Shown here: one piece after another, positions 1 through 64,000 of the stretch
Layout of the letters: the number at the start of each line of letters is the position of its first letter
How positions within the stretch are numbered: position 1 is the first letter of the stretch
IMG/VR virus record: IMGVR_UViG_3300048496_000015
From: a virus
Lineage: Duplodnaviria > Heunggongvirae > Uroviricota > Caudoviricetes
DNA length: 64,000 nucleotides
Direction: 5' to 3' (one strand)
Translations under genes and position numbers: made by a program
The notes under the pieces: model-generated
What the model was told of the DNA's origin: nothing
The model's database searches: none
Seen by the model: only the letters and a program-made list of their open reading frames with translations

Positions 1-153
1 AGCCATACCAGCCGAACACAGAGCAGAAACGCGTTTGTACTCCTTAGCTCCCTTTTTATTAGCCACGAGTAGCTTTTTCGCGTTATCCTTAACCCTCTCA
101 TGGGCCGTATGGTACACGATAGCCGCGTGAATTACTCGATCATCTTCTATCAT
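1..153 (-). CDS. N-terminal part of a gene that runs off the window start (hypothetical protein)
   Basis: ATG at 153-151 with GGTGA 4 nt upstream; reading frame stays open to position 1 (MIEDDRVIHAAIVYHTAHERVKDNAKKLL...). Confidence 0.45.
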   Translation of the reverse strand, partial: MIEDDRVIHAAIVYHTAHERVKDNAKKLLVANKKGAKEYKRVSALCSAGMA

Positions 154-156
154 AGC

Positions 157-279
157 TCACCTATCGCATCTAAGGAGAACACATTCCATACACATACGTT
201 TCCTACATCTGCCGCAGCGTTCGATAGCTATCTTACCGCAATGGCACAGAGGACGCTTCTTCTTTTTCTTCATATACAT
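157..279 (-). CDS. small Cys-rich zinc-ribbon-like protein (40 aa), absent from the ORF track
   Basis: MYMKKKKKRPLCHCGKIAIERCGRCRKRMCMECVLLRCDR; its TGA lies inside the SD of the downstream gene. Confidence 0.3.
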   Translation of the reverse strand: MYMKKKKKRPLCHCGKIAIERCGRCRKRMCMECVLLRCDR

Positions 280-280
280 A

Positions 281-312
281 TTGGACGTCACACAACAGTG
301 CGTGACGTCCAA
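281..312. promoter_or_regulatory. perfect 11-bp inverted repeat TTGGACGTCAC-N10-GTGACGTCCAA in a leader region
   Basis: seen directly; each arm holds the GACGTC palindrome; abuts the ATG of the small ORF; no U-tract on either strand. Confidence 0.5.
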
Positions 313-333
313 TGGAGCGGGAGTTCGAAAACC

Positions 334-909
334 TTACTTGTTCAGTTTGTATCCCTGCTTGGTCAGCTGGGATACCTTGTTCTCGTACGCCGCCTCGTCA
401 GCCAGAGGATAAGACTTTCCAGTCTTGCCCTTCTTGCCGAGCGAGCCATTGTAGCTGTTGAAGACGCGGAACGCGCTGTGATCCTTCTCGATCAGAACGT
501 GCGCCTCAACCCTGAACTCCGTGTGATCGAAGTTGACAGACTTCGAGTACAACTCACCCTGCGACTTGAGGGTGGCAAAGTCAACCGACTCTGCGGTCTT
601 CGCGGTGTTAACCATCCTTTTCTCCTTTCGAAGGACTGGTGATTCAAAAACAGTTTTTCCAGAAGAATCCAGAATTCTTGCGATTCGAGTGTGATGAACC
701 TGACGACGAGAACTTACACCTGTCTCCTTACAAGTAGTACAAGGTTCCTCATTAAGCTTACCCTTACCGTTGCATGTTGCACACACAACCTTAAGGGTAA
801 CAAGAGCCTTATCTTGCTTCTCCACAACGTAGAGAATAGGATCAATTTCCAGTTCACTAGTGTATACCTGGACCGTAGCCGCAGGTTCGAACTCAATCAT
901 TCCAGCCAT
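334..909 (-). CDS. hypothetical protein with CxxC...CxxC zinc ribbon
   Basis: 191-aa track ORF; CATCNGKGK...CTTCKETG motif; same-strand tiling. Confidence 0.6.
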   Translation of the reverse strand: MAGMIEFEPAATVQVYTSELEIDPILYVVEKQDKALVTLKVVCATCNGKGKLNEEPCTTCKETGVSSRRQVHHTRIARILDSSGKTVFESPVLRKEKRMVNTAKTAESVDFATLKSQGELYSKSVNFDHTEFRVEAHVLIEKDHSAFRVFNSYNGSLGKKGKTGKSYPLADEAAYENKVSQLTKQGYKLNK

Positions 910-931
910 AATAATAAAATACGTAGAGTTA

Positions 932-1069
932 TTTCTCTACAATCCCCCAATATTCAGTGTTGTATCGTTCCAACCACATCGAACTGCTTTGATGTTTCCT
1001 ATTAAATAGGCAAACAGCGTTCCAGTGAGGCTCCCACATTTCTTCAATAGCAACTATCTTAAAGTTCAC
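932..1069 (-). CDS. small protein (45 aa) of the N-terminal NFKIVA family, GTG start
   Basis: (GTG)NFKIVAIEEMWEPHWNAVC...; GTG overlaps the TGA of upstream gene 1066-1272 (GTGA). Confidence 0.4.
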
Positions 1070-1272
1070 TTAATCACCTTTAAGAGCTTATGCCATTTGT
1101 AGTGGGCGAAGTGTTCTGTGATCCCATCCTCCATTTTAACCTCAATAGAACCATGATCTTCTCTGGGATTCTTGGGGTTATGTTTCCAAACCTTCCGGAC
1201 GACACCCCGTGTTGGATTATCCCACTTGCCCATGGGGATGGTCTCAACTTTATCTCTCACTTTGATATCCAT
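1066..1272 (-). CDS. hypothetical protein
   Basis: 68-aa track ORF tiling with its neighbours. Confidence 0.5.
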   Translation of the reverse strand: MDIKVRDKVETIPMGKWDNPTRGVVRKVWKHNPKNPREDHGSIEVKMEDGITEHFAHYKWHKLLKVIK

Positions 1273-1280
1273 ACAGCTTT

Positions 1281-2261
1281 CTACTTACTCAAGAAGTTCT
1301 TCTCATTGGACCTATCAACGCAATTCCATTCCAACCACGCTGGCCGAGATTCCAAGTCCCCGCGCTCAACGAGCAAAACACCCGCATCAGCCATTGCTTT
1401 CCACGGATCTTCCGAATGAAGAGCATATTCTGCCATCACGTTAACGAGATCGAGGCGGGTGAATGGAGTGTTCGCCTGACGTCGATACATGGACCATTTA
1501 TCAGAAACTCTGAGAAGTCCGTGCTTTGTGAGCAGATCATCTGGATTGAGCATTCCCTTAGCCTTGTCCTTAGTCTTGTCAAGGACCTTGAGGCATTCCT
1601 CAAGAGAAGCCGTAATCCCCCGAACCGTCTTCCATCGAGAGAGGACCCACTCGGCCATAGAACCAGCGAAGTGGTTCACAGCTCCTTTGGTGGCGCGGTA
1701 GATCCAATTCAACGGTTCAGATCCTTCAGGGACTGAGGTCTTGATCGTGCTGTCTCGATCTTTGAGAACCAGTACAGTTGAGCTCAATACTCTCTGCACG
1801 GCAGTCTGTAGGAGAATAGGAGCCGTAGCAGTATGCGGAATAGTGAGCATCACACCAAGTCTGAGAATTCCACCATCACCAGAGAACGCACTGTACATCT
1901 CCGTTCCAAAGACGAGCATATGGGTCTCTTTGGCGGTCACTTTACAGTGGGGTACGAGCCACTTCTCACTGAGAAGTCGGTTCTTGAGGGCGAGGGAATC
2001 ATTTGGCGTGAATATGGGATCCTTTGGGTCGAAGAGGGCAAGGGCCCTATTTCCTACTGTGTAGAGAATAACGGCCCGATTGGGCTCATTGCGGAGCCGC
2101 CAGATCAGTTCTCCGAAATCAGGGTTCTTGACATTGAAGACGCGACCAAAAGACTCGATAAGTGTTTCACTTGTGGAAAGATCCTTGTCATTAAGGCGGA
2201 GTCCGCCGTTAACAAAATTCAAATCGCACAGCTTCAAGTTGTGATATTCAGCGCCTGCCAT
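1281..2261 (-). CDS. hypothetical protein (326 aa), no recognisable motif
   Basis: long track ORF; 166-nt non-coding leader upstream (2262-2427). Confidence 0.65.
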   Translation of the reverse strand: MAGAEYHNLKLCDLNFVNGGLRLNDKDLSTSETLIESFGRVFNVKNPDFGELIWRLRNEPNRAVILYTVGNRALALFDPKDPIFTPNDSLALKNRLLSEKWLVPHCKVTAKETHMLVFGTEMYSAFSGDGGILRLGVMLTIPHTATAPILLQTAVQRVLSSTVLVLKDRDSTIKTSVPEGSEPLNWIYRATKGAVNHFAGSMAEWVLSRWKTVRGITASLEECLKVLDKTKDKAKGMLNPDDLLTKHGLLRVSDKWSMYRRQANTPFTRLDLVNVMAEYALHSEDPWKAMADAGVLLVERGDLESRPAWLEWNCVDRSNEKNFLSK

Positions 2262-2427
2262 ACGATGATCCTAACAGGGTGGAGAGACACTGCAAGTACT
2301 GATTAGTTTAGTGTGCGATCAAGAACACGCTCTATAAGATGGAGCGGTCGCTTGCCGCCTAGTAGGATATTGATTACCCATATCACGCAGCCAACCATAG
2401 CGAAACGGAATTTGTTGAAATGTAGAT

Positions 2428-3177
2428 TCACTGAGTGATGAACCTCTTATGAATAGACATCACGGTTTTCTGAGCTAGATGATAGTCTGAATTCTTAGGA
2501 AGGTCAGTTCCTTCCGCCAGCTGAAAAATCCGCTTGTCTTCATCCTCGATCCACTTGAGGAATTCATCGCGGCTGAACTTGCCGCGCTTAACGGCTTTGA
2601 TCTCTTCACGAATAGCTTTGTCAGGACGAACAACTAGTTCTCCCGTAAGGAAGAGCGTTTCTGCCATCTTCAAGAGACGGTAAGCATTGGCGGCGTGTTT
2701 TGTGTTGTAGCCATATTTCGCAATCAACAGCTTACCCTTAGCACCACTCTTTGCAGTGCTGTTACCCTTGATACGCTGGATATCACCCTTAGCAAAACCG
2801 CCGAGAGTCTTCCTAAGATGCTTACCCAGAAAGCTCTTCCGTATCGCCTTGAGCTCGTCCCAAGCCCAATGCGGGTGATCACAATCCGGCCAGCAACGGA
2901 CTTCAACGTCCTCTGGATAGAAAAGCATTTCCAATTGGAGCGGAGACCCTCTAAGGCAGAGCTTTACAAAATGTCGTAGCTCGTAACATTGTAAATCAAT
3001 CGGGGCCTCTTCGGTGTAGGCTTCAACGTTCTCGAGTCCGTAGATTTGGGACGGTTGAGCTAGGAACACCCCGCGATAATCAAGGTCGCTTTCGGGAGTC
3101 CGCGTGGCATATGCAGACGAACCCGCTTGAACCATGTAGATCTGTTGGGAATTCCAGGGACCGTCATTCTTGAACAT
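2428..3177 (-). CDS. Pol-beta superfamily nucleotidyltransferase (minimal NTase fold)
   Basis: GSSAYATRTPESDLDYRGVF = G[SG]-x9-13-DxD NTase motif; start moved to MFKNDGPW (ATGA overlap with upstream stop). Confidence 0.7.
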   Translation of the reverse strand: MFKNDGPWNSQQIYMVQAGSSAYATRTPESDLDYRGVFLAQPSQIYGLENVEAYTEEAPIDLQCYELRHFVKLCLRGSPLQLEMLFYPEDVEVRCWPDCDHPHWAWDELKAIRKSFLGKHLRKTLGGFAKGDIQRIKGNSTAKSGAKGKLLIAKYGYNTKHAANAYRLLKMAETLFLTGELVVRPDKAIREEIKAVKRGKFSRDEFLKWIEDEDKRIFQLAEGTDLPKNSDYHLAQKTVMSIHKRFITQ

Positions 3178-4258
3178 TCGTTGTTTCCTTCGGAGTTTCC
3201 TTCGGAATTTCAATCACCGTTTCTACAAAAGGCTGTTGTAGAAGCGCAATTACCTCATCGATCCTTTTTACATACAGGTCGTTCTTTTTGAAGATTTGAG
3301 CATGCTTAGCATCATATTCTTCGTTTGCTTCCTTAGCCTTTTTGCGCCAATAATAAGATTTATATTTCTTACCAGGAAGTCTAATCGGCTTATCGGTCTC
3401 CTCATGGTTTTCGAGGCGGTAATTGCGGTCAATAGTATAGGACGATTTCTTAGAGCGAAGAGAGGCTATCAACTGCTTTTTAACTCTCTTAACCATCTCG
3501 TCGTGGTTGACGATGGGGACTTCATACTCCCGAGAGTTCCTGGTCGTCCCCATAACCTTATGGGTCAGAGCCCTGATCTCATCACTGTTGGGTTGAAAAA
3601 CGGGAGTAACATGGACTCTCATCTTATTTGAAGAGTATTGTTCCGTCTCATCATCGATGACAGGACCTTTTATTGTGAAACAGAGCTTAATCTTGTCGGT
3701 TTCACTTACTCCTCTCTCTTCGCTTTTATTACGCACGATGGTGAGATTTACGTCTTCCCAGAATTTCTTAGAATACTCTGCTAAGATCTTGACAGTTGAT
3801 CCTTCATTTTTCTTCCTAGCAGCGTGGGTAGGACAAAAATGCCTCCGACCAATCTTCTCGAGACAGAGTTTATGTGTTGAAACGATGCACTCATCGTAAT
3901 CGCAAGATGCTACAGGATTGGACAACTTCTGGCCGCAGGCTCCACAGTCGGGAGCGTGATTAGGGCAATATGAATTATACCAACCCTGATCATCATACAT
4001 CTCAATGACACAGTCGGTATGTTGAGCGGTAGTATTAGGACAGTTTTCGCACTCACCCTCATCGTCTTCAGATACGGGTTTGTTGCAAACAGTGCACTTG
4101 AATTTTTGTGGAATGTGTGTGTTACAATACGTCCCATCCCTCGTCTCAGTAATACAAATTTTGTGTTGACGATTCTTCTGCGGACACTTCTGACACTCAT
4201 CGTCAGATGAATCTCGAGACTTAATGGGTTCTGCACAGACGAAACAGATGCTGTTCAT
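3164..4258 (-). CDS. multi-zinc-finger protein, member A of the 'ADYxKKxW' paralogue family
   Basis: many CxxC pairs in the N-terminal 150 aa; conserved ILAEYSKKFWEDV core; C-terminal ETPKETPKE repeat. Confidence 0.7.
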   Translation of the reverse strand: MNSICFVCAEPIKSRDSSDDECQKCPQKNRQHKICITETRDGTYCNTHIPQKFKCTVCNKPVSEDDEGECENCPNTTAQHTDCVIEMYDDQGWYNSYCPNHAPDCGACGQKLSNPVASCDYDECIVSTHKLCLEKIGRRHFCPTHAARKKNEGSTVKILAEYSKKFWEDVNLTIVRNKSEERGVSETDKIKLCFTIKGPVIDDETEQYSSNKMRVHVTPVFQPNSDEIRALTHKVMGTTRNSREYEVPIVNHDEMVKRVKKQLIASLRSKKSSYTIDRNYRLENHEETDKPIRLPGKKYKSYYWRKKAKEANEEYDAKHAQIFKKNDLYVKRIDEVIALLQQPFVETVIEIPKETPKETTNVQE

Positions 4259-4261
4259 TAT

Positions 4262-4654
4262 TCACCTACAAAAACGATCAAGTGCCTTCTTCAAAAAGGG
4301 TTTGAGATCCTTCTGGCACTTTTCACAGAGTTCAATACCCCATGTAGCAACGGCCACTACTTCAACTTCCTTAGAACCGCACCTTTCACAGGGCTTATGC
4401 CAGCCCTTCTCAATAGCGGAACGCATATCTATGTCAGCTCCACCATCGTCAGCTGGGAAATCAACACTTGAAGAGTAGCGCCAATCATGGATGTTGGCTT
4501 TGCGAAGCGCAGCTCCGAGAGCTGTAGACCCTCTTGTATCGGCTTTGAAGCTGAGCTTCTTACCATCTGCGAGGTCGCAGCCTACTTTTCCTCTAGTAAC
4601 GCTGATGAAGGGGCCGATTGCTGCTATGGTTTCATTTTTCTTCTGCCGGGTCAT
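4262..4654 (-). CDS. hypothetical protein with C-terminal CxxC-x-CxxC zinc ribbon
   Basis: 130-aa track ORF; ...CERCGSKEVEV...CEKCQKD. Confidence 0.55.
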   Translation of the reverse strand: MTRQKKNETIAAIGPFISVTRGKVGCDLADGKKLSFKADTRGSTALGAALRKANIHDWRYSSSVDFPADDGGADIDMRSAIEKGWHKPCERCGSKEVEVVAVATWGIELCEKCQKDLKPFLKKALDRFCR

Positions 4655-5243
4655 TCCCGAGTTCCTTCAATTTAGTTGTAACTGCATCCATCTTAGCCAT
4701 ATTAATTTGATGATGTTCGATCTTGTCCTCGATCTCTTTCTTGTAGCGGTTAACTGCAGCAGTAAATGCGGCCTTCTTCGCTGCTAGCGAAGGTAGCAAT
4801 TCTTTTCGTATTGCTCTAAGCGCTGATTTATGGTCGAAGACGGATGCTTCAAAAACCCGAGTCTTCTTTTTCGAGAGACCTTCAACCCTGTGTCTGATAG
4901 CAATAAGCTCTTTCTTATCACCTTCCGACTTAATGGGTTCGACAGTAACGTTCAATTGTTGATCGAATACGTTGACTGAGATTGAGTTGCCACTCATCGT
5001 TGCTTCGAGTCCAACGTCTTTCCAGAACTTAAGTGCATAGCCTTCTATGATGGCTGCAAGTTCCTTTGCTTCTTTGCGAGCTGCAAAGTGCTCGGGGCAG
5101 TAACGTTCTTCGTAGTAACCACTTCTTCCAGATCTTTTGGAACATTTTCTATGTAAGTCACGCTCACAATAACGGTGATTGCACGAAGTCTCTTCTCCCT
5201 TAGGGATAACAAGCTTACAATAGTCGCACGTGACAGTCTTCAT
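4632..5243 (-). CDS. zinc-finger protein, member B of the 'ADYxKKxW' family
   Basis: MKTVTCDYCK...; IIEGYALKFWKDVGL...IRHRVEGL conserved core. Confidence 0.65.
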   Translation of the reverse strand: MKTVTCDYCKLVIPKGEETSCNHRYCERDLHRKCSKRSGRSGYYEERYCPEHFAARKEAKELAAIIEGYALKFWKDVGLEATMSGNSISVNVFDQQLNVTVEPIKSEGDKKELIAIRHRVEGLSKKKTRVFEASVFDHKSALRAIRKELLPSLAAKKAAFTAAVNRYKKEIEDKIEHHQINMAKMDAVTTKLKELGNDPAEEK

Positions 5244-5872
5244 TATTCCGTCTCCTCATGCTTTTCCTTCTTCTTCGTGGAGCGATAGTCATCGTCCAAA
5301 GGAGGAAGGGTACCACCCAAATTAGCCATTACCTGCTCAATGATGACATCCAGATCCGCAACCTTTTCATCCATCTTCTTCTTCTGGATGGTGATCGAGG
5401 ATTTGGTCGAACGAAGTGACCTGACAATGGCCCCTTGAAGCTGCTTTACCACATCATCATGTGAATGAATGTTAGCAGCGAATTTTCGTTCTTTCTCGGC
5501 CAGACCTTCAACCACTAGAGTGAGCTTCGTTAGATTCTCCTCGTTCTTATCATATTCAGGCTTAATATTAATGTCAAGCGGGCCTACCTTAGCCGAGACG
5601 TAGCCTTCATCGTTGACTGCCCCTGTGAAGCCCACGTCATCCCACATCTTTTTGGCATAATCAGCGATAATTTGACCGTTCCTACCTCGGATAGCGTGAT
5701 TGCTACAATACTTCCTTTTGAAGATGGTCTCAAGACATTCTTTGTGGAAATTTTGGCCTCGTGGGCACTCGCAACAGTTGAGTTCGGTTCCACCATAACC
5801 GTAGTAAGATCCGTTCTCGATGTCAGCGCCGATTTGCTTCTGGCAAGTATCGCAAAAGAGTCGTAAAGGCAT
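5243..5872 (-). CDS. zinc-finger protein, member C of the 'ADYxKKxW' family
   Basis: MPLRLFCDTCQK...; IIADYAKKMWDDVGF...LVVEGL core; ATGA overlap with member B. Confidence 0.65.
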   Translation of the reverse strand: MPLRLFCDTCQKQIGADIENGSYYGYGGTELNCCECPRGQNFHKECLETIFKRKYCSNHAIRGRNGQIIADYAKKMWDDVGFTGAVNDEGYVSAKVGPLDINIKPEYDKNEENLTKLTLVVEGLAEKERKFAANIHSHDDVVKQLQGAIVRSLRSTKSSITIQKKKMDEKVADLDVIIEQVMANLGGTLPPLDDDYRSTKKKEKHEETE

Positions 5873-5918
5873 GACAGTACCGTATCCTTCTAAGGAGAGT
5901 TGGCTAGTATTGGCAGTC

Positions 5919-6515
5919 TTACTGCATGAGGGTCCGCTCGTTCTCCTCGATGGTACGAAGAGCGCCCTTTAACTCATCTAATTTTCTGATCATAGGAACG
6001 TACTTGGACTTGTCCTTCTTGATCTGCTCGATGCGCTCTTCCAACTCAGTCTGCTCCTGATCGAGCTTGTCATATTCCGCACGAATACGACTAGCCTTAT
6101 TCAAGAGGCCGTTGTCGAACGTTGGAAGAGGCGAAGCCGTATCCTTGGGTTTGGGTCCGAAGCCGAGTCTAACTCGCGCTGCCCTTACGAGAGGGCCACG
6201 CAGAGAGACGTCAGGGAATCTGGAATAGAACCGGTGCCTCACATCCTCGGTGAGCTCACCTTCAGACTGGCGGAAGAGTGGTAGGAGAAAAGCGAGTTCG
6301 TGAGCTCGCCTTCCGAAGCGCTCGACCTTAGAACCAAGGTGTTCGCCAATCTGGGTGTAGATCTTCCCGAGTGCAGTGGAATCGACTTCGAACTTGTTAA
6401 TCATCTCCCGCGAGTCGGGATCGTGGAACCATGCGATACCACATTCATCCTTACGCTGTTTGATAATGGGCAGGAAATGGTCCACGGCGGATTGTAACTT
6501 TTCGCTCAAATTCAT
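5919..6515 (-). CDS. hypothetical protein (coiled-coil C-terminus)
   Basis: 198-aa track ORF. Confidence 0.55.
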   Translation of the reverse strand: MNLSEKLQSAVDHFLPIIKQRKDECGIAWFHDPDSREMINKFEVDSTALGKIYTQIGEHLGSKVERFGRRAHELAFLLPLFRQSEGELTEDVRHRFYSRFPDVSLRGPLVRAARVRLGFGPKPKDTASPLPTFDNGLLNKASRIRAEYDKLDQEQTELEERIEQIKKDKSKYVPMIRKLDELKGALRTIEENERTLMQ

Positions 6516-6907
6516 CGTTCTTCTCTCCGTACGCTAATCATAACCATAAAACTCAAATACTCTATTCCTCTCCAGGAGTATTCGATATCCCAATCAGCAC
6601 CTTTGATATTAATGATACCAGTGCTCTCATGTGGCGAGGACATGGCAGCACCAGGATTGAGTCGGAAATCTCTCAGAACGGCGATGTTCTTCTCATCAGG
6701 AGAAGAGAGGTTAGTATCAATCCTGACCTCAAAAAGAGAATGTCGAGGTAACCCTCCGCCTCCTCCATGATATTTCCGAAAGTCGGACCAGCGGAAAAAA
6801 GCGAGTTTCCCCGACACAAGTCCTTGCGAAGTTGGGAGGGCTCCCGCCAGCGCTTTCCAATTACGCTCACCACATTGATATTCAATAATTGGGTTGTGTT
6901 CAAGCAT
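6512..6907 (-). CDS. hypothetical protein
   Basis: 131-aa track ORF; 4-nt overlap with downstream gene. Confidence 0.5.
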   Translation of the reverse strand: MLEHNPIIEYQCGERNWKALAGALPTSQGLVSGKLAFFRWSDFRKYHGGGGGLPRHSLFEVRIDTNLSSPDEKNIAVLRDFRLNPGAAMSSPHESTGIINIKGADWDIEYSWRGIEYLSFMVMISVRREER

Positions 6908-7523
6908 TGGGATATTTCTCGCGGAGCTTCTTCAATTCCCGAATTTCATTCTCTTTAAGCTTTTTAGCTGCGAGTTCATTGTCTGCAGCTTCTACGGCTG
7001 CTTTCTCACGCTCGAGTTGCTTCCCACTCTCAACCCGGGACGTATGAAGTGCAACTAACTCATCTTCAGAATAGAGTTCCTCCTCATGAACGTTCGATAG
7101 ATCAATCTCCTGTCCACCATAGAGACGTCCTTCGAAGCGAGGCGGATCTGACTGTCCTTCTAATTCGAAGGAGAAATCTCCAATTTCTTCAAGGAACCTG
7201 CGAATAAGGGTCTCACTATAGACGTTGGACATGTTCCCAAGATATCCCATTATCTTGTGTTCTGGGTCTTTTGCGAAGACTTTCAAACTTGTCATCACCT
7301 CATCTCTTGTCATGGGAGTGAGGGCGATGTAACATTTCACATCTTCAGCAGACCAACATCCGCCGCAGTGGCTGCGATCGTATCCGAAATAAACTACGTT
7401 TAATCCTTGTGGATCTTTAGGAGATTCTCCAGGAACTGACATACCGAAAGTATCTCGATAACACGTAGGACAGCGCCCGCTCCACAGGAGTGAGCTAGTA
7501 CCGCAGTTCAGACAACGATCCAT
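6900..7523 (-). CDS. hypothetical protein with N-terminal zinc ribbon
   Basis: MDRCLNCG...CPTC; 207-aa track ORF. Confidence 0.55.
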   Translation of the reverse strand: MDRCLNCGTSSLLWSGRCPTCYRDTFGMSVPGESPKDPQGLNVVYFGYDRSHCGGCWSAEDVKCYIALTPMTRDEVMTSLKVFAKDPEHKIMGYLGNMSNVYSETLIRRFLEEIGDFSFELEGQSDPPRFEGRLYGGQEIDLSNVHEEELYSEDELVALHTSRVESGKQLEREKAAVEAADNELAAKKLKENEIRELKKLREKYPNA

Positions 7524-7861
7524 TATTCCTCAGCCTTAAGAGCAGATTTAAAATCTTTCAAGACTTCCTGGAGGTTCTCCGTGACTTTAAGTTCACATGC
7601 ATCACAACCATATTCCACGAGGTATCCTTCCATGGCGCATGCATGTGCAGTATCGAGCTCAGCTTGGGCCGCTACACTCAATTTCTTGAGAAGATGCTCA
7701 AGTTTCTGATTCTTGATTAGAAGGGATGCCTCTTTCTTTTGGAGGGAGTCGATGCGGAGATCTCTATCCCTAATAATGCGCTGCTTACACTCGTGATCGG
7801 AATGATACTTGGCCCCAGGAGCTTCGCAATATACACAGTCTGCCATATTACATAATGACAA
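7523..7861 (-). CDS. hypothetical Cys-containing protein
   Basis: 112-aa track ORF; ATGA overlap. Confidence 0.5.
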   Translation of the reverse strand: MSLCNMADCVYCEAPGAKYHSDHECKQRIIRDRDLRIDSLQKKEASLLIKNQKLEHLLKKLSVAAQAELDTAHACAMEGYLVEYGCDACELKVTENLQEVLKDFKSALKAEE

Positions 7862-8072
7862 AACGGCCCTGCCCCAGAGCCTTAATCACTCCATCGACAC
7901 GGAGGAACACCTTAGGATTGTGAGGTAGCTCAGGTTTGAATTCCGTGCGACACGTCTTGCGAACCTCGACTTCCTTAGCTCGGATACAGCCCTTGGAAGT
8001 ATGAAGGGTCCACGGATACCCCTTTTTCCCCTTCTTGATCTCGAACTTGTTAACGTGTAGTCTAATAAGCAT
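7848..8072 (-). CDS. hypothetical protein
   Basis: 74-aa track ORF. Confidence 0.4.
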   Translation of the reverse strand: MLIRLHVNKFEIKKGKKGYPWTLHTSKGCIRAKEVEVRKTCRTEFKPELPHNPKVFLRVDGVIKALGQGRFVIM

Positions 8073-8077
8073 ACAGA

Positions 8078-8305
8078 TTAAATACGATCCTCATTGTTCA
8101 TATCGCGGCGTTCGAAAATCATATCTAGTACGTAGGCTAGCATCTCACCAAGATCGCCGTCGCCACCCGTTCGGAAATCAAGAGAAAGATTGCAATACTC
8201 CATATCAATCTCCATGACTTCTTTCAGAAGTTTCACACTTTCAAGGTGATGAGGAATTCCCTGTTCCCAGCGTTTACCGGGATCGAGATTCCAATTATGA
8301 CTCAT
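8078..8305 (-). CDS. hypothetical acidic protein
   Basis: 75-aa track ORF. Confidence 0.45.
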   Translation of the reverse strand: MSHNWNLDPGKRWEQGIPHHLESVKLLKEVMEIDMEYCNLSLDFRTGGDGDLGEMLAYVLDMIFERRDMNNEDRI

Positions 8306-9593
8306 TTAATGCTCCTCCAGTTTTATCAGACACAATGAAATGATCGTTAATGAACTTAACGACCTTATCGGAATCTACGTCCTTATGGAACGCGATGTTA
8401 GGACCATGTCCCTCCAAGTATGAGCAAAAGATCCCTGGTTGGATTTCCTTCATACTCGAGGCGGTGTTATTGCCGCACTCTACTGAGCCGCATTCGAAAT
8501 GTTTTTGTGGAGCGGAAGGGAGCACATTGCTCACCCTTAAAGGTGAGTGAAAATGAACGATGGAGTGTACTTTATCACCCAGGGTTTTATAAATCGCTTG
8601 TTGGGTGTGTTCTCCAACCGAGGGACGACCTCCCATCGCAGTGATATATTTATCAGTCACATCCAGGATCTTGGCCATTCCAACTCTGAGAACCTGATTG
8701 TGGTCTTCTTTACGGCAAGAGGTGATAGTCTTGAATTCCTTACCCCAAACCTTACAACCAAAATGACCAGACGTCTTACCAAGGAAGGGTTTATAGGCTC
8801 TTGCGGCAATCAGGTGGCGCAATACTGGAAGGAAATTGCTAGGGATCGCGTTCTCGTTAGCCAAAAATTGAGGATCAATCCGTAATCCATCAACGACCTT
8901 AGTTCGTACGAAGTGGAGTTTCGTACGAGCAGCGATCATTTCAGAGAATGTCTTGACCGCTTCCTCTCTTGAGGAGGCGTGGTAGGGAAACTCTTCCGGA
9001 GTGATTACAACATTGTGGTGACTACGAATGTCGTTAGCAAAGACGAGATTCGCACTGCTTCTCTTGAGGAGTTTTAACCCATGTTCATAAGTTTCTTCAG
9101 GAGTGAGACCCGCAGTGGTCTTAAAGGCCGCGAGGAAGATATCCTTGCGGATCATCCGGATCATGGAGAGAATCTTCTCTGCTGGTCGGAGCATGAGCGT
9201 ATACTTCTCCTTCGAGGAGAGTCTGGGACTGTCTTTACCGAAGAAGGTATCCCGCTTTCCAGAGAGAGCTTCCGGCTCAAAATCACAAACCGCCGCAGCC
9301 ATTACGATACATCTGGTGTCTTTCTGAGACACAAGGTATCGTATGACTTTAGTAAGATCTTCGTTAGTCTCGAGACGGTCGACCCCAGCCTTAGATAGAA
9401 CTTCCCTCGCCGGAGAAAGAAGATTCTGATCTGCCATTGTGGTAAAGAGCCGAATCACCTGAGTATCAGGCCCAGGATCGACACCAGCAAGAATCTGCTT
9501 ACCAATAGTTCCATAAGCAGGAGCGCAGAGTGAGAAATGTGGTGCAATGTGCACCATTGTCCCACCTGCGATGATGTAGAATTTCTTTACCAC
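8295..9593 (-). CDS. two-domain protein: N-terminal CoaB-like (phosphopantothenoylcysteine synthetase fold) fused to C-terminal class II aldolase/adducin-like domain
   Basis: IIAGGTMVHIAP...GTIGKQI and MAAAVCDFEP match CoaB signatures; TSGHFG, IVHFHSP and EGHGPN resemble aldolase-II motifs. Confidence 0.65.
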   Translation of the reverse strand: MVKKFYIIAGGTMVHIAPHFSLCAPAYGTIGKQILAGVDPGPDTQVIRLFTTMADQNLLSPAREVLSKAGVDRLETNEDLTKVIRYLVSQKDTRCIVMAAAVCDFEPEALSGKRDTFFGKDSPRLSSKEKYTLMLRPAEKILSMIRMIRKDIFLAAFKTTAGLTPEETYEHGLKLLKRSSANLVFANDIRSHHNVVITPEEFPYHASSREEAVKTFSEMIAARTKLHFVRTKVVDGLRIDPQFLANENAIPSNFLPVLRHLIAARAYKPFLGKTSGHFGCKVWGKEFKTITSCRKEDHNQVLRVGMAKILDVTDKYITAMGGRPSVGEHTQQAIYKTLGDKVHSIVHFHSPLRVSNVLPSAPQKHFECGSVECGNNTASSMKEIQPGIFCSYLEGHGPNIAFHKDVDSDKVVKFINDHFIVSDKTGGALNES

Positions 9594-9931
9594 CAGAACC
9601 TCGTCTTAATCTTGCGGCCTTTATAAAGCCTATTCATATAGGCTACACCTTCTCGTAGTTGTTCAAAGCTATCCGGTTCAGCCATATTGATCGTGAAATC
9701 CGGATCAGGGGGATTGTTTGCGATTTTCATTATCGATGGAGGTTGCACTCGCAGCTTCGGCCACATGTTGCGGATCACAGCCAACGAAATGTCGTATTTT
9801 TTGTGTACGACCAAGAAATCGTCGTCGGATGGAGATCTACGGACTTTGATGGGAAACTCAAGTGGTTTAAGGGCGTTCTTGATGACTCTCGCTATTTCAT
9901 GCCCTTCAGATCCTTCCAGCGGAACGGACAT
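9587..9931 (-). CDS. small protein of the C-terminal DPxFF family
   Basis: MWPKL... and ...MAEPDSFEQL motifs. Confidence 0.55.
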   Translation of the reverse strand: MSVPLEGSEGHEIARVIKNALKPLEFPIKVRRSPSDDDFLVVHKKYDISLAVIRNMWPKLRVQPPSIMKIANNPPDPDFTINMAEPDSFEQLREGVAYMNRLYKGRKIKTRFWW

Positions 9932-10190
9932 TTTGATCTCGCTTAATGCAATTGCGGATTCTGGATCTCGTCCACATATCCTTATTAGGGACTAAGTGAA
10001 CCTCATCTTCTACCCATACTCCTTGGCATGGGAGCTTGCATTCCGCGAGTGTGGTACGGATGAATTTCTCGATTTCTTTGTCGTTTGCGGCAACCGAGAA
10101 ATCAAACCCTAAGGTTCGAGGACCTCCGCACCGTATGTCCACAGGATCGTTAGGACAACAATCTACTTCGACCTTTCGTACTTTCTTCAC
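9906..10190 (-). CDS. hypothetical protein
   Basis: 94-aa track ORF. Confidence 0.45.
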   Translation of the reverse strand: MKKVRKVEVDCCPNDPVDIRCGGPRTLGFDFSVAANDKEIEKFIRTTLAECKLPCQGVWVEDEVHLVPNKDMWTRSRIRNCIKRDQNVRSAGRI

Positions 10191-10945
10191 TTCTTGACCT
10201 CTACCTCTTCAACCTGCTCTGCATCTGCAAACATCTTGTCTGACATTCTAGCGAGGAATGCAGCAAGCCTGTAATAGATCGCTTTAAAGAACCTCTTGAT
10301 CGGATCATTGAGCATTGTCCAGATGAAGCTCCACGGCCAATAAGTCATCCAAGTGAGGATGCGGGCCTTGTGCTTCCTAGGCTGAGGCTTATATTCAAAA
10401 CAATAAGTCTCAGATGGACACGGTGTATAAAAATGTCCCTGCTTTACTATGGCAGCCCACTCTACCTTAGCGGTGGGTAGAATCTGATCATTTTCGTCAT
10501 ATTCTTCATCTTCAAGATCGAGTAGATCTTGGGGTTGCGGAGACCTACCTCTAGCACCTGCTAGGTGTTTCCTAGGCTTGTACTTGATAGGAGCAACGTA
10601 ATGCCAATTGGGCTTACCGAAGTTCTCTGTAAAGGCCGCAAAAGCTTCGCTATATTTCTCTCGCTGATCTTTAACGAAGAACCACCACTTACTAACTCCC
10701 CAGAAGCTTCCAAAGACGAAATATGCTGCGATATATATTCCTGTCGTCCACGGGTTTTCTGTTACCCAACCAAATATATTGAGTTCGCCCCAGATATGGA
10801 GGGCGACCACCACCGCCGCAAGAGTCAGGAATGCTCCCCACCCCTTCTCATATTCAGTTGCTACGAATATCAAGACGGTCGCCGTGGCGACCAGAATCCA
10901 GAACCAAAGCGTTCCGAATGCGAACAACAAGGCGGCAGTTTCCAT
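10187..10945 (-). CDS. membrane protein (several N-terminal TM helices); candidate partner of the SPFH protein
   Basis: hydrophobic N-terminal 100 aa; same operon as the SPFH gene. Confidence 0.6.
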   Translation of the reverse strand: METAALLFAFGTLWFWILVATATVLIFVATEYEKGWGAFLTLAAVVVALHIWGELNIFGWVTENPWTTGIYIAAYFVFGSFWGVSKWWFFVKDQREKYSEAFAAFTENFGKPNWHYVAPIKYKPRKHLAGARGRSPQPQDLLDLEDEEYDENDQILPTAKVEWAAIVKQGHFYTPCPSETYCFEYKPQPRKHKARILTWMTYWPWSFIWTMLNDPIKRFFKAIYYRLAAFLARMSDKMFADAEQVEEVEVKK

Positions 10946-10954
10946 AACAGTTCC

Positions 10955-11188
10955 TTAGCTCCCTTGGTTTCCGTTATCCTTGAGACACATTATCTCGACT
11001 AATTTTTCTTCGATCTCGTCGTGCTTCTCTTTCACCAAGTCGAGCAAATATTTCGCTTCTTGTGCGGAAGGCTCTCTCCGATAGCGCCTTTCAAAGGCGT
11101 CCCATAACTCCTTGCGGAGTCCTGCAAACAAGAGTTCCATTTTTACCTCCTTGCACGTGACTCCGGGGACCCTCCCAGGACCCTCCAC
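10955..11188 (-). CDS. hypothetical protein
   Basis: 77 aa; AAGGAGGT 5 nt upstream of the ATG. Confidence 0.55.
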   Translation of the reverse strand: MEGPGRVPGVTCKEVKMELLFAGLRKELWDAFERRYRREPSAQEAKYLLDLVKEKHDEIEEKLVEIMCLKDNGNQGS

Positions 11189-11190
11189 GC

Positions 11191-11234
11191 AGGAGAGCCC
11201 CAGGAGAGCCCCCGGAGGGGCTCCCCGTAGGGAG
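11191..11234. promoter_or_regulatory. GC-rich structured spacer: tandem 11-nt repeat AGGAGAGCCCC x2 plus two overlapping hairpins
   Basis: seen directly; GAGCCCC-CGGA-GGGGCTC and CTCCC-CGTA-GGGAG, followed by TTTTACTTCTT on the plus strand. Confidence 0.4.
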
Positions 11235-11236
11235 TT

Positions 11237-12208
11237 TTACTTCTTGTCCTCAGGGATCTGAATCAAGGGCATGACGTTGCCGTCCCCGCCCATCATGTAG
11301 CGAGGAAGGTCGCCCGACCACTTCTCCAACCACTGACGCTGAATCAGAGCGGGAGTCAGCGAAGCGGCAACTCGCTCGTTGTATTCCGCTTGCGCTTCAC
11401 CCTTGATCTTCAGAGCATCAGCTTCACCCTTAGCAGCCTCTCGAGCGGCATCGGCCTGACCTTTAGCGGTGGCCGCAGCGATTTCAGCCTGCTTCTCAGC
11501 ACTCTGGAGCTGGTAGACCTTCTCCAAAGCCTGCTGTTCCTGAACCTGCTTCTTCTTAATGGCCGCTTCGTACTCGTCATCAAACCGAACGTCGGCAATC
11601 GAGATTTCGGTCAGCTGAACGCCGTACTTCACCAGCCACTTGGCCAGGTTATCCTGGACCTTACTCTTCATCTGAGGACGTTTGACCAGAATCTCAGATG
11701 CCTTGTAGAGGGCCGTCTCGGCCTTCAAGACTTCCTGAGCCGCCGGGATGATAATGCGATCAGCATATTCGATACCAATCGTATCGAAAATCTTCGGGGC
11801 GGAATCAGCCAACATCTTGAAGTTCAGCGTCATATCAACTTCGATAGTCTGCTGATCGGCGGTGGCGCTTCCGTAGGTGGCGGTGTGCTTGTTGATCTGG
11901 CGGTCCATGGATTCGATATCGGCCCAAGGCTTCACGAAGCTAACACCCGAATTGAGGGGGCGTTCCTGAACCTTACCGAACTCGACCACGACACCGACCT
12001 GACCAGGATCCACGATGCGAATCGTGGAATACGCCAGCATACCAAACAAGGCGACGAAAGCCAGAACGAAGCATGCGTTCCCACCGAACGCGAACGTGCC
12101 GTCGCTACCGGCGCGCTTAGACTCGTTGGTCTTACCGAGCGACTTGAGAACCTTGCCCAATATGAACAAGGCCGCGAACAAGACAACAGCAACAATCAGT
12201 TTACCCAT
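11237..12208 (-). CDS. SPFH/band-7 (prohibitin, HflK/C-like) membrane protein
   Basis: N-terminal TM; IVDPGQVGVVVEFGK SPFH core; Ala/Glu/Lys-rich coiled-coil tail; GGAGGA SD. Confidence 0.85.
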   Translation of the reverse strand: MGKLIVAVVLFAALFILGKVLKSLGKTNESKRAGSDGTFAFGGNACFVLAFVALFGMLAYSTIRIVDPGQVGVVVEFGKVQERPLNSGVSFVKPWADIESMDRQINKHTATYGSATADQQTIEVDMTLNFKMLADSAPKIFDTIGIEYADRIIIPAAQEVLKAETALYKASEILVKRPQMKSKVQDNLAKWLVKYGVQLTEISIADVRFDDEYEAAIKKKQVQEQQALEKVYQLQSAEKQAEIAAATAKGQADAAREAAKGEADALKIKGEAQAEYNERVAASLTPALIQRQWLEKWSGDLPRYMMGGDGNVMPLIQIPEDKK

Positions 12209-12711
12209 TTTTCCTCCAAAATACCATTAGACTTCTTCAACTCAACCAGTTTGGATTTCCATTTCTTCACTTTCATCCGATCAAAGCTCTCTACCTCTAC
12301 GCCATGTTTCATCAACTCCTTAAAGCGACGGTGTGCACTTCTAACCACCATAAATGGAATACGTCCGTATACACCCCTACTTCCCCTCTTCTTCTGGTTC
12401 TTAAGTAGCTGATTCCAGGGCGTGTCGAAGACGATAGCCTCTACTTCGTAGCCTTGACTCTTGGCCATCCTCGCCCAGCGCCGTCTGGTCTTCCCATCAA
12501 CGAACTGAGCATCAACAACGAAAGGTTCCTTGCTAGTAAAGAGCTCGAGGGCCATCTGACTTGCGTGTTTCCACGCAAGATTCGCCTTGCCGAAGGTCCA
12601 TCTTCCCGCAACATAATCATCGGGCGAAACACAGGCCAAATGCGAGAGATACTTCTTCCGATAGGTAGACTTCCCTGAACCGGTTGGCCCGATGAGCATG
12701 TAAAGGATCAT
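12196..12711 (-). CDS. P-loop kinase (AAA_33 / polynucleotide-kinase-like)
   Basis: MILYMLIGPTGSGKST Walker A at the N-terminus; 171 aa. Confidence 0.7.
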   Translation of the reverse strand: MILYMLIGPTGSGKSTYRKKYLSHLACVSPDDYVAGRWTFGKANLAWKHASQMALELFTSKEPFVVDAQFVDGKTRRRWARMAKSQGYEVEAIVFDTPWNQLLKNQKKRGSRGVYGRIPFMVVRSAHRRFKELMKHGVEVESFDRMKVKKWKSKLVELKKSNGILEEKWVN

Positions 12712-12712
12712 A

Positions 12713-13018
12713 TTACCCTCTAATTAAGGAAGGACGAATCCCTCGTTTCCGGCGATCTTCTCGGTGCAATTTTCTGTAATCTTCGATGCCTAGCGCAACG
12801 TAGTGTTCAATCTTCTCAAAAAATTCCGGATCTTCAGCTTTAACAGGACCCTTGGGGGTTAATACTTTGTTCTTGAATACCTGAAGAATGTGAACCTGAC
12901 CTCCTTTTACGGAGGCATACCACATTCGCGAGTCATCACCCATGACTAGATTCTCATGCCAAGACTTTTTAGATTCGTTGGCCCAATCTGTGATCAAGTC
13001 ATTAAGACTAGGTGACAC
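12713..13018 (-). CDS. small protein of the DPxFF family
   Basis: ...AEDPEFFEKIEHY; N-terminal LITDWANE helix. Confidence 0.55.
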   Translation of the reverse strand: MSPSLNDLITDWANESKKSWHENLVMGDDSRMWYASVKGGQVHILQVFKNKVLTPKGPVKAEDPEFFEKIEHYVALGIEDYRKLHREDRRKRGIRPSLIRG

Positions 13019-13547
13019 TTTTCCTCTCCTTCAACCGCCTGTCGTACAGAACAATATTTACAGCCGCTGCCAGATTTGCGCAATGCTTGGTGGGAATTAC
13101 GACAAATCTGTGACAGTGCATAACGTGGACCTTCTCTAGTGAGCCGTCTTCAGGACCAAAGACGTACACCGCATTCTCGGGGTGTATGAAGTCCGGAAGA
13201 CTCTCTGCGTTCGGACGGATCTCAACAGCAACCGGCGTTATACCCTTAGGGAAGTGATCAAAGGGATAGTCGAATTGAACCATTTCAACATCTCGATATC
13301 CTTTCATCCTCTCCTCGCGAGGAAGACGTTCACCCTTCTCAAGGTCGAGAGATACCCTGTTGCCGGTCCACCACACCTGCTTCGCATCGAAGTTCGACGC
13401 GGCGCGGACCGCCGCACCAACGTTATGTGCATACTTAGGGTTGATTAAAATTACGGACGGTGTGGTACCCACCGGAGGTACATTCTTACCCCAGATTGCT
13501 TTTTTGAACCTTCCATCTAGAGGAGCGAGGTCTTCTTCACGCACCAA
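13008..13547 (-). CDS. SPOUT-class (SpoU/TrmH-like) RNA 2'-O-methyltransferase
   Basis: NVGAAVRAASNF, VYVFGPEDGSL and IPT...NLAAAVNIVLYD motifs. Confidence 0.8.
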   Translation of the reverse strand: MVREEDLAPLDGRFKKAIWGKNVPPVGTTPSVILINPKYAHNVGAAVRAASNFDAKQVWWTGNRVSLDLEKGERLPREERMKGYRDVEMVQFDYPFDHFPKGITPVAVEIRPNAESLPDFIHPENAVYVFGPEDGSLEKVHVMHCHRFVVIPTKHCANLAAAVNIVLYDRRLKERKSVT

Positions 13548-13977
13548 ACCATTCCTTAAGTTGGAGTGTCAATTTGTCGAAGAGTTGAGGATCAGCGATG
13601 TTTAATTTGGGCCATCTCTCAGGCCCATAACGGAGCTGAAGCTCGGGTTCATTAAACTCCACAACGAAATCACGATAACCACTACCGGAATTAACACTGA
13701 CATCAATGGAGTCGCTGTACGTCCCTCCGGTGAGGTCACACTTCTTATAATGAGAGGAGAGAGGTTTTAATGCTTTACGGACAATCCGCTTTCGCATATT
13801 CAGCTTGCGAACCAAGGGATTTGGCTTCGTACGCTCGAACGTCCCTAAATCCTCAGTTTGGATCTTCAGATCCCGAATAACAGGAAGGGAATACAACTTG
13901 CTTTCAAAATCAGCGATTGTGGTCGATTCTGGAATGTTTAAATCAAGTGTAACCCTAAGTTTCCTCAACTTCATCAA
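13537..13977 (-). CDS. hypothetical protein, DPxF-family-like C-terminus
   Basis: ...WPKLNIADPQLFDKL at the C-terminus. Confidence 0.5.
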   Translation of the reverse strand: MMKLRKLRVTLDLNIPESTTIADFESKLYSLPVIRDLKIQTEDLGTFERTKPNPLVRKLNMRKRIVRKALKPLSSHYKKCDLTGGTYSDSIDVSVNSGSGYRDFVVEFNEPELQLRYGPERWPKLNIADPQLFDKLTLQLKEWFGA

Positions 13978-14305
13978 ACTTTCCCCGAAGCTTAGTAAGC
14001 TGATTTGCTCGCTTGGTTAACTTCTTAACCTTAGCATCAATAGCGTTTTGAATGCCCTTTCTGATATCCTTGATGATTGTCTCATCGTTGACAAGGGATA
14101 CGTAACCTGTCACCTTGGTATCGCGATTGCCAGCCTTCATCATCACTTTTCCATCTCTTGGAGTGATGAAGAGTTCGACGCTTCCAAAGTTCCCGATGGG
14201 TGCTTCTACTGATTGGTGATAGACAACAGCTCTTGCTTTTAGGTCGAGCCTCTCTAGAAGGGTGACGAGATACACTCCCATATCTTCTTGGCGTTTATTC
14301 CACAT
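13955..14305 (-). CDS. hypothetical protein
   Basis: 116-aa track ORF. Confidence 0.5.
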   Translation of the reverse strand: MWNKRQEDMGVYLVTLLERLDLKARAVVYHQSVEAPIGNFGSVELFITPRDGKVMMKAGNRDTKVTGYVSLVNDETIIKDIRKGIQNAIDAKVKKLTKRANQLTKLRGKFDEVEET

Positions 14306-14693
14306 CGCAATTCTCGATCATCTCCTTGATCTCGTCCAGGTAACGCTTCGCGGTTTTAAGCACATTACGAACGGCGGTTTTGGGTGTCCTCCCGTGGGCA
14401 ACCCACCTTCCACCAGCGTCGTTTTTCGCACCTAAGAAGGCGGTGTAACCTGTTATCCTGCCCATGTAATCGTCTGCGTGGACTCTAATCCTGCCGCAAG
14501 GCGATTGAACATTGTAGTGCCAACCCAAGTTTTCATGTACGCGTGTAGTCCACCTTTTACCAAGGGCTAGAGCAAGTAACTTGCTCTCGTTCGTAGCCTT
14601 GTCGAATGCTGCTTTCGTGCAGTTTCCTCCACAGGCAGAGGCGCAGTAGATATGCCCTCTACGAATTGGTGTCCACGAGAGAGACTTTCCCAT
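14295..14693 (-). CDS. hypothetical protein
   Basis: 132-aa track ORF. Confidence 0.5.
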   Translation of the reverse strand: MGKSLSWTPIRRGHIYCASACGGNCTKAAFDKATNESKLLALALGKRWTTRVHENLGWHYNVQSPCGRIRVHADDYMGRITGYTAFLGAKNDAGGRWVAHGRTPKTAVRNVLKTAKRYLDEIKEMIENCDVE

Positions 14694-14898
14694 TTTCTTC
14701 CTTTAACCTCAGGCCTTTGAGAGGCCCGTAATGTGCTTCTGCACGTCCCTTAGCCCACAAAACAATACAACGAGGACAGAAGCTAACATTCTGAGGATTT
14801 TCATCCCAACAATTGATCACACAATGCTTTACGCCTTTTTCGTTCTCTAAGAGCCATAAAGTTAGACCAAACATTACGCCAAGTGCATCTTTTTCCAC
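14659..14898 (-). CDS. hypothetical Cys-containing protein
   Basis: 79-aa track ORF. Confidence 0.4.
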   Translation of the reverse strand: MEKDALGVMFGLTLWLLENEKGVKHCVINCWDENPQNVSFCPRCIVLWAKGRAEAHYGPLKGLRLKEENGKVSLVDTNS

Positions 14899-15305
14899 TA
14901 CTTCTTCTCTTTCACAAGACGCTTGATAGTCTTGTCGAGTACCGCAAGAACTTGGCGCTTAGAGCGCCCCTTGTGATCGTTATATGATACAACGATGTCA
15001 AGGTTCGACGCCAGCTTAAAAGCTTTGTATCCTTGACTTACGATGGTGTCTGCCAGAGCCTTCATTGGCGTCTCAACCGTCTTATGCTTACCAACGACCT
15101 TCTCCACAGCTCCAGCTAAACAAAAGGAAAAAGCTTCCTTCTCGAAGCTCTCACAAATTCGCCCATCCTCAGTATAGGATGAGTAATCCTGTGCCCAGCG
15201 ACCCCGCCCCTCAATGAGCTTGCGGGTCTTTTTTAGGATAGCGGAATTCTTCACAGCATCCTCTGTGCGATAACCTGTCCCACCGACTCCGCCAAGGCCT
15301 CGCAA
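14898..15305 (-). CDS. hypothetical protein
   Basis: 135-aa track ORF. Confidence 0.5.
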   Translation of the reverse strand: MRGLGGVGGTGYRTEDAVKNSAILKKTRKLIEGRGRWAQDYSSYTEDGRICESFEKEAFSFCLAGAVEKVVGKHKTVETPMKALADTIVSQGYKAFKLASNLDIVVSYNDHKGRSKRQVLAVLDKTIKRLVKEKK

Positions 15306-15838
15306 TCATCGCCGGTCTCGATGAGTTGCTTTGATTTTACTCTGAACTTCCAGTGACCACTCTGACTTCCTTCAATCCTGAAGGAGCGCTCAGGACCGAA
15401 AAGTAGCTCAGTTATAGGCGATAGTTCGCTGTGAGCTTCCTTACGATGGATGATCCTGGCATACACCTGAGCCCTGATCTTGGGATCGTGGAGCTTCTTC
15501 TTGTCAACTTCAGAGAGTACGAAATCGTCCTCAGTCACAAACTTCATCTCATCAATTTTGGATGAAGTCCCAATCTGTTTGGCGATCTCGGTCTGGATTT
15601 CGAACTCCTCCTCCGTGACGTCTTCGTAACCCTTCGAGTACTTCTCGTCTGTCTTCCTGTCAATAAAATCGTCACGGGAGTAGGAATCAGAGAACTTTTT
15701 GACGGTAGGTTTCCCACCCTTTGTCCCCAAGCGACCGTGACGGGTTGTAACGACGTACTCGCCGTCTTCGTGCTCATACATCCAGAACTTGTTGCTTCCT
15801 TCCTCGGAACAGATTAAAATCTTCTTCTGCATAAACAC
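15251..15838 (-). CDS. WGR-domain protein
   Basis: SNKFWMYEHEDGEYVVTTRHGRLGTKGG matches the W-G-R signature (as in PARP/MolR). Confidence 0.65.
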   Translation of the reverse strand: MFMQKKILICSEEGSNKFWMYEHEDGEYVVTTRHGRLGTKGGKPTVKKFSDSYSRDDFIDRKTDEKYSKGYEDVTEEEFEIQTEIAKQIGTSSKIDEMKFVTEDDFVLSEVDKKKLHDPKIRAQVYARIIHRKEAHSELSPITELLFGPERSFRIEGSQSGHWKFRVKSKQLIETGDDCEALAESVGQVIAQRML

Positions 15839-15840
15839 TC

Positions 15841-16302
15841 CTAGAGATTAGAACCAACCATATTCACTAACTCATCCTTACGAAGGGATGAATTCAAGTT
15901 CGATGCCTTAACCAAGTACCAGATAGTTTTATTATCGCGATAACTCTTCAAACCCTTTTGGGCGTTTCGTTTCCCCAAGTCGAGGAAAGAGATTCGCCGG
16001 TAAAACTCATCCTCAAAAAGAAGATATGTCACCCCAGCCTTCCCTTCATAAACCGAAAGGAAGCCACGTCCAGGTCGGAATTTGAGCATGACCTTCCTAT
16101 CGGGAGAAGCTAACATTTGGTTAGGGATGTCACTCCACGTTTCTATATCCCATCGGAAGGGGAATTCGACTTCGTGGACGTCGGAAATTTGTCCCTTCCT
16201 GAGAGACTTCCTTAGGATTCCAGGGATACGAAGATTATTCCTTACCGGGCCTATGAAGTCGACGGGGACGACCTGAACATCCTTGATTTCAAGGCGATTC
16301 AT
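15841..16302 (-). CDS. hypothetical protein
   Basis: track ORF; start trimmed to the ATG at 16302 (MNRLEIKD), ATGA overlap with the upstream small ORF. Confidence 0.5.
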   Translation of the reverse strand: MNRLEIKDVQVVPVDFIGPVRNNLRIPGILRKSLRKGQISDVHEVEFPFRWDIETWSDIPNQMLASPDRKVMLKFRPGRGFLSVYEGKAGVTYLLFEDEFYRRISFLDLGKRNAQKGLKSYRDNKTIWYLVKASNLNSSLRKDELVNMVGSNL

Positions 16303-16463
16303 ACCCACTGAACCTCTCGAGTTCCATCTAACCAGCGATGGACAAAATCTCGTAATTCATCTAGACACGTCTGGCAGAGCACAGCAGTGATCAAGATACC
16401 TTCTCCAGGCATGATCTTAGTTTCACTACCGCTTCGCTTGCGACAGCGAGAACAAGCTACCAT
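16300..16463 (-). CDS. small zinc-ribbon protein (54 aa), absent from the track
   Basis: MVACSRCRKRSG...LCQTCLDE; TAATG overlap upstream, ATGA overlap downstream. Confidence 0.35.
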
Positions 16464-16879
16464 TACTTCACCTTGATTGTGAGGAGACCTGATGCTGCCA
16501 TTTCCATCATCTGGTTTTCGGGAAGGGTCCCCGGTGGGAACACCGTCTTAGGTGTGAGAAGGTCGAACAAGCCAAGCGCATGGCCGAGCGCCATGAATTG
16601 GAGAGCCAACCCCTGACTACCAAGCCAAGCTCCTAACTCGATGTAACTGTGTTCCTTACCATCTAGGGGAGTGATATCATCATCTGTCCACTCACCCTTG
16701 TGTTCATTGATTAGAGACTTCAGTTCTTCGAGCTTAGCTTCTCCCGTCACTGCTACCTTAAACAAAACCATGTCGACGGTGTGGTTCTCTAGATCAGGAA
16801 GATCTAGTCGATCGCAACACTGGCCACATTTACATTCTCCACGCTTGGTATTGCGGGAAACGTATTCACCTAGATCCAT
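16463..16879 (-). CDS. hypothetical protein
   Basis: 138-aa track ORF. Confidence 0.5.
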   Translation of the reverse strand: MDLGEYVSRNTKRGECKCGQCCDRLDLPDLENHTVDMVLFKVAVTGEAKLEELKSLINEHKGEWTDDDITPLDGKEHSYIELGAWLGSQGLALQFMALGHALGLFDLLTPKTVFPPGTLPENQMMEMAASGLLTIKVK

Positions 16880-16887
16880 TTTACACC

Positions 16888-17148
16888 TTAATAATTTGGG
16901 GTTTCAATCCACGTACCGTGAGGAGATCCATACTTCAACCAGAGTTCTCTTGACCAATACCATTCTCCAGGCTTGATTCCCTTCTTCCTACGCACCTCGC
17001 TCCAGAGGGGTCGCCATAATGACCATTGATTATTGCGACCAATGATGTGGAAATTTACGAATTCGTGATCACCCTCTGATGGTAAGGGGTCCGACAATTT
17101 AAGCTTCTTCTTCACAGTTGGACTGTTTTGTTGAGAACTCTCCACCAC
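16888..17148 (-). CDS. hypothetical protein
   Basis: 86-aa track ORF. Confidence 0.45.
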   Translation of the reverse strand: MVESSQQNSPTVKKKLKLSDPLPSEGDHEFVNFHIIGRNNQWSLWRPLWSEVRRKKGIKPGEWYWSRELWLKYGSPHGTWIETPNY

Positions 17149-17281
17149 AGTGGCGACAAGTCCACCAATTGAGTTGACCTAACGTTCCCATGAACATCAG
17201 ATCTCCACCACAGAAATTACAAATCATCTGTTTCTCGAAATACGCGTGCAACAATTTCTTGGATTCGCGCCCATGCTTCAA
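17099..17281 (-). CDS. small zinc-ribbon protein
   Basis: CNFCGG...CRHCGG. Confidence 0.4.
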   Translation of the reverse strand: MKHGRESKKLLHAYFEKQMICNFCGGDLMFMGTLGQLNWWTCRHCGGEFSTKQSNCEEEA

Positions 17282-17498
17282 GCCGCTCAGGCAGAGGGTC
17301 TGGCTCGATGTCTTTACCAGGATTAGCTGCCATCTCTACTTCGGCTCGAGTATGGTGTCCCTTTATCCCACAGTTTGCGATGTTACATGTGGTACAAAGA
17401 TCCCGGCTCGAGAAGGTCAGCTCTCTAATGTCGCGGAGAGCTCCTCTCAGGAGGCGGAATTTACTCTTTAGATTCATCGCCTTCTTTCGCCTTCTCAC
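17217..17498 (-). CDS. hypothetical protein
   Basis: 93-aa track ORF. Confidence 0.45.
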   Translation of the reverse strand: MRRRKKAMNLKSKFRLLRGALRDIRELTFSSRDLCTTCNIANCGIKGHHTRAEVEMAANPGKDIEPDPLPERLEAWARIQEIVARVFRETDDL

Positions 17499-17670
17499 GG
17501 GCGACGATTGTAGTGATCTCCCACAGCATCTTACTAGCGATGGTAAGAGCTTCCGCTCTCAGAGTCATTTTCTCAGCAGCCTCTGCGTCGGTTTCAGTGA
17601 GTTCTATTGCTTTTGCCCCGGCCTCTTGAGCGGCGGCTGCGACTTCCCTTACGACCTCGTGGACTTTCAT
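17461..17670 (-). CDS. hypothetical Ala/Glu-rich protein
   Basis: 69-aa track ORF; overlaps 17594-17908, so one of the two may be spurious. Confidence 0.35.
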   Translation of the reverse strand: MKVHEVVREVAAAAQEAGAKAIELTETDAEAAEKMTLRAEALTIASKMLWEITTIVAREKAKEGDESKE

Positions 17671-17908
17671 ACTTATTCTTCCTCATCTTGCGTTTCGGTA
17701 AGAGATTGTGTTTGGCTAGAATTAGGTCGCTGAGCCGATATTCAGAGTCGACATACTTATCCCATACTTCAACAAAGCTTGCTGCTGCTCGCAAGCCCGC
17801 ATCCCATGCTTCACGATCTCGAAGGATTGGATGTTGGTCCTTCTTGGCCTTCTCATCCTTCTGCCATTCGAGAAAAGCAACGGGGACGGTCCAAATGGGT
17901 TCAGTCAT
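17594..17908 (-). CDS. hypothetical protein
   Basis: 104-aa track ORF; Arg/Ser-rich tail looks out-of-frame. Confidence 0.4.
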   Translation of the reverse strand: MTEPIWTVPVAFLEWQKDEKAKKDQHPILRDREAWDAGLRAAASFVEVWDKYVDSEYRLSDLILAKHNLLPKRKMRKNKYESPRGRKGSRSRRSRGRGKSNRTH

Positions 17909-18043
17909 AATCTTCTTCGTGAAGATGCATCCACACTCGTGCCATCAAGAAATTCATCCTCACATCAGGATTATCGCTGATGCGATATGGAATCTCATCT
18001 ACAAGATTAGAGCGTGACTTAGGTGCTACGATTTTGAAATTCA
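17901..18043 (-). CDS. small protein of the N-terminal MNFKIVAP family
   Basis: MNFKIVAPKSRSNLVDEIPYRIS...; the track extends it to 18125 because no upstream in-frame stop exists. Confidence 0.4.
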
Positions 18044-18150
18044 TGACTCTCAACTCAAAATCCCCGCCACAACCACCATAGTTGTGACGACGAGGGCAAT
18101 CACCATCAAGATTCTTGCATCCCATGGTCGCTCAGTTTGACACTTCATTA

Positions 18151-18915
18151 TAAAATCCCAGCGCGCCGGTTCCGTTCAGACTGCTGAACCATCTTACGGA
18201 TGTCCGAAGACATCTTATCGGCGTATTCCAGCGGAGTCTTGGCCTTAGCCTTGATATCCAAAATCTCGTTCACGATCTTCTGGCCGTGCTTGTTGGAGGG
18301 GTCCCTGTGACCTGCGATGAAGTCGATCAGGATGTAGCCGCCCCAATGCTAAAGATCGTTCAGATGATCGATCGCCAAGATGATCTTAGAAGGTGTCCTA
18401 GCCTCAAACAACTGGACGACGGCCTTTGCGATGACAGGATATTTGTCCTTGTCGAATGTCGAGAGGTTGTCTGCGAACTTCTTGGTGTTCGCTTCCTCAG
18501 CCTTAGACTTACCCGATTCCGTATCTCCGCGCATCGACTTGACCATTCCCATCATGTCAAAGCCCATGCCCATTCGAGACATTTTGGCGGAGTCCTTCTT
18601 GACATGCTCCGCCAACTCATCCTTCATAGTCTTGATCATGTCATCGATGGTCATCGCATTCTTACCATCGGGATGCCAATGGGCAAAACGCGTACGGAGA
18701 GCTTCCATGTAGGTCTTCCTCAAGACCTCAAGGGTCGTCTCGCAGATGGCCTTCTCATCCGGTTCCAATAGATCGAGATTGAGAGTCGCGATCCCATAAA
18801 AGTTGTAGAGATCTTCGGGGGTAACTGCCTTGAACTTGCTAGAGATGTCCATCTCTTTCTCCTTAATGTCCGTGATTGAAACCGTACTTAATCTTAATAT
18901 CCTTCTTACCCACAC
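18151..18915 (-). CDS. paralogue of 26079-26753 interrupted by an in-frame TAG at 18349-18351 (readthrough candidate or pseudogene)
   Basis: FYG..., MSRMGMGFDMMGM and IDHLNDL align with the paralogue; homology (KAKTPLEYADKMSSDIRK) continues ~65 codons past the TAG to a TAA at 18148. Confidence 0.5.
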
Positions 18916-19147
18916 GGGCGAAGGTCACAATCTCTTCGTGGGAGCCACAACACCCTGAATCAGCAACCGTTTGGTAGTAGCGCTCTTCTGCCTCGTTCCC
19001 AACGCGGGCCACTCGCCAAGCGTCAACGTAATCAAATACTTGATTTTTCTGGATGGTATCGTGAAAACTCCAAAACCGTCTCTCCCACTTCCTAAATGCA
19101 TCGATCAGATCCTCCGGCCAATCTCCAGGGAGTTCGACCAAAATCAT
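18863..19147 (-). CDS. hypothetical protein
   Basis: 94-aa track ORF. Confidence 0.5.
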   Translation of the reverse strand: MILVELPGDWPEDLIDAFRKWERRFWSFHDTIQKNQVFDYVDAWRVARVGNEAEERYYQTVADSGCCGSHEEIVTFARVGKKDIKIKYGFNHGH

Positions 19148-19347
19148 TACTCTACTCTATGGATTCCGTAGAGCTCCGTGAGGCCGAAATAATCGACCAT
19201 CTCATTCGCCTTCTCATTACCCCACTTCTCAGCAACACAGCGGAGAATGGACGATATGAGATTGTGGGTGTATGGCCCCTGGTCCTCACCCACCAAATCC
19301 TCAATCTCAATAAAGTAATCGTTTGCGGACTTCGCTTTTCTCGTCAT
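19147..19347 (-). CDS. hypothetical protein
   Basis: 66-aa track ORF. Confidence 0.45.
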   Translation of the reverse strand: MTRKAKSANDYFIEIEDLVGEDQGPYTHNLISSILRCVAEKWGNEKANEMVDYFGLTELYGIHRVE

Positions 19348-19550
19348 TCTTCCACCTTGTGCTTTTCACACACGAATTTGGGATGGTCGGCTAGCTTCTT
19401 GGGCTTAGTTGCCCATCCACCGACCTCATCAGGATGGGGCTCGCTGTGATAGCGGCTTGTACATTCAGCAATTGCTATCTCACCACAAGTCTTCCCATTG
19501 AGGAGAGCTTGACCACAGTACTTCCATCGTTCATAAGTCGACACATTCAC
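19344..19550 (-). CDS. hypothetical Cys-containing protein
   Basis: 68-aa track ORF. Confidence 0.45.
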   Translation of the reverse strand: MNVSTYERWKYCGQALLNGKTCGEIAIAECTSRYHSEPHPDEVGGWATKPKKLADHPKFVCEKHKVEE

Positions 19551-19942
19551 TCCTGAGGAGTAAGAGATCCGTTTTTGAGGAACTTGGATTTCATCCGGGA
19601 CACATTCTCTTTGATCTGTTCACCCAGAACCTCGGAGATGTTAGGAACCGCCAGACTGATCTCTCGCATCCCTCTACCGCGCAGATGATAGTGGAGTTTT
19701 TCTCCCTTGACCCGAATATCTCCAAGAATATGGGTATTGGGAGAAGGGTATCCAGCGTCTGCAGTGGCTCCTCTGACCTTAAGACTCACCGCAAAAGGAT
19801 CGATACCAGCGTGTTTGAAAGCATTTGCGATGATATCCGACAATAAAGCCAGTCCTACCGGGGAATAGTAGGAAAAATTTCCATAATAACTATTCCCCTG
19901 CTTATAGTGAACATAGAAGTCGTCATTAGCAAGTGGTTTCAC
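19547..19942 (-). CDS. hypothetical protein, paralogue of 30031-30423
   Basis: AFKHAGIDPFAV, KGEKLHYHLRGRG and NVSRMKSKFLKNG are shared with the paralogue. Confidence 0.55.
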   Translation of the reverse strand: MKPLANDDFYVHYKQGNSYYGNFSYYSPVGLALLSDIIANAFKHAGIDPFAVSLKVRGATADAGYPSPNTHILGDIRVKGEKLHYHLRGRGMREISLAVPNISEVLGEQIKENVSRMKSKFLKNGSLTPQE

Positions 19943-19944
19943 TA

Positions 19945-20784
19945 TTACTCCTTGTTCAGAAGTCGTCGGCCAATTGCGACAGGCAGACTAGGAAATTCAT
20001 CTTTCTCGTCACAACACTGACGATGGAGAGTGTAGCCAGGCTTGGATTTGAGTAACTTTCCACACCTCATGCACTCCAAGTCCTTGAACTCGGGGAGGAA
20101 TTTATCAGCGAATTCTCCCAACTCGGAGAGAGGAAGCTTCTGTGCCAGAAAACTCACCATCTTCGACCCAACCTGCTGGCGGAGTCTGGTCCCCGGCGCG
20201 ATCCATTTCTTCTCTGCCAAAACCTTGAGGCGATCAGCGGGGAATCGCTCGATGATAGCTTTCATCTGCGCCCAATCCCAGCTGGAAGCATACTCAGAAA
20301 ACTTAACGTTCGCCAGAGCAACTTCAAGTACTTCAATATCAAGGTATTTAATACTACTTGCCTCAAGCATATAGAGCTTGCTGGGGGCAAGCGTTAGCAA
20401 ATTGGACTTTCCGGCCTCTACCAGACGAGGTGCGATGGTCTTGTAAGCGTAGTTGGCGTTCCAGTTGGTGGATCCCTCAATAGTCTTCATAACTTCTTCA
20501 GCTTGAGGGCTGGTGACATCAACGGCTTTCGCCACATCGTTGATATGGCGATCATCGGTCAAGAAATACTTGCACATTTCGGGCTGACTTTCAAGAATCT
20601 TGCCCATGTTCCGCTGAGCATATTCCATCACAGCGTCATCGAAGAACTTGAAGTCGAAATTCGGGTCGGCCAACAGCCGAGCGTACTTGCTACTCTCGCG
20701 ATCGAGTGCCATCTCTTCCTCCATTCTACAAACAGTGAATTTTAACAGCCTTGATTGCTTTCTCGAAGAAATCAGGGTCAGCAA
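19945..20784 (-). CDS. hypothetical protein (279 aa)
   Basis: long track ORF. Confidence 0.6.
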   Translation of the reverse strand: MLTLISSRKQSRLLKFTVCRMEEEMALDRESSKYARLLADPNFDFKFFDDAVMEYAQRNMGKILESQPEMCKYFLTDDRHINDVAKAVDVTSPQAEEVMKTIEGSTNWNANYAYKTIAPRLVEAGKSNLLTLAPSKLYMLEASSIKYLDIEVLEVALANVKFSEYASSWDWAQMKAIIERFPADRLKVLAEKKWIAPGTRLRQQVGSKMVSFLAQKLPLSELGEFADKFLPEFKDLECMRCGKLLKSKPGYTLHRQCCDEKDEFPSLPVAIGRRLLNKE

Positions 20785-21016
20785 GATTCATTTGTCGAAA
20801 TTCTGGCCGCATCACCCAACCACTCTTTGTTGGGGGGCCATAACAAGTTACCTTAACAACATCGCCCTTTCCAGGTTGGGGAAATTGGAAAATAATGCCG
20901 CCTTTTACATCCTTCAGAGAGTGGACAGCGACTTTATACTTCTGATCATAGGATCCTTGGATTCCCATATCTAGCTGGGACCACAACTCTTGGGCGGCTA
21001 GGCGGCTTAAGTCCAT
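20726..21016 (-). CDS. small protein of the DPxFF family (tandem with 21024-21311)
   Basis: ...MNLADPDFFEKAIKAV. Confidence 0.55.
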   Translation of the reverse strand: MDLSRLAAQELWSQLDMGIQGSYDQKYKVAVHSLKDVKGGIIFQFPQPGKGDVVKVTCYGPPTKSGWVMRPEFRQMNLADPDFFEKAIKAVKIHCL

Positions 21017-21023
21017 CTGTGTG

Positions 21024-21311
21024 TTACGTTAGAAACTTGTTAATCATATCCATGGCTTTTTCAAAAAACCTGGGATCGGAAATATGGAGGTTGACGGGCT
21101 CCTTCTTGCGCGAAGTCACAATGACTGTTCCAGGTTTGTACTTCCAGTGACGGAAGTAGAGCACCATCTCATCAGGACCGTGATTCACATGTCGTTTAGA
21201 CATGAGACTCAACTTCCTTCCATCAAGGGTCAAGGTCGCTCCACAACCCTTAGGGATCATGCGCCACAGAGCGTCAGCCGCTATGTGGATCAAATCAGGC
21301 TCTTTTGTCAT
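21024..21311 (-). CDS. small protein of the DPxFF family
   Basis: ...LHISDPRFFEKAMDMI. Confidence 0.55.
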   Translation of the reverse strand: MTKEPDLIHIAADALWRMIPKGCGATLTLDGRKLSLMSKRHVNHGPDEMVLYFRHWKYKPGTVIVTSRKKEPVNLHISDPRFFEKAMDMINKFLT

Positions 21312-21378
21312 GGTTATAGATGGGAGGCTGGACGTTCTTACGAGCCGCCCAGCCTCCCGAGCATGGAGGAGAGCGGAT

Positions 21379-22617
21379 TTACAAGCTGATCAGGATCTTA
21401 TCCCCGAAAGGAGGCTTGGCGTCCTCGGTGAGAAGCCACACAACCGGCGTCGGTGGAACCTCAGGAGGCCAACGTCCAACCTGCCCGTCAGTGAGAACCA
21501 CAAGGATGTTGTTGAACAAGTGGTTTTCCTTGAGATAGGCGAACAGGTGAACAACATTTGTTCCACAACCACCCTTGGCCGGGATCTTTCTCCAGTCGCC
21601 CCGGTGATATCTCTTTGCGGGCATCTGGATCTTAGCGTCCCAAAGCACGAGGGAGATCTTGAAACGGTGGCTTGCAGCTTCCACTTCCGTGAAGAGTTGT
21701 TCGAGCATTTTGACGTTGCTGGCCACCGAACTGGAGACGTCGACCGCGAGGAGGAGCGGCACGGACGCGTGGTTGGAACGTCCAGCAAAGCCGAAGAGGT
21801 CAATGCGGCGGTTGCGCCGAGCGAAGGTCTTACGCTTGCCGCCCAGCTGACGACCGCAGAACTGACGGAACAAATACTTCCAGTTGACCTTCGGATCTTG
21901 AAGCTGCTCAATAGCATCTTTCAGGTGGCCTGGAGCCGAACCAGCTTTCTTGCTGGCCTGCTCAACCATGTCCTTGACGATCTGGCGGGTCTCTTCCTCA
22001 CCGATTTCCGACTCTTCCCAGATGTCGTGATTGTCAACCGTCGTGCCCGAAATGACCTTCTGTCCAGGCTTCGGTTTCTTCTTGCCGCTGGCGAGATCAC
22101 CACCCGGCATGTCGATGAAGATTTTCTTCTGGTTCTTGTCGAGCCAGTCGTAGACTTCCTCGTAGGTCGAGTTATTCTCGGGCGAGAGATCGCCCTCGGG
22201 GAAGTAAAGGGGCGGAGCTTCCGTCGTCTTGTTTCCGCCTTCATCGAAGACCGGAATCATCGGCAGGTTTTCGATGTTGGGCTTACTCTCGGGGCCATTC
22301 ACGCACATATCCGCAGCCGTGTTGGCCATTTCGTGGTCTCGCGCACCATGACGAGTGATGTGCAGGCGAACGATATGCTCAATTTCGTGCTGAATTACCG
22401 CCATCAGAGCGTCAATCTCTCCAATGGCATCAACAAAAGGTCCTGACCATCGACACTCGACCCGGCCTCCGGCAATCATACGGACGCCCATGGTCCCAAC
22501 CTTGTCGTCGCGCTTCCACTCCATGAGGGATGCCATCGTGCCATACCAAACGTGCATGGTCACCAGACGGCATCGCGCCTTCATGATGAGGTCTTCAGCG
22601 CTGTCGTACATACCCAT
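21379..22617 (-). CDS. vWA-domain protein with N-terminal HExxH metallopeptidase-like module; partner of the MoxR ATPase
   Basis: HEIEHIV motif; MIDAS-like LLLAVDVSSSV; GC-rich. Confidence 0.8.
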   Translation of the reverse strand: MGMYDSAEDLIMKARCRLVTMHVWYGTMASLMEWKRDDKVGTMGVRMIAGGRVECRWSGPFVDAIGEIDALMAVIQHEIEHIVRLHITRHGARDHEMANTAADMCVNGPESKPNIENLPMIPVFDEGGNKTTEAPPLYFPEGDLSPENNSTYEEVYDWLDKNQKKIFIDMPGGDLASGKKKPKPGQKVISGTTVDNHDIWEESEIGEEETRQIVKDMVEQASKKAGSAPGHLKDAIEQLQDPKVNWKYLFRQFCGRQLGGKRKTFARRNRRIDLFGFAGRSNHASVPLLLAVDVSSSVASNVKMLEQLFTEVEAASHRFKISLVLWDAKIQMPAKRYHRGDWRKIPAKGGCGTNVVHLFAYLKENHLFNNILVVLTDGQVGRWPPEVPPTPVVWLLTEDAKPPFGDKILISL

Positions 22618-22619
22618 TA

Positions 22620-22850
22620 CTAACTCTCCTCCACATGTCTGCGTAGTTTACGCTTAACTTGCTTACGCGTTGGTTTCGATCCTATCCAAAGGATCGTCGG
22701 GTCTTCATCCTCTAGCGGAGCTGGAGGTTTAACACCAGGATAGATCCTGCTCAGGTAGCCGAGTTTGGCGTGCTTAACCCTGCCCTTCTCGAGCAGATCG
22801 GCAACTTCGGTTCCCAACCCACAGGATCCTTCGAAGTAAAAAGCGAACAT
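22620..22850 (-). CDS. hypothetical protein
   Basis: 76-aa track ORF. Confidence 0.45.
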   Translation of the reverse strand: MFAFYFEGSCGLGTEVADLLEKGRVKHAKLGYLSRIYPGVKPPAPLEDEDPTILWIGSKPTRKQVKRKLRRHVEES

Positions 22851-22867
22851 CTCTCCTCCAATTGCTC

Positions 22868-23380
22868 TTAGTGACTGGCTCGTTGCAGAGCACGTTTAAT
22901 CTCCTCAACGGAGATCTCGTGTGTCTTTTGAGCCAAGATTCGTTCAATGTTGGCAGTGTGATCTTGATCGGGGTCACCACAACTCTGGAGATGCTCAAGG
23001 AACTGATCTGTAAATCTGCGCATCCTCATCTTGATGTTAGCAAGAACCTTTTGAGCGATCTCGTAATTCCCCTCAAGAGCAGTTGCTATTTCCTTGAGAT
23101 GAATTTCCTCCACGTATTCGTCGGCAGCACCTTGCGTTAAAATGATGTCGGGATCTCGATGAGCCTCAGGGTTATTCCAAAAGGCGTCCGCCATTTCGCG
23201 AACCAGTCGCGAGGAGGCTGTCTTGTGGTGAATGTTACTCACCACAGTTTCAGCGATGTCGTCAAAATCGTCCAGCATATTTGGTCTCCAGTGTGGTACA
23301 TTATTTCTGCTCACCGGCAAGCCGGTGACGGGTAGCTCCGTGCTCTCCTCAGTGCGGAGTCCACAGTATCTACCCGCCAC
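22868..23380 (-). CDS. hypothetical protein
   Basis: 170-aa track ORF. Confidence 0.5.
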   Translation of the reverse strand: MAGRYCGLRTEESTELPVTGLPVSRNNVPHWRPNMLDDFDDIAETVVSNIHHKTASSRLVREMADAFWNNPEAHRDPDIILTQGAADEYVEEIHLKEIATALEGNYEIAQKVLANIKMRMRRFTDQFLEHLQSCGDPDQDHTANIERILAQKTHEISVEEIKRALQRASH

Positions 23381-23394
23381 CGGCTCATATTCGT

Positions 23395-24753
23395 TTAGCT
23401 CCCGTAAGAGACCTTCGACATGAGCTTCTGCAGCTCGGGGCGAGCGCTGATGGCAGCGATCCAGGAATTGGTCTTATCGGGCTTGTACCGAGCGGCCATC
23501 TTGGCGAGATGGACGTTGGAAAGCACCGCACCACCGAGGTTGACCGTTTCCTTCTCGACCAGAGTGCGGCCGAGCATGACCGCGAGGTCGCGCTCTGCGC
23601 GCTTGGCCACCAACTCCATGAAGTCCAGCGTGTTGGTGATCAGCTTCTCCCGATCCTTACCCTTCACACCCTTGGTGTCCGCGAAGCGGTCCTTCGCGTG
23701 GGAGGCCACGCCCCAGACCAGACCGACCATCTGGTTCCGGTTGAAGCCCTTGAGCTTCGCGTCGATGGCCTTGAGACCCTTGTCCAGCACGTCACCCGGG
23801 GTGACTTCGACGCTGAACCGCTCGAACGCGTTGGCGAGATCGCGACCCACGATCCCGGCGAGGACTTCGCGGATTGCTTCCTTCGGATAGTTGCGGCGCT
23901 CGACCTCTTGAGCCACGCGGCCTACGAATTCCCAAGAGCGCGGGGACGACATGACAGTGAAACCGAGGTCACCGTCGATCTTGCCCATCAAGTTGTTCTT
24001 GTCGTAGGTCACGAACTGCAGGACCTTGTCGCCGACAGGACCCTTGAGCTTCTGAGTCATGTAATCCGACCAGTCGGCCACATAACCCTCGTCCACCGAG
24101 ACGACCACGTGGCAGAACCTGTCGAGGAACGCCGGGTCGTTAAAGGTGTTGACGTTGTAACCGGTCTGGTAGTTTCCAGCGCAGGTCACACTCCAGCCCG
24201 AAGGCATGGTGTACCGACCGAGCTGACGGTCCAGAACCAGCTGGAAGCAGGCCTGAAGCACGTCGTCGTCGGCGCGGTTGAGCTCGTCCAGGAAGAGGAT
24301 TCCTTCGTGGAGGATGATGACGATTCCGTCATCCTTATCCGTCTTGGGCTGGTTCTTGTGACCATTCGGACAAACCGTGGGGATCTCCTTGGTGAGGGCA
24401 TAACTGCCGTTCTCACCGAAGGTTCCGTGCCAACGGCCTCGAGGCCCGTTCTTCACAGGCGCGTCGGCGCATTCCAAACAGAGGAACTCTCCGTGCGGGA
24501 GATCCTCAGGCGGGCAGTAAATCGTGAGGCCGTTCTGTCGGTCGGGGAGACCGCGCAGATCGGACGATTCGATCTGACTGGCACGGAAATCCACAAACCC
24601 CCAAGGCCGCTTCGTGCCCGAATGCTTCGGGGCCTCTTGACACAGCTGCCTTACGAGGGAGCTCTTACCCAAGCCTCGGTGGCCCCACATGAACATGGCC
24701 ACACCGGAATTGCGACAGAGCCGAGTCGCATGCTTGGTCATCGTAACGTTCAT
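23395..24753 (-). CDS. MoxR-family AAA+ ATPase with a zinc-ribbon insertion
   Basis: Walker A GHRGLGKSSL; Walker B LFLDELNRA; CPPEDLPHGEFLCLEC insertion. Confidence 0.85.
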   Translation of the reverse strand: MNVTMTKHATRLCRNSGVAMFMWGHRGLGKSSLVRQLCQEAPKHSGTKRPWGFVDFRASQIESSDLRGLPDRQNGLTIYCPPEDLPHGEFLCLECADAPVKNGPRGRWHGTFGENGSYALTKEIPTVCPNGHKNQPKTDKDDGIVIILHEGILFLDELNRADDDVLQACFQLVLDRQLGRYTMPSGWSVTCAGNYQTGYNVNTFNDPAFLDRFCHVVVSVDEGYVADWSDYMTQKLKGPVGDKVLQFVTYDKNNLMGKIDGDLGFTVMSSPRSWEFVGRVAQEVERRNYPKEAIREVLAGIVGRDLANAFERFSVEVTPGDVLDKGLKAIDAKLKGFNRNQMVGLVWGVASHAKDRFADTKGVKGKDREKLITNTLDFMELVAKRAERDLAVMLGRTLVEKETVNLGGAVLSNVHLAKMAARYKPDKTNSWIAAISARPELQKLMSKVSYGS

Positions 24754-25010
24754 CGGTCATTCTCCTCCAGAGAAAGATTCAAATACCTATCACGTCGCAC
24801 CCATTCCCAAGCTCCAATGCGTGGGTCATATTCATATGAGAGCGAGCGATCAAACCATTTCCTCAAGAACGAAAAAAGCGCCAACATCTTACCTCTCATT
24901 AAACCTCCATGAGACAGTCGCCACACGCCCCATCCCACCACGCGCCGCGAGGGCGGGCAATCATGGGTTGGCTGCGACGGCCAGATCTTACAATTTCGCC
25001 TTACAGGCAC
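24750..25010 (-). CDS. hypothetical protein
   Basis: 86-aa track ORF bridging two genes. Confidence 0.35.
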   Translation of the reverse strand: MPVRRNCKIWPSQPTHDCPPSRRVVGWGVWRLSHGGLMRGKMLALFSFLRKWFDRSLSYEYDPRIGAWEWVRRDRYLNLSLEENDR

Positions 25011-26079
25011 GTTGAACTTTCACACGCAGATATTCATCCTCTTTATCGACTTCAGTCAATTCTGAGCCTTTAAAGATATGAAGACCATCTCTGGTCGAGT
25101 ACCGCTCCGGTTCAGTTTTGTACATGCTGAGATCGAATGGCCTCTTTCTCACTTTCTCCTGCAAGGCTGGTAGCTTCTGCCAGTTAACATAACCTTGGCC
25201 CCCATAGGGGTTAGCTTCCACCGCTCCTTTGACTTTCGACCAGTCGATGATGTAATAATTCTTGACTTTTTTTACCTCATCATCACCAATGAGGACGTAA
25301 TCACGAAGACCAGTTGGGTTCCTGTGACTCCACCCATAGGAAAAGACTAGAATTGGTTTGTAGCTTGGGTTGGCCAGAACCGCCGATTCAATCTTTTCCG
25401 ACTGAGACACGAATCGATAGATCTCATCCCCCACATCCTCGAAGTAAATCATTGAATGCTTCGCATACTCATCGATACCACTAAGGTTGAAGGGACGTTT
25501 CTTGGCGCGGCCTAAGATGAGGGAGGAATGCTGCTTGAGGATGCCGAGAACTCGCGCGGCTTTATTCAGACTGCCTAACTCTCGCTTGAGAGAGTCCCAG
25601 GTCGGATTAGGTAGAAACTTGTCATCGAAGTAATACGGTACCGAGAGGCCGTCAAAACGAACCTTCACATACCTACCGCGTCGGTCCTTATGCACGGAGG
25701 GACCTACAGACAATTTCTCTGTCTTGTAGGTCTTGTCATCCTGGGTTAGTTCGATATACTCCGCATTCCCGCGAAGCCAGTGCAGGGTCTCGGTGAGAGA
25801 GAGATTGATCACCATCTCATGAACAAGATGACCGTCCTGGGGTCTAAGATCCATTCCAATCTTGAGCGGACCAGATATGAGTTCAGGTCCCGAGTCTGCA
25901 ATATAGACGCTATATTGGAAGTTGTAGAATGCATCGGAAATTGATTTCGACGCTTCGAAGTCATGAAGCGGCGTAGTAGCCCTTACGAGCACCGGCTTCG
26001 GATTCGAATCCTTGACCGGATGGGGACCATATACCTTGAATAGACCCCGCTCACCTCGGAGGTTAGAGAATTGTTCCAT
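24988..26079 (-). CDS. hypothetical protein (363 aa)
   Basis: long track ORF. Confidence 0.6.
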   Translation of the reverse strand: MEQFSNLRGERGLFKVYGPHPVKDSNPKPVLVRATTPLHDFEASKSISDAFYNFQYSVYIADSGPELISGPLKIGMDLRPQDGHLVHEMVINLSLTETLHWLRGNAEYIELTQDDKTYKTEKLSVGPSVHKDRRGRYVKVRFDGLSVPYYFDDKFLPNPTWDSLKRELGSLNKAARVLGILKQHSSLILGRAKKRPFNLSGIDEYAKHSMIYFEDVGDEIYRFVSQSEKIESAVLANPSYKPILVFSYGWSHRNPTGLRDYVLIGDDEVKKVKNYYIIDWSKVKGAVEANPYGGQGYVNWQKLPALQEKVRKRPFDLSMYKTEPERYSTRDGLHIFKGSELTEVDKEDEYLRVKVQRACKAKL

Positions 26080-26753
26080 TAGATGATCCTATACTGCTTA
26101 AGGAAGTTGCGTACATCACTGGACATCTTACCGGCAAACTCACGAGGAGTCTTGGCCTTGAACTTCTCATTGAGAACTGCCTGAACGGCGTTGTGGTTGC
26201 TGCCACCACCACCGCGAGTACCGGTCAGATCGAAAATGACGTGGCAACAGTTATGTTGCAGATCATTCAAATGGTCGATAGACTCAATAATGGCCTTGTT
26301 GGACTTCGCCTTCTCAATGGCTAGGAAGGCTTCGCTGATCACAGCCCAAGGCTCGCCACCAAACGCGGACATTGACTTACCCTGCTTGGAGCGGAAAGCA
26401 TCAGCTGCTCCCGCCATCTTGTCCTTGGGTTTATTATGTTCTTTGTGCTCGGACTTGATCAGCTCCATCATGTTGAAGCCGAGCCCCGTTCGCGACATCG
26501 AAGCAGCCTGAGCCTTGATCTGCTCATCCATCTTGCCCTTCATGTCGCGAAGCATGGCTTCGATACTGGCACCGGCTACATCTAGACTCATGTAACCAGC
26601 TTCCTCTATGATGCGCTTCTTGAGCGTCTTAACGTAAGCCTGTTGGATTTCAGTCAGATAGAAACTGAAGAGATTCTTACCCTCCTCATCTAGGGTTTTC
26701 TCGTCAATGACGGAGAGGCCGTAGAAGTCGTATACATCACTTACTTTCAGCAT
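26079..26753 (-). CDS. hypothetical protein, intact paralogue of 18151-18915
   Basis: start trimmed to MLKVSDVYDFYG; has Q (CAA) where the paralogue has TAG. Confidence 0.6.
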   Translation of the reverse strand: MLKVSDVYDFYGLSVIDEKTLDEEGKNLFSFYLTEIQQAYVKTLKKRIIEEAGYMSLDVAGASIEAMLRDMKGKMDEQIKAQAASMSRTGLGFNMMELIKSEHKEHNKPKDKMAGAADAFRSKQGKSMSAFGGEPWAVISEAFLAIEKAKSNKAIIESIDHLNDLQHNCCHVIFDLTGTRGGGGSNHNAVQAVLNEKFKAKTPREFAGKMSSDVRNFLKQYRII

Positions 26754-26994
26754 CTTTCTTCTTCCTTCCGAACAGGTCTTCACGGATTTCTTTGAGTCCC
26801 GCCAGCTTATCTCCAAGCTCTTGAGCTGATTTGAGTCCAGCCGCTACCTTTCGCCACCTTGCTCGCTCGCCCCGGTAGCGCTTAAGAAAAGCAACAGCTC
26901 GACTTAGAAGGAGGGTCTCGGCATTCTCCATGCCGTCTTTGAGGCCGATGAGGCCCTCAATGACCTCGTCTATTTCTTTTTCTTTCACGTTCAT
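26737..26994 (-). CDS. hypothetical protein
   Basis: 85-aa track ORF. Confidence 0.4.
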   Translation of the reverse strand: MNVKEKEIDEVIEGLIGLKDGMENAETLLLSRAVAFLKRYRGERARWRKVAAGLKSAQELGDKLAGLKEIREDLFGRKKKDAESK

Positions 26995-27238
26995 GCTCCT
27001 CCATAGCGTCAGCCATTTTAGGTCCTGTAATTCCTAAGATCTCTAACCCCCAAATGGGCTCCATCTTACGAAACTTGGGGCTTGTCTTCTCAAGAAGAAG
27101 ACGGTCGAGTTTCGCTTGACCGCGACACTCTGCTTCCTTCCAACGATTCCCTAATCTAAGGAAAGGTTGGCGTCCTCGAGCCTCGAAATTCGCAGCATAA
27201 CTGGGGGCCACGATCTTGAAATTAGGCTCCTGCATCAT
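26957..27238 (-). CDS. small protein of the N-terminal NFKIVAP family
   Basis: MMQEPNFKIVAPSYAANFE... Confidence 0.5.
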   Translation of the reverse strand: MMQEPNFKIVAPSYAANFEARGRQPFLRLGNRWKEAECRGQAKLDRLLLEKTSPKFRKMEPIWGLEILGITGPKMADAMEEHERERKRNRRGH

Positions 27239-27923
27239 CCAGCTTCTTGAAGATCCGATCTCTCAGATCTCGGGCAACTGCCGCTCGACGGACGTCGTGA
27301 GACTCGTCAGCGTCATATTCTCCATGCTTGTAAAGCCGGTTTAGGTTCCGACCGGAAAACGCCATACGGACTTTGCCCGCTTCCTTCTTGTCCATGATGT
27401 GGAAGATACCCTCGATGGCACGTCCCGACATCTCAGCAAAATCCATGCGCACTTTCTCGTTCATCTCCCCGGGTTTGAAGACCTCTCCGTAGTGACGGAG
27501 AGCTTCACCCAGAACCTCGGACTCTTCTAGGTTCACGAAGAGGGAGACCAAGGAGTTAACAGCGGGCATTACGGGCTCCGCCCCAGGAATGATGATCTTA
27601 GGAGTCGAGGGGACCGCAGCCGGAGCCGCAGTTGGCACAGGAGCAGGGGCCACAGGCGGCGGCTTGACACCCATCCGCTCGGCCATCTCCTCGAAGGAGA
27701 AGATGTTCTTACCAGTTTTGGTCTGCCACTTCTCGTCGGCAGCCTTCGGGTCTTTCTCGTCGTAGCCCGGTTCATCCTTAGTAGAAGTCCGGATGACAAC
27801 CTCGCGGCTACAATTACAGGTAATGTGCCGCTCGATCATCTTCTTTCCATTCTCTTCGATTTCCGCGCAGGGCCAATCGAAGATTCGGTGGTTGATACCA
27901 CACGTGCAGAAGATCTTCATCAC
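27222..27923 (-). CDS. hypothetical protein with N-terminal Cys cluster and Pro/Ala-rich linker
   Basis: 233-aa track ORF. Confidence 0.55.
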   Translation of the reverse strand: MMKIFCTCGINHRIFDWPCAEIEENGKKMIERHITCNCSREVVIRTSTKDEPGYDEKDPKAADEKWQTKTGKNIFSFEEMAERMGVKPPPVAPAPVPTAAPAAVPSTPKIIIPGAEPVMPAVNSLVSLFVNLEESEVLGEALRHYGEVFKPGEMNEKVRMDFAEMSGRAIEGIFHIMDKKEAGKVRMAFSGRNLNRLYKHGEYDADESHDVRRAAVARDLRDRIFKKLDDAGA

Positions 27924-28432
27924 TCCTCCATATTGAGTCTAATTTGACTCACGTAGGTTAGAACAGCAGAATCCGCCCGACAATGATCCGGAATTTTACT
28001 CAGTAAGGTTTCAGTGTTTGAACGATAACCTTTTGTGAATTTCACGGGCTTAAGCTTGAAATCTCGCGTATTATCACATCGATCAGCGAGTTTAAGTAAG
28101 ACGCCATCTCGCGATAGCCGAGCAAAACGCGCGAAGTATTCAGCCTCTTTTTCAGCCTTAGGGAGAGACTTAACCTTAGTCACTCCCATGACCAGCTCAG
28201 TCATGTCGCTCCCGAAGTAGAGTCGGATTGTACCGGAAGTAACATCGGTGTCTTCAATCACATCATGAAGTACACCTGCAGTCGCCAACTTAATATTGCC
28301 GGTACGAGCAAAGAGATCATCCGCAACCCGTAAAGGGTGGAGGATATAAGGTTCGTCAACGAACTTGCGACGTTGTCCATCGTGGGCCTTGGTCGCAAGG
28401 AGGATTGCTCTATTGTAGTTCTGAAGCCACAT
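27920..28432 (-). CDS. HD-domain (p)ppGpp/alarmone hydrolase (RelA/SpoT hydrolase-type, SAH-like)
   Basis: ATKAHDGQRRK...PYILHPLRVA...AGVLHDVIEDT...LLKLADRCDNTRD. Confidence 0.8.
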   Translation of the reverse strand: MWLQNYNRAILLATKAHDGQRRKFVDEPYILHPLRVADDLFARTGNIKLATAGVLHDVIEDTDVTSGTIRLYFGSDMTELVMGVTKVKSLPKAEKEAEYFARFARLSRDGVLLKLADRCDNTRDFKLKPVKFTKGYRSNTETLLSKIPDHCRADSAVLTYVSQIRLNMEE

Positions 28433-28958
28433 GTTTTTCTACCTTATTAAGAAGGGCTCGGATTTTCTTATGATCCTCATTGTGATAGGAGATCTTACGC
28501 TCCGTTGCCTCTATATTGTCCTTAATCATCCTAACCAACAATTCTTCGAGCTTCTCGCCCACCTTCTCGTGGTTATGTAAGGGGATAAAGATTTCGAGAT
28601 GTCCCCTGCCAAACGTTAGACCTCCCTTAAGGGCGTTGTGGCGGGCCGCATATATCTGATCTAGGTGACCAATAGTCACACAAATTCTTCGATGATCTTG
28701 ATCATTGGAGAATAGCTCATGTGTCAGAACTCGTGCGCCGATCTTATCGAGCCTGCGCTCACGCCAGACTTTCTGGATATAGTCAGCCACAACCCGTTTT
28801 TGTCCTTCCGAGTTGTAATGTTTCGTACAGAGTAAGTCTCCCGAAAGCTTCTTCAAGCAACGACTATGATAGTGACCATCAGCACCGCACTTCTCACAGA
28901 TGGCAAACCGGTTGTTATAGATTAGACCTTTACATTTATCGCAGAAAGTCTTAGTCAT
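28410..28958 (-). CDS. zinc-finger protein, member D of the 'ADYxKKxW' family
   Basis: start trimmed to MTKTFCDKCKG by analogy with members A-C; VVADYIQKVW...ICVTIGHL core. Confidence 0.6.
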   Translation of the reverse strand: MTKTFCDKCKGLIYNNRFAICEKCGADGHYHSRCLKKLSGDLLCTKHYNSEGQKRVVADYIQKVWRERRLDKIGARVLTHELFSNDQDHRRICVTIGHLDQIYAARHNALKGGLTFGRGHLEIFIPLHNHEKVGEKLEELLVRMIKDNIEATERKISYHNEDHKKIRALLNKVEKHVASELQ

Positions 28959-29205
28959 CGCTCCATCTTCCACTCGCGTGCGGTTCTCCCTTACCATAAC
29001 CACGGGGATCGAGACGGTTGATTTCCTTAAATTGGCCCTCATCCATGATCTCGATCTCGCCTGCCGTCTTGTGACCGTAAGCCATCCGTCCTTTTTTCAT
29101 CGGGACGTCTCCGTCCGCGATTACACATGGAACGCAGGTTCTCGCGTTAGGGAGGGCTTCCAGGCGCTCAGCGGAGATTAGCTTACCGCAACGTTCACAA
29201 CTCAT
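28951..29205 (-). CDS. TraR/DksA-family C4 zinc-finger protein
   Basis: CERCGKLISAERLEALPNARTCVPC. Confidence 0.8.
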   Translation of the reverse strand: MSCERCGKLISAERLEALPNARTCVPCVIADGDVPMKKGRMAYGHKTAGEIEIMDEGQFKEINRLDPRGYGKGEPHASGRWSDD

Positions 29206-29333
29206 TCATCCTCCTCTAATTCTTCATATTCCTCTTCGTCTTCTTCAACTTCTTCGTCGTCGTACCAGCCAAATTGTTCTCGCCAATCATTTTGGAAGAG
29301 AGCAATTTTGAGTGCAATTCTTTTGAAGTTCAC
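29205..29333 (-). CDS. small acidic protein (42 aa), GTG start, NFK N-terminus
   Basis: (GTG)NFKRIALKIALFQNDW...EEDEEEYEELEEDE; ATGA overlap with traR-like gene. Confidence 0.3.
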
Positions 29334-29605
29334 GTTCTCTGTCGCTTTCCGTTGAGTGTGTACCACTGACCTTCGCTCCAAGCGCCTAGGATCTCTTCAA
29401 TGACTGATTTCTTAGCAGAAAGAGTCACCCGATAAAGACTCTTACCAACTTTATCACATGTTAGGATCTTGAATTCGCCTCTGGCGAGGGCCACGCCTAG
29501 GTTAGGATCCTTGAGCATATAACGCATCGCTTGTTTGCGTGCGGAGGGCGTGATTGCATCGTCAAGATCCGGCCAACCTCCATGTTGTCTATATGAGAGT
29601 CTCAT
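29330..29605 (-). CDS. hypothetical protein
   Basis: track ORF trimmed to ATG 29605 (MRLSYRQHGGW); ATGA overlap upstream. Confidence 0.5.
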   Translation of the reverse strand: MRLSYRQHGGWPDLDDAITPSARKQAMRYMLKDPNLGVALARGEFKILTCDKVGKSLYRVTLSAKKSVIEEILGAWSEGQWYTLNGKRQRT

Positions 29606-29721
29606 GGACGAATTCCTCCTGGAGGGGGATTCCAATAACTACTGCATTCATAACAGCAGTTACATTCAGGGTTCTCCTGGCAGAGATCCATATCGCTATG
29701 AGCGATGATTGTGAAGTTCAA
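29602..29721 (-). CDS. small Cys-rich protein (38 aa), TTG start, NFTII N-terminus
   Basis: (TTG)NFTIIAHSDMDLCQENPECNCCYEC...; coupled overlaps on both sides. Confidence 0.3.
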   Translation of the reverse strand: MNFTIIAHSDMDLCQENPECNCCYECSSYWNPPPGGIRP

Positions 29722-29867
29722 AATTCGTCATCCTCATTACACGATCTACAATCACAGATTACATCCGAGATAAAGTAGCCAGAAGGATTACAATCGATGC
29801 AATCGCATTGCTTTTCATGGGGGACTTTATCAAGCGCCTCTTCGGGAGCAATGATTGTGAAGTTCAT
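29718..29867 (-). CDS. small Cys-rich protein (49 aa) of the MNFTIIAP variant
   Basis: MNFTIIAPEEALDKVPHEKQCDCIDCNPSGY... Confidence 0.4.
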   Translation of the reverse strand: MNFTIIAPEEALDKVPHEKQCDCIDCNPSGYFISDVICDCRSCNEDDEF

Positions 29868-30031
29868 GATTCTCTAATACAGCCTTCACACTGGCAGCGG
29901 ACGCTAGAAAGATCACCGCAGATTTCATAACCCTGCTCAGCTACCCAATGTTCACAGCGACCGCACTCCCATGCGGGAGTGCCCTGCTTCTCTGCCTTGA
30001 ACATCTCGGACCCACAGTACTTACAAAGCAT
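29864..30031 (-). CDS. small zinc-ribbon protein (55 aa)
   Basis: MLCKYCGSEMF...WECGRCEHW...; TAATG upstream, ATGA downstream. Confidence 0.4.
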   Translation of the reverse strand: MLCKYCGSEMFKAEKQGTPAWECGRCEHWVAEQGYEICGDLSSVRCQCEGCIRES

Positions 30032-30423
30032 TATTCGGCTCCCTTCTTCTCTTTCTTAAGATACTTCGACTTCATGTTCTTCGTGCGCTCAACAATCAGC
30101 GCCGCGATTCGATCAATGAGATCAGGAACAGCTAGAGGAATGACCTCAAATTCCTGATGCCCGTACCCGTACTTCCTTCCCCTCGCCTGGAACTTGAGTT
30201 TCTCTCCTTCCACATGGACTTCGCTGATAAGAGAACTCATGGGAGAGGGCCACCGGAAAGATAATCTACTCCCTCTATAAGTGACATACCCTGTGCTGAC
30301 CGCAACCGCAACCTCGTTTGGATCAATACCAGCCTTCTTAAAGGCTTCTAGGAAGGTCTCACTGAGAATCATCATCAGTAACAGAATACCATTTCTTCTG
30401 AACGTAGAAGTCACCAACATCAA
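30031..30423 (-). CDS. hypothetical protein, paralogue of 19547-19942
   Basis: AFKKAGIDPNEV, EGEKLKFQARGRKYG and NMKSKYLKKEKKG are shared. Confidence 0.55.
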   Translation of the reverse strand: MMLVTSTFRRNGILLLMMILSETFLEAFKKAGIDPNEVAVAVSTGYVTYRGSRLSFRWPSPMSSLISEVHVEGEKLKFQARGRKYGYGHQEFEVIPLAVPDLIDRIAALIVERTKNMKSKYLKKEKKGAE

Positions 30424-30432
30424 CTGAGGATC

Positions 30433-30909
30433 TCATTTAACACCCTTCGTCGCGGCCCACTTCCGTATCAGCTTTTGCGTTTTCTTCCGTTCTCTCTTTG
30501 CCTTATCGGTTTCAACTAGTTCCCGCAACTTTTTGTCATAGACATCTTTCTTCTTGAGACTCTTAACAAGCTTGGTGTCAGTCTCGAACAGCGTTCTTAA
30601 AAGACCAAGAAGGTCAGATGTCGGTTCAGCAATGTTCATGTAATAAACCCATCCATCTTTATTCGTTGACAGGTCTTGCTTGCGCGAGAAGATGACCTCA
30701 ACCTCATTTTGAACGAACACGTGGATTGCAGGGATAAAGTATCCTCCCCGAATCTGGAGATGAGGTTGGATATAAGGTGTCGAACCGCCGTACAAGGACA
30801 CCTTAAATCCCTCGTTAATGAGCCACACCTTTAGTTGGCCTAGCGTGGCAACTTTCTCTTGATGGGTCATTTCGCAAACTGACGCTTGGCCAGCTCCTCC
30901 TTGTACCAC
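30433..30909 (-). CDS. hypothetical protein
   Basis: 158-aa track ORF. Confidence 0.55.
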   Translation of the reverse strand: MVQGGAGQASVCEMTHQEKVATLGQLKVWLINEGFKVSLYGGSTPYIQPHLQIRGGYFIPAIHVFVQNEVEVIFSRKQDLSTNKDGWVYYMNIAEPTSDLLGLLRTLFETDTKLVKSLKKKDVYDKKLRELVETDKAKRERKKTQKLIRKWAATKGVK

Positions 30910-31838
30910 TCAGGAAGGCCAGCAGTCGCTCCACGCAAGATCTTGGGAAGCGCCCACTTTAGAAGCGCCTCAGCGATGGGCGAGTTGGGACCCTTCGCCT
31001 CTTCCTCAGTGAGATCCTTGTGGACTTCCTTGATAAGCTTGCCGATGTCCTTCGGAGCATTTTCAAGCTCACCACGTTCCTCGAGGTGCATTACTGCCTT
31101 GCTCCAGCGAGCAGGGGTTTGATACGACATGATGAGCTTCTGAAGGATATCACCCTGCTTGGGGTTGGATTCCTTCCACTCGACCCCGTGCTTCTCCTTG
31201 AACTCCTCGCTGACGAACTTCCCCATCATGGCCTTGCCATCCGAACCAAAACGGTTGTAGTTCTTGACGACAACACCTTCGATCTTCTCTTCGCCTAGGA
31301 CACTCATGGTCTCGTCCACGAGCTTCCGGAAGACGTCGTAGTTATCGATCTTGCCACGGAAGAAACAAGGGACGCACTCGAGGCCGATCCGATCGGCTTC
31401 AGCCTTCTTCTCTTCGGGAGAGAGATACTGCTCGTACGAGGGGCTGATATCGAAGATGATCAGATGGTCTTTGGGGACCCGGCCGTAAGCCCGAGTGTGA
31501 TGCTTGGGCTTCGACAGGTATTCTGCCCGGTAGGTCCAGCCCAGCTTGAGATTGGGTTGAAGCTTTAGGATGGTTTCTACCGCCTTGATGAAGAGCTTCT
31601 CAGGGGCAATCAGGTTGATCTGGGCACCCTTCGAACGGGCACGCAGCTCGGGACCCTCACCAAAATCGAAGACACCAAAGCTGAATTGGGACCCGTCCAC
31701 TTTCTCTTCGAGGATCACTTCCTCCAGGAAAAGCTCTGTGATCGCATGGTGACCCAGAGCGTGGATCTTCGTGTATGAATGATACGACGTTGCGGTTACA
31801 GGCTTCTTTGCAACCAGGGGCTTCTCTTCAGGAACCAT
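30867..31838 (-). CDS. Rnl2-family RNA ligase (covalent nucleotidyltransferase)
   Basis: motif I EEKVDGSQFSF (KxDG), motif IV EGVVVKN, motif V region; start trimmed to MVPEEKP. Confidence 0.75.
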   Translation of the reverse strand: MVPEEKPLVAKKPVTATSYHSYTKIHALGHHAITELFLEEVILEEKVDGSQFSFGVFDFGEGPELRARSKGAQINLIAPEKLFIKAVETILKLQPNLKLGWTYRAEYLSKPKHHTRAYGRVPKDHLIIFDISPSYEQYLSPEEKKAEADRIGLECVPCFFRGKIDNYDVFRKLVDETMSVLGEEKIEGVVVKNYNRFGSDGKAMMGKFVSEEFKEKHGVEWKESNPKQGDILQKLIMSYQTPARWSKAVMHLEERGELENAPKDIGKLIKEVHKDLTEEEAKGPNSPIAEALLKWALPKILRGATAGLPEWYKEELAKRQFAK

Positions 31839-32181
31839 TCTTTCCCTCACAATCTTTACAGCAGCACTTGATACATACGCATTCGCTACCACCACATGGA
31901 GTAGTGCAATGCTTATGACTACAACCACATGTCTCGTAATCGGAGAAGGGAAGTATCGACGCTAACTGCTTCCTTTCTCGATCATAGACAACCTTGAGCA
32001 TCTGCTTTTCATGCTCAACCAGGAAGATGGAAACCCGGTGGGAGTCTTTATGGTAGAATCTCGCATCTCCCACACGGATCTTGTCCACGATACGACACTG
32101 GTCCTCCTCTCTGAGGACCAGCCCAAATCGCTGGAAGGCACGCCGTTGAGCGTGCAACCGCTGAGATTTATCTTTCTTCAT
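31828..32181 (-). CDS. hypothetical protein with C-terminal Cys cluster
   Basis: 117-aa track ORF. Confidence 0.5.
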   Translation of the reverse strand: MKKDKSQRLHAQRRAFQRFGLVLREEDQCRIVDKIRVGDARFYHKDSHRVSIFLVEHEKQMLKVVYDRERKQLASILPFSDYETCGCSHKHCTTPCGGSECVCIKCCCKDCEGKNGS

Positions 32182-32183
32182 GT

Positions 32184-32276
32184 TAATCTCCTACCCCGCC
32201 GAAGCCGAGACTGAGGTACCACCGATAGTAAGTTATGTTACGTCTCCTCGCCGGTGGCGCTATAATCTTGAAATTC
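32184..32276 (-). CDS. micro-ORF (30 aa) with an MNFKIIAPP N-terminus
   Basis: MNFKIIAPPARRRNITYYRWYLSLGFGGVGD; sits exactly between two genes. Confidence 0.3.
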
Positions 32277-32277
32277 A

Positions 32278-32643
32278 TCAAGCCCATGCAAACCTGTGGA
32301 AGGATTCAATCTCCTTTGAGCGGACACATTCATCGCAGATTGGTTTAATAGGTCCATCTGTGTCCTGAAAGACTCCAGTTGCTGTGGCAGCGCAGCGAGA
32401 GCACTCCCACTCTTCGTCCTCTTCCTTCTCCTGAGGGATGAAGCGCTCATCAATCTCGCCCATTGTTTTTTGGATCGCTTTGAACCAGAGAGTCTCGTCG
32501 TGACCCGAGCATCCAAATTCGCTCAAGATCGTCTTGAGATGATCAAACATCTCAAATGCTTTATCGTGGGTCTTGCAACGCTGAATGATGGGGAAAGGCA
32601 TCCCCTGCTCGGGCTCTAAGACTTTACAAGCACACGTAGACAT
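32278..32643 (-). CDS. hypothetical Cys-rich protein
   Basis: 121-aa track ORF. Confidence 0.5.
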   Translation of the reverse strand: MSTCACKVLEPEQGMPFPIIQRCKTHDKAFEMFDHLKTILSEFGCSGHDETLWFKAIQKTMGEIDERFIPQEKEEDEEWECSRCAATATGVFQDTDGPIKPICDECVRSKEIESFHRFAWA

Positions 32644-32893
32644 ATTGCATCCTCCTAATCATGTCAGCGAGATCTTCAAAGAAGTTGGGGTCGGCCATGT
32701 TTAATATACGCGGACGACCTATCCCCATGACTGTGATCTTCGGTAGCTCATCTAGAATGAGCCTACCATGAGCCGAATTATCGATGAGAGATTCGATATA
32801 AAAGACGTCTCCAGCGTCGTTGATCTTGATCGGGGTCCCGCGATATTCCTCTTTCAGCCATTCAACAAGAGCTGTCTCAAAGTCGAGTTTCAT
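32624..32893 (-). CDS. small protein of the DPxFF family
   Basis: ...ILNMADPNFFEDLADMIRRM. Confidence 0.55.
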   Translation of the reverse strand: MKLDFETALVEWLKEEYRGTPIKINDAGDVFYIESLIDNSAHGRLILDELPKITVMGIGRPRILNMADPNFFEDLADMIRRMQYVYVCL

Positions 32894-33093
32894 CGTCTCA
32901 TCCAGGTTCTACCTGTCCAAACGACCCTAGACCACGCATTACAGTGGACCACATGAGGAATACCCTCTTTGTTGACGTGTCTAAAAAACTCAAGTGCTTC
33001 CGGGAATTTAGACGGAGGAGTCGTGTGATCTTTATAGAGAAAGACCTTTCCCAACAAATAGCCCGTGTAAGGGACCAAAATCTTGAAGTTCAT
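32890..33093 (-). CDS. small protein of the MNFKI family
   Basis: MNFKILVPYTGYLLGK...; GAGGAAG SD. Confidence 0.5.
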   Translation of the reverse strand: MNFKILVPYTGYLLGKVFLYKDHTTPPSKFPEALEFFRHVNKEGIPHVVHCNAWSRVVWTGRTWMRR

Positions 33094-33344
33094 TTCTTCC
33101 TCTTTCTGCGTCCTTCAAGGATCTTGATCTGAGCCTCATCGAGAGAGGGGCGGAGGTCCGCAACACGAGCACGAATGTCAATCAACTCGTCCGTCATAGC
33201 ACGAATCTTATCGAGAAGACGAAGGTCCCCACAAATCTTGAGGTTCCCATCACAAGTGTAAGCTGTGGTGCAACAAGCGAATGTTCCTACTCGCTCGTCA
33301 CAGAAATCGCACTTATCCCCGTTTATCATTCCTAAGACGCGCAT
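33090..33344 (-). CDS. hypothetical Cys-rich protein
   Basis: 84-aa track ORF. Confidence 0.5.
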   Translation of the reverse strand: MRVLGMINGDKCDFCDERVGTFACCTTAYTCDGNLKICGDLRLLDKIRAMTDELIDIRARVADLRPSLDEAQIKILEGRRKRKK

Positions 33345-33577
33345 TAGGACACGTGAGATACGTGAACGGCTACTTGGACATATTCAGCAGACCATCTAAC
33401 GCTTCCCTGACTGGCTTGCTTAGCGTTCTCGGGCTCGAACGCTTCGCTCCAGACCTCAGGTCCATTCTCTCCAGGAATGTTGAACGGCGAGTTAGGGAGC
33501 GCCATCAATAAACTGGCGAGTTCGTGCGTATCTTGAACCCCTCTCAGATTCTGATATTGATCTCTCGAGATTTCCAT
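33344..33577 (-). CDS. hypothetical protein
   Basis: 77-aa track ORF. Confidence 0.45.
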   Translation of the reverse strand: MEISRDQYQNLRGVQDTHELASLLMALPNSPFNIPGENGPEVWSEAFEPENAKQASQGSVRWSAEYVQVAVHVSHVS

Positions 33578-33587
33578 TTGATCCTCC

Positions 33588-33920
33588 TTAGTGATGGGGG
33601 TCCCACTTCATCATCTTATCAATGTGACGCTTGAGCTTCGCGAACATGTGAGGATCGGTGATACTCACTTCTTTCCTCGCGAAGCACCCTCGAGACCTTC
33701 GTGCCAATGGATGAGAGTAGATGATTTTCATTTGATCTCCCTCACCTTGAAGATTGAAAACCGTATACCAGATGAAAGGATCAAACTTGATATCCTTCGG
33801 GATCAGTTTGAGTTGAGGACCAATCTGACCATCCTCTTCAGCTCGGAGAGTGTAAACATCAATAGCTGGATACCTATCTCGTATCCAATACCTGATTATT
33901 TCGATGCCAGTGATAGTCAT
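33588..33920 (-). CDS. small protein of the DPxFF family
   Basis: IIRYWIRDRY...SITDPHMFAKLKRHI. Confidence 0.55.
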   Translation of the reverse strand: MTITGIEIIRYWIRDRYPAIDVYTLRAEEDGQIGPQLKLIPKDIKFDPFIWYTVFNLQGEGDQMKIIYSHPLARRSRGCFARKEVSITDPHMFAKLKRHIDKMMKWDPHH

Positions 33921-34048
33921 TTCTTCTCCTTGAACTTCTGGATGATCTCAACCATCAAGCAGATGTAAAGGGTTAAGGCTGTCCCTTCCACACCGAAGGT
34001 CAGGAGACCTAATCCGATAAGGAATAAAAAGAGAAGGAAATTTCTCAT
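33917..34048 (-). CDS. small hydrophobic peptide (43 aa)
   Basis: MRNFLLFLFLIGLGLLTFGVEG...; ATGA overlaps at both ends. Confidence 0.35.
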   Translation of the reverse strand: MRNFLLFLFLIGLGLLTFGVEGTALTLYICLMVEIIQKFKEKK

Positions 34049-34245
34049 TTTACCTCAGGTAAAACCTCAGGACCCCAATCTAGATCATAGTCTAGATTCC
34101 AATGCCAATCGGAATAATGACCTTGGGGCCGTTGGCACCGGATAGGCTTATTGTCTGGAGTCAATGCAGACCAACAAGCATTTTCACAAAGAACCTCTTT
34201 ATAGGCAGCATTTGGGGCGAAGATCTTAAATTTTTCTGAACTCAT
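34045..34245 (-). CDS. small protein, NFKI-family variant (KFKIFAP)
   Basis: MSSEKFKIFAPNAAYKEV... Confidence 0.45.
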   Translation of the reverse strand: MSSEKFKIFAPNAAYKEVLCENACWSALTPDNKPIRCQRPQGHYSDWHWNLDYDLDWGPEVLPEVK

Positions 34246-34556
34246 TCACCCGCCGCTTCTACCGTAGCAGACATAGAACCTGCACAACGTGGGATCCTTG
34301 GGTCTCGCCCGTAAGCGTGGACCTTATCTCTCTTGAATTCAGCATATTCAAGAGCGCCCGAATATACAATCACCTTTCCGGTCGCATCGACCTCAACTGC
34401 CATCCTGAATGCCTTCTCCTTGGAGTGACCGAAGACCACTCCAAGCATTTCGATCACATACTCGTATGTGTGATCATCATCATTCCACAGGATAACGTTG
34501 TAAGGAGGCTGTGTCTTGACATCCTCCTTGACTTCATCTTTTACTTCTGTCGACAT
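34242..34556 (-). CDS. clpS: ClpS, Clp protease N-degron adaptor (copy 1)
   Basis: YNVILWNDDDHTYEYVIEMLGVVFGHSKEKAFRMAVEVDATGKVIVYSGALEYAEFKRDKV. Confidence 0.85.
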   Translation of the reverse strand: MSTEVKDEVKEDVKTQPPYNVILWNDDDHTYEYVIEMLGVVFGHSKEKAFRMAVEVDATGKVIVYSGALEYAEFKRDKVHAYGRDPRIPRCAGSMSATVEAAGE

Positions 34557-34783
34557 TACTTCTTCTCCCGTGTGGTACGTTCGGTGAATTGAGACATCTT
34601 ATCGAGACTTCCGAGGTCATCAAATTTTGTGTCAAGTAATTTGACATCATTAATCTCGGCTGCACCAAATTCTCGCAGATAGTCGAGGAAATCTTCCTCA
34701 CGCTCATCACCGAGAGGTACGGCATAAGTGATGCAATAAACAAGTGTCTTGCCGAGTTTCTCACAGGCCTTTTTGCGGTCCAT
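34556..34783 (-). CDS. hypothetical protein
   Basis: 75-aa track ORF. Confidence 0.45.
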   Translation of the reverse strand: MDRKKACEKLGKTLVYCITYAVPLGDEREEDFLDYLREFGAAEINDVKLLDTKFDDLGSLDKMSQFTERTTREKK

Positions 34784-34983
34784 CAGAGTCCTTTCATCTC
34801 TTCAAGGATGTCTTTCCAGTCTTTTCCAGTTCGAGTAGCTATATCCTTAATACGGAGGAGACCTTCTTTAAGAGAACAATCATAACAAAGAATATGACTT
34901 ATTGGATGCAATCGTGGTTTCGCCTTGCAAGTCAAGCAAGGCACTGCAGCTATCGGCGCAGTCATTTTGAAGTTCCCGAGCAT
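34783..34983 (-). CDS. small Cys-containing protein, NFKI-family variant (NFKMTAP)
   Basis: MLGNFKMTAPIAAVPCLTCK... Confidence 0.45.
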   Translation of the reverse strand: MLGNFKMTAPIAAVPCLTCKAKPRLHPISHILCYDCSLKEGLLRIKDIATRTGKDWKDILEEMKGL

Positions 34984-35142
34984 CTACCTCACCAATCCCA
35001 CGTACACGAGATCCCTCGACTTCGACTTCTTCGATCCATCCACGCTCGTCTCCGTCACGGTGACTTGACGGCCCTTTCGGGTCTTCATCTTCCTCCGGAC
35101 GCCGTGCTTCGCGTCGGTCCTGGAGTAGAAACCGTGAACCAT
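34984..35142 (-). CDS. small basic protein (52 aa)
   Basis: MVHGFYSRTDAKHGVRRKMKTRKGRQV...; fills the gap between two genes. Confidence 0.3.
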   Translation of the reverse strand: MVHGFYSRTDAKHGVRRKMKTRKGRQVTVTETSVDGSKKSKSRDLVYVGLVR

Positions 35143-35143
35143 C

Positions 35144-35488
35144 TTACTGTTGCTGCGCCGCATCGTTTTCCTCCTTGTAAGCTTCCGTATCCAACTGGTT
35201 TAAGCGAGCATTATTTCTCTCTACCCAGAGATTGAATTCTGGTCTTTCTTGAAGGGTAGTGAGAATCTCCATTGTCTTGGGCTCATCAAGCTGCCCTGGC
35301 AGAACATAGAGCTTCCAGATCCTTTTAAAACGTTTGAACCCCTCCAGATCTCTCACCGCATCATGCTCATATGCGGCGAGTATCTTCATCCGATCGATGC
35401 CGAGGATCTTGAAGTTGCTCCTACTCTCCATTCTTCTCCGCCTTGAGCTCCGAGTCGGCCCTGCTCCATCCATCAATTTCGGTTCCAT
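35144..35488 (-). CDS. hypothetical protein, NFKI family, tandem paralogue of 35573-35806
   Basis: ...SNFKILGIDRMKILAAYEHDAVRDLEGFKRF. Confidence 0.55.
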   Translation of the reverse strand: MEPKLMDGAGPTRSSRRRRMESRSNFKILGIDRMKILAAYEHDAVRDLEGFKRFKRIWKLYVLPGQLDEPKTMEILTTLQERPEFNLWVERNNARLNQLDTEAYKEENDAAQQQ

Positions 35489-35572
35489 CCGCTTTATCGG
35501 TGGCCTCTTGTTCGGAGTCGGCCTCGACCTCGATTGAGTAATAGACGCTATAACTCACAGTCCATTTGGGCT

Positions 35573-35806
35573 TCACAAGCTCTTCTCTTTCTTCTGATCT
35601 TCTCGAGAGAGATCTACAACGGTAAATCCATTCCGGCCCCACCACGAGCCGTAACGAAGACCGTAAACTTCGTGCATCTTCTTTCCGTCACAATGTGCGT
35701 TAAAAAACTTTTTGAGCCTTTGAAACCAAGCAATATCCTTAACTGCATCGTGTTCAAATCGTTCCAACTCCCTCATTCGATCGATGCCGACTATCTTGAA
35801 ATTCAT
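35573..35806 (-). CDS. hypothetical protein, NFKI family
   Basis: MNFKIVGIDRMRELERFEHDAVKDIAWFQRL. Confidence 0.55.
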   Translation of the reverse strand: MNFKIVGIDRMRELERFEHDAVKDIAWFQRLKKFFNAHCDGKKMHEVYGLRYGSWWGRNGFTVVDLSREDQKKEKSL

Positions 35807-35952
35807 CTTCCACTCGAGTAGAGACTACCGGTCACTGCCATGGCCAAGAACCCGATCAGCGAAAGCGGCCAGATAGCCATCAGCCCGATACATTTCCAAT
35901 CGACACGTCTCCCGCGTTTAGGACCCCAGAAGGCCGTTAGCCCGAGTAACAT
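35804..35952 (-). CDS. small membrane peptide (49 aa)
   Basis: MLLGLTAFWGPKRGRRVDWKCIGLMAIWPLSLIGFLAMAV...; ATGA overlap with MNFKIVGID gene. Confidence 0.35.
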
Positions 35953-35978
35953 GATTATCAAGTACGCCCATACCCAAA

Positions 35979-36227
35979 TCATTTCTTATCATGGTCACTT
36001 GCATGACCAAGCGCCGCTGCTTGAGCTAAAAGGCCCCATAAAAGCATCACTATGGCGATGGGAACAGAGATCCAAGGGGTCATCCACATGTTTTTGATGA
36101 GTTCGATACATCCCTCTTGGCCTACGATGTCCTGAAAAAGAGACATGGCTGCAGCCATAGAGAGAACTCCGCACCACCATGAAGTCCCAGCAACAGACTT
36201 CATTGAATGTTTCTTCTCTTTTGCCAT
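35979..36227 (-). CDS. small membrane protein
   Basis: 82 aa with two hydrophobic segments. Confidence 0.5.
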   Translation of the reverse strand: MAKEKKHSMKSVAGTSWWCGVLSMAAAMSLFQDIVGQEGCIELIKNMWMTPWISVPIAIVMLLWGLLAQAAALGHASDHDKK

Positions 36228-36527
36228 TTAATCCTCCGGCTCAATAGAGAAGGTCAGAGGGAATTTATTCATTCGGGCTATCGCGTGAGCCTTCTCTACA
36301 TGGAATTCAGCTCGTTCGAGAGGTTCCACCACAACCAGGGCTACTTGCTTCGAGTGAGCCTCGAGCATGATCCGCGTAGATTCCGCGAGATCCTTATTGA
36401 AGACTTTGGATAGAACCAGAACTACGAAATCCATCGGAGTCTTCGGATCATCGTGGATGAGTACCCGATACATCTTGATGTATCCGGTACGCGTTTTAGT
36501 CTCCTGAATGGTATCCGTATCAGACAC
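36228..36527 (-). CDS. clpS: ClpS-like adaptor (copy 2)
   Basis: YRVLIHDDPKTPMDFVVLVLSKVFNKDLAESTRIMLEAHSKQVALVVVEPLERAEFHVEKA. Confidence 0.8.
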   Translation of the reverse strand: MSDTDTIQETKTRTGYIKMYRVLIHDDPKTPMDFVVLVLSKVFNKDLAESTRIMLEAHSKQVALVVVEPLERAEFHVEKAHAIARMNKFPLTFSIEPED

Positions 36528-36867
36528 ATCGATCTCCTTCAGGGAGAGTTTCTTCGAACTGAGTCAGCTTGCCGGTCAGAGGCGAACGTCGCCGTAGCTC
36601 GTGTTCCTCTACTTGCGGAGGAGGAATGGGCTTCTTATCGGCCAACTCGATATAATCCTTGTCATGGACAACAGTCCGTCCGTTAATAGACGTCACGAGA
36701 TTCCTCTTCTCGTTCTCCATCAGGTCATACTCGAAAAGGACGATCGTCCCGATTTCAAGTCCTGACTCACGGAGACGAATGAACTCGTCCAAAGCTTCCT
36801 TTTCGTTCTCTTCCTGATAAAGGTTGATATACTCAGCTTTCCAATCAACCACGCCAAAAAGCTTCAT
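36520..36867 (-). CDS. hypothetical protein
   Basis: 115-aa track ORF. Confidence 0.5.
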   Translation of the reverse strand: MKLFGVVDWKAEYINLYQEENEKEALDEFIRLRESGLEIGTIVLFEYDLMENEKRNLVTSINGRTVVHDKDYIELADKKPIPPPQVEEHELRRRSPLTGKLTQFEETLPEGDRCV

Positions 36868-37565
36868 TACAGACTCTCCTTCAGCTTTTGAACAACCTCA
36901 TCAATATGAGATACACCTGAAGGAGGTGGAGCACACCTTACTCCATGGTGTTCATTACGACGACTCAAAGTCTCCGTCGAGCCTCCAGGACGGGTCCACC
37001 AAGAATCAAGTGCCCACTTATCCTCAATAAGGTCGTAAAGAGCGACCATGTTGGGGTGAGCGTTGTGATAACAACTCGTTGCGAGGTTAACCAAGATGGC
37101 GATTGCATCAGGCTTAGTATCCGGTTTAGCCAGTTCCTGGTCAGAATAGCGACGGTAAATAATCCTCTTACACTTGGCTTTGTCGGCTCTTATCAGGGTA
37201 GGAGGACCTTGATTGGGATGTTTAACCTTACACCAAGAATATTTACATCCTGCATCAAAGTGCTTGAGAGTCTCTCTAAGCCGATCTTCATTGTGACGCC
37301 CCCAACCGAAAAAGCTCGAACGTTTCTCAGAGCGGTAGTCAGCTAAGTCCTTTATAACTCTTTCTCTTGTCATGCTATGGACTTCACTGCATTGCCAGTT
37401 TGTCCGCTGAGCCCTGTTCTCGTAAATGGCACTCTTTTCTTTGTAGCCACAATCTTCGTGAGTACACGTCTCCGACAGTGTGGTACGCTTAAAAAAGCCG
37501 AGAGTCTCGGCCTCCAAGACGAACGCTTTATGCTTAAGGAGGGGTTCTTTCTTCATCGGTCCCAC
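36867..37565 (-). CDS. hypothetical protein (232 aa)
   Basis: track ORF. Confidence 0.55.
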   Translation of the reverse strand: MGPMKKEPLLKHKAFVLEAETLGFFKRTTLSETCTHEDCGYKEKSAIYENRAQRTNWQCSEVHSMTRERVIKDLADYRSEKRSSFFGWGRHNEDRLRETLKHFDAGCKYSWCKVKHPNQGPPTLIRADKAKCKRIIYRRYSDQELAKPDTKPDAIAILVNLATSCYHNAHPNMVALYDLIEDKWALDSWWTRPGGSTETLSRRNEHHGVRCAPPPSGVSHIDEVVQKLKESL

Positions 37566-38059
37566 TCATTCCCGCCCAATTCAACTGGCTCCACTTTCAT
37601 GCCCTTAGGAATCCGACTCCGGTAAACGAAATAGATCAACTCGCCATCCTTGATGTGGCGAAAACGCCTCTTAATCCAGTCGGATTCAGGCTTCTTGCGT
37701 CTATCGTCAGTCACAAGCTTCCAGGTTGATTCACCTTCATTACCTATAATAGAAACCCATGCTCTCCTGGTATAAGGGGAGTTGGTCGCCTCAACCAAGG
37801 AAGCAATCCTATTTGCCGGATTTGCGATACCTTTACGGCGAAGAACGATGTAATGTGTCATCACGAGATAAGCATTGTCCTCTTCCAGTTCTCGGGGATG
37901 CTCTTTCCACCCGAAGGAGAGGTGATAATACGCTTGTAGCTTACTCAGCGGATCCTTTGGGAGAGGTTTGAGATGACTCACTACTCCAACTTTTTCGTCC
38001 GAGATCAAGCTACAACCGTCCTTCCATCGGCACCGTCGCGCCACTTGATCTTGATCCAA
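37553..38059 (-). CDS. hypothetical protein
   Basis: 168-aa track ORF. Confidence 0.5.
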   Translation of the reverse strand: MDQDQVARRCRWKDGCSLISDEKVGVVSHLKPLPKDPLSKLQAYYHLSFGWKEHPRELEEDNAYLVMTHYIVLRRKGIANPANRIASLVEATNSPYTRRAWVSIIGNEGESTWKLVTDDRRKKPESDWIKRRFRHIKDGELIYFVYRSRIPKGMKVEPVELGGNEWDR

Positions 38060-38631
38060 TTGGGGTTCTTCTTCGACTCCTTCGTGTCTCCAACCAACTT
38101 GCTGAGCTTCCCCTTAAGGACGATCCCCTCGGTCGTCTTATCCGTCTTCGACCAAGCGAAGAGCTCCGAATAAGGAGTGAGACTCTTCCCATCAGAAACC
38201 CACTTGGGAAGCTGAAGCGGGAAAGCCTCGGGGTCATCGAGTTTCGAGAACACGCCCTCGAAAATCTTAATCACCTTGTCCCAGCGAAAGGCTTCGGGAT
38301 CTCTTCCCAACCACTCTCCGTTGAACCAAGGCATCCCGATTACATATAGCAGTTCTGGCCCATCGTAATCAGGGCGACGGCGCATCCACTCAGTATCGAG
38401 GACGGTGGCTGGGGGAAGGTCCAAGAACTTAACGGCCTTCCTCATCTCGTCGGCGACGGGAAGAGGCTTATTAACTCTCGACCAGAATGAGATATCGTCG
38501 TTGATGGTCACAGCACATCGCCATCCGTCATACTTCGCGGTCGCGATGTAGCCGCCCTGCATATCGAGATCAGGGAGGGATTTAGGGTCCCTACGCCAGG
38601 GCTTGTCGGGGAATCTACGAAGCAAATTCAT
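38005..38631 (-). CDS. minimal ATP-dependent ligase-type nucleotidyltransferase (adenylation domain only, 208 aa)
   Basis: motif I IATAKYDGWRCAV (KxDG), motif IV EGIVLKGK, motif V WIKIKWR. Confidence 0.65.
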   Translation of the reverse strand: MNLLRRFPDKPWRRDPKSLPDLDMQGGYIATAKYDGWRCAVTINDDISFWSRVNKPLPVADEMRKAVKFLDLPPATVLDTEWMRRRPDYDGPELLYVIGMPWFNGEWLGRDPEAFRWDKVIKIFEGVFSKLDDPEAFPLQLPKWVSDGKSLTPYSELFAWSKTDKTTEGIVLKGKLSKLVGDTKESKKNPNWIKIKWRDGADGRTVVA

Positions 38632-39017
38632 TTTCTCTCCTCCGGGTTACCACAATAAATGCAATGATCTTCATTCTCCTGATGAGCATCGTGATCGGAA
38701 GGAATTGTGTAGTGTTTACCATCAATTCCTTCAACGTAGTTGTCCTGTCCATCAGAATAAGAATTCTCTGGGCAGGTGCTGTAATAGTGGCAGGCGCTGT
38801 CTGGAGACTTCTTGCAACGCCAACCAAAGTCCTTACCGCAGCCAACACACCTTGCCCCAACGGACATCCATTCGTCCGCTAGATCCTTTGAAGACAGTGG
38901 AGAGAAGGAATGTTTACACTCTTCCGTCAGTTTCAGAATCGCTCTCCTGAGATCAAGACACTTGCTCTCAAGGGAACGAATCAAGGCTCGACGGTCTTTA
39001 TGCGACAAGTCGTTCAT
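38628..39017 (-). CDS. hypothetical Cys-rich protein
   Basis: 129-aa track ORF. Confidence 0.5.
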   Translation of the reverse strand: MNDLSHKDRRALIRSLESKCLDLRRAILKLTEECKHSFSPLSSKDLADEWMSVGARCVGCGKDFGWRCKKSPDSACHYYSTCPENSYSDGQDNYVEGIDGKHYTIPSDHDAHQENEDHCIYCGNPEERK

Positions 39018-39035
39018 CTCTCCACCATTAAAGAG

Positions 39036-39064
39036 GGTGGGCCGGGGAGTGGCCCCGGCCCACC
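39036..39064 (-). terminator. Rho-independent terminator candidate (12-bp GC stem, 5-nt loop)
   Basis: GGTGGGCCGGGG-AGTGG-CCCCGGCCCACC; minus-strand RNA continues with CUCUUUAAU. Confidence 0.55.
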
Positions 39065-39098
39065 GAAGACAGGAGGGTGCACTACGACAAAAAGAACG

Positions 39099-39704
39099 CT
39101 AAGCTCTCTTCACCGAAGCCTTCACCGGCCGAAGGATTCCGGCGTCAATCAGCTTGTTAGCCTTCTTCGCCACGTCGGGATTCGTGGACCGACCCTCGTG
39201 AAGGGCGTCGGTCGGCTTGATGAACTGCTTCACTTCGAAGTAGTTCTGGAAATTCTCCGCGCCAACCGCATTGATCAGCTTCTGGAGGATTGCCTGATCA
39301 CTGAGAGCGGCGTCCGTGAGCGAGATCTCAGTCACGTCCTTGAAGAGATGGGCCTTGTCGTCACCGAAAGCGTCTTCAAGTTGGCCGTTGTCGGAAGGGT
39401 CAATCGGAGAATACTTGTTCGCCACACTGACGGTGATCTTCCCATCGACCTTGACGGACGAGTAATACTTGCCGTCCCTGCGACACTCTTCGAGCCGCTT
39501 CTTTTCAACGGACTCCATGAAGGTATCCGCAGTCTCTTCCTTGCGGGACTTTGCGTCCTTTTCGTCCATGTGGGCTTGACACCACTTGTCGATCTGTTCC
39601 CTCAGATCGGGCAGTGAGACCGTGGGGGTTTTGGACTTGGACTTCCCGGCGGGTTTCTTACTGGCAGCCTGGGCCAGCATTCCAGCAACATCGAGCTTCG
39701 CCAT
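39099..39704 (-). CDS. hypothetical protein
   Basis: track ORF trimmed to ATG (MAKLDVAGM) with AAGGAGA SD; 135-nt leader upstream. Confidence 0.55.
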   Translation of the reverse strand: MAKLDVAGMLAQAASKKPAGKSKSKTPTVSLPDLREQIDKWCQAHMDEKDAKSRKEETADTFMESVEKKRLEECRRDGKYYSSVKVDGKITVSVANKYSPIDPSDNGQLEDAFGDDKAHLFKDVTEISLTDAALSDQAILQKLINAVGAENFQNYFEVKQFIKPTDALHEGRSTNPDVAKKANKLIDAGILRPVKASVKRA

Positions 39705-39856
39705 CGACCATCTCCTTATCAAGTGGGTTCGTCGGCTTTTCGTTGGCGGACGGCAACATGCCGCCTCGCAGACCTCAGATTAGCGTCCTGAACCCAGTGT
39801 CAGGAATCAAGTGTCAAATACAGCAGCGAGGGCCACCACCAGCCCATCACGGGCGG

Positions 39857-40240
39857 TCAGCGGCCGCAATCATCCGTTGGCTCGACCAGCCACTTGGTCC
39901 ATTCCAACGGTTTGAGGGCACATTCAAGGAGTTCAAAATAGTTTGGTCTACTCAAGCAAGGTACAGCAATCGGTTCGAAAAATGATTTGGGGAGTTCTTT
40001 CTCCTCTGCTGGATAGATGGCGGCCTCACGATACATTGAATTAGCCCCATTGTGAGATTTAACAACCAGATAAGCTGCCGCACGTCTCTTCGGTTCCCAC
40101 CCCGCCCCCGTGAGCAAGGGAATTGGCCCCAAAGTTGCTCGAATAAAGACTACCTCAGGCAGGGAGGGGTCGGCTTGAGCGGCCCAGCCTCGCTCCCTTA
40201 AACCTTCTGCTACTAGTTCAGCTGCGCTCGGTAACCCCAT
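39857..40240 (-). CDS. hypothetical protein
   Basis: 127-aa track ORF. Confidence 0.5.
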   Translation of the reverse strand: MGLPSAAELVAEGLRERGWAAQADPSLPEVVFIRATLGPIPLLTGAGWEPKRRAAAYLVVKSHNGANSMYREAAIYPAEEKELPKSFFEPIAVPCLSRPNYFELLECALKPLEWTKWLVEPTDDCGR

Positions 40241-40445
40241 ATTTCTGGTGTTCTTTAATGAGGAGGTCAGTCAGGGCTTCTTTCTCTTCTTCGAGATGGG
40301 CAACCTTCTTCTGGAGATTGTTCCGCTCCGTGTCAAGATTCGTGTAGCAAAACGAACACACAACATGTGAATCTGTTTTAGGACTATGTTTCTTAGAAGG
40401 ACAGAAAATGTCCTCTAATTCAACGTTTTTCATATCAGAAGCCAC
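40218..40445 (-). CDS. hypothetical protein
   Basis: 75-aa track ORF. Confidence 0.4.
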   Translation of the reverse strand: MASDMKNVELEDIFCPSKKHSPKTDSHVVCSFCYTNLDTERNNLQKKVAHLEEEKEALTDLLIKEHQKYGVTERS

Positions 40446-40499
40446 AGGATGAGAGTTACAAAAACCACGGCGTCAAACACCATCAACAAAGTGAAAGGA

Positions 40500-40961
40500 T
40501 CACAGTTTCGATAGAGCTTTGTCCACATGGCTGCTCAACCACGCTTTATTGAGTGAAGGAATCCGGAAACGTCCCCGTTTATTGAGGGGTCTTAAGTAGA
40601 GGATTCTCTTGCCCTCTTCGGGATGCATCATCTCAATGATGTATTCATGTCCATCGTAAAGAGCAAGTGACGTGTGTCCCTGTTGCTGAACGATGAGAGC
40701 TACGTTCTTATTGGGGTTCGCCAATTCACCGATCTTTAGATTATATTGGTTGTCATCGAATGTGAAGGGAGTCACAGATGCGTAACGACGCTCTGGGATG
40801 TTGATGACAAATGCCTCCTCAGCACAAGTCAACTTCAGACCCGGTGAAGTTTCCATCTTTAGAACCTCTGTCATCATAATGACAGGTTCACCATGTTGGC
40901 ACTCGCCGGGGAAATTTGGGTGCATCTTCCGATAGAGACACCCGCAGCTTCTACGCTTCAT
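40500..40961 (-). CDS. hypothetical protein
   Basis: 153-aa track ORF. Confidence 0.5.
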   Translation of the reverse strand: MKRRSCGCLYRKMHPNFPGECQHGEPVIMMTEVLKMETSPGLKLTCAEEAFVINIPERRYASVTPFTFDDNQYNLKIGELANPNKNVALIVQQQGHTSLALYDGHEYIIEMMHPEEGKRILYLRPLNKRGRFRIPSLNKAWLSSHVDKALSKL

Positions 40962-41190
40962 CGAATTTCACTCCTAATCCTTCAAGCTCTTTACGAGCAA
41001 GATCAAGATACCTGCGCTTTTGATCTCTATCCATCTTCTTCCAAGTCCCAGCACGAGCAGGGAGCTCAATATTGTCTAGAGATTTGCGACCATCTCTAAA
41101 CGTAGATTCAATGTACTTGAGCTTGCTCTCCGGCGAGGTGTAGAAGTGTTGCTGGGCGTAGAGATCAACCAAGAATTCGGAAGGTGTCAT
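40951..41190 (-). CDS. hypothetical protein
   Basis: track ORF trimmed to MTPSEFLV (ATGA overlap). Confidence 0.45.
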   Translation of the reverse strand: MTPSEFLVDLYAQQHFYTSPESKLKYIESTFRDGRKSLDNIELPARAGTWKKMDRDQKRRYLDLARKELEGLGVKFDEA

Positions 41191-41351
41191 GATTTCTTGG
41201 CGCGCTTGGTGTCCCACCAAGGCATCTGAGTCATGGCATCAGTATCAAAATGATCCTTACACATGTGCACGTCACCGATGCCATCGACCCACACATGTTC
41301 GAGCATTGCGTCCGTACCGCGAGCTTCACAAACGTAGCAGAAGGGTTCCAT
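41187..41351 (-). CDS. small Cys/His protein (54 aa)
   Basis: MEPFCYVCEARGTD...HMCKDH. Confidence 0.35.
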   Translation of the reverse strand: MEPFCYVCEARGTDAMLEHVWVDGIGDVHMCKDHFDTDAMTQMPWWDTKRAKKS

Positions 41352-41374
41352 GTTGCTTTCCTAATTAGACATCC

Positions 41375-41524
41375 CTTAAATACTACGGTCTCGTTTCATT
41401 CGTTCCTCACGAAAGGGATTAGCCATGTCAGGGACTCCTTTTGGCTTCTTCCCAAGATAGCGGCAAAGTTCAAAACCGCCGACAATAAAACAAAAGAGAA
41501 CAATAACCCCGATAATCCAGATCA
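41375..41524 (-). CDS. small membrane peptide (~49 aa)
   Basis: MIWIIGVIVLFCFIVGGFELCRYLGKK...; ATGA overlap upstream. Confidence 0.35.
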
Positions 41525-41851
41525 TAACGGCCCCATTTCTCTTATTCGCTGACCAACAACATGGTCATTGTAGGACCGAAGCATCCTGTAGAACTTCGGG
41601 AAGAACTCAGGATCAGCAGCAGGTAACTCTATTCCCGATTCAGGAAGGTGCATGTGTTCGAGGTTTTTTATCCACCTTACACTAGCGTCCTTAATGAGGA
41701 AAACAACGTTAGCAGTTTGGTGTTTAGGGAGATGATAGAGATATCGATACCCTAAATGCTCCCCCGTATGCCACTGACGAGGACTCGCATGAGCATCGTA
41801 CTCACTCTGAGCCGCCAACCAATCCTTGATGATCCATTGTAGGTGGATCAC
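41522..41851 (-). CDS. small protein of the DPxFF family
   Basis: IIKDWLAAQSEYD...ELPAADPEFFPKFYRML. Confidence 0.55.
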   Translation of the reverse strand: MIHLQWIIKDWLAAQSEYDAHASPRQWHTGEHLGYRYLYHLPKHQTANVVFLIKDASVRWIKNLEHMHLPESGIELPAADPEFFPKFYRMLRSYNDHVVGQRIREMGPL

Positions 41852-43227
41852 TTATCACCAAGAACGATATTCAGGATTTCGTAGGGATCCTTTAAACCCT
41901 TCTCATACTGAACCTCTCGGCACTTCTTGATGATGGTACCGAACTCTGGCGAGGGTTTCATATCGCGCTCAAGGAGATGTCTACCCATCACGACATCCTT
42001 CTCGGGCCTCTTATCAACGGAAATAACCCGAGCCATCCGCATGAACTCGTCGCCATGTTTGAAATCCTTGGCGAGAGCATCCGGTGACGTGCGGCCGAAG
42101 TGATCGGCGGACGACACTTTGTAAAGCATTTCCATCGTCGTGCCAGCCTCAGCTAAACGCCGGGCGAGCTTACGATAGCCCTTCGGGCCCACATTCGACT
42201 TTGGATGGGCGAAGTGTGCCGGAGCAAGATGGTCCTTGACCAAAGCAGATACCTGCGACACCAGGGCGAGCGGCGCTCGGAGTCGCTCCAAGAAGGCACG
42301 CGCAGGTTCCATACCTGCTTCTTCATGCCCGCGAGCCCTCCACCGACCCTCCTCAAATTGGGTCGTAGCGGCCTTACCGAAATCGTGAGCCAAAGCTCCA
42401 AACATCAGCGGGAGGTCGTGCTCGGGGACTCCCGTCCGCAGTTCAGCGGCGCAGTCGATCACCATCAGAGTATGGATATAGACGTCCCCCTCAGGATGCC
42501 AAACGGGATCCTGCTGAACATCAACGAGGTTATGGATCTCGGGAGCGATAATCCTATTGGCGTCGATTTCCTGTAAGAAGGCCACTCCTCGCGAGGGCTG
42601 AGATCCCTTGAGGAGAAGCTTGACCCACTCTTCCCAGAGTCGCTCGCCTGGAAGCTCCTTAAGAGCGTCAACAGTCGCTTTACACAAATCCAACGTCTCC
42701 GCATCCGGGCGTAGGTGGAATCGGGCAATAAACTGTGCGGCCCGCAAGATCCGAAGGGGATCCTCAACGAAGGTCTGGGGATCGGTAACACGGATGATCC
42801 TCTTACGGAGATCATCCTGCCCACCGAACGGATCGATGATCTCGCTGGTAAGAGGATCCATCGCGATGGAGTTCATCGTGAAGTCACGCCTACGCGCAGC
42901 ATCTTTGATGGACATGGAGGGATCCGGCTTAACCGTGAAACCCTTATGACCAACGCCGATCTTGGAATCACGGCGGGGAACCGAGATATCAAAACCTCCA
43001 ACCTTTAAGATGCCAAAAGCCCTACCTACCGCGTGGACGTCCCCAAAACGCTTCAGGGTGGTTTCGAGACGCTCCATAGGGAGCCCATAGACTTCGATAT
43101 CGACATCCTTAGGAGGTAAGCCTAGAAGTTGGTCGCGGACATAGCCGCCTACAACAAGAGCTCGACCACCTTGGCGGCGGATCGAATTTGCGATTTCTTT
43201 TACTTTGGTGTCCATATCTCTCCTCAC
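41848..43227 (-). CDS. cca: tRNA nucleotidyltransferase (CCA-adding enzyme) with C-terminal HD domain
   Basis: GGRALVVGGYVRDQLLGLPPKDVDIEV head motif, RILRAAQFIARF, HTLMV...LAHDFGK. Confidence 0.85.
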   Translation of the reverse strand: MRRDMDTKVKEIANSIRRQGGRALVVGGYVRDQLLGLPPKDVDIEVYGLPMERLETTLKRFGDVHAVGRAFGILKVGGFDISVPRRDSKIGVGHKGFTVKPDPSMSIKDAARRRDFTMNSIAMDPLTSEIIDPFGGQDDLRKRIIRVTDPQTFVEDPLRILRAAQFIARFHLRPDAETLDLCKATVDALKELPGERLWEEWVKLLLKGSQPSRGVAFLQEIDANRIIAPEIHNLVDVQQDPVWHPEGDVYIHTLMVIDCAAELRTGVPEHDLPLMFGALAHDFGKAATTQFEEGRWRARGHEEAGMEPARAFLERLRAPLALVSQVSALVKDHLAPAHFAHPKSNVGPKGYRKLARRLAEAGTTMEMLYKVSSADHFGRTSPDALAKDFKHGDEFMRMARVISVDKRPEKDVVMGRHLLERDMKPSPEFGTIIKKCREVQYEKGLKDPYEILNIVLGDK

Positions 43228-43475
43228 GCGTAAATGTCGATGTGCTCAACAGGTTTTTCTTGCCTGACTGGTTCTGTAACTTTCTTTTGAGTCCTGCCTA
43301 TATCCCATCCAAGCCACAACGAGAACGGTATCAATGCGATCATAACCCAGAAGATGCCAAATGGCGTTTCAATCATCGGATATCTCCCTACGTGTGGTAC
43401 AGCTACCCATTGGGGTGCTGTCTTTTCCAATAACTGTAGTAAGGTCCCTCGGGGCAGGATTGTTGATGCTGCCAC
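43224..43475 (-). CDS. small membrane protein
   Basis: 83-aa track ORF. Confidence 0.45.
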   Translation of the reverse strand: MAASTILPRGTLLQLLEKTAPQWVAVPHVGRYPMIETPFGIFWVMIALIPFSLWLGWDIGRTQKKVTEPVRQEKPVEHIDIYA

Positions 43476-43999
43476 CAGAGAGTCTTACATTGTTCACACT
43501 GCGTGTCCGAAGGTTTAAGATTGACAAACTTTTTGATTACGTCACCAATTTGGGTAAGACTATCTGGATGAGCAAGATTAATTGTTGTGTCTCCGATATT
43601 GAGAGCTTTAGCTATAAGCCCATTTTGGATTTTAAAACAGGCTTCATTCTCAATAGTCTGAAAGGTTAGTTCTGGATTGACATGAGGAATACTGATATAG
43701 AAGGTGTAAACCTTGAGATATCTCGCCCAGCCTCCACCTCTAAAATTAACGGCGTCTTTCAATCCTGCTTGATTAATAGCAAGATTCATGACCCGCAGAT
43801 ATTCATTGTATCTACGAGCGCCCATATTGACAGTTGACTCACGCTCCACGATCTCGTGGTTCTCGATCTTAGAATCCAACATCTTAGCCCCTGGCTTGAG
43901 AACCAGATACCGCTTAACTGCTTGAATTGGATCCTGGTTTAGGTCTGTAGCTGGACATTCGAATTCCAGCGTGAGTTTAATTCTGCGGGCTTTTCGCAT
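43403..43999 (-). CDS. hypothetical protein
   Basis: 198-aa track ORF. Confidence 0.5.
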   Translation of the reverse strand: MRKARRIKLTLEFECPATDLNQDPIQAVKRYLVLKPGAKMLDSKIENHEIVERESTVNMGARRYNEYLRVMNLAINQAGLKDAVNFRGGGWARYLKVYTFYISIPHVNPELTFQTIENEACFKIQNGLIAKALNIGDTTINLAHPDSLTQIGDVIKKFVNLKPSDTQCEQCKTLWWQHQQSCPEGPYYSYWKRQHPNG

Positions 44000-44026
44000 G
44001 ACAATCCTTGATAATAAGACGCCGCC

Positions 44027-44236
44027 TTAGATGTCCCACCTAAACCACTGGCAGAGGTAATTTGTACGTTTATCTACCTTATGCTTCTTCTTCAGCATCT
44101 TGTAATGCTTCTCAGCTTCGGCATCAGTGACACAAGGGTGGGTGTAATGCTTAGATTTTGCCGTCTTGCGCCATGGCCAGACGATGAAGAAGTAGCACAT
44201 AGGTTTCTTCTTCTTTGATTTCCTCTTTGACATCAA
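44027..44236 (-). CDS. hypothetical basic protein
   Basis: 69-aa track ORF. Confidence 0.4.
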   Translation of the reverse strand: MMSKRKSKKKKPMCYFFIVWPWRKTAKSKHYTHPCVTDAEAEKHYKMLKKKHKVDKRTNYLCQWFRWDI

Positions 44237-44490
44237 ACCTCCTTATCAAGCTCTCTAAGGATTTCAAGCAGAAATGTAATTGATTCTGGATTATGTAGTC
44301 GGAGCTTCTGATGGCGTACCCCATCAATTTCGATACGAGGGTCATTACCGTCAGAAATCCAGATATCTACATCCCTCCATTTAATACGGCGAATATTCAC
44401 CCTGATGTGGCCGTAAAAGCTTTTGGCTTCAAAACCTTGATCTCTAAGATAAGATGCAAAGAGCTCGCTCGTGCCTAACATAGAATCCAC
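44233..44490 (-). CDS. hypothetical protein
   Basis: 85-aa track ORF. Confidence 0.45.
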   Translation of the reverse strand: MDSMLGTSELFASYLRDQGFEAKSFYGHIRVNIRRIKWRDVDIWISDGNDPRIEIDGVRHQKLRLHNPESITFLLEILRELDKEV

Positions 44491-44744
44491 GAATGAAGTT
44501 GATCAAAGAATTTAGGGGCGGCTGGATGGAGTTCAATCGTGAATGGCCACTCATTCGCAGTGTCCTCCCCAACATGCGTCCTCGCCATTCCAGCATTCCA
44601 TTTAGCGACATTGACCAATCCATCTGGAGTTTCCATGAGCGAAGTCTCACCAATGTGGAGGGAACCTGAGCCGCGAGGATCAGTCATCGTTACCTTATAA
44701 CCTTCCTCTTCCGCCCACATCCTTAAGAGAATCATAAGGTTCAT
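44475..44744 (-). CDS. small protein, DPxFF-family-like
   Basis: LLRMWAEEEGY...ELHPAAPKFFDQLHSW. Confidence 0.5.
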   Translation of the reverse strand: MNLMILLRMWAEEEGYKVTMTDPRGSGSLHIGETSLMETPDGLVNVAKWNAGMARTHVGEDTANEWPFTIELHPAAPKFFDQLHSWILC

Positions 44745-45136
44745 TGAACACCCGGAATCAAGAACTTTTCTCTCTCCTGGCGGAAGATAGTCTTCGTGCC
44801 ATCCATGTCGTATGCCTTGGCGATAAAACCTTCACCATAGAAAGTGATGGCGTCCTCGATTTCGGCGTTATAGTGAGCCGCATCGGGACATTCTACAAGC
44901 GTCCAATCTCCTTCGGCATAGGTGAGGGTGAGGAACTTGGTCTTATTGACCCAAACCCCGAAGTAGTGAGCATCCTGGTCCGTATCGAACTGCTCCCAGC
45001 CCTCTGAGGTGAAATCGTCAGCGAAGTCGACGGCATATCGTTCGCTGGGGAAAAACATCCGACGAAGTGTGCTCCCACGTTTATTGGTTGTGATTTCCTT
45101 CTTCTGCATCAGCTTGACGAGTGTGGCGACTTTCAT
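44741..45136 (-). CDS. hypothetical protein
   Basis: 131-aa track ORF. Confidence 0.5.
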   Translation of the reverse strand: MKVATLVKLMQKKEITTNKRGSTLRRMFFPSERYAVDFADDFTSEGWEQFDTDQDAHYFGVWVNKTKFLTLTYAEGDWTLVECPDAAHYNAEIEDAITFYGEGFIAKAYDMDGTKTIFRQEREKFLIPGVQ

Positions 45137-45269
45137 TTTCTCCTCCTTGACTTATGAAATTCTCCGCTTCTTTCCTTGTAGTAAAAGAAGCCGAATAAAC
45201 AATGGCGGGGCTTCCGATGAGGATAAAAGCGTCGAAGAACGCATTTTCTCCAATCCAGGTTTTGGTCAT
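45081..45269 (-). CDS. hypothetical protein (questionable)
   Basis: 62 aa; 56-nt overlap with 44741-45136. Confidence 0.3.
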   Translation of the reverse strand: MTKTWIGENAFFDAFILIGSPAIVYSASFTTRKEAENFISQGGENESRHTRQADAEEGNHNQ

Positions 45270-45619
45270 TTCACATATTTCCTGCCGAGGGTCTTGCGAA
45301 GGAGAGACTTCTCCTCGTCCATGAATTTCTGATGGCTCTTGTGTTCTCTTTTAGTATGACCTCGCAAGAAGGACATGAAGTCTTTCAGTCGAGCAAAGAA
45401 ATTGGGGTCTGCTGCTTTCACTAAGAATCCCCAATAGGAACAAGTCACTTCATCTTCGTGAATCACCAGAATATGAATGGAGTTCGCCTTTCCTGGAGGC
45501 GCGATGTAATATCTCTTGTTATGGAGACCATCAAAAAACCAGCTTCGGAACTCGGTGTTACGGATCCACTTCTCGATCATCCGTGAGAGAGTGATTTCTT
45601 TCGCCATCTCTTCCTCCAT
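45266..45619 (-). CDS. small protein of the DPxFF family
   Basis: MIEKWIRNTE...LVKAADPNFFARLKDFM. Confidence 0.55.
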   Translation of the reverse strand: MEEEMAKEITLSRMIEKWIRNTEFRSWFFDGLHNKRYYIAPPGKANSIHILVIHEDEVTCSYWGFLVKAADPNFFARLKDFMSFLRGHTKREHKSHQKFMDEEKSLLRKTLGRKYVK

Positions 45620-45623
45620 GAAA

Positions 45624-45700
<77 letters not shown>

Positions 45701-45705
45701 AAAAC

Positions 45706-46209
45706 CTACAGGTAGATTCCCATCTGCTTGCGGACTTCGGAGATGACTCTCCTTATATCTCTTGATGTGATATGTTTAGGCATATCGTTCTTTGCACGCA
45801 AAGATGTCTCAACCTGCTCGACAATTAGGTCATCATCTATGTCACCAGCTTCGAGGACCTTCCTCACTTCTGCGTTGATGTTCGGGGTATTGGCATACCT
45901 GATTGACATTTTTAGCATGTGGGGGTTCAAGAACATTGTGAGACCAAGGTTGCCTGAAGTCATTTGGTTCCTCACCCTCTCAACTGCGGCGGGTCCATAT
46001 TCAGGCAATAAATGCTCTGTAATCCTTTCGGCTAGGATTCTCGGTAACTTGATCTTATCTGCGGGGATCTCGTCCCACGGAGCCAGAACGGAATCTCCTT
46101 CGATCTTCCACTGATCGAGCCATTCTATCCAGTTCGCATCGAGGCCTTTTTTAAGCTCGTCAAGTGTCTTGCCTCGAAGAATCTCGATCTTGAGTGAGTG
46201 ATATTTCAT
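45706..46209 (-). CDS. hypothetical protein
   Basis: 167-aa track ORF. Confidence 0.55.
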   Translation of the reverse strand: MKYHSLKIEILRGKTLDELKKGLDANWIEWLDQWKIEGDSVLAPWDEIPADKIKLPRILAERITEHLLPEYGPAAVERVRNQMTSGNLGLTMFLNPHMLKMSIRYANTPNINAEVRKVLEAGDIDDDLIVEQVETSLRAKNDMPKHITSRDIRRVISEVRKQMGIYL

Positions 46210-46343
46210 TACATCCCTCTGGCGTAGTCGTACTGACCTTCTTCGATCTTTTTGGTTTCGATGATGCCACGAAGTCGGGCAATCTCTTGTAGGAGAGAGC
46301 GAACGATGATCGCCTCTTTGGAGAGCTTCTTTTTTCTTTTCAT
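46209..46343 (-). CDS. small basic protein (44 aa)
   Basis: MKRKKKLSKEAIIVRSLLQEIARLRGIIETKK... Confidence 0.3.
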   Translation of the reverse strand: MKRKKKLSKEAIIVRSLLQEIARLRGIIETKKIEEGQYDYARGM

Positions 46344-46344
46344 C

Positions 46345-46542
46345 TTACCTCCAGAATTTGGAGAGGTCGCAGCCCTTGGGACACTTCACGCCTCTAAAGG
46401 TGATCCCTTCAAACTCTCCTTCATAGAGGCGAAGCTTTCTCTTGCACCCGGGACAAGAATCTTTCTGCATCTCTAAGGCGTGGTCCCGTACGACCATCTG
46501 CTTCTTGAAGGTGTCGAGGTCTTTTATTTTGGTTCTTGACAT
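46345..46542 (-). CDS. small zinc-ribbon protein
   Basis: ...CPGCKRK...CPKGC. Confidence 0.45.
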   Translation of the reverse strand: MSRTKIKDLDTFKKQMVVRDHALEMQKDSCPGCKRKLRLYEGEFEGITFRGVKCPKGCDLSKFWR

Positions 46543-46712
46543 TTCTTCAGCTCTTCGAGGGCTTCACGAAGCCGCTCTCCATCGTTCTCGTCAGTATCGG
46601 CGTAGTGAGGCCAGATACCTGCTCCGTGCTCTTCAAATCCCGCCATCACTCTGGCGGCGAAAACAGCAATGCGCTCAAGGATTTCTTTTCTATTCGCTGT
46701 CATCGAATTCAA
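46524..46712 (-). CDS. hypothetical protein
   Basis: 62-aa track ORF. Confidence 0.4.
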   Translation of the reverse strand: MNSMTANRKEILERIAVFAARVMAGFEEHGAGIWPHYADTDENDGERLREALEELKKCQEPK

Positions 46713-46857
46713 ACCAATCGTTGAGTTTCCTTAGTGTCTCACCTGAGAGCTTCTCTTGATTATAAGGACCGACTTCGATCCAGATCTTCTGGAGAAGCTC
46801 TTCTGCCTTCTCAGCCCTTTGAAAGAGTTGGATTAGCTCTAGAAAGGTAACTGCCAT
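46690..46857 (-). CDS. small protein (55 aa)
   Basis: MAVTFLELIQLFQRAEKAEELLQKIWIEVG... Confidence 0.3.
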   Translation of the reverse strand: MAVTFLELIQLFQRAEKAEELLQKIWIEVGPYNQEKLSGETLRKLNDWFEFDDSE

Positions 46858-46864
46858 TTTATCC

Positions 46865-47113
46865 TCAAATACGGATTGCCTTTATGGCCTTGGAAGATGC
46901 ATCATCCATCACGGAGATCTCTGCGAGGTTGTAGGGCGGCAGATTTACATTCTGAATACCATCGACCCGATATACAAAACCATCCGCAAAGGTGAGTCGA
47001 TTTGTGTAGACAGATTCGAGTCTCAACGTGGTCTTCAGATCGCGAGCTGTGTAGACTCGGTTAACACGGATTTTGGCCGCATCACTTCTGTATGCGAGGA
47101 ACTTGATACTCAC
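46865..47113 (-). CDS. hypothetical protein
   Basis: 82-aa track ORF. Confidence 0.45.
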   Translation of the reverse strand: MSIKFLAYRSDAAKIRVNRVYTARDLKTTLRLESVYTNRLTFADGFVYRVDGIQNVNLPPYNLAEISVMDDASSKAIKAIRI

Positions 47114-47121
47114 TTTCCCTC

Positions 47122-47367
47122 CTAATAGCCCTTTTGGGCTCTTTCAATATCATTGCGCCAGAATCGTTCTGGCCTCAGCCAGTAACCACCATCCTGACCA
47201 ACAATTTCTACAAAGTATTCTTGAGTATCCCACTTCATCCATAGACACCCAGAGGGTAACACACGATAGTTCGTGATCTTTCCCCTCCATGGGACGCCTC
47301 CACCTCCGTGGAAGAACCTGACGGTCTCTCCGATCTTGTATTCTTGTTTCATTTGAAATCCTCCCAC
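47122..47367 (-). CDS. hypothetical protein
   Basis: 81-aa track ORF. Confidence 0.45.
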   Translation of the reverse strand: MGGFQMKQEYKIGETVRFFHGGGGVPWRGKITNYRVLPSGCLWMKWDTQEYFVEIVGQDGGYWLRPERFWRNDIERAQKGY

Positions 47368-47570
47368 CTTCGCTCGTAGGCCAACTGGAGAGCTCTCATA
47401 TTAAAGCGTCCTTGCTGCTCCCTCTTGAAGCACTCGTTACATATGTCCAGAGTGTACCAAGGATGGTGAGTGTACTGTTCTTTGCAACTTTGGCAGCGAG
47501 GGAAGGCGTAAAACTTTCCACAGCTGGACCTTACTTCGAAGCCAGCCTTTTGCGCTTTAGTTCCAGCCAT
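47349..47570 (-). CDS. hypothetical Cys-containing protein
   Basis: 73-aa track ORF. Confidence 0.45.
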   Translation of the reverse strand: MAGTKAQKAGFEVRSSCGKFYAFPRCQSCKEQYTHHPWYTLDICNECFKREQQGRFNMRALQLAYERRWEDFK

Positions 47571-47785
47571 ATCTGCTCAATCTCAGCCTCAAGAGAGGCT
47601 GTCATCATTGCCAAGAATGCGCCGCCAAAAAGAGTTGCAAATCCTGCGGCGATATTCCAAGCCCAAAGACCAACACAAATAGAGAAGAGGAAGAGAAAGA
47701 CAGACATTAAACCGACAACCGCCTTGTCGGTCATCTTCTTGGATGGAGATTCCAGCTCCTCGTCCTCGAGTTCTTTAGGCTCCAC
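47531..47785 (-). CDS. small membrane protein
   Basis: 84 aa, hydrophobic. Confidence 0.45.
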   Translation of the reverse strand: MEPKELEDEELESPSKKMTDKAVVGLMSVFLFLFSICVGLWAWNIAAGFATLFGGAFLAMMTASLEAEIEQIWLELKRKRLASK

Positions 47786-47981
47786 GTTTCCTCCAGAGGT
47801 TCTTGTACTCCTCCAGTTTCTCGCGGAGGATGGGCTGCTTTTCCTCAGGGAAAGAAAGAATCGCGCTTTCGAGCTCTTCGGGAGTCAGACCTTCTTCAAC
47901 ACCGACTTGAAAGAGTGCCTTCTCCGTGGGAGCCTCAGCCAACCTTCTGATAGAATCACCGAGTTCGTTGAAGGGATTCAT
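47775..47981 (-). CDS. hypothetical protein
   Basis: 68-aa track ORF. Confidence 0.4.
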   Translation of the reverse strand: MNPFNELGDSIRRLAEAPTEKALFQVGVEEGLTPEELESAILSFPEEKQPILREKLEEYKNLWRKRGA

Positions 47982-48299
47982 TTATCCTCCATGTTTCTCA
48001 CAAGGGAGTTCACGAGCACAGACCTGGACCCCATTGAGTTGGCCATAAGGCTCATACTCCGTGCATCGACCTTGTTTTGCTACTTCTCGCCTATCCTCAG
48101 CTGCACAGCTGCGACAGCCCATGTGACAGGAAGGACACCACTTATACGTCCCATCAAGGCGAGCAGAATGCGAGGGACCAAAGCCGTAAACAACGTTCAG
48201 TTTTCCACCGCAAAGCGTACAGTAGTCACTCATCATTCTCCAGATGGTGAGGAAGAAGTGACCAATAGCCTTGCCGATGGACTTGAGGATCTTCACCAC
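47982..48299 (-). CDS. hypothetical Cys-rich protein (GTG start)
   Basis: 105-aa track ORF. Confidence 0.5.
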   Translation of the reverse strand: MVKILKSIGKAIGHFFLTIWRMMSDYCTLCGGKLNVVYGFGPSHSARLDGTYKWCPSCHMGCRSCAAEDRREVAKQGRCTEYEPYGQLNGVQVCARELPCEKHGG

Positions 48300-48536
48300 T
48301 TAACTCCTATATGGAGGCGACCCAAAAAGAGCCACAGGATTCCTCGCTTGGCCCCATACCTCTTGAGATAGCGATACCACCACTTTGATTCTCTCGCAGA
48401 GATCACTGCAACGTCGAAAGTGGATGCAATAATTCGAGGGGGTCTCATGTCGCCCATCCACAATCTGGGCAGTAATCGCCCATTTCACCCATCGTACAAA
48501 CCTTGTACGCTTTCGGGTGCTCACAATGGGTCTCAA
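48300..48536 (-). CDS. hypothetical protein (frame ambiguous)
   Basis: track ORF; an alternative same-strand frame 48297-48448 is equally plausible. Confidence 0.25.
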   Translation of the reverse strand: MRPIVSTRKRTRFVRWVKWAITAQIVDGRHETPSNYCIHFRRCSDLCERIKVVVSLSQEVWGQARNPVALFGSPPYRS

Positions 48537-48636
48537 GAATCTCCATTTCGAGTTGGATTCGCTGCTCTTGCGCTTGTGCTTCTTTAAGTCGAGTTTTCAA
48601 CTCTTTGTACTTCGTTTTGATCTCTTCTCGGGTCAT
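48445..48636 (-). CDS. small Cys protein
   Basis: ...HCEHPKAYKVC...CPDCGW. Confidence 0.45.
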   Translation of the reverse strand: MTREEIKTKYKELKTRLKEAQAQEQRIQLEMEILETHCEHPKAYKVCTMGEMGDYCPDCGWAT

Positions 48637-48860
48637 GCTGGTTGTTCCCCATAACTCGGCTTAGGGAGGAGAGATTTACTCTCCGCCTTCTTGAGCTCTG
48701 CATCCTTCACCTGGGGGAAGAGAGACTGCGCCATCTGTAACGCGAGAGGAAGGCTTTCTATCGGAATCTCAACACGAAATGTTGAGTAACATGCGCCCTC
48801 TACTCCTCCAGCTTTGGTGGACTTCTCATACTCAAGAGTCCAGAGTCTCTTTTTGTTCAT
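48633..48860 (-). CDS. hypothetical protein
   Basis: 75-aa track ORF. Confidence 0.4.
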   Translation of the reverse strand: MNKKRLWTLEYEKSTKAGGVEGACYSTFRVEIPIESLPLALQMAQSLFPQVKDAELKKAESKSLLPKPSYGEQPA

Positions 48861-49111
48861 CAGCAGATCTTCTTTTCTTCAAAGTCGGGCGAGGAAGTCA
48901 GAACTGCACGTGCGTCCTCGAGGTCTCCATCGAACTCATAGGTTGACTCGCCCAGCTCATAAAATCCATCGGGAACATCCGCCTCATCAAGACCCTCGTC
49001 TAAGAGGGTCCCCTCTGAGTCGAAATGCTCCTTTGGAGTAATGGCGAACGCCGGGTTGCCGATATCGGCCATGACAGCCCTACCAAGATACTGCCAGTAG
49101 AATTTCACCAT
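48860..49111 (-). CDS. hypothetical acidic protein
   Basis: 83-aa track ORF. Confidence 0.45.
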   Translation of the reverse strand: MVKFYWQYLGRAVMADIGNPAFAITPKEHFDSEGTLLDEGLDEADVPDGFYELGESTYEFDGDLEDARAVLTSSPDFEEKKIC

Positions 49112-49749
49112 TAGTTGGCCTTCACAACCTCAGGTGCCTTCTCGACGCCCGCTTCCTTCTTGGCGGCGATCAATTCCTTCTGGTGTTCGAGCTGCTTTTC
49201 GAAACCAGCAATGACGGCTTCCATCGCGCCAGTCAGGGCGAAGGTGAGAGCCAGCCCACGAACATCATGAATGGACTTCTCAGCCTTGGCGAGGAGACGC
49301 TTCGTCTCGGTCTCGAGGTTCTCGTCGGCGAGAGTGCCGATCCGTTGAAGCTCTGCCTTGGGAGTCACGCTGTTATCATCGGCCAGAGCTGCCTCGATGG
49401 ACTTCTTCGTGTCCTCGTGGTTCTTCTCGGCTTCCTCGAGCTTCTTCCTCATCTGGTCGTGGGCGTGCTTCATCAGCTGACGGAGCCCGCGCTGAGCGGC
49501 TTTCTCGAGGTCCGCGCTCTGAGAGCTGTCGAACTTGTAAACGCCCGATTCGATGACGTTGGGATTCTGCGAGTTGATTTCACTCAGGATATCCTCGATC
49601 TCCTTCTTCTTGCCCCAGGGGATCAAGTAAGCGCTCCAGTTCAGAGCGATGGTCTTGCTGCGGATCTTCTTGCGCAGGCGGTTGTACACGGTGCGCTGGG
49701 TCACAGGAACGTCGTAGGTCAGAAGGCCGTACTCAATGCTTGTAGGCAT
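49111..49749 (-). CDS. hypothetical protein (212 aa, helical, GC-rich)
   Basis: track ORF. Confidence 0.55.
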   Translation of the reverse strand: MPTSIEYGLLTYDVPVTQRTVYNRLRKKIRSKTIALNWSAYLIPWGKKKEIEDILSEINSQNPNVIESGVYKFDSSQSADLEKAAQRGLRQLMKHAHDQMRKKLEEAEKNHEDTKKSIEAALADDNSVTPKAELQRIGTLADENLETETKRLLAKAEKSIHDVRGLALTFALTGAMEAVIAGFEKQLEHQKELIAAKKEAGVEKAPEVVKAN

Positions 49750-49770
49750 GGTTCTAACTCCTAAAGTAGT

Positions 49771-50073
49771 TTACCAACGAGCGCCCATCGGGCCCCAGGG
49801 CGTCATCATAATATGTCTTTCCGAGCCCAGATTCGCCAACGTGCGGTAAGCTGCCCCGATTTTTTCGTTCTCTGATGCCTCCACCTTCTGGTTTTCAAGC
49901 TTGTGAACCTTCTCCTTCTGGGTGGAGAGGTCATCTCTCAGTTGATCTCTCATCTTGCGACCATCTTGAGACTGATCCTCCAGACATCGATACTGGTAAT
50001 TGAGACTCATCAATTGCTGGATCAAATCATCTTTGGATTTCTTACGCAAATCCTTCTCATTCAACTCGTTCAT
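49771..50073 (-). CDS. coiled-coil protein
   Basis: 100 aa, heptad-like Leu/Gln/Lys pattern. Confidence 0.45.
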   Translation of the reverse strand: MNELNEKDLRKKSKDDLIQQLMSLNYQYRCLEDQSQDGRKMRDQLRDDLSTQKEKVHKLENQKVEASENEKIGAAYRTLANLGSERHIMMTPWGPMGARW

Positions 50074-50273
50074 TTCAATGCCTCCAAAAGGTCTTCTCGG
50101 TGTTCCAAGATCTCTTCAACAACTTCGCTCGCAAACATGTTGCTGGCGAAGAACTTATCAACAAGTGCCGTCACCGCCTTTTTTCTACGAAGAGTGTTTT
50201 CGTGGTCGCACGCTTCGCCTTCGTCGCTGAAGACTCTGCCATCCGTGGTTTCCCACGCCTGAATCGGCTTCAT
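50070..50273 (-). CDS. hypothetical protein
   Basis: 67-aa track ORF. Confidence 0.4.
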   Translation of the reverse strand: MKPIQAWETTDGRVFSDEGEACDHENTLRRKKAVTALVDKFFASNMFASEVVEEILEHREDLLEALK

Positions 50274-50280
50274 AACTCAC

Positions 50281-50634
50281 TTATCCTCTCACGGAGATCT
50301 TTCTTCGCCCGCGACCTCTTGAACTTCGTGCGGACTTCGTGGATTCTCGAAGGTGGAGGAAGGGGCGATCGGGGCTTGGGATTCCTCTTACGTCGGCAGC
50401 CTCCACGCATGACATCTTCCTTTCTACGAAGGTCCAACCCTCTTGCCGACAGACATCTTTGACGATTTGGGTTTTTCCAATCCCACGAGAGCCCCAAACC
50501 ATGGGAATTGGTCGGGTGCGAGTAATCGCTTCCCGAAAAATCTGAGTCCAGTGCTTTGGCTTAAAGATCTCTACAAGCGTAGCAGGGGCCGCAACCACCA
50601 ACCCCAACAAACCAAGAAAGCCACGTCTTTTCAT
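50281..50634 (-). pseudogene. truncated duplicate of the MoxR ATPase N-terminus (P-loop segment only)
   Basis: MVWGSRGIGKTQIVKDVCRQEGWTFV...DVRGIPSPDRP aligns with MFMWGHRGLGKSSLVRQLCQEA...WGFV...DLRGLPDRQ; the tail then degenerates. Confidence 0.5.
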
Positions 50635-50831
50635 CGCTTCACCCGGGTGAATTCATCGAAGTGAGAATCACACATCCTACCTTGCGGTGTAACGTGTTTT
50701 CCTCCTCGAAGATCACTGACGGGAAAGAGCTGAGGCATCCCATCGTCACTGCAAGCGACGTAGGGTTGCACGCATCTTATACAGGGGCCGTGTTGTGCGA
50801 CTTCCCGCTTTAAACGCTCTTGGTGTGTCAT
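50631..50831 (-). CDS. small Cys-rich protein
   Basis: 66-aa track ORF. Confidence 0.4.
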   Translation of the reverse strand: MTHQERLKREVAQHGPCIRCVQPYVACSDDGMPQLFPVSDLRGGKHVTPQGRMCDSHFDEFTRVKR

Positions 50832-51319
50832 CCAATCACCTTCTCTTTGGTGGGAATATCGCCTCCATAAGGGAAGCCGTAATCAACAATCACAATTCGA
50901 CCTTCTCTGTCGACTCCCCAGTTGGTGCCACTGGTGTCTTCATCAAGGTCGCCCACGTTGTATTGCTCCCCCAGTCTATCAACGATATCCAGCATTCGAT
51001 CGTACCCGGGTTCACTCATCGGATCTCCGATAAATCTGATGAATTGTTGAGCTACCCAGTACATCTTATCATTGAGGTTCCCCCATTCGACCAGAGGAGC
51101 GAAGTACTTTCGATCCCTCTTTTTCAGGGATCTCCAAACCCTAATCTCCCATTTGGACTGATTGACACCAAGCTCAGCACCGCTATCGATCTTTACAATC
51201 AGATCTCGGTATCTGTAGTAGCTATGGCGAGTTCCCTCCAGGGCCGTTAGGCGCATCCTCTTTCCCAGATAGAAAGGGACGCCCAGTTTACTGAATGTGA
51301 TCATTTCCGTCCTGCCCAT
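50828..51319 (-). CDS. hypothetical protein (weak atypical-kinase-like tail)
   Basis: 163 aa; NWGVDREGRIVIVDYGF is my only basis, and it is weak. Confidence 0.5.
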   Translation of the reverse strand: MGRTEMITFSKLGVPFYLGKRMRLTALEGTRHSYYRYRDLIVKIDSGAELGVNQSKWEIRVWRSLKKRDRKYFAPLVEWGNLNDKMYWVAQQFIRFIGDPMSEPGYDRMLDIVDRLGEQYNVGDLDEDTSGTNWGVDREGRIVIVDYGFPYGGDIPTKEKVIG

Positions 51320-51525
51320 TTGTCCATCGTATTGATGGTCGTTTTGGGAGACGACGCAATTCGCTTGCAGAATGCAACGAATAGATCAGGCTCAAGTACC
51401 AGTCTAGAAACACGGTCGAATCGAGTGTCACCTTGGGAATCTCGAGTATCATCTCGAGGGGAGGCGTCAACCCCATGTTGAAGATCACGAAGAAGTCCAA
51501 GAGCTCTTTTTCTACTCATCTTCAT
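51301..51525 (-). CDS. hypothetical protein
   Basis: 74-aa track ORF filling a gap. Confidence 0.35.
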   Translation of the reverse strand: MKMSRKRALGLLRDLQHGVDASPRDDTRDSQGDTRFDRVSRLVLEPDLFVAFCKRIASSPKTTINTMDKWAGRK

Positions 51526-52202
51526 CGCAGATCACCCCAGGAATCATTGATTCCTTCCTCGCTGAAGAAGAACTCATCACACTTAGCGCAGTGATACTGC
51601 CCGAAGAACGTCTCGCGGGGGCCCTGTGGCATCTTGGCCACAGCCCGTCCGCTATAACCGCAGCTTCGGCAATCATACGAGATATGCTCAGCCTCGCACT
51701 TTCTTCCCGGGATTCCACCGAACTGCTTGCTCTTTTCGCCAAGAGACTTTCCACAGGACTTGCGAGATCCGTCAGCCGACACGAGCGCTTGACAGGCGAG
51801 ATTGGGAAGAGCTTTCTGCTCTGCAGCTTGAGTACCTCCCGCGTTGATCCCATCACCGATGCCAGGGCAATTCGGATAGTGCTTCACACCCACTCCCTTA
51901 TTCCAAGCGATCATTGATCCCTTATCAACCCAATCACCGCAGCTACAGCACTTGGAATTGAACTTGGAGGGCATGACCGTCCCAACACCTCTGATGTACT
52001 TGCCTTTCTTCTCGGTGTGTGGTACAGAAGGCTGTCCGGTCGGAGCAGGGGAGGAGGGATTCGCACCAAAGCGAGTGATCAGCTCATCGAATCCCTCAAG
52101 CATGTATCGGAATTCCAGGTTATCGGTCTTAGAGAGCTTGCTGGCAATCCAGGACTTCCACTGGGGGAGTGACGCGCCTCTGATTTTGAGATTGTCGTTC
52201 AT
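51522..52202 (-). CDS. hypothetical Cys-rich protein (226 aa)
   Basis: track ORF with several CxxC pairs. Confidence 0.55.
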   Translation of the reverse strand: MNDNLKIRGASLPQWKSWIASKLSKTDNLEFRYMLEGFDELITRFGANPSSPAPTGQPSVPHTEKKGKYIRGVGTVMPSKFNSKCCSCGDWVDKGSMIAWNKGVGVKHYPNCPGIGDGINAGGTQAAEQKALPNLACQALVSADGSRKSCGKSLGEKSKQFGGIPGRKCEAEHISYDCRSCGYSGRAVAKMPQGPRETFFGQYHCAKCDEFFFSEEGINDSWGDLR

Positions 52203-52265
52203 GGCACCATCCTACGATAGGGAACAAACGGATACAATCATGGACATGTTCATATGGACAGTGAA

Positions 52266-52496
52266 TTATTCGGGGTCTGAGAACTTGACGTCGTCGGGGT
52301 GAAGTGCTTGGATTACAAATTTGTTCGCCGCCGACTCTGCGTGGAGTTTCAAGACTTGCGACTGGAGATTATTGATTTTAGATTCCAGGCGTTGAATCCT
52401 GTCACCAACTGTGGGAACGGTGAAGATTAAAACGAAACAGATAACGATCACGACCATACTTGAGATAGCCGCGAAGATGCTGAGTCTGAATTTCAT
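52266..52496 (-). CDS. small membrane protein
   Basis: N-terminal TM helix. Confidence 0.4.
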   Translation of the reverse strand: MKFRLSIFAAISSMVVIVICFVLIFTVPTVGDRIQRLESKINNLQSQVLKLHAESAANKFVIQALHPDDVKFSDPE

Positions 52497-52502
52497 TATG
52501 GG

Positions 52503-52799
52503 TTACTCTTCCTTCTTATCGCCCTTGCGGTAAGTGGATTTCAGGGCGAGTAGGCGCTTGCGGAGCTGGTACTCAACCTTACCCTGATCCTCCATGTCGC
52601 TGAGGATTGATGTCTCAGCTTTCAGAACTTCAAGGAAGTCAATCTTGTCACCCTCGATCAGCTGGCGCTGATCGAAGATCTCATTCAACAACTCAACAGC
52701 CACCAATGAAAGATTAGGCTTCTTTTCAACTTTGGTCTCCATGAGCGTTCTCCTTTGCTGCTCTACCTTATATTTCGTTGTTGAAGCGTTTACGATCAC
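52503..52799 (-). CDS. hypothetical protein
   Basis: 98-aa track ORF. Confidence 0.45.
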   Translation of the reverse strand: MIVNASTTKYKVEQQRRTLMETKVEKKPNLSLVAVELLNEIFDQRQLIEGDKIDFLEVLKAETSILSDMEDQGKVEYQLRKRLLALKSTYRKGDKKEE

Positions 52800-52882
52800 G
52801 TCGTTTCACAATCGAGCGGACTCTCCGGTTCTCGATCTTCTTGTCTTTGCGATCGGACGGACCACAATAACTACAATAACCT

Positions 52883-53107
52883 TTACAGGTCCTCACCCCG
52901 TGCTTGATCGGCTTCGGCATCTTCCTCGACCTCCTCTACTTCCTCTACTTGAAACGGTTTCAGCAACTCTTCCATCCGCGCCGCAACAACGCAAACTAGA
53001 GCGGCTATGATGTAGAGGGAAGCCTGCGCCGAGTCGTGCGGCCAGAAATAGCTGTATACAGCTACAGCCATAAAGAGCACAGCCATCGACACCCAGGCGA
53101 AGGTCAT
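52883..53107 (-). CDS. small membrane protein
   Basis: 74 aa, two hydrophobic stretches. Confidence 0.4.
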   Translation of the reverse strand: MTFAWVSMAVLFMAVAVYSYFWPHDSAQASLYIIAALVCVVAARMEELLKPFQVEEVEEVEEDAEADQARGEDL

Positions 53108-53276
53108 TGTTCGCGGAGCTCCTTTGCACGCGCCATCAAGGCGGCGTCTGCACGCTCACGGGCCTCATCCCAGAATTTGCTGGCTTCTTCTGTGGTGGGC
53201 GAGCGCCCGTACTTCTCCTCGAACTCCTGTCCAATCGCCTCGTAGTAAGTCCAGAGGTACTCTTTCATCATCCCCA

Positions 53277-53549
53277 TTACTTCACCTCCACAGTAACGGT
53301 TTTACGGGGTTTCTCTTTCTCGTACATCTTGCGCTCTGCTTCAACAACAGCGCGCTTGAGGAGCTTGGGAGGGACCTTCTTACCCTCCCTGTCCTTGATA
53401 TCGAAAATTTCATCTATAAACCAAACTGTACACATGCCGCCTGGATACGACACGGCGAACTCAGCCGCCGCGTTGTAACCAGCTCTCGGATTGAGCCCCC
53501 GAGAGGCCGGGACGGGCTTGTTGCCCTTGAACTTGATCCTGAATTTCAC
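53277..53549 (-). CDS. hypothetical protein
   Basis: 90-aa track ORF. Confidence 0.45.
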   Translation of the reverse strand: MKFRIKFKGNKPVPASRGLNPRAGYNAAAEFAVSYPGGMCTVWFIDEIFDIKDREGKKVPPKLLKRAVVEAERKMYEKEKPRKTVTVEVK

Positions 53550-53839
53550 TTCGCCTTGATCTCCACCGTGGTGCGGGCGCGTCTGATCAGTTTCTCAACA
53601 TCTTCCGCGCTCAACATCTCATCGACTTTAGGTTCAATGGTGTTGATGGTCTTTGTTACTCGGTACTTACCCTGATTAATGTGCCCGGTGTGAAGCTCCA
53701 AAACGACTTTCCGATCTTTCATCTTCAGATCCTTATCAATGTAATAACATATGTGCTTCCGCCCCCAGCCTATCACGCGCCGCAAGCGCCCGTAATCATC
53801 GCTTAGTTGTGCTGATCTCAGTGTCCAGCGCACCGCCAC
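53546..53839 (-). CDS. hypothetical protein
   Basis: 97-aa track ORF. Confidence 0.45.
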   Translation of the reverse strand: MAVRWTLRSAQLSDDYGRLRRVIGWGRKHICYYIDKDLKMKDRKVVLELHTGHINQGKYRVTKTINTIEPKVDEMLSAEDVEKLIRRARTTVEIKAK

Positions 53840-54171
53840 TTTTCCAAGCGATTGTCAATCGCTACTTTCCCTGTGAACATGGATTCTCTGAGCTTGTCGA
53901 GGAAAAGAGGATCAGCAGCAGCAATGGGAAGATAATTTGGTGTATTGATCACCGGAGCGTCGAGCTTGACCTCAACACCTTCACACTCAAGGACGATTAA
54001 CGGTTCTGCACGATATGAAATTACCCTTGTCAATCCGTCTGCTGCAACTTGCGCCCCAGCAATGAGTCTTCCCATTTCAAATTCGCTGAAAACGGTCCTG
54101 AGTATCTCATCCTTCTCGATGAAAGAGAGGACGACATCACCGATTGTCATTCGATTCGTTGTCGGCTTCAT
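53818..54171 (-). CDS. hypothetical protein
   Basis: 117-aa track ORF. Confidence 0.5.
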   Translation of the reverse strand: MKPTTNRMTIGDVVLSFIEKDEILRTVFSEFEMGRLIAGAQVAADGLTRVISYRAEPLIVLECEGVEVKLDAPVINTPNYLPIAAADPLFLDKLRESMFTGKVAIDNRLEKWRCAGH

Positions 54172-54394
54172 CGGCAGCTTCCCGCAAAAGATCGGAGATT
54201 CCGTCAGCCAGGGACACGGTGGAAGAGTGGTGATCTGTGACGATCTCGCCAGGACGCTCTGTCATGAAAGCTATCGTGCAAGCATCACAAACGATGTAAC
54301 TCTCAGGCTTCGTCTTAGGAATCTCTCCATTTTCACAAGGGCACATACAAGCCATATCACTGCCCTTGCAGTGCATCTGAGCTACACTAGCCAT
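54137..54394 (-). CDS. hypothetical Cys-containing acidic protein
   Basis: 85-aa track ORF. Confidence 0.45.
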   Translation of the reverse strand: MASVAQMHCKGSDMACMCPCENGEIPKTKPESYIVCDACTIAFMTERPGEIVTDHHSSTVSLADGISDLLREAADEADNESNDNR

Positions 54395-54814
54395 TTACTC
54401 CGCCCCTACCAGCCACATCGTGAGTCTGTACCCCATGGAAACCAAAGCACCCCAAGCTCCAACAAAGAATCCAAAGAGGAGTAGAACGACGAAACCAAGG
54501 AAATACTGTCCTGCTGTCGGGGGGTCCTTCTTCTGGGTTTCGGACTTCGGCCCGGTGCTAGCGGTTTCAGGTTCGTCCACAGGCGCTTCTCCCTTCATAG
54601 AACTCAGGATCTCCTTGGGAAGGAGATGCTCCGGGATGCTTCCGATAGGCCCGGATGTCTTCATTTTACGAGTCACCTCGTTAATGACCTGACAACCCAT
54701 CATGAGTTCTGGGTCATCCTCGTGGTCACTCAGGAATTTACTGGCTTCGTCATGCTTCTTCAACATGAGAAGGATCGTGTACTGCTTGAGAAGCCGTTCC
54801 CGTTCAGGGTCCAT
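54395..54814 (-). CDS. hypothetical protein with C-terminal TM anchor
   Basis: 139 aa; ...LGFVVLLLFGFFVGAWGALV at the C-terminus. Confidence 0.5.
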   Translation of the reverse strand: MDPERERLLKQYTILLMLKKHDEASKFLSDHEDDPELMMGCQVINEVTRKMKTSGPIGSIPEHLLPKEILSSMKGEAPVDEPETASTGPKSETQKKDPPTAGQYFLGFVVLLLFGFFVGAWGALVSMGYRLTMWLVGAE

Positions 54815-54818
54815 TGAT

Positions 54819-55019
54819 TTACCCCTCGATTTTTACGCAACCATTTTGGTGGATAGTAAACTTCTGTCCTTCTTTCAGGCCATAGCCTTTATCGATAGAC
54901 TTCACGATAAAGTACTGCTTGAATCTTTCCTCACGTTCCGTGGCAGCTCCAATCCACTTACCGTCACCGGAGCCGACTCGGAGCGTTCCTGTCCTTGTGT
55001 GGAACCAGACGTTGGCCAT
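54819..55019 (-). CDS. hypothetical protein
   Basis: 66-aa track ORF. Confidence 0.45.
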   Translation of the reverse strand: MANVWFHTRTGTLRVGSGDGKWIGAATEREERFKQYFIVKSIDKGYGLKEGQKFTIHQNGCVKIEG

Positions 55020-55112
55020 ATTTATTAAATACTCCTCATTATTGTGGTAAGCGGCCGCCTGACCACATCACCGCCAGAAAGGTCACAATCAACAAGAAAG
55101 CCCAAAACCCGA

Positions 55113-55367
55113 CTAGGAAGTCTTTACTCTCCGCTTTTTCTCGGCATCCAAGTCTTTCTTGATTTCGGTCAATTTTTTGTTGGCCCATTTCATCTCCTCT
55201 GATGTCGCAGGGCGAATGTTGATGGGGGTGCCTTCATCAAGGGCTACTTGAACAAACCCCCAGTCATATCGATATCGTCCGTTGACAGTGTAGAGGCAAC
55301 TCATGATAGTTCCACTATCGAAATAGTGGTTGCCTTTGAGGTAAAAAAGCTCAATTGCTTTCTTCAT
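55113..55367 (-). CDS. hypothetical protein
   Basis: 84-aa track ORF. Confidence 0.45.
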   Translation of the reverse strand: MKKAIELFYLKGNHYFDSGTIMSCLYTVNGRYRYDWGFVQVALDEGTPINIRPATSEEMKWANKKLTEIKKDLDAEKKRRVKTS

Positions 55368-55375
55368 TTGAACCC

Positions 55376-55654
55376 CTAATGAAGGTTATCTCTAACAGGT
55401 GCAAACCAACCGCCAGCGTCGACTTCAGCGTATAACTCCTGCGGACATTCATCGAGTGAAACTGAGTAAACGAAAAGGTTCCGCCACTCAGTACCCTCAC
55501 CACACCAGTCACACATTCTTCGCTCTTGAGTAATTGCTTCAATAGGGCTCCCAAATTTGAATGTGGAGCGGCGGTAACCACTACGGTACTGGCGCTTACC
55601 GAGTTTGTGCCCCATCTTCTCACAGTGTCTGAACAACTTCCGAAGCCATCTCAC
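55376..55654 (-). CDS. hypothetical Cys-containing protein
   Basis: 92-aa track ORF. Confidence 0.45.
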   Translation of the reverse strand: MRWLRKLFRHCEKMGHKLGKRQYRSGYRRSTFKFGSPIEAITQERRMCDWCGEGTEWRNLFVYSVSLDECPQELYAEVDAGGWFAPVRDNLH

Positions 55655-55665
55655 AGACCCCCCTG

Positions 55666-55914
55666 TCAGTATAGATCCTCACTCATGAGGATTGGATGAA
55701 GTTTCTGTACTTGACCAGCTTCAAAAGCAATCTTAGCTGCTTCCGCACGGTCAACGAACTTTCCGCATTCGGTGACAAATCCTTGAGTTCCCCTGACGGG
55801 AGCTGCTTTGGGTCCCAACTCTTTGACAATCTTCCCGATTACATCGCTGTGTCTTCGACCGGTCCAAACTGATCCTTCATGGAAGATCGCCGCTTCTTTG
55901 ATTCTTAGTTCCAC
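55666..55914 (-). CDS. hypothetical protein
   Basis: 82-aa track ORF. Confidence 0.45.
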   Translation of the reverse strand: MELRIKEAAIFHEGSVWTGRRHSDVIGKIVKELGPKAAPVRGTQGFVTECGKFVDRAEAAKIAFEAGQVQKLHPILMSEDLY

Positions 55915-56249
55915 TTGCCCTCCAGGAGATCCTTGATCGTCGCATCGATCGCCTTGATCAGGGGTTCAAGATTGGAAATATCCTTGGCGGAAATAGCGCA
56001 CGTGTTATCCTTGTAGAGAGTTTTCTTCTCCACGTTGTAATTCCAGGAATAATAGAGATCGGTACTGACGGGTTTACTGTGATAACCTTTCCGGCCAGTT
56101 CCTGCTACAAACCAAAGATCAACCATGAACGTCGGTACAGCGTCCGGATGTTCAATCCCCTTCTTCCTCACCTTGCGGGGAATAATGGTCCGTACCTTGA
56201 ACTTAGCAACAGTGCCAGGAACAATGCGTTCGATGGTAGGAAGCTTCAT
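55905..56249 (-). CDS. hypothetical protein
   Basis: 114-aa track ORF. Confidence 0.5.
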   Translation of the reverse strand: MKLPTIERIVPGTVAKFKVRTIIPRKVRKKGIEHPDAVPTFMVDLWFVAGTGRKGYHSKPVSTDLYYSWNYNVEKKTLYKDNTCAISAKDISNLEPLIKAIDATIKDLLEGKWN

Positions 56250-56263
56250 TTCACCTCCGGGAC

Positions 56264-56436
56264 ATATTTTACGATATGGTGTTTCTACAGCGACAGTCCC
56301 ACCCAGCGTGACCTATGTTATCCAAAGCCTCATCGGCATGGAAGTCATTTGAGTAAACCGCCATACGGTCCTCATGGTCGATGTAGATTGACCCATTATC
56401 ACAAAGGATAACGTAAAGAGGTTTAGATTCGAGTTT
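56264..56436 (-). CDS. small protein (57 aa)
   Basis: MKLESKPLYVILCDNGSIYIDHEDRMAVYSNDFHADEALDNIGHAGWDCRC... Confidence 0.3.
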
Positions 56437-56675
56437 CATCTCTTCATCTCCACGACCACAACGTCAACGTATTCTCCTGAGCGTCGGTCTCGGACACGCC
56501 AAACGCCACGTCCATAGGCCACGGTAGAAAACGGCCCCTCGAACTCGGTTACAAACGAGACGGCTTCCTCATGATCTCCGTGCACGGTTGCGTCGATGAA
56601 GGGACTGTCTAGTCCTCCGGCGACTCCCTTTGGATTCACGATATGGAAGGACCTCACCAGTTGTCTCCCTTTCAC
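56436..56675 (-). CDS. hypothetical protein
   Basis: 79-aa track ORF. Confidence 0.45.
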   Translation of the reverse strand: MKGRQLVRSFHIVNPKGVAGGLDSPFIDATVHGDHEEAVSFVTEFEGPFSTVAYGRGVWRVRDRRSGEYVDVVVVEMKR

Positions 56676-56728
56676 TATACTTCTTAATCTTGCGATAAAG
56701 TGAGCGCAAGACCTTCATATCCGGCATT

Positions 56729-57412
56729 TTACTTGCCATAGACCTGTACCAAAGCTTTCTTGATGTGGTCACATTGGCCTACGGGCTTCTTCTTCGCGTG
56801 GTGAAACCGGAAACCGGGACAGGTGCACTCAGCGTAGCTCGTATCAAGATCAATTGAAATGTGATAGGGATCCCCTTTAGATCCCAAAATCTCAATTACC
56901 TTGGTCGAGGGATCCGAATCGTCAGGTATCACGGCCCCCTTCTCACGCTCCTGAGGAGTCTGATACTTCATCCCAAGCGCCTTGAACACGTCCTCTTCCG
57001 TGCGCGAGGCGATATTGTCTTTGTCGCGGAAAACGCCGTACTGGTTTAGGAGCAGATTTCGTCCTCTCGCACGGGCTCTCATCGCGACAGCTAGTTGGTG
57101 AGGCCCAGTAGCATAACAGAGCATCGCCCCCCAGTGCTCGTCGTCGGTGGTCCAAACCTGGACCTCAATCTCCTTGAAGAGGCCCATCATCCGCTTTTCG
57201 CCGCCCGTGAAACCAAGCTCGCGGAGAGCCTCAAACATCGGGGTGGAGGGGTGAGCCACAACGTCAATGTCCCCGGCCGTCTTCTTACCCCGCCGCAAGC
57301 TCCCACAGATCAAGACCCTGGTGGTGAGGGGAGTTATGATTGCCTCAAGCTCCTCTGCGATGGGTCGGACGACAGAAGAGGGGTGCCGTTTCCTATCCTT
57401 TTTGTTTCCCAT
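56729..57412 (-). CDS. minimal DNA polymerase X (Pol-beta-like nucleotidyltransferase) with C-terminal SWIM zinc finger
   Basis: ICGSLRRGKKTAGDIDVV Pol X motif; MLCYATGPHQ...LLNQYGVF; SWIM-like CTCPGFRFHH...CDH. Confidence 0.75.
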   Translation of the reverse strand: MGNKKDRKRHPSSVVRPIAEELEAIITPLTTRVLICGSLRRGKKTAGDIDVVAHPSTPMFEALRELGFTGGEKRMMGLFKEIEVQVWTTDDEHWGAMLCYATGPHQLAVAMRARARGRNLLLNQYGVFRDKDNIASRTEEDVFKALGMKYQTPQEREKGAVIPDDSDPSTKVIEILGSKGDPYHISIDLDTSYAECTCPGFRFHHAKKKPVGQCDHIKKALVQVYGK

Positions 57413-57422
57413 CTTGTCCCTT

Positions 57423-57583
57423 TACCCGTAATAGACGTGGGTAGTTATCTCTTCCTCCTCGATCTTGCAACGCCGACATTTGCGCCGATGATAGACGTGG
57501 GCCCAAGAGATTGCTTTATTAACAGTCTCTTTCCACTTGTGTCCGAGCCACCGGCATAGAAAAAGCTTCAGGGTTTTCAACAT
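57423..57583 (-). CDS. small basic Cys protein (53 aa)
   Basis: MLKTLKLFLCRWLGHKWKETVNKAISWAHVYHRRKCRRCK...; contains 12-nt direct repeat GATAGACGTGGG x2. Confidence 0.3.
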
Positions 57584-58239
57584 CAGATGCTTACGACCTC
57601 TTCACTCTTCTGGAAGGAGCGGCGAGGAAGGATCGGGCCGGTGGGCTGGACGCCAAGAGGATTCCTGGTGTACCCCACAAACCATGGAGCGTGCGAGGGC
57701 ATTGAGAGCCGCATAAAGCCACGTTCCGTCTGATCCTCCATAGGGAGGGACTCATGGACACAGAGAGGATTCATCCAGTAAGCCGTGTTGGGCTGCAGCG
57801 TGGTTGCGCTCTCGGGGTGCGCTTGGCTGTGTAGGTGCTCACATTCGCCCTCGGATTTCGGCCAGCCATTGAAGGTCTGGTTCCAGGCGCGACAACCTGC
57901 GGGATTGGAAACGGTGATCATCCCTTTACCTGCCCAAGGTGCCCCACCACCCCAACCGCCAGCGCCGTCTTTGTAAATCCCATCGACATGGAGCCCGGGA
58001 CGACGAAGACTCTCACCAGAGCTGAGGTCACGCTCATCAATGGTAAGATACCCAACACCCTTCTTGACGTAACTCATATTGAAGAGTCCCGCCACAGCTC
58101 GCTTGTAGCGACTGAGGGCCGCAGGAAGAGAATTGATATCGTTCATGATGATAGGCATCATCATGATCCGAGTCCCTGAGAAGGGAGGAAGGACGATTCT
58201 TCCTACTTCACGGAAACGGGAATTGAAACTGGTTCGCAT
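57583..58239 (-). CDS. hypothetical protein (weak 2OG-Fe(II)-oxygenase-like HxD motif)
   Basis: 218 aa; PGLHVDG plus downstream His residues, assignment tentative. Confidence 0.5.
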   Translation of the reverse strand: MRTSFNSRFREVGRIVLPPFSGTRIMMMPIIMNDINSLPAALSRYKRAVAGLFNMSYVKKGVGYLTIDERDLSSGESLRRPGLHVDGIYKDGAGGWGGGAPWAGKGMITVSNPAGCRAWNQTFNGWPKSEGECEHLHSQAHPESATTLQPNTAYWMNPLCVHESLPMEDQTERGFMRLSMPSHAPWFVGYTRNPLGVQPTGPILPRRSFQKSEEVVSI

Positions 58240-58472
58240 TATAAACCTTTCACCATTTCGGAACCTTCACGCGCGGTCACGATATCAATCAGTTTTTGAC
58301 GAGACGACAACTGTAAACGGATAGGTAGAGTTGCCGTTAACCAAGCCAAAAGGATGTCGGTATCAGCTTTTGGGTTAACGAGCTCGATTATCAGATCCAG
58401 TTGGGTGGCTGTAGATGATTCTACTAGATTGTAGATATCGTCAATTGCTGTTTGCTTATCCTCAGGACTCAT
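58239..58472 (-). CDS. hypothetical protein
   Basis: 77-aa track ORF. Confidence 0.4.
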   Translation of the reverse strand: MSPEDKQTAIDDIYNLVESSTATQLDLIIELVNPKADTDILLAWLTATLPIRLQLSSRQKLIDIVTAREGSEMVKGL

Positions 58473-58539
58473 CCCTTCACCTCGAACAGATGCCAGATCA
58501 ACTCTCCCTTTATTGGGACCTCGTACTTGAAGACCTTTC

Positions 58540-58722
58540 TCACTTTATCTCCTTCGCAACGACGGAGACTACTTTACCATCAGCCCAGCCCCATTTCCAC
58601 ATCTGTTCTCTGGCCCACTCCTTGGCAAGTTCGCCATCAGGAGCGAGTGCTTCGATGTTGATCACAGGCTTGGATTTGGCTTCCTTGAGCTGAAGCATGA
58701 ACGGAACGCTGCGACGAGTCAT
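58540..58722 (-). CDS. hypothetical protein
   Basis: 60-aa track ORF. Confidence 0.4.
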   Translation of the reverse strand: MTRRSVPFMLQLKEAKSKPVINIEALAPDGELAKEWAREQMWKWGWADGKVVSVVAKEIK

Positions 58723-58731
58723 GTTTTCTCC

Positions 58732-58956
58732 TTATTTCAGGGAGTCCAGCGCGAGATTGATCATCAGATCATTCTCCTCTGATAATCTCGACGCGAGTTT
58801 CTTAACACAGATTTCACATCTCGTTGGTTGAGTAGGGACATTCACCCCGAAACCAAAAGAAGCGAGTTGGTCACAAATGTAACACTTCAGCTCATCGGGG
58901 GGACACCAGAAGATCTTCCACCCCGATGTAAAACTGCCAAGTTCGAGCATCTCCAT
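58732..58956 (-). CDS. small zinc-ribbon protein
   Basis: ...CYICDQ...CEICVKK. Confidence 0.45.
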   Translation of the reverse strand: MEMLELGSFTSGWKIFWCPPDELKCYICDQLASFGFGVNVPTQPTRCEICVKKLASRLSEENDLMINLALDSLK

Positions 58957-58959
58957 AAC

Positions 58960-59103
58960 TTAGGGATAGTAAGATCCGCCGTCCATGACGCGGGCAATAG
59001 TAAAAAGGGCCCAAGCTAGAAGAGCGAGCCCGCCTCCGATTGCGAGGCCGAGACAGCCGAGACCAGAAGCGATCTTCCCACCGATATTGTCTGGATCTTC
59101 CAT
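58960..59103 (-). CDS. small membrane peptide (47 aa)
   Basis: MEDPDNIGGKIASGLGCLGLAIGGGLALLAWALFTIARVMDGGSYYP. Confidence 0.35.
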   Translation of the reverse strand: MEDPDNIGGKIASGLGCLGLAIGGGLALLAWALFTIARVMDGGSYYP

Positions 59104-60156
59104 TTACTTGACAACCTCTCGGACAGCCCAGCCGATGTTCGGAGACAGTGCGAGCGTCTCGGGGTTCTGAACGACGGAACTGACACCAGCCAGAAGCTCC
59201 ATGTTATAGATCTGGCCGTAGTAGTTCCATTCGAACGGGACCTTCGACAGCGAGCTCGGATATTGCCGTTCCGACAGGCCATCTCCATATTCGAGATTGG
59301 ACAGGCCCATCTTGGGGTTCTGAATGAGATCGTCGTCTCTTCCCCACTCTTGACGGACGTAAGGGAAGAGTGTATTGATCCAGCCGGAAACTTTTGAAAC
59401 AGCACCTGATCCACGACCGGAGTTTTTCTTATAGAAGGATTCCCACCACTCTCGATCGACCTTGCCCTTGGCTGCCGAGACGAAGCCGTCCAGAACTCGC
59501 GTGAGCGGCATCGTCCACCAGGAAAGGTCTGCCTCGCCCTTGAACATCCAACCTTCGATCTTGGCGCGGAGCTTTTCCCAGTCCTCGACCTTACCAGTCA
59601 GTTCGATATCGGGAATGCCACACATCGTCATCATTCCGTATTCGAAGTAAGACTGCATGGAGTCCATAAGGACGACCTCAGAAGCGGCTTTCTCGACCAC
59701 TCCAGTCGTTGAGAAATCGGAAACGATCATTTGGTGATTAGCGTTGCCGATGTAACTCTTGATCTTCTCGGAGAATTCCGCAAAAGCGCCTTCCCAGTCG
59801 TTGTCCTCGGCACCCTTGAGGAAGCTGTCTCGGCGAACGATGATCTTGACTTTCCCCTCATGATCAACGAACTGCTTCCGGACGGCTTCTGCATGCCGGT
59901 TGATGTGGGTGGCCAGACCTTGCGAGAGGGTAATCCAGATCGAATCCGGTGACAGGACGAGCGGATAATGCTCTGCAAACGAGGTTCCAACCGCACCGAC
60001 CAACTGGTGAGATGGCGTCCACGCGAGTACTTCACCCTTGGGGACACGCGATACCGCCTCAAGAGGCGAGTGGGCCAGATTTTCGAAATGTTTCTTGTAT
60101 GCCCCGACTTGAGCGGCGTGCGTTTTCTTCTCAACTTTCGATAGCGTGAAGTGCAT
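59104..60156 (-). CDS. hypothetical protein (350 aa)
   Basis: long track ORF. Confidence 0.6.
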   Translation of the reverse strand: MHFTLSKVEKKTHAAQVGAYKKHFENLAHSPLEAVSRVPKGEVLAWTPSHQLVGAVGTSFAEHYPLVLSPDSIWITLSQGLATHINRHAEAVRKQFVDHEGKVKIIVRRDSFLKGAEDNDWEGAFAEFSEKIKSYIGNANHQMIVSDFSTTGVVEKAASEVVLMDSMQSYFEYGMMTMCGIPDIELTGKVEDWEKLRAKIEGWMFKGEADLSWWTMPLTRVLDGFVSAAKGKVDREWWESFYKKNSGRGSGAVSKVSGWINTLFPYVRQEWGRDDDLIQNPKMGLSNLEYGDGLSERQYPSSLSKVPFEWNYYGQIYNMELLAGVSSVVQNPETLALSPNIGWAVREVVK

Positions 60157-60215
60157 GAATTTTCTCCTTAGTTAGAAAAGGGGCCGGGAGGAGAGTCTCC
60201 CGGCCCCTCGGTTAG

Positions 60216-60623
60216 TTACGGCTTATCCGGTCCGCGCTGACCCTGACGACCCTTGATTTCGCTATGAGAGGCGTCCTGGCAATTCGAGGCGTGCGTAGCT
60301 TTGATGATATTGCGGTTGGACGAGAAGAAACTCAAACGCCAACCAGCAACCTTCGCGCTGTAAGAGTGACCGACCTTGAGACGGGCATACCTGTCGGACG
60401 AATCCCAACTTCCGAAGAGGAGAGTATCCGCGACTTCGAAGGTCTCGACGTTCGAACCCGACTCGGTAAAAACGAGCCACTTCGAATCTTGACCCTTCGT
60501 GAAGCGCTCCTTGTCCGTGACGGTAAACGTCGCGGAATCCTCGGACCCCAAGTAAGCGACAGGATACACAACGATGAGGCCGATGACAAACAGCGCGACC
60601 CCGATGACAGCCAAATTCTTCAC
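60216..60623 (-). CDS. membrane-anchored protein (N-terminal TM helix)
   Basis: MKNLAVIGVALFVIGLIVVYPVAYL... Confidence 0.5.
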   Translation of the reverse strand: MKNLAVIGVALFVIGLIVVYPVAYLGSEDSATFTVTDKERFTKGQDSKWLVFTESGSNVETFEVADTLLFGSWDSSDRYARLKVGHSYSAKVAGWRLSFFSSNRNIIKATHASNCQDASHSEIKGRQGQRGPDKP

Positions 60624-60651
60624 AACATCCTCCGTAAAAGAAGTTCAAATA

Positions 60652-60837
60652 CTACTTGAGCCGACCAATATCCAACTTCTGATCAAACGATTTGAGCAGG
60701 TTACCATCAACCACGGCGAAATCCCCAGGATTTGCCGACTTACTGAGACTGAGAAGTTCGTCTCGGGTCATGCGATATAGAACCGGTTCTTCATCCTCCC
60801 TTTCACATGAGAAAACAAGCCAAGTCTTTTTACCCAT
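60652..60837 (-). CDS. hypothetical protein
   Basis: 61-aa track ORF. Confidence 0.4.
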   Translation of the reverse strand: MGKKTWLVFSCEREDEEPVLYRMTRDELLSLSKSANPGDFAVVDGNLLKSFDQKLDIGRLK

Positions 60838-61412
60838 TAGAAACCTTCCCGTTGTCCAACAAGGATCTCATTGACAACGAGCTTCTTGATCGCATCGGTG
60901 AAGATCCTGAGACCCACCTCACTGTCAATGTGATATGACCTCACATATCCACGCGGTTTGATGTGAACAGCTGTGTCGTGCTTCTTGACGGGTGACCACA
61001 ACTCATCAGCCTTCACAAACCGCTTCCCCTGCATGACCGACTCAGGGAGTTGCTTGTTCTTGACGAAGTGCTCGAATTGTTTCTTCTCACTGTGGTGAAC
61101 AAGAAGGTCGTCCTTCTCATCGTAGTAATCCGCCCACTCTTCTGGAGGTGGGCACGCACAATGACCAGCAACCCGAATGTCGGTCTTCCCTACTGGGTCC
61201 TCATAGAGATCTTGCGCCACATGGAGCGGTACACGACCTTCGACCACCCAATAATACCAAGCGCGGGTAAATTCGAAATCCCCAAGCTTCCCCATCTTGG
61301 TGTAAGGGACCTCACCCTTGTGAGGAGGGGCGTCAATGACCGGTATTCGGACTCTCTTGAGCTCGTCCAAGATAAACTTATCGGCGTCTTTGTCGCCCGC
61401 AAGATTCTTCAT
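60837..61412 (-). CDS. hypothetical protein
   Basis: 191-aa track ORF. Confidence 0.55.
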   Translation of the reverse strand: MKNLAGDKDADKFILDELKRVRIPVIDAPPHKGEVPYTKMGKLGDFEFTRAWYYWVVEGRVPLHVAQDLYEDPVGKTDIRVAGHCACPPPEEWADYYDEKDDLLVHHSEKKQFEHFVKNKQLPESVMQGKRFVKADELWSPVKKHDTAVHIKPRGYVRSYHIDSEVGLRIFTDAIKKLVVNEILVGQREGF

Positions 61413-61618
61413 GGAGTGAACCTCTTCTTGAATCTGAGTCCGTTAATGAAATCTTCGGCCCTCTGAAGGCGTTCTCGAGAGTCGAGAGTGGACATTGTAC
61501 TTCCCGTCCAATCGGCCCTCCGGACGAGCTCCGTTCGGACCTCCTGGATCTCCTTTAAGAGGAGTTCGAGGACGGTGAGGACTGTCCGTTCATAACCGTG
61601 TCTTTCCTCTTCGTCCAT
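61409..61618 (-). CDS. hypothetical protein
   Basis: 69-aa track ORF. Confidence 0.45.
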   Translation of the reverse strand: MDEEERHGYERTVLTVLELLLKEIQEVRTELVRRADWTGSTMSTLDSRERLQRAEDFINGLRFKKRFTP

Positions 61619-61863
61619 TATTCCTTCCCCTTTAATTCCTCAACCCTGCGTTCAAGCCGATAGATGTCGCTTTTCAGAGGAGCGACTACTTTTTTGACTC
61701 TGTCCTCGTAAGCGAGCTCCCAGTGAATACAAGATTCTACCTGGAAACCTATAACGACGACAACAATCAGGATGAAAATAGCCAGCACCTTCTGACCAAG
61801 GTTGAGGTCTTCATTATCACTCATCTTAACGTTCTTTCGGATTGAACACGCAGTCCTTGGCAT
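61618..61863 (-). CDS. small membrane protein
   Basis: 81 aa with central TM helix. Confidence 0.45.
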   Translation of the reverse strand: MPRTACSIRKNVKMSDNEDLNLGQKVLAIFILIVVVVIGFQVESCIHWELAYEDRVKKVVAPLKSDIYRLERRVEELKGKE

Positions 61864-63006
61864 CCTTATCGGTCCGGATTCCCGACCCGGCCTTCATTGC
61901 GGGGTGGCGAAGTGCCCCACTCTTGAATTGGCCGAAGTGAGAGATCGTGATGACCTTACCCTTGTACTGCTCGAAGCTCGAGGCGAACTCCTGACTCCAA
62001 GCGCTGGACATCGAGCCCACGCGGACCAGCGATTTTAGAGTGCCCCCAACGTACTGACCGCAGACGAGGCTCTCAACCATCGGGACGCTTGATTTCGTCT
62101 CCGCCGTGGAGAGATTGATGTCCATGATCACCATGTCAGCCTCAAAGGACTTCTTGGCCTTCCGCCAGTGTGGTACCTTGAGTCCTTTGCCCTGATACGC
62201 GGTGTCTGAACCCTTCGCCTTCTTCAGTACAAGACCCTCGTGTTCGAGGCTAAGCTGCTTGGCAAAGCCCTTGGTGAAACGAGGAGCGAGCAGGAAGTAT
62301 TCCTTGAGCTTCCCACTGAGCGAGGCGTGGAACTTCTCGAGTATCGCGCGCCGATCTGTCTCATCGAGACCGAGCTGAGACTTGTAATCCTGATACAGGA
62401 TTCCGTACACGTCCATGAAGTCGTGGCCAATCTTGGCCCGTCGCTCCAAAGCGTGTTCGGACCCAAACCCCAACTCCCCGATTAAAAGGGTCCCGGCGGG
62501 GAGCCCCATGTTGTCCAGGCCGTAGGGTTTCTCATTCCGGTTGCGGGACCAGAAGCGGTTTTTGCCTCCGTCCGAAAACGCGGCAATCCAGATGCCGTCA
62601 TATTTGGGTTCGGCAACGTACTTGCCGCCTTTCTCAACCACCTCGAGCTCGGCCGCAATGGCCTCTGTGTCACCAGGGATTGCGTCCCCGCAACCCTGAT
62701 AGAACATCTGGGCCTGGAAGTTGTTCGACACGAACGTTGAGGGATCCACCTCATTTGGGAGCCCAGTGGCAACCTTCACGGATTTTGCTGTGGCGAGCTT
62801 GGGGGCGGGAGCCGCAGGAGCAGCCGGAGCGGGATTGCCGCTGGAAGCTCCATATTGCTTGAGATGGGTGCAAGTCTTGGGAATGAGCCTGCTCATCTTC
62901 CATCCTCTGCAATCGCAGTAAATCATTCCATCCCCGCCCCTCATGACCTTGTATTCCTTGCCGGGGCTGGACTTGGACGGATAGGTCTCAAGTACTTCGG
63001 CCATCA
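61826..63006 (-). CDS. ATP-dependent DNA ligase with N-terminal SWIM zinc finger
   Basis: SWIM YCDCRGWKM...CTHLKQY; motif I EPKYDGIWIAAF; motif IV EGLVLKK; motif V LKVPHWRKAKK; start trimmed to MAEVLETYP. Confidence 0.75.
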
Positions 63007-63324
63007 GATTTCCTCCAGGTAAAAAGATTTTTCGGGTCCGCTGACTACTCGAGCATTTCTCACCGCGAGCAGCTTCCAAGTCTTCATGTCGCGAGTGGCA
63101 GCAATCGGCATTGATTCCGACACTCTGAATCCAAGGCCCTTGACTACGAGTGTCATACATTCGTTGCAGCTAGACGCGTGGTAAAGCGCGTTGTCGATCC
63201 TTGGTATTCGACAGACCATTCCCGCATATCCAAGGTCCTCCGCCGCTGCGTGCTTTGGACACGGCGGAAGAGCCCGCAGATCGAGAATCTGAGGCGGCTG
63301 CTTAGCCCGAGAATCTTGGTTCAT
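63004..63324 (-). CDS. hypothetical Cys-containing protein
   Basis: 106-aa track ORF. Confidence 0.45.
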   Translation of the reverse strand: MNQDSRAKQPPQILDLRALPPCPKHAAAEDLGYAGMVCRIPRIDNALYHASSCNECMTLVVKGLGFRVSESMPIAATRDMKTWKLLAVRNARVVSGPEKSFYLEEI

Positions 63325-63557
63325 TCGTATTCCTTCAAGGCGTCCGGGACCTTCATCCCGTGCAGCTCCATCAAAGAGACAGCTATATTCAGCATCTTCT
63401 TATACGACTCAACGATTGATTTGAGATGCTTGACCTGCGATTCCAGCGCCTCAATGGTTTCATCACCGGCTTCGTTGATCTTTTCGGTGATATGGAGGAT
63501 CTCCTCGGTGGAGCACTGTTTGCATGTGCAATCGTCGTTATGAAGAGGGATTCCCAT
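63321..63557 (-). CDS. hypothetical protein
   Basis: 78-aa track ORF. Confidence 0.45.
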   Translation of the reverse strand: MGIPLHNDDCTCKQCSTEEILHITEKINEAGDETIEALESQVKHLKSIVESYKKMLNIAVSLMELHGMKVPDALKEYE

Positions 63558-63858
63558 CTTCGCCCTCCAAAAACGTCTTAACCATTACCTCCACAGTGTC
63601 CTGGGCGAGGGTAGCGGCGTATTCAGCTTCAGTCACTCGGGCCTGAAGGTTGTGGAGATGAGGGAGATTGGTCTGAAACTCGATGTCCACACGTCCCTTG
63701 GCGGCTTCCTCAATCGCCTGAAGACGAGTCTCTTCCTGGATGACCTCCGCTTTGACTTGGGAGAAGAACTTGTGCTCAGCACGGTTCTTACTCATCACAA
63801 GCTCGGCGATAAGCTGTTTGCATTCTGCAACGCGGGCGGGCGTCAGGTCGGTCTTCAT
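63538..63858 (-). CDS. hypothetical protein
   Basis: 106 aa; GGAGG SD; ATGA overlap with the upstream gene. Confidence 0.5.
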   Translation of the reverse strand: MKTDLTPARVAECKQLIAELVMSKNRAEHKFFSQVKAEVIQEETRLQAIEEAAKGRVDIEFQTNLPHLHNLQARVTEAEYAATLAQDTVEVMVKTFLEGEDGNPSS

Positions 63859-64000
63859 ACGGTAACCTCCATTTTCTCTTCAAGTTTCTTCCAAGGTCTC
63901 CTGCAAGACTGGTGGGCGAGTTCCCGGAAGAGCTCGGAATCCTTCCAAGTGTCATCAAGCACTTTGAACGCCCAGTGGAGCTTATGCCCAGATGGGGCTA
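63855..64000 (-). CDS. C-terminal end of a gene entering from beyond the window
   Basis: frame open from 64000 to TGA at 63855 (...LEEKMEVTV*), overlapping the next ATG. Confidence 0.4.
   Translation of the reverse strand, partial: APSGHKLHWAFKVLDDTWKDSELFRELAHQSCRRPWKKLEEKMEVTV

Follow-up and report, generated by a model that had tools for sequence, protein, structure and literature searches.

Two ClpS adaptors of separate bacterial subfamilies encoded 1.7 kb apart in a probable jumbo-phage genome

Two ClpS-fold adaptors are encoded in a 64-kb stretch of viral DNA (the window), and each belongs to a different subfamily, referred to here as type A and type B. ClpS copy 1 (34242..34556, minus strand, 104 aa) is of type A and ClpS copy 2 (36228..36527, minus strand, 99 aa, with a GTG start) is of type B; the two lie 1.7 kb apart. 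The interpretation we favour, with a probability of roughly 60%, is that the pair derives from the host, represents both subfamilies and reprogrammes host proteolysis to the benefit of the phage. By this scenario the phage would raise the cellular dose of both adaptors during infection, both would dock on the host ClpA/ClpC-ClpP protease, and the substrate choice of that protease would shift towards proteins with destabilising N-termini, which the adaptors would bind; the protease may also be steered away from other clients, as it is by E. coli ClpS. The outcome would be a host proteolysis redirected in the phage's favour.

The window lies on the 384,188-bp JGI contig Ga0589155_0000001 of 3300060479, whose gene content is in the style of jumbo phages. 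The window is covered to 95% by 157 co-directional minus-strand ORFs, mostly ORFans, which include an RNA ligase, a CCA-adding enzyme, RlaP, ligases and a MoxR ATPase with its VWA partner, and several of which have PHROG matches. The style is unchanged in the 20 kb of flanks, where a gene of the T4_Y16D family is present. No hallmark phage gene (capsid, virion, tail or terminase) was seen in the approximately 84 kb of window and flanks, and we therefore infer phage status from gene style; a megablast search of INPHARED with 10 kb from the window gave no match. Judged from its genes, the source is probably a jumbo-phage-like genome, and the most likely host is one of the Planctomycetota. A search of the 157 ORFs of the window and of 20 kb of flanking DNA found no Clp ATPase, ClpP or L/F-transferase. 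Both ClpS genes belong to a single extended run of small co-directional genes, and a promoter and terminator scan from 31.5 to 38 kb found nothing above background that separates them. The start codon of copy 1 overlaps the stop of the upstream gene (TAATG) and its TGA overlaps the ATG of a downstream gene (ATGA), while the GTG of copy 2 has GGAG 6 nt before it and lies in an 8-nt overlap with the gene upstream.

That both ORFs have the ClpS fold, as a first-pass annotation had proposed, is borne out by Pfam and by structure prediction. Copy 1 matches Pfam ClpS (PF02617) with 71.3 bits (E 5.9e-20) and copy 2 with 79.2 bits (E 2e-22), far above the cut-off of 23, and their AlphaFold (AF2) models match solved ClpS structures with TM scores of 0.86-0.96. 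The models have overall pLDDT values of 81.6 (copy 1) and 83.4 (copy 2), both with cores above 90, and each shows a beta-alpha-alpha-beta-alpha-beta fold in which residues 1-18 are of low pLDDT and without secondary structure. Solved ClpS structures are the only top Foldseek matches of either copy and are matched by both in sequence searches too; the model of copy 1 matches E. coli and M. smegmatis ClpS (TMt 0.86-0.92), and that of copy 2 matches 3gq0_A (E 6e-9, TMt 0.96, rmsd 0.7 A), its fold being closest to Caulobacter ClpS.

The two copies share just 28% identity over 71 residues, and each is far closer to its own bacterial subfamily (66-76% identity to the listed homologues for copy 1 and 55-60% for copy 2). 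The earlier designation of the pair as paralogues is thus misleading, and we conclude that the genes were captured already diverged rather than duplicated within a phage. The nearest relatives of each copy form separate sets of ClpS proteins; every organism-named match, including the named homologues of copy 1, is from the Planctomycetota, and the bacterial relatives of both copies have ordinary chromosomal surroundings. Type A is marked by the motifs NDDDHTYEYV...EVD, which copy 1 carries together with a C-terminal RIPRCAGSMSA insertion, and type B by HNDDVTPMDF...EAH, which reads HDDPKTPMDF...EAH in copy 2. The two types very probably co-occur, at separate loci, in a single Planctomycetota MAG. 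The type A gene is in GCA_035308725.1, and both proteins, HLY09858.1 and HLY08348.1, trace to the same pair of metagenome assemblies; placing the second protein in that MAG is based on neighbouring accession numbers and on the samples they share. Type A occurs in at least 578 reference genomes; neither a curated model nor a solved structure covering it was found. Neither type is covered by a curated NCBIfam equivalog, and with the ClpS models NF000668-NF000672 and NF009561-NF009565 the best scores are 46.6 bits for copy 1 (cut-off 143) and 69.5 bits for copy 2 (cut-off 149).

Phage ClpS is already known, and it is the carriage of two together that is rare; the view that this is unusual holds, with a second ClpS found within 8 kb at one of 80 ClpS-bearing IMG/VR loci. 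Viral relatives were obtained by alignment-based scans of IMG/VR only, and single-sequence scans with each copy returned none. The jumbo phages PA5oct, Phosso, SCTP-2 and Atu_ph07 likewise carry a small ClpS-family gene in a very large genome, and annotated ClpS proteins of Pseudomonas phage PA5oct, Sinorhizobium phage Phosso and Salicola phage SCTP-2 are among the database matches. However, in these four phages ClpS was found at one place per record, whereas here two subfamilies lie close together; moreover, the jumbo-phage proteins did not match copy 1 and share only 28-36% identity with copy 2, whereas both copies here are closest to Planctomycetota genes. Bacteria with two divergent adaptors in one genome include Agrobacterium tumefaciens and cyanobacteria (ClpS1/ClpS2 in each), where the two may differ in their specificity or their timing. 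A. tumefaciens ClpS2 (4yjm) is matched by copy 2 with an E-value of 2.8e-10, although the Planctomycetota division into types A and B is a different split from these pairs. A role for jumbo-phage ClpS in bringing targets to host ClpAP has been proposed (PMC7824862; also PMC6102473).

The ClpS core, its disordered N-terminal tail and the acidic docking residues (E79 and E82) are kept in both copies, each of which lacks one residue of the E. coli triad D35/D36/H66. D35, E79, A81 and E82 do not vary in an alignment of 20 sequences that spans the two copies and their subfamilies. E79 and E82 (and Lys84) are docking residues for the N-domain of ClpA/ClpC-type unfoldases; position 84 is Lys in copy 1, and copy 2, like type B proteins generally, has His there. 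Copy 1 keeps D35 and D36 and has Asp for His at position 66, an exchange common to the whole type A subfamily, which also has His for Thr38 and Tyr for Met40; type B is near canonical. Met40 is the gatekeeper that excludes beta-branched N-terminal residues, and it is kept in copy 2 but is Tyr in copy 1 and in all type A sequences. No solved or characterised ClpS that we found has Asp at position 66. Copy 2 keeps D35 and His66 and has Pro for Asp at position 36, an exchange shared by all three type B sequences of viral origin and absent from 120 others. In an NJ tree one of the three (L009) is not sister to the pair formed by copy 2 and its viral orthologue (P0122), which suggests two origins of Pro36.

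These departures from E. coli could also be read as those of inhibitors or decoys, which would occupy host Clp N-domains or sequester N-degron proteins and so spare phage proteins or useful host proteins, and this we consider unlikely. The canonical triad is broken once in each copy, Pro36 may have arisen twice in viral type B proteins, and the docking residues are retained. The N-terminal extension of E. coli ClpS is required for hand-off to ClpA, and E. coli ClpS alone inhibits degradation of ssrA-tagged substrates; the extensions here have 17-19 residues before the first strand, compared with 27 in E. coli, although these lengths equal those of the bacterial homologues. On another IMG/VR contig (L060) a canonical ClpS is accompanied by a ClpS-like gene with a degenerate pocket, but in our window the pocket of copy 1 is indistinguishable from that of bacterial type A proteins. 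Alanine substitution of the triad D35/D36/H66 reduces substrate binding (PMC9810338); however, M. smegmatis ClpS, with a native Asp-Asp-Pro, binds and delivers substrates with Leu, Phe, Tyr and Trp N-degrons (bioRxiv 10.1101/2024.06.12.598358). Both pockets do differ from that of E. coli, but because the differences in copy 1 are subfamily-wide and the Asp-Asp-Pro of copy 2 is native to mycobacteria, the sequence favours neither a decoy nor a new specificity, two of the possibilities raised in the first-pass annotation.

M. smegmatis ClpS (PDB 9ayn-9b1p) resembles copy 2 in combining Asp-Asp-Pro at E. coli positions 34-36 with His66 and Met40. Identity between the two is only approximately 26%, and helix 3 of the mycobacterial protein, which works with ClpC1 (bioRxiv 10.1101/2024.06.12.598358), is shortened. 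Type A combines Asp66 with a 5-residue C-terminal insertion, absent from all solved ClpS structures found. Plasmodium apicoplast ClpS (PDB 4o2x) shares with type A a His at the Thr38 position (NDDIHNFTYV and NDDDHTYEYV, respectively), but keeps His66, unlike type A. A type A profile also matches UBR2 (E 6.5e-6) and UBR1, eukaryotic N-recognins with a ClpS-like N-domain, and type-2 recognition by S. pombe Ubr11 depends on a D251/H254 pair in its ClpS-like domain (PMC4447728); by its spacing this pair may be equivalent to D27/H29 of type A. The ClpS-like regions of UBR1 and UBR2 are domains of large E3 ligases and the Plasmodium protein is organellar, unlike the phage copies. A group of Planctomycetes ClpS proteins, the parent of the PS961 recogniser, natively binds Leu, Ile and Val (bioRxiv 10.1101/2022.01.04.475002), so a non-canonical N-terminal specificity is possible for ClpS of this phylum, although none of our type A or type B sequences fits the mutated positions Q55/L68/V72/Y100 published for that binder.

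A short N-terminal motif, NF[KR]I-x-[AG]-[PI], is shared by small ORFs, most of them around the ClpS genes. Six genes of an MNFKI family had been described between 32184 and 35806, and an NFKI-like N-terminus is indeed present in six ORFs there, all on the minus strand: 32184..32278 (MNFKIIAPP..., 31 aa, absent from the JGI calls), 32890..33093 (MNFKILVPY..., 67 aa), 34045..34245 (MSSEKFKIFAP..., 66 aa, its start overlapping the copy 1 stop), 34783..34983 (MLGNFKMTAP..., 66 aa, for which JGI also calls a 60-aa form from the second Met), 35144..35431 within ORF 35144-35488 (a 95-aa protein beginning MESRSNFKILGIDRM...) and 35573..35806 (MNFKIVGIDRM..., a 77-aa ORFan whose only database match is itself). 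They are not a homologous family, since only the last two, which are paralogues, align past the heptapeptide. Nor is Phe invariant at position 3, as had been stated; this holds for three of the six ORFs (MNFKIIAP, MNFKILVP and MNFKIVGI), and the others begin MSSEKFKIF, MLGNFKM and MESRSNFKIL. Copy 1 lies inside this cluster, but copy 2, also placed within it, is approximately 420 nt upstream. Three further minus-strand ORFs in the window carry the motif, at 929..1069 ((GTG)NFKIVAIEEM..., 46 aa), 17901..18044 (MNFKIVAPK..., 47 aa) and 26957..27235 (MQEPNFKIVAP..., a 92-aa ORFan matching only itself in 1.84 billion representatives), and one more is just past the window. A tenth candidate, 11237-11833, was dropped because the motif is an internal stretch of an SPFH/Band-7 protein.

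The heptapeptide is real and is selected at the protein level on ORFan proteins. Its DNA pattern occurs six times in the window with none expected, and a role as a promoter or ribosome-binding-site cassette was rejected, as the copies differ at third codon positions and have unrelated DNA upstream. The orthologue of the 95-aa protein in a related contig (L089) starts MNFRILGIDRM, and the dN/dS is 0.08. Searches with two motif proteins returned self-matches only from libraries of 5.8 billion and 1.84 billion proteins, and nine of ten motif-bearing proteins have no PHROG match. The MNFKIVAP pattern has no match in IMG/VR, and a looser pattern gave 113 single matches in a collection of metagenome contigs that does not include the source contig, none accompanied by a second motif or by ClpS. 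This number is of the order of magnitude estimated for chance.

Could the ClpS pair and the NF[KR]I proteins form one system, in which the heptapeptide is a conditional N-degron and ClpS times the destruction of its bearers? We regard this as very unlikely. The degron would be exposed either by cleavage before Phe or by addition of Leu/Phe to Met-Asn, as E. coli L/F-transferase does to MN-PATase. Of the nine motif ORFs in the window, six fall in a 3.6-kb interval that surrounds copy 1 and lies just downstream of copy 2, one of them overlapping the copy 1 stop codon, but such clustering can result from local gene turnover, two members are paralogues, and the three other window copies and the fourth beyond it lie far from ClpS. 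Phe-Lys/Arg-Ile would be a good ClpS ligand if exposed; however, no motif ORF encodes an N-terminal Phe, the N-termini being Met-Asn-Phe or longer, with leaders of 1 to 5 residues. As for addition, the unprocessed Met of E. coli PATase is leucylated, both non-canonical LFTR substrates have Asn beside the acceptor residue, and an aromatic residue at position 2, which is Asn here, disfavours LFTR (bioRxiv 10.1101/2021.07.26.453911 throughout). In addition to the missing L/F-transferase, no Bpt family member or candidate processing protease is present among the Pfam matches of the window ORFs or flanks, and the motif is absent from the other ClpS-bearing viral contigs examined except the syntenic L089. 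The link, called speculative when it was suggested, has gained no support, though nothing refutes it. A further reading, that the motif marks otherwise unrelated phage ORFans as conditional N-degron substrates whose lifetimes are set by the phage ClpS pair, is very unlikely too; if true, it would mean that the phage encodes a timer of programmed proteolysis that runs on the host Clp protease.

Returning to the favoured interpretation, that a host-derived ClpS pair redirects host proteolysis, further evidence comes from two related contigs, L089 with a type B and L293 with a type A gene, which have one ClpS each in a conserved gene order. The 115-aa gene directly upstream of copy 2 (36520..36867, minus strand) is 65% identical to L089 3081-3413 and adjoins the type B gene there also, and the 82-aa hydrophobic protein directly downstream (35979..36227, minus strand) is 61% identical to L089 4520-4771. 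Between the two ClpS genes a 59-aa basic protein (34984..35163, minus strand) serves as a synteny anchor to both contigs, with 86% identity to L089 5002-5181 and 73% to L293 109-294. The N-terminal extension of copy 2 is kept in its orthologue (P0122 of L089), which likewise starts with GTG. Both ClpS genes are under purifying selection in related phages, with dN/dS of 0.07 for copy 1 against its L293 orthologue and 0.05 for copy 2 within the phage lineage. It is highly improbable, therefore, that the genes are host-acquired passengers with no role in infection, since, although jumbo phages hold many sporadic host-derived genes and copy 1 is very host-like (73-76% identity to genes in bacterial contexts), positions and sequences are maintained within the phage lineage and copy 2 has diverged from bacterial genes with its fold retained.

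Phage-encoded ClpS has been noted before but never studied, and to our knowledge few phages of Planctomycetota are known. This genome brings to attention the type A subfamily with its Asp in place of His66, and the N-terminal heptapeptide shared by ORFan proteins is an unexplained signal in its own right. A phage with two ClpS subfamilies would be a good system for asking what a phage gains from reprogramming N-degron proteolysis.

Two genes in the window encode ClpS proteins, both on the minus strand. Copy 1 (34242-34556; 104 aa) matches Pfam PF02617 with an E-value of 5.9e-20 and copy 2 (36228-36527; 99 aa, with a GTG start) does so with an E-value of 2e-22, each clearing the family cut-off by a wide margin, and both match the PHROG family that contains phage ClpS. 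The top matches of both in a PDB sequence search are ClpS chains only, with UBR2 as an extra weak match to copy 1. AlphaFold2 models built from small alignments of relatives have mean pLDDT values of 81.6 (copy 1) and 83.4 (copy 2), with cores above 90, and share a predicted topology in which a disordered tail of 17-19 residues is followed by beta-alpha-alpha-beta-alpha-beta. In Foldseek comparisons the copy 2 model superposes on Caulobacter ClpS (3gq0_A; E 6e-9, TM 0.96, rmsd 0.7 A) and the copy 1 model on the E. coli and M. smegmatis proteins (TM 0.86-0.92), so both are ClpS folds, as the first-pass annotation had held. The GTG start of copy 2 lies at 36527, 6 nt downstream of GGAG, and the 18-residue N-terminal extension that follows from it is kept in the orthologue P0122, which is also GTG-started.

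The same annotation called the two genes paralogues, a label that over-reaches, as the copies are 28% identical and match two separate, long-diverged host ClpS subfamilies. Searches of a 5.8-billion-protein collection gave relative sets without overlap: 1,387 relatives of copy 1 (type A; the best at 66-76% identity) and 185 relatives of copy 2 (type B; one at 72% identity, the others at 50-64%). Named organisms are Planctomycetota in every case for type A, and named type B relatives are also Planctomycetota. Type A proteins share NDDDHTYEYVIEML, EVD where VH is canonical, and a C-terminal insertion, RIPRCxGSMSA; type B proteins share LYRVLIHNDDVTPMDFVV...EAH, a nearly canonical ClpS pocket. 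The bacterial genes of both types lie in ordinary chromosomal neighbourhoods (NADH dehydrogenase genes, DNA polymerase III alpha, transporters, a sigma factor), and in 86 bacterial loci no second ClpS was seen within 10 kb. In a scan of GTDB reference genomes, type A is found in at least 578 genomes, mostly Planctomycetota (Gemmataceae, Pirellulaceae, Phycisphaerae and others) with some Rubrobacteraceae, Calditrichia and Rhodothermota. Both types very probably occur within one organism: the type A protein HLY09858.1 (P0009), on a contig of the metagenome-assembled genome GCA_035308725.1, and the type B protein HLY08348.1 (P0239) are 1,510 accession numbers apart, and they lie on different contigs of the JGI 3300005538 and ENA ERZ27279685 assemblies. 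With separate relative sets and both types in bacterial chromosomes, there was no duplication of ClpS within the phage; its copies derive from two host genes that had diverged long ago and were then captured, and they now lie 1.7 kb apart.

ClpS in jumbo phages has been noted before (PMC7824862; PMC6102473), and the annotations of PA5oct-like phages, Phosso and SCTP-2 include it, with a single location in each record; at least 147 ClpS-encoding stretches are present in IMG/VR. Phage ClpS is thus known as a kind of gene, and it is the pairing that is rare: a second ClpS-like gene lies within 8 kb at just one of 80 fetched IMG/VR loci, which bears out the view that such a pair is unusual, and type A has hardly any representatives in viral collections (a single IMG/VR contig, plus a distant match in INPHARED). 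That one locus (IMGVR_UViG_3300025131_006800; genes at 1078-1371 and 7965-8273), apart from the window the only viral sequence seen to carry a ClpS-like pair, combines a canonical protein (NDDYTPMDF...VH) with one whose pocket residues are lost (YSVATPD...K).

Two related contigs show how the segment is conserved. L089, a 5.3 kb ENA contig, is syntenic with the window and carries in order a ligase (80% identity), orthologues of 37553-38059, 36867-37565 and 36520-36867, ClpS type B (P0122), an extra 2OG-Fe(II) oxygenase, and orthologues of 35979-36227, 35144-35488 and 34984-35163, where the contig ends. L293, which shares its source metagenome with the window, carries the orthologue of 34984-35163 (the 59-aa gene), two unrelated genes and ClpS type A (P0002, 72% identity). 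The slot between the 59-aa gene and type A is variable, holding motif ORFs (described below) in the window versus, in L293, the two unrelated genes, one of which encodes a protein of 138 aa with a CX5R loop (VNCEAGISRSPG; 294-710) resembling that of dual-specificity phosphatases. The order of type B, 59-aa gene and type A thus seems to be kept while the small genes between turn over. Values of dN/dS between window and relatives (0.07 for type A, 0.05 for type B) are rough, with dS saturated, but still far below 1. Both ClpS genes are under purifying selection in this lineage.

The substrate site of E. coli ClpS comprises D35, D36 and H66, and alanine mutants bind less (PMC9810338), while Met40 excludes beta-branched residues (bioRxiv 10.1101/2024.06.12.598358). 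The copy 1 pocket (N34, D35, D36, His38, Tyr40, Asp66; E. coli numbering) is exactly that of bacterial type A and so carries no phage-specific change, and Asp at 66 is present in no solved ClpS found in this analysis. A type A profile search reaches UBR2 and UBR1, His38 is common to Plasmodium ClpS and type A, and type-2 recognition by S. pombe Ubr11 depends on a D...H pair within its ClpS-like domain (PMC4447728); these likenesses hint at a possible relocation of the histidine's role. The copy 2 pocket reads D34, D35, P36, T38, M40 and H66. Among 123 type B sequences, Pro36 is found only in the window, P0122 and a high-GC viral contig (L009, IMGVR_UViG_3300031952_000052; HNDPFTPMDF at ~7950-8273), and is a virus-associated change. 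L009 is not sister to the other two in a neighbour-joining tree, and NDD is found in P0189, the sequence closest to it in the set (72% identity), so Pro36 may be of independent origin in viruses. The change does not point to a loss of function, since M. smegmatis ClpS, with VWDDPVNLMSYV...QVH, binds Leu, Phe, Tyr and Trp, its first Asp forming a salt bridge with the substrate amino group (bioRxiv 10.1101/2024.06.12.598358). The ClpA N-domain docking residues E79 and E82 are invariant in both copies; at position 84, copy 1 retains Lys and type B has His. As to whether both copies keep canonical pockets, a point raised by the first-pass annotation, neither is fully canonical, but each departure has a counterpart in nature. 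From the sequence by itself, altered specificity, a decoy and an ordinary adaptor cannot be told apart, and the main rival reading, that the copies are decoys or inhibitors, we regard as rather unlikely.

A heptapeptide of consensus N-F-[KR]-I-[VIL]-[AGV]-[PI] (variants KFKIF and NFKM) stands at the start of nine small ORFs on the minus strand of the window and of a tenth shortly beyond the window (11318-11470 of contig record L295), directly after Met in five and behind a leader of 2-5 residues in the rest. Six of the nine lie within 32184-35806 (32184-32278, 32890-33093, 34045-34245, 34783-34983, 35144-35431 (35144-35488) and 35573-35806); the others are at 929-1069, 17901-18044 and 26957-27235. 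Conservation lies in the peptide and not in the DNA, as third codon positions are free to vary and the sequences upstream are unrelated; a degenerate DNA pattern for the motif has 6 occurrences, versus none in 100 shuffles. Homology extends beyond the motif only between 35144-35488 and 35573-35806, and the L089 orthologue of the former starts MNFRILGIDRM (dN/dS 0.08). The proteins are ORFans with no relatives found elsewhere, and searches of other collections did not yield the motif. The motif is real, with its function unexplained. The proposed link to ClpS is unsupported beyond proximity and a 4-nt overlap of copy 1 with the KFKIF gene. One concrete route from Met-Asn to a ClpS substrate is known from E. 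coli, where L/F-transferase leucylates the unprocessed Met of MN-PATase, Asn adjoining the acceptor residue in both non-canonical substrates (bioRxiv 10.1101/2021.07.26.453911); neither a Leu/Phe-transferase nor a Clp ATPase or ClpP was seen in the window and flanks. A joint system of ClpS and motif proteins is possible but very improbable. Other readings of the motif are a ClpX-type N-terminal tag or a sorting signal, like the common N-terminal capsid-targeting sequence of T4 internal proteins.

The exact copy 1 protein is found on contig Ga0589155_0000001 (384,188 bp) of JGI metagenome 3300060479, of which the window corresponds to ~19.7-83.7 kb. The window has 157 minus-strand ORFs at 95% coverage and few annotated genes, among them a SpoU methylase and an SPFH protein, and the 10 kb past each end is similar in gene style, with an NAD-dependent ligase (L295 15714-17591), a helicase, a dCMP deaminase, NusB and a T4_Y16D family gene; a LigD_N-like gene is also in the flank. 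Together these have the look of a jumbo-phage accessory region, and that it is a phage we infer, as no virion genes were seen in the ~84 kb examined and an INPHARED DNA-level search gave no match.

Several other minus-strand genes are present. An RNA-repair-type set of an RNA ligase and a CCA-adding tRNA nucleotidyltransferase with an HD domain (30867-31928, 41848-43227), an RlaP family protein (2428-3213, located via its position in L295) and one tRNA-Met gene (45624-45700) suggests countermeasures to host tRNA cleavage; an AAA_33 kinase-like gene is also present. A DksA/TraR-type zinc finger gene near an HD_4 (RelA/SpoT-like hydrolase) gene (~27920-28930; 15354-15608 and 16127-16639 of contig record L001) hints that the phage may interfere with the stringent response of its host. 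A MoxR/AAA-type ATPase adjoins a DUF2201 metallopeptidase-like and VWA-like protein (21379-22617, 23395-24753; phrog_1297 and phrog_1314), and at least two genes resemble those of ATP-dependent DNA ligases (38005-38631, 61826-63160). A four-member paralogous family of 200-360 aa (3164-4258, 4632-5243, 5243-5872, 28410-29042; 20-29% pairwise identity) has no Pfam or PHROG match, and further paralogue pairs are 18349-18915 with 26079-26816 and 19547-19942 with 30031-30423. A full-length DUF4419 protein (59104-60156; Pfam E 6.8e-73), without a PHROG match, is an unusually strong domain-of-unknown-function match amid an ORFan-rich region. A Pol X-like polymerase with palm and thumb lies at 56729-57412.

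What stands out is that two subfamilies occur as a pair, that Pro36 is specific to viruses, that the Asp66 subfamily is uncharacterised and that the heptapeptide is an orphan; so far nothing has been overturned by any of these. The favoured explanation, to which we give a probability of about 0.6, is that a Planctomycetota jumbo phage carries and maintains both host ClpS types, by which proteolysis by host ClpA/ClpC-ClpP would be reprogrammed.
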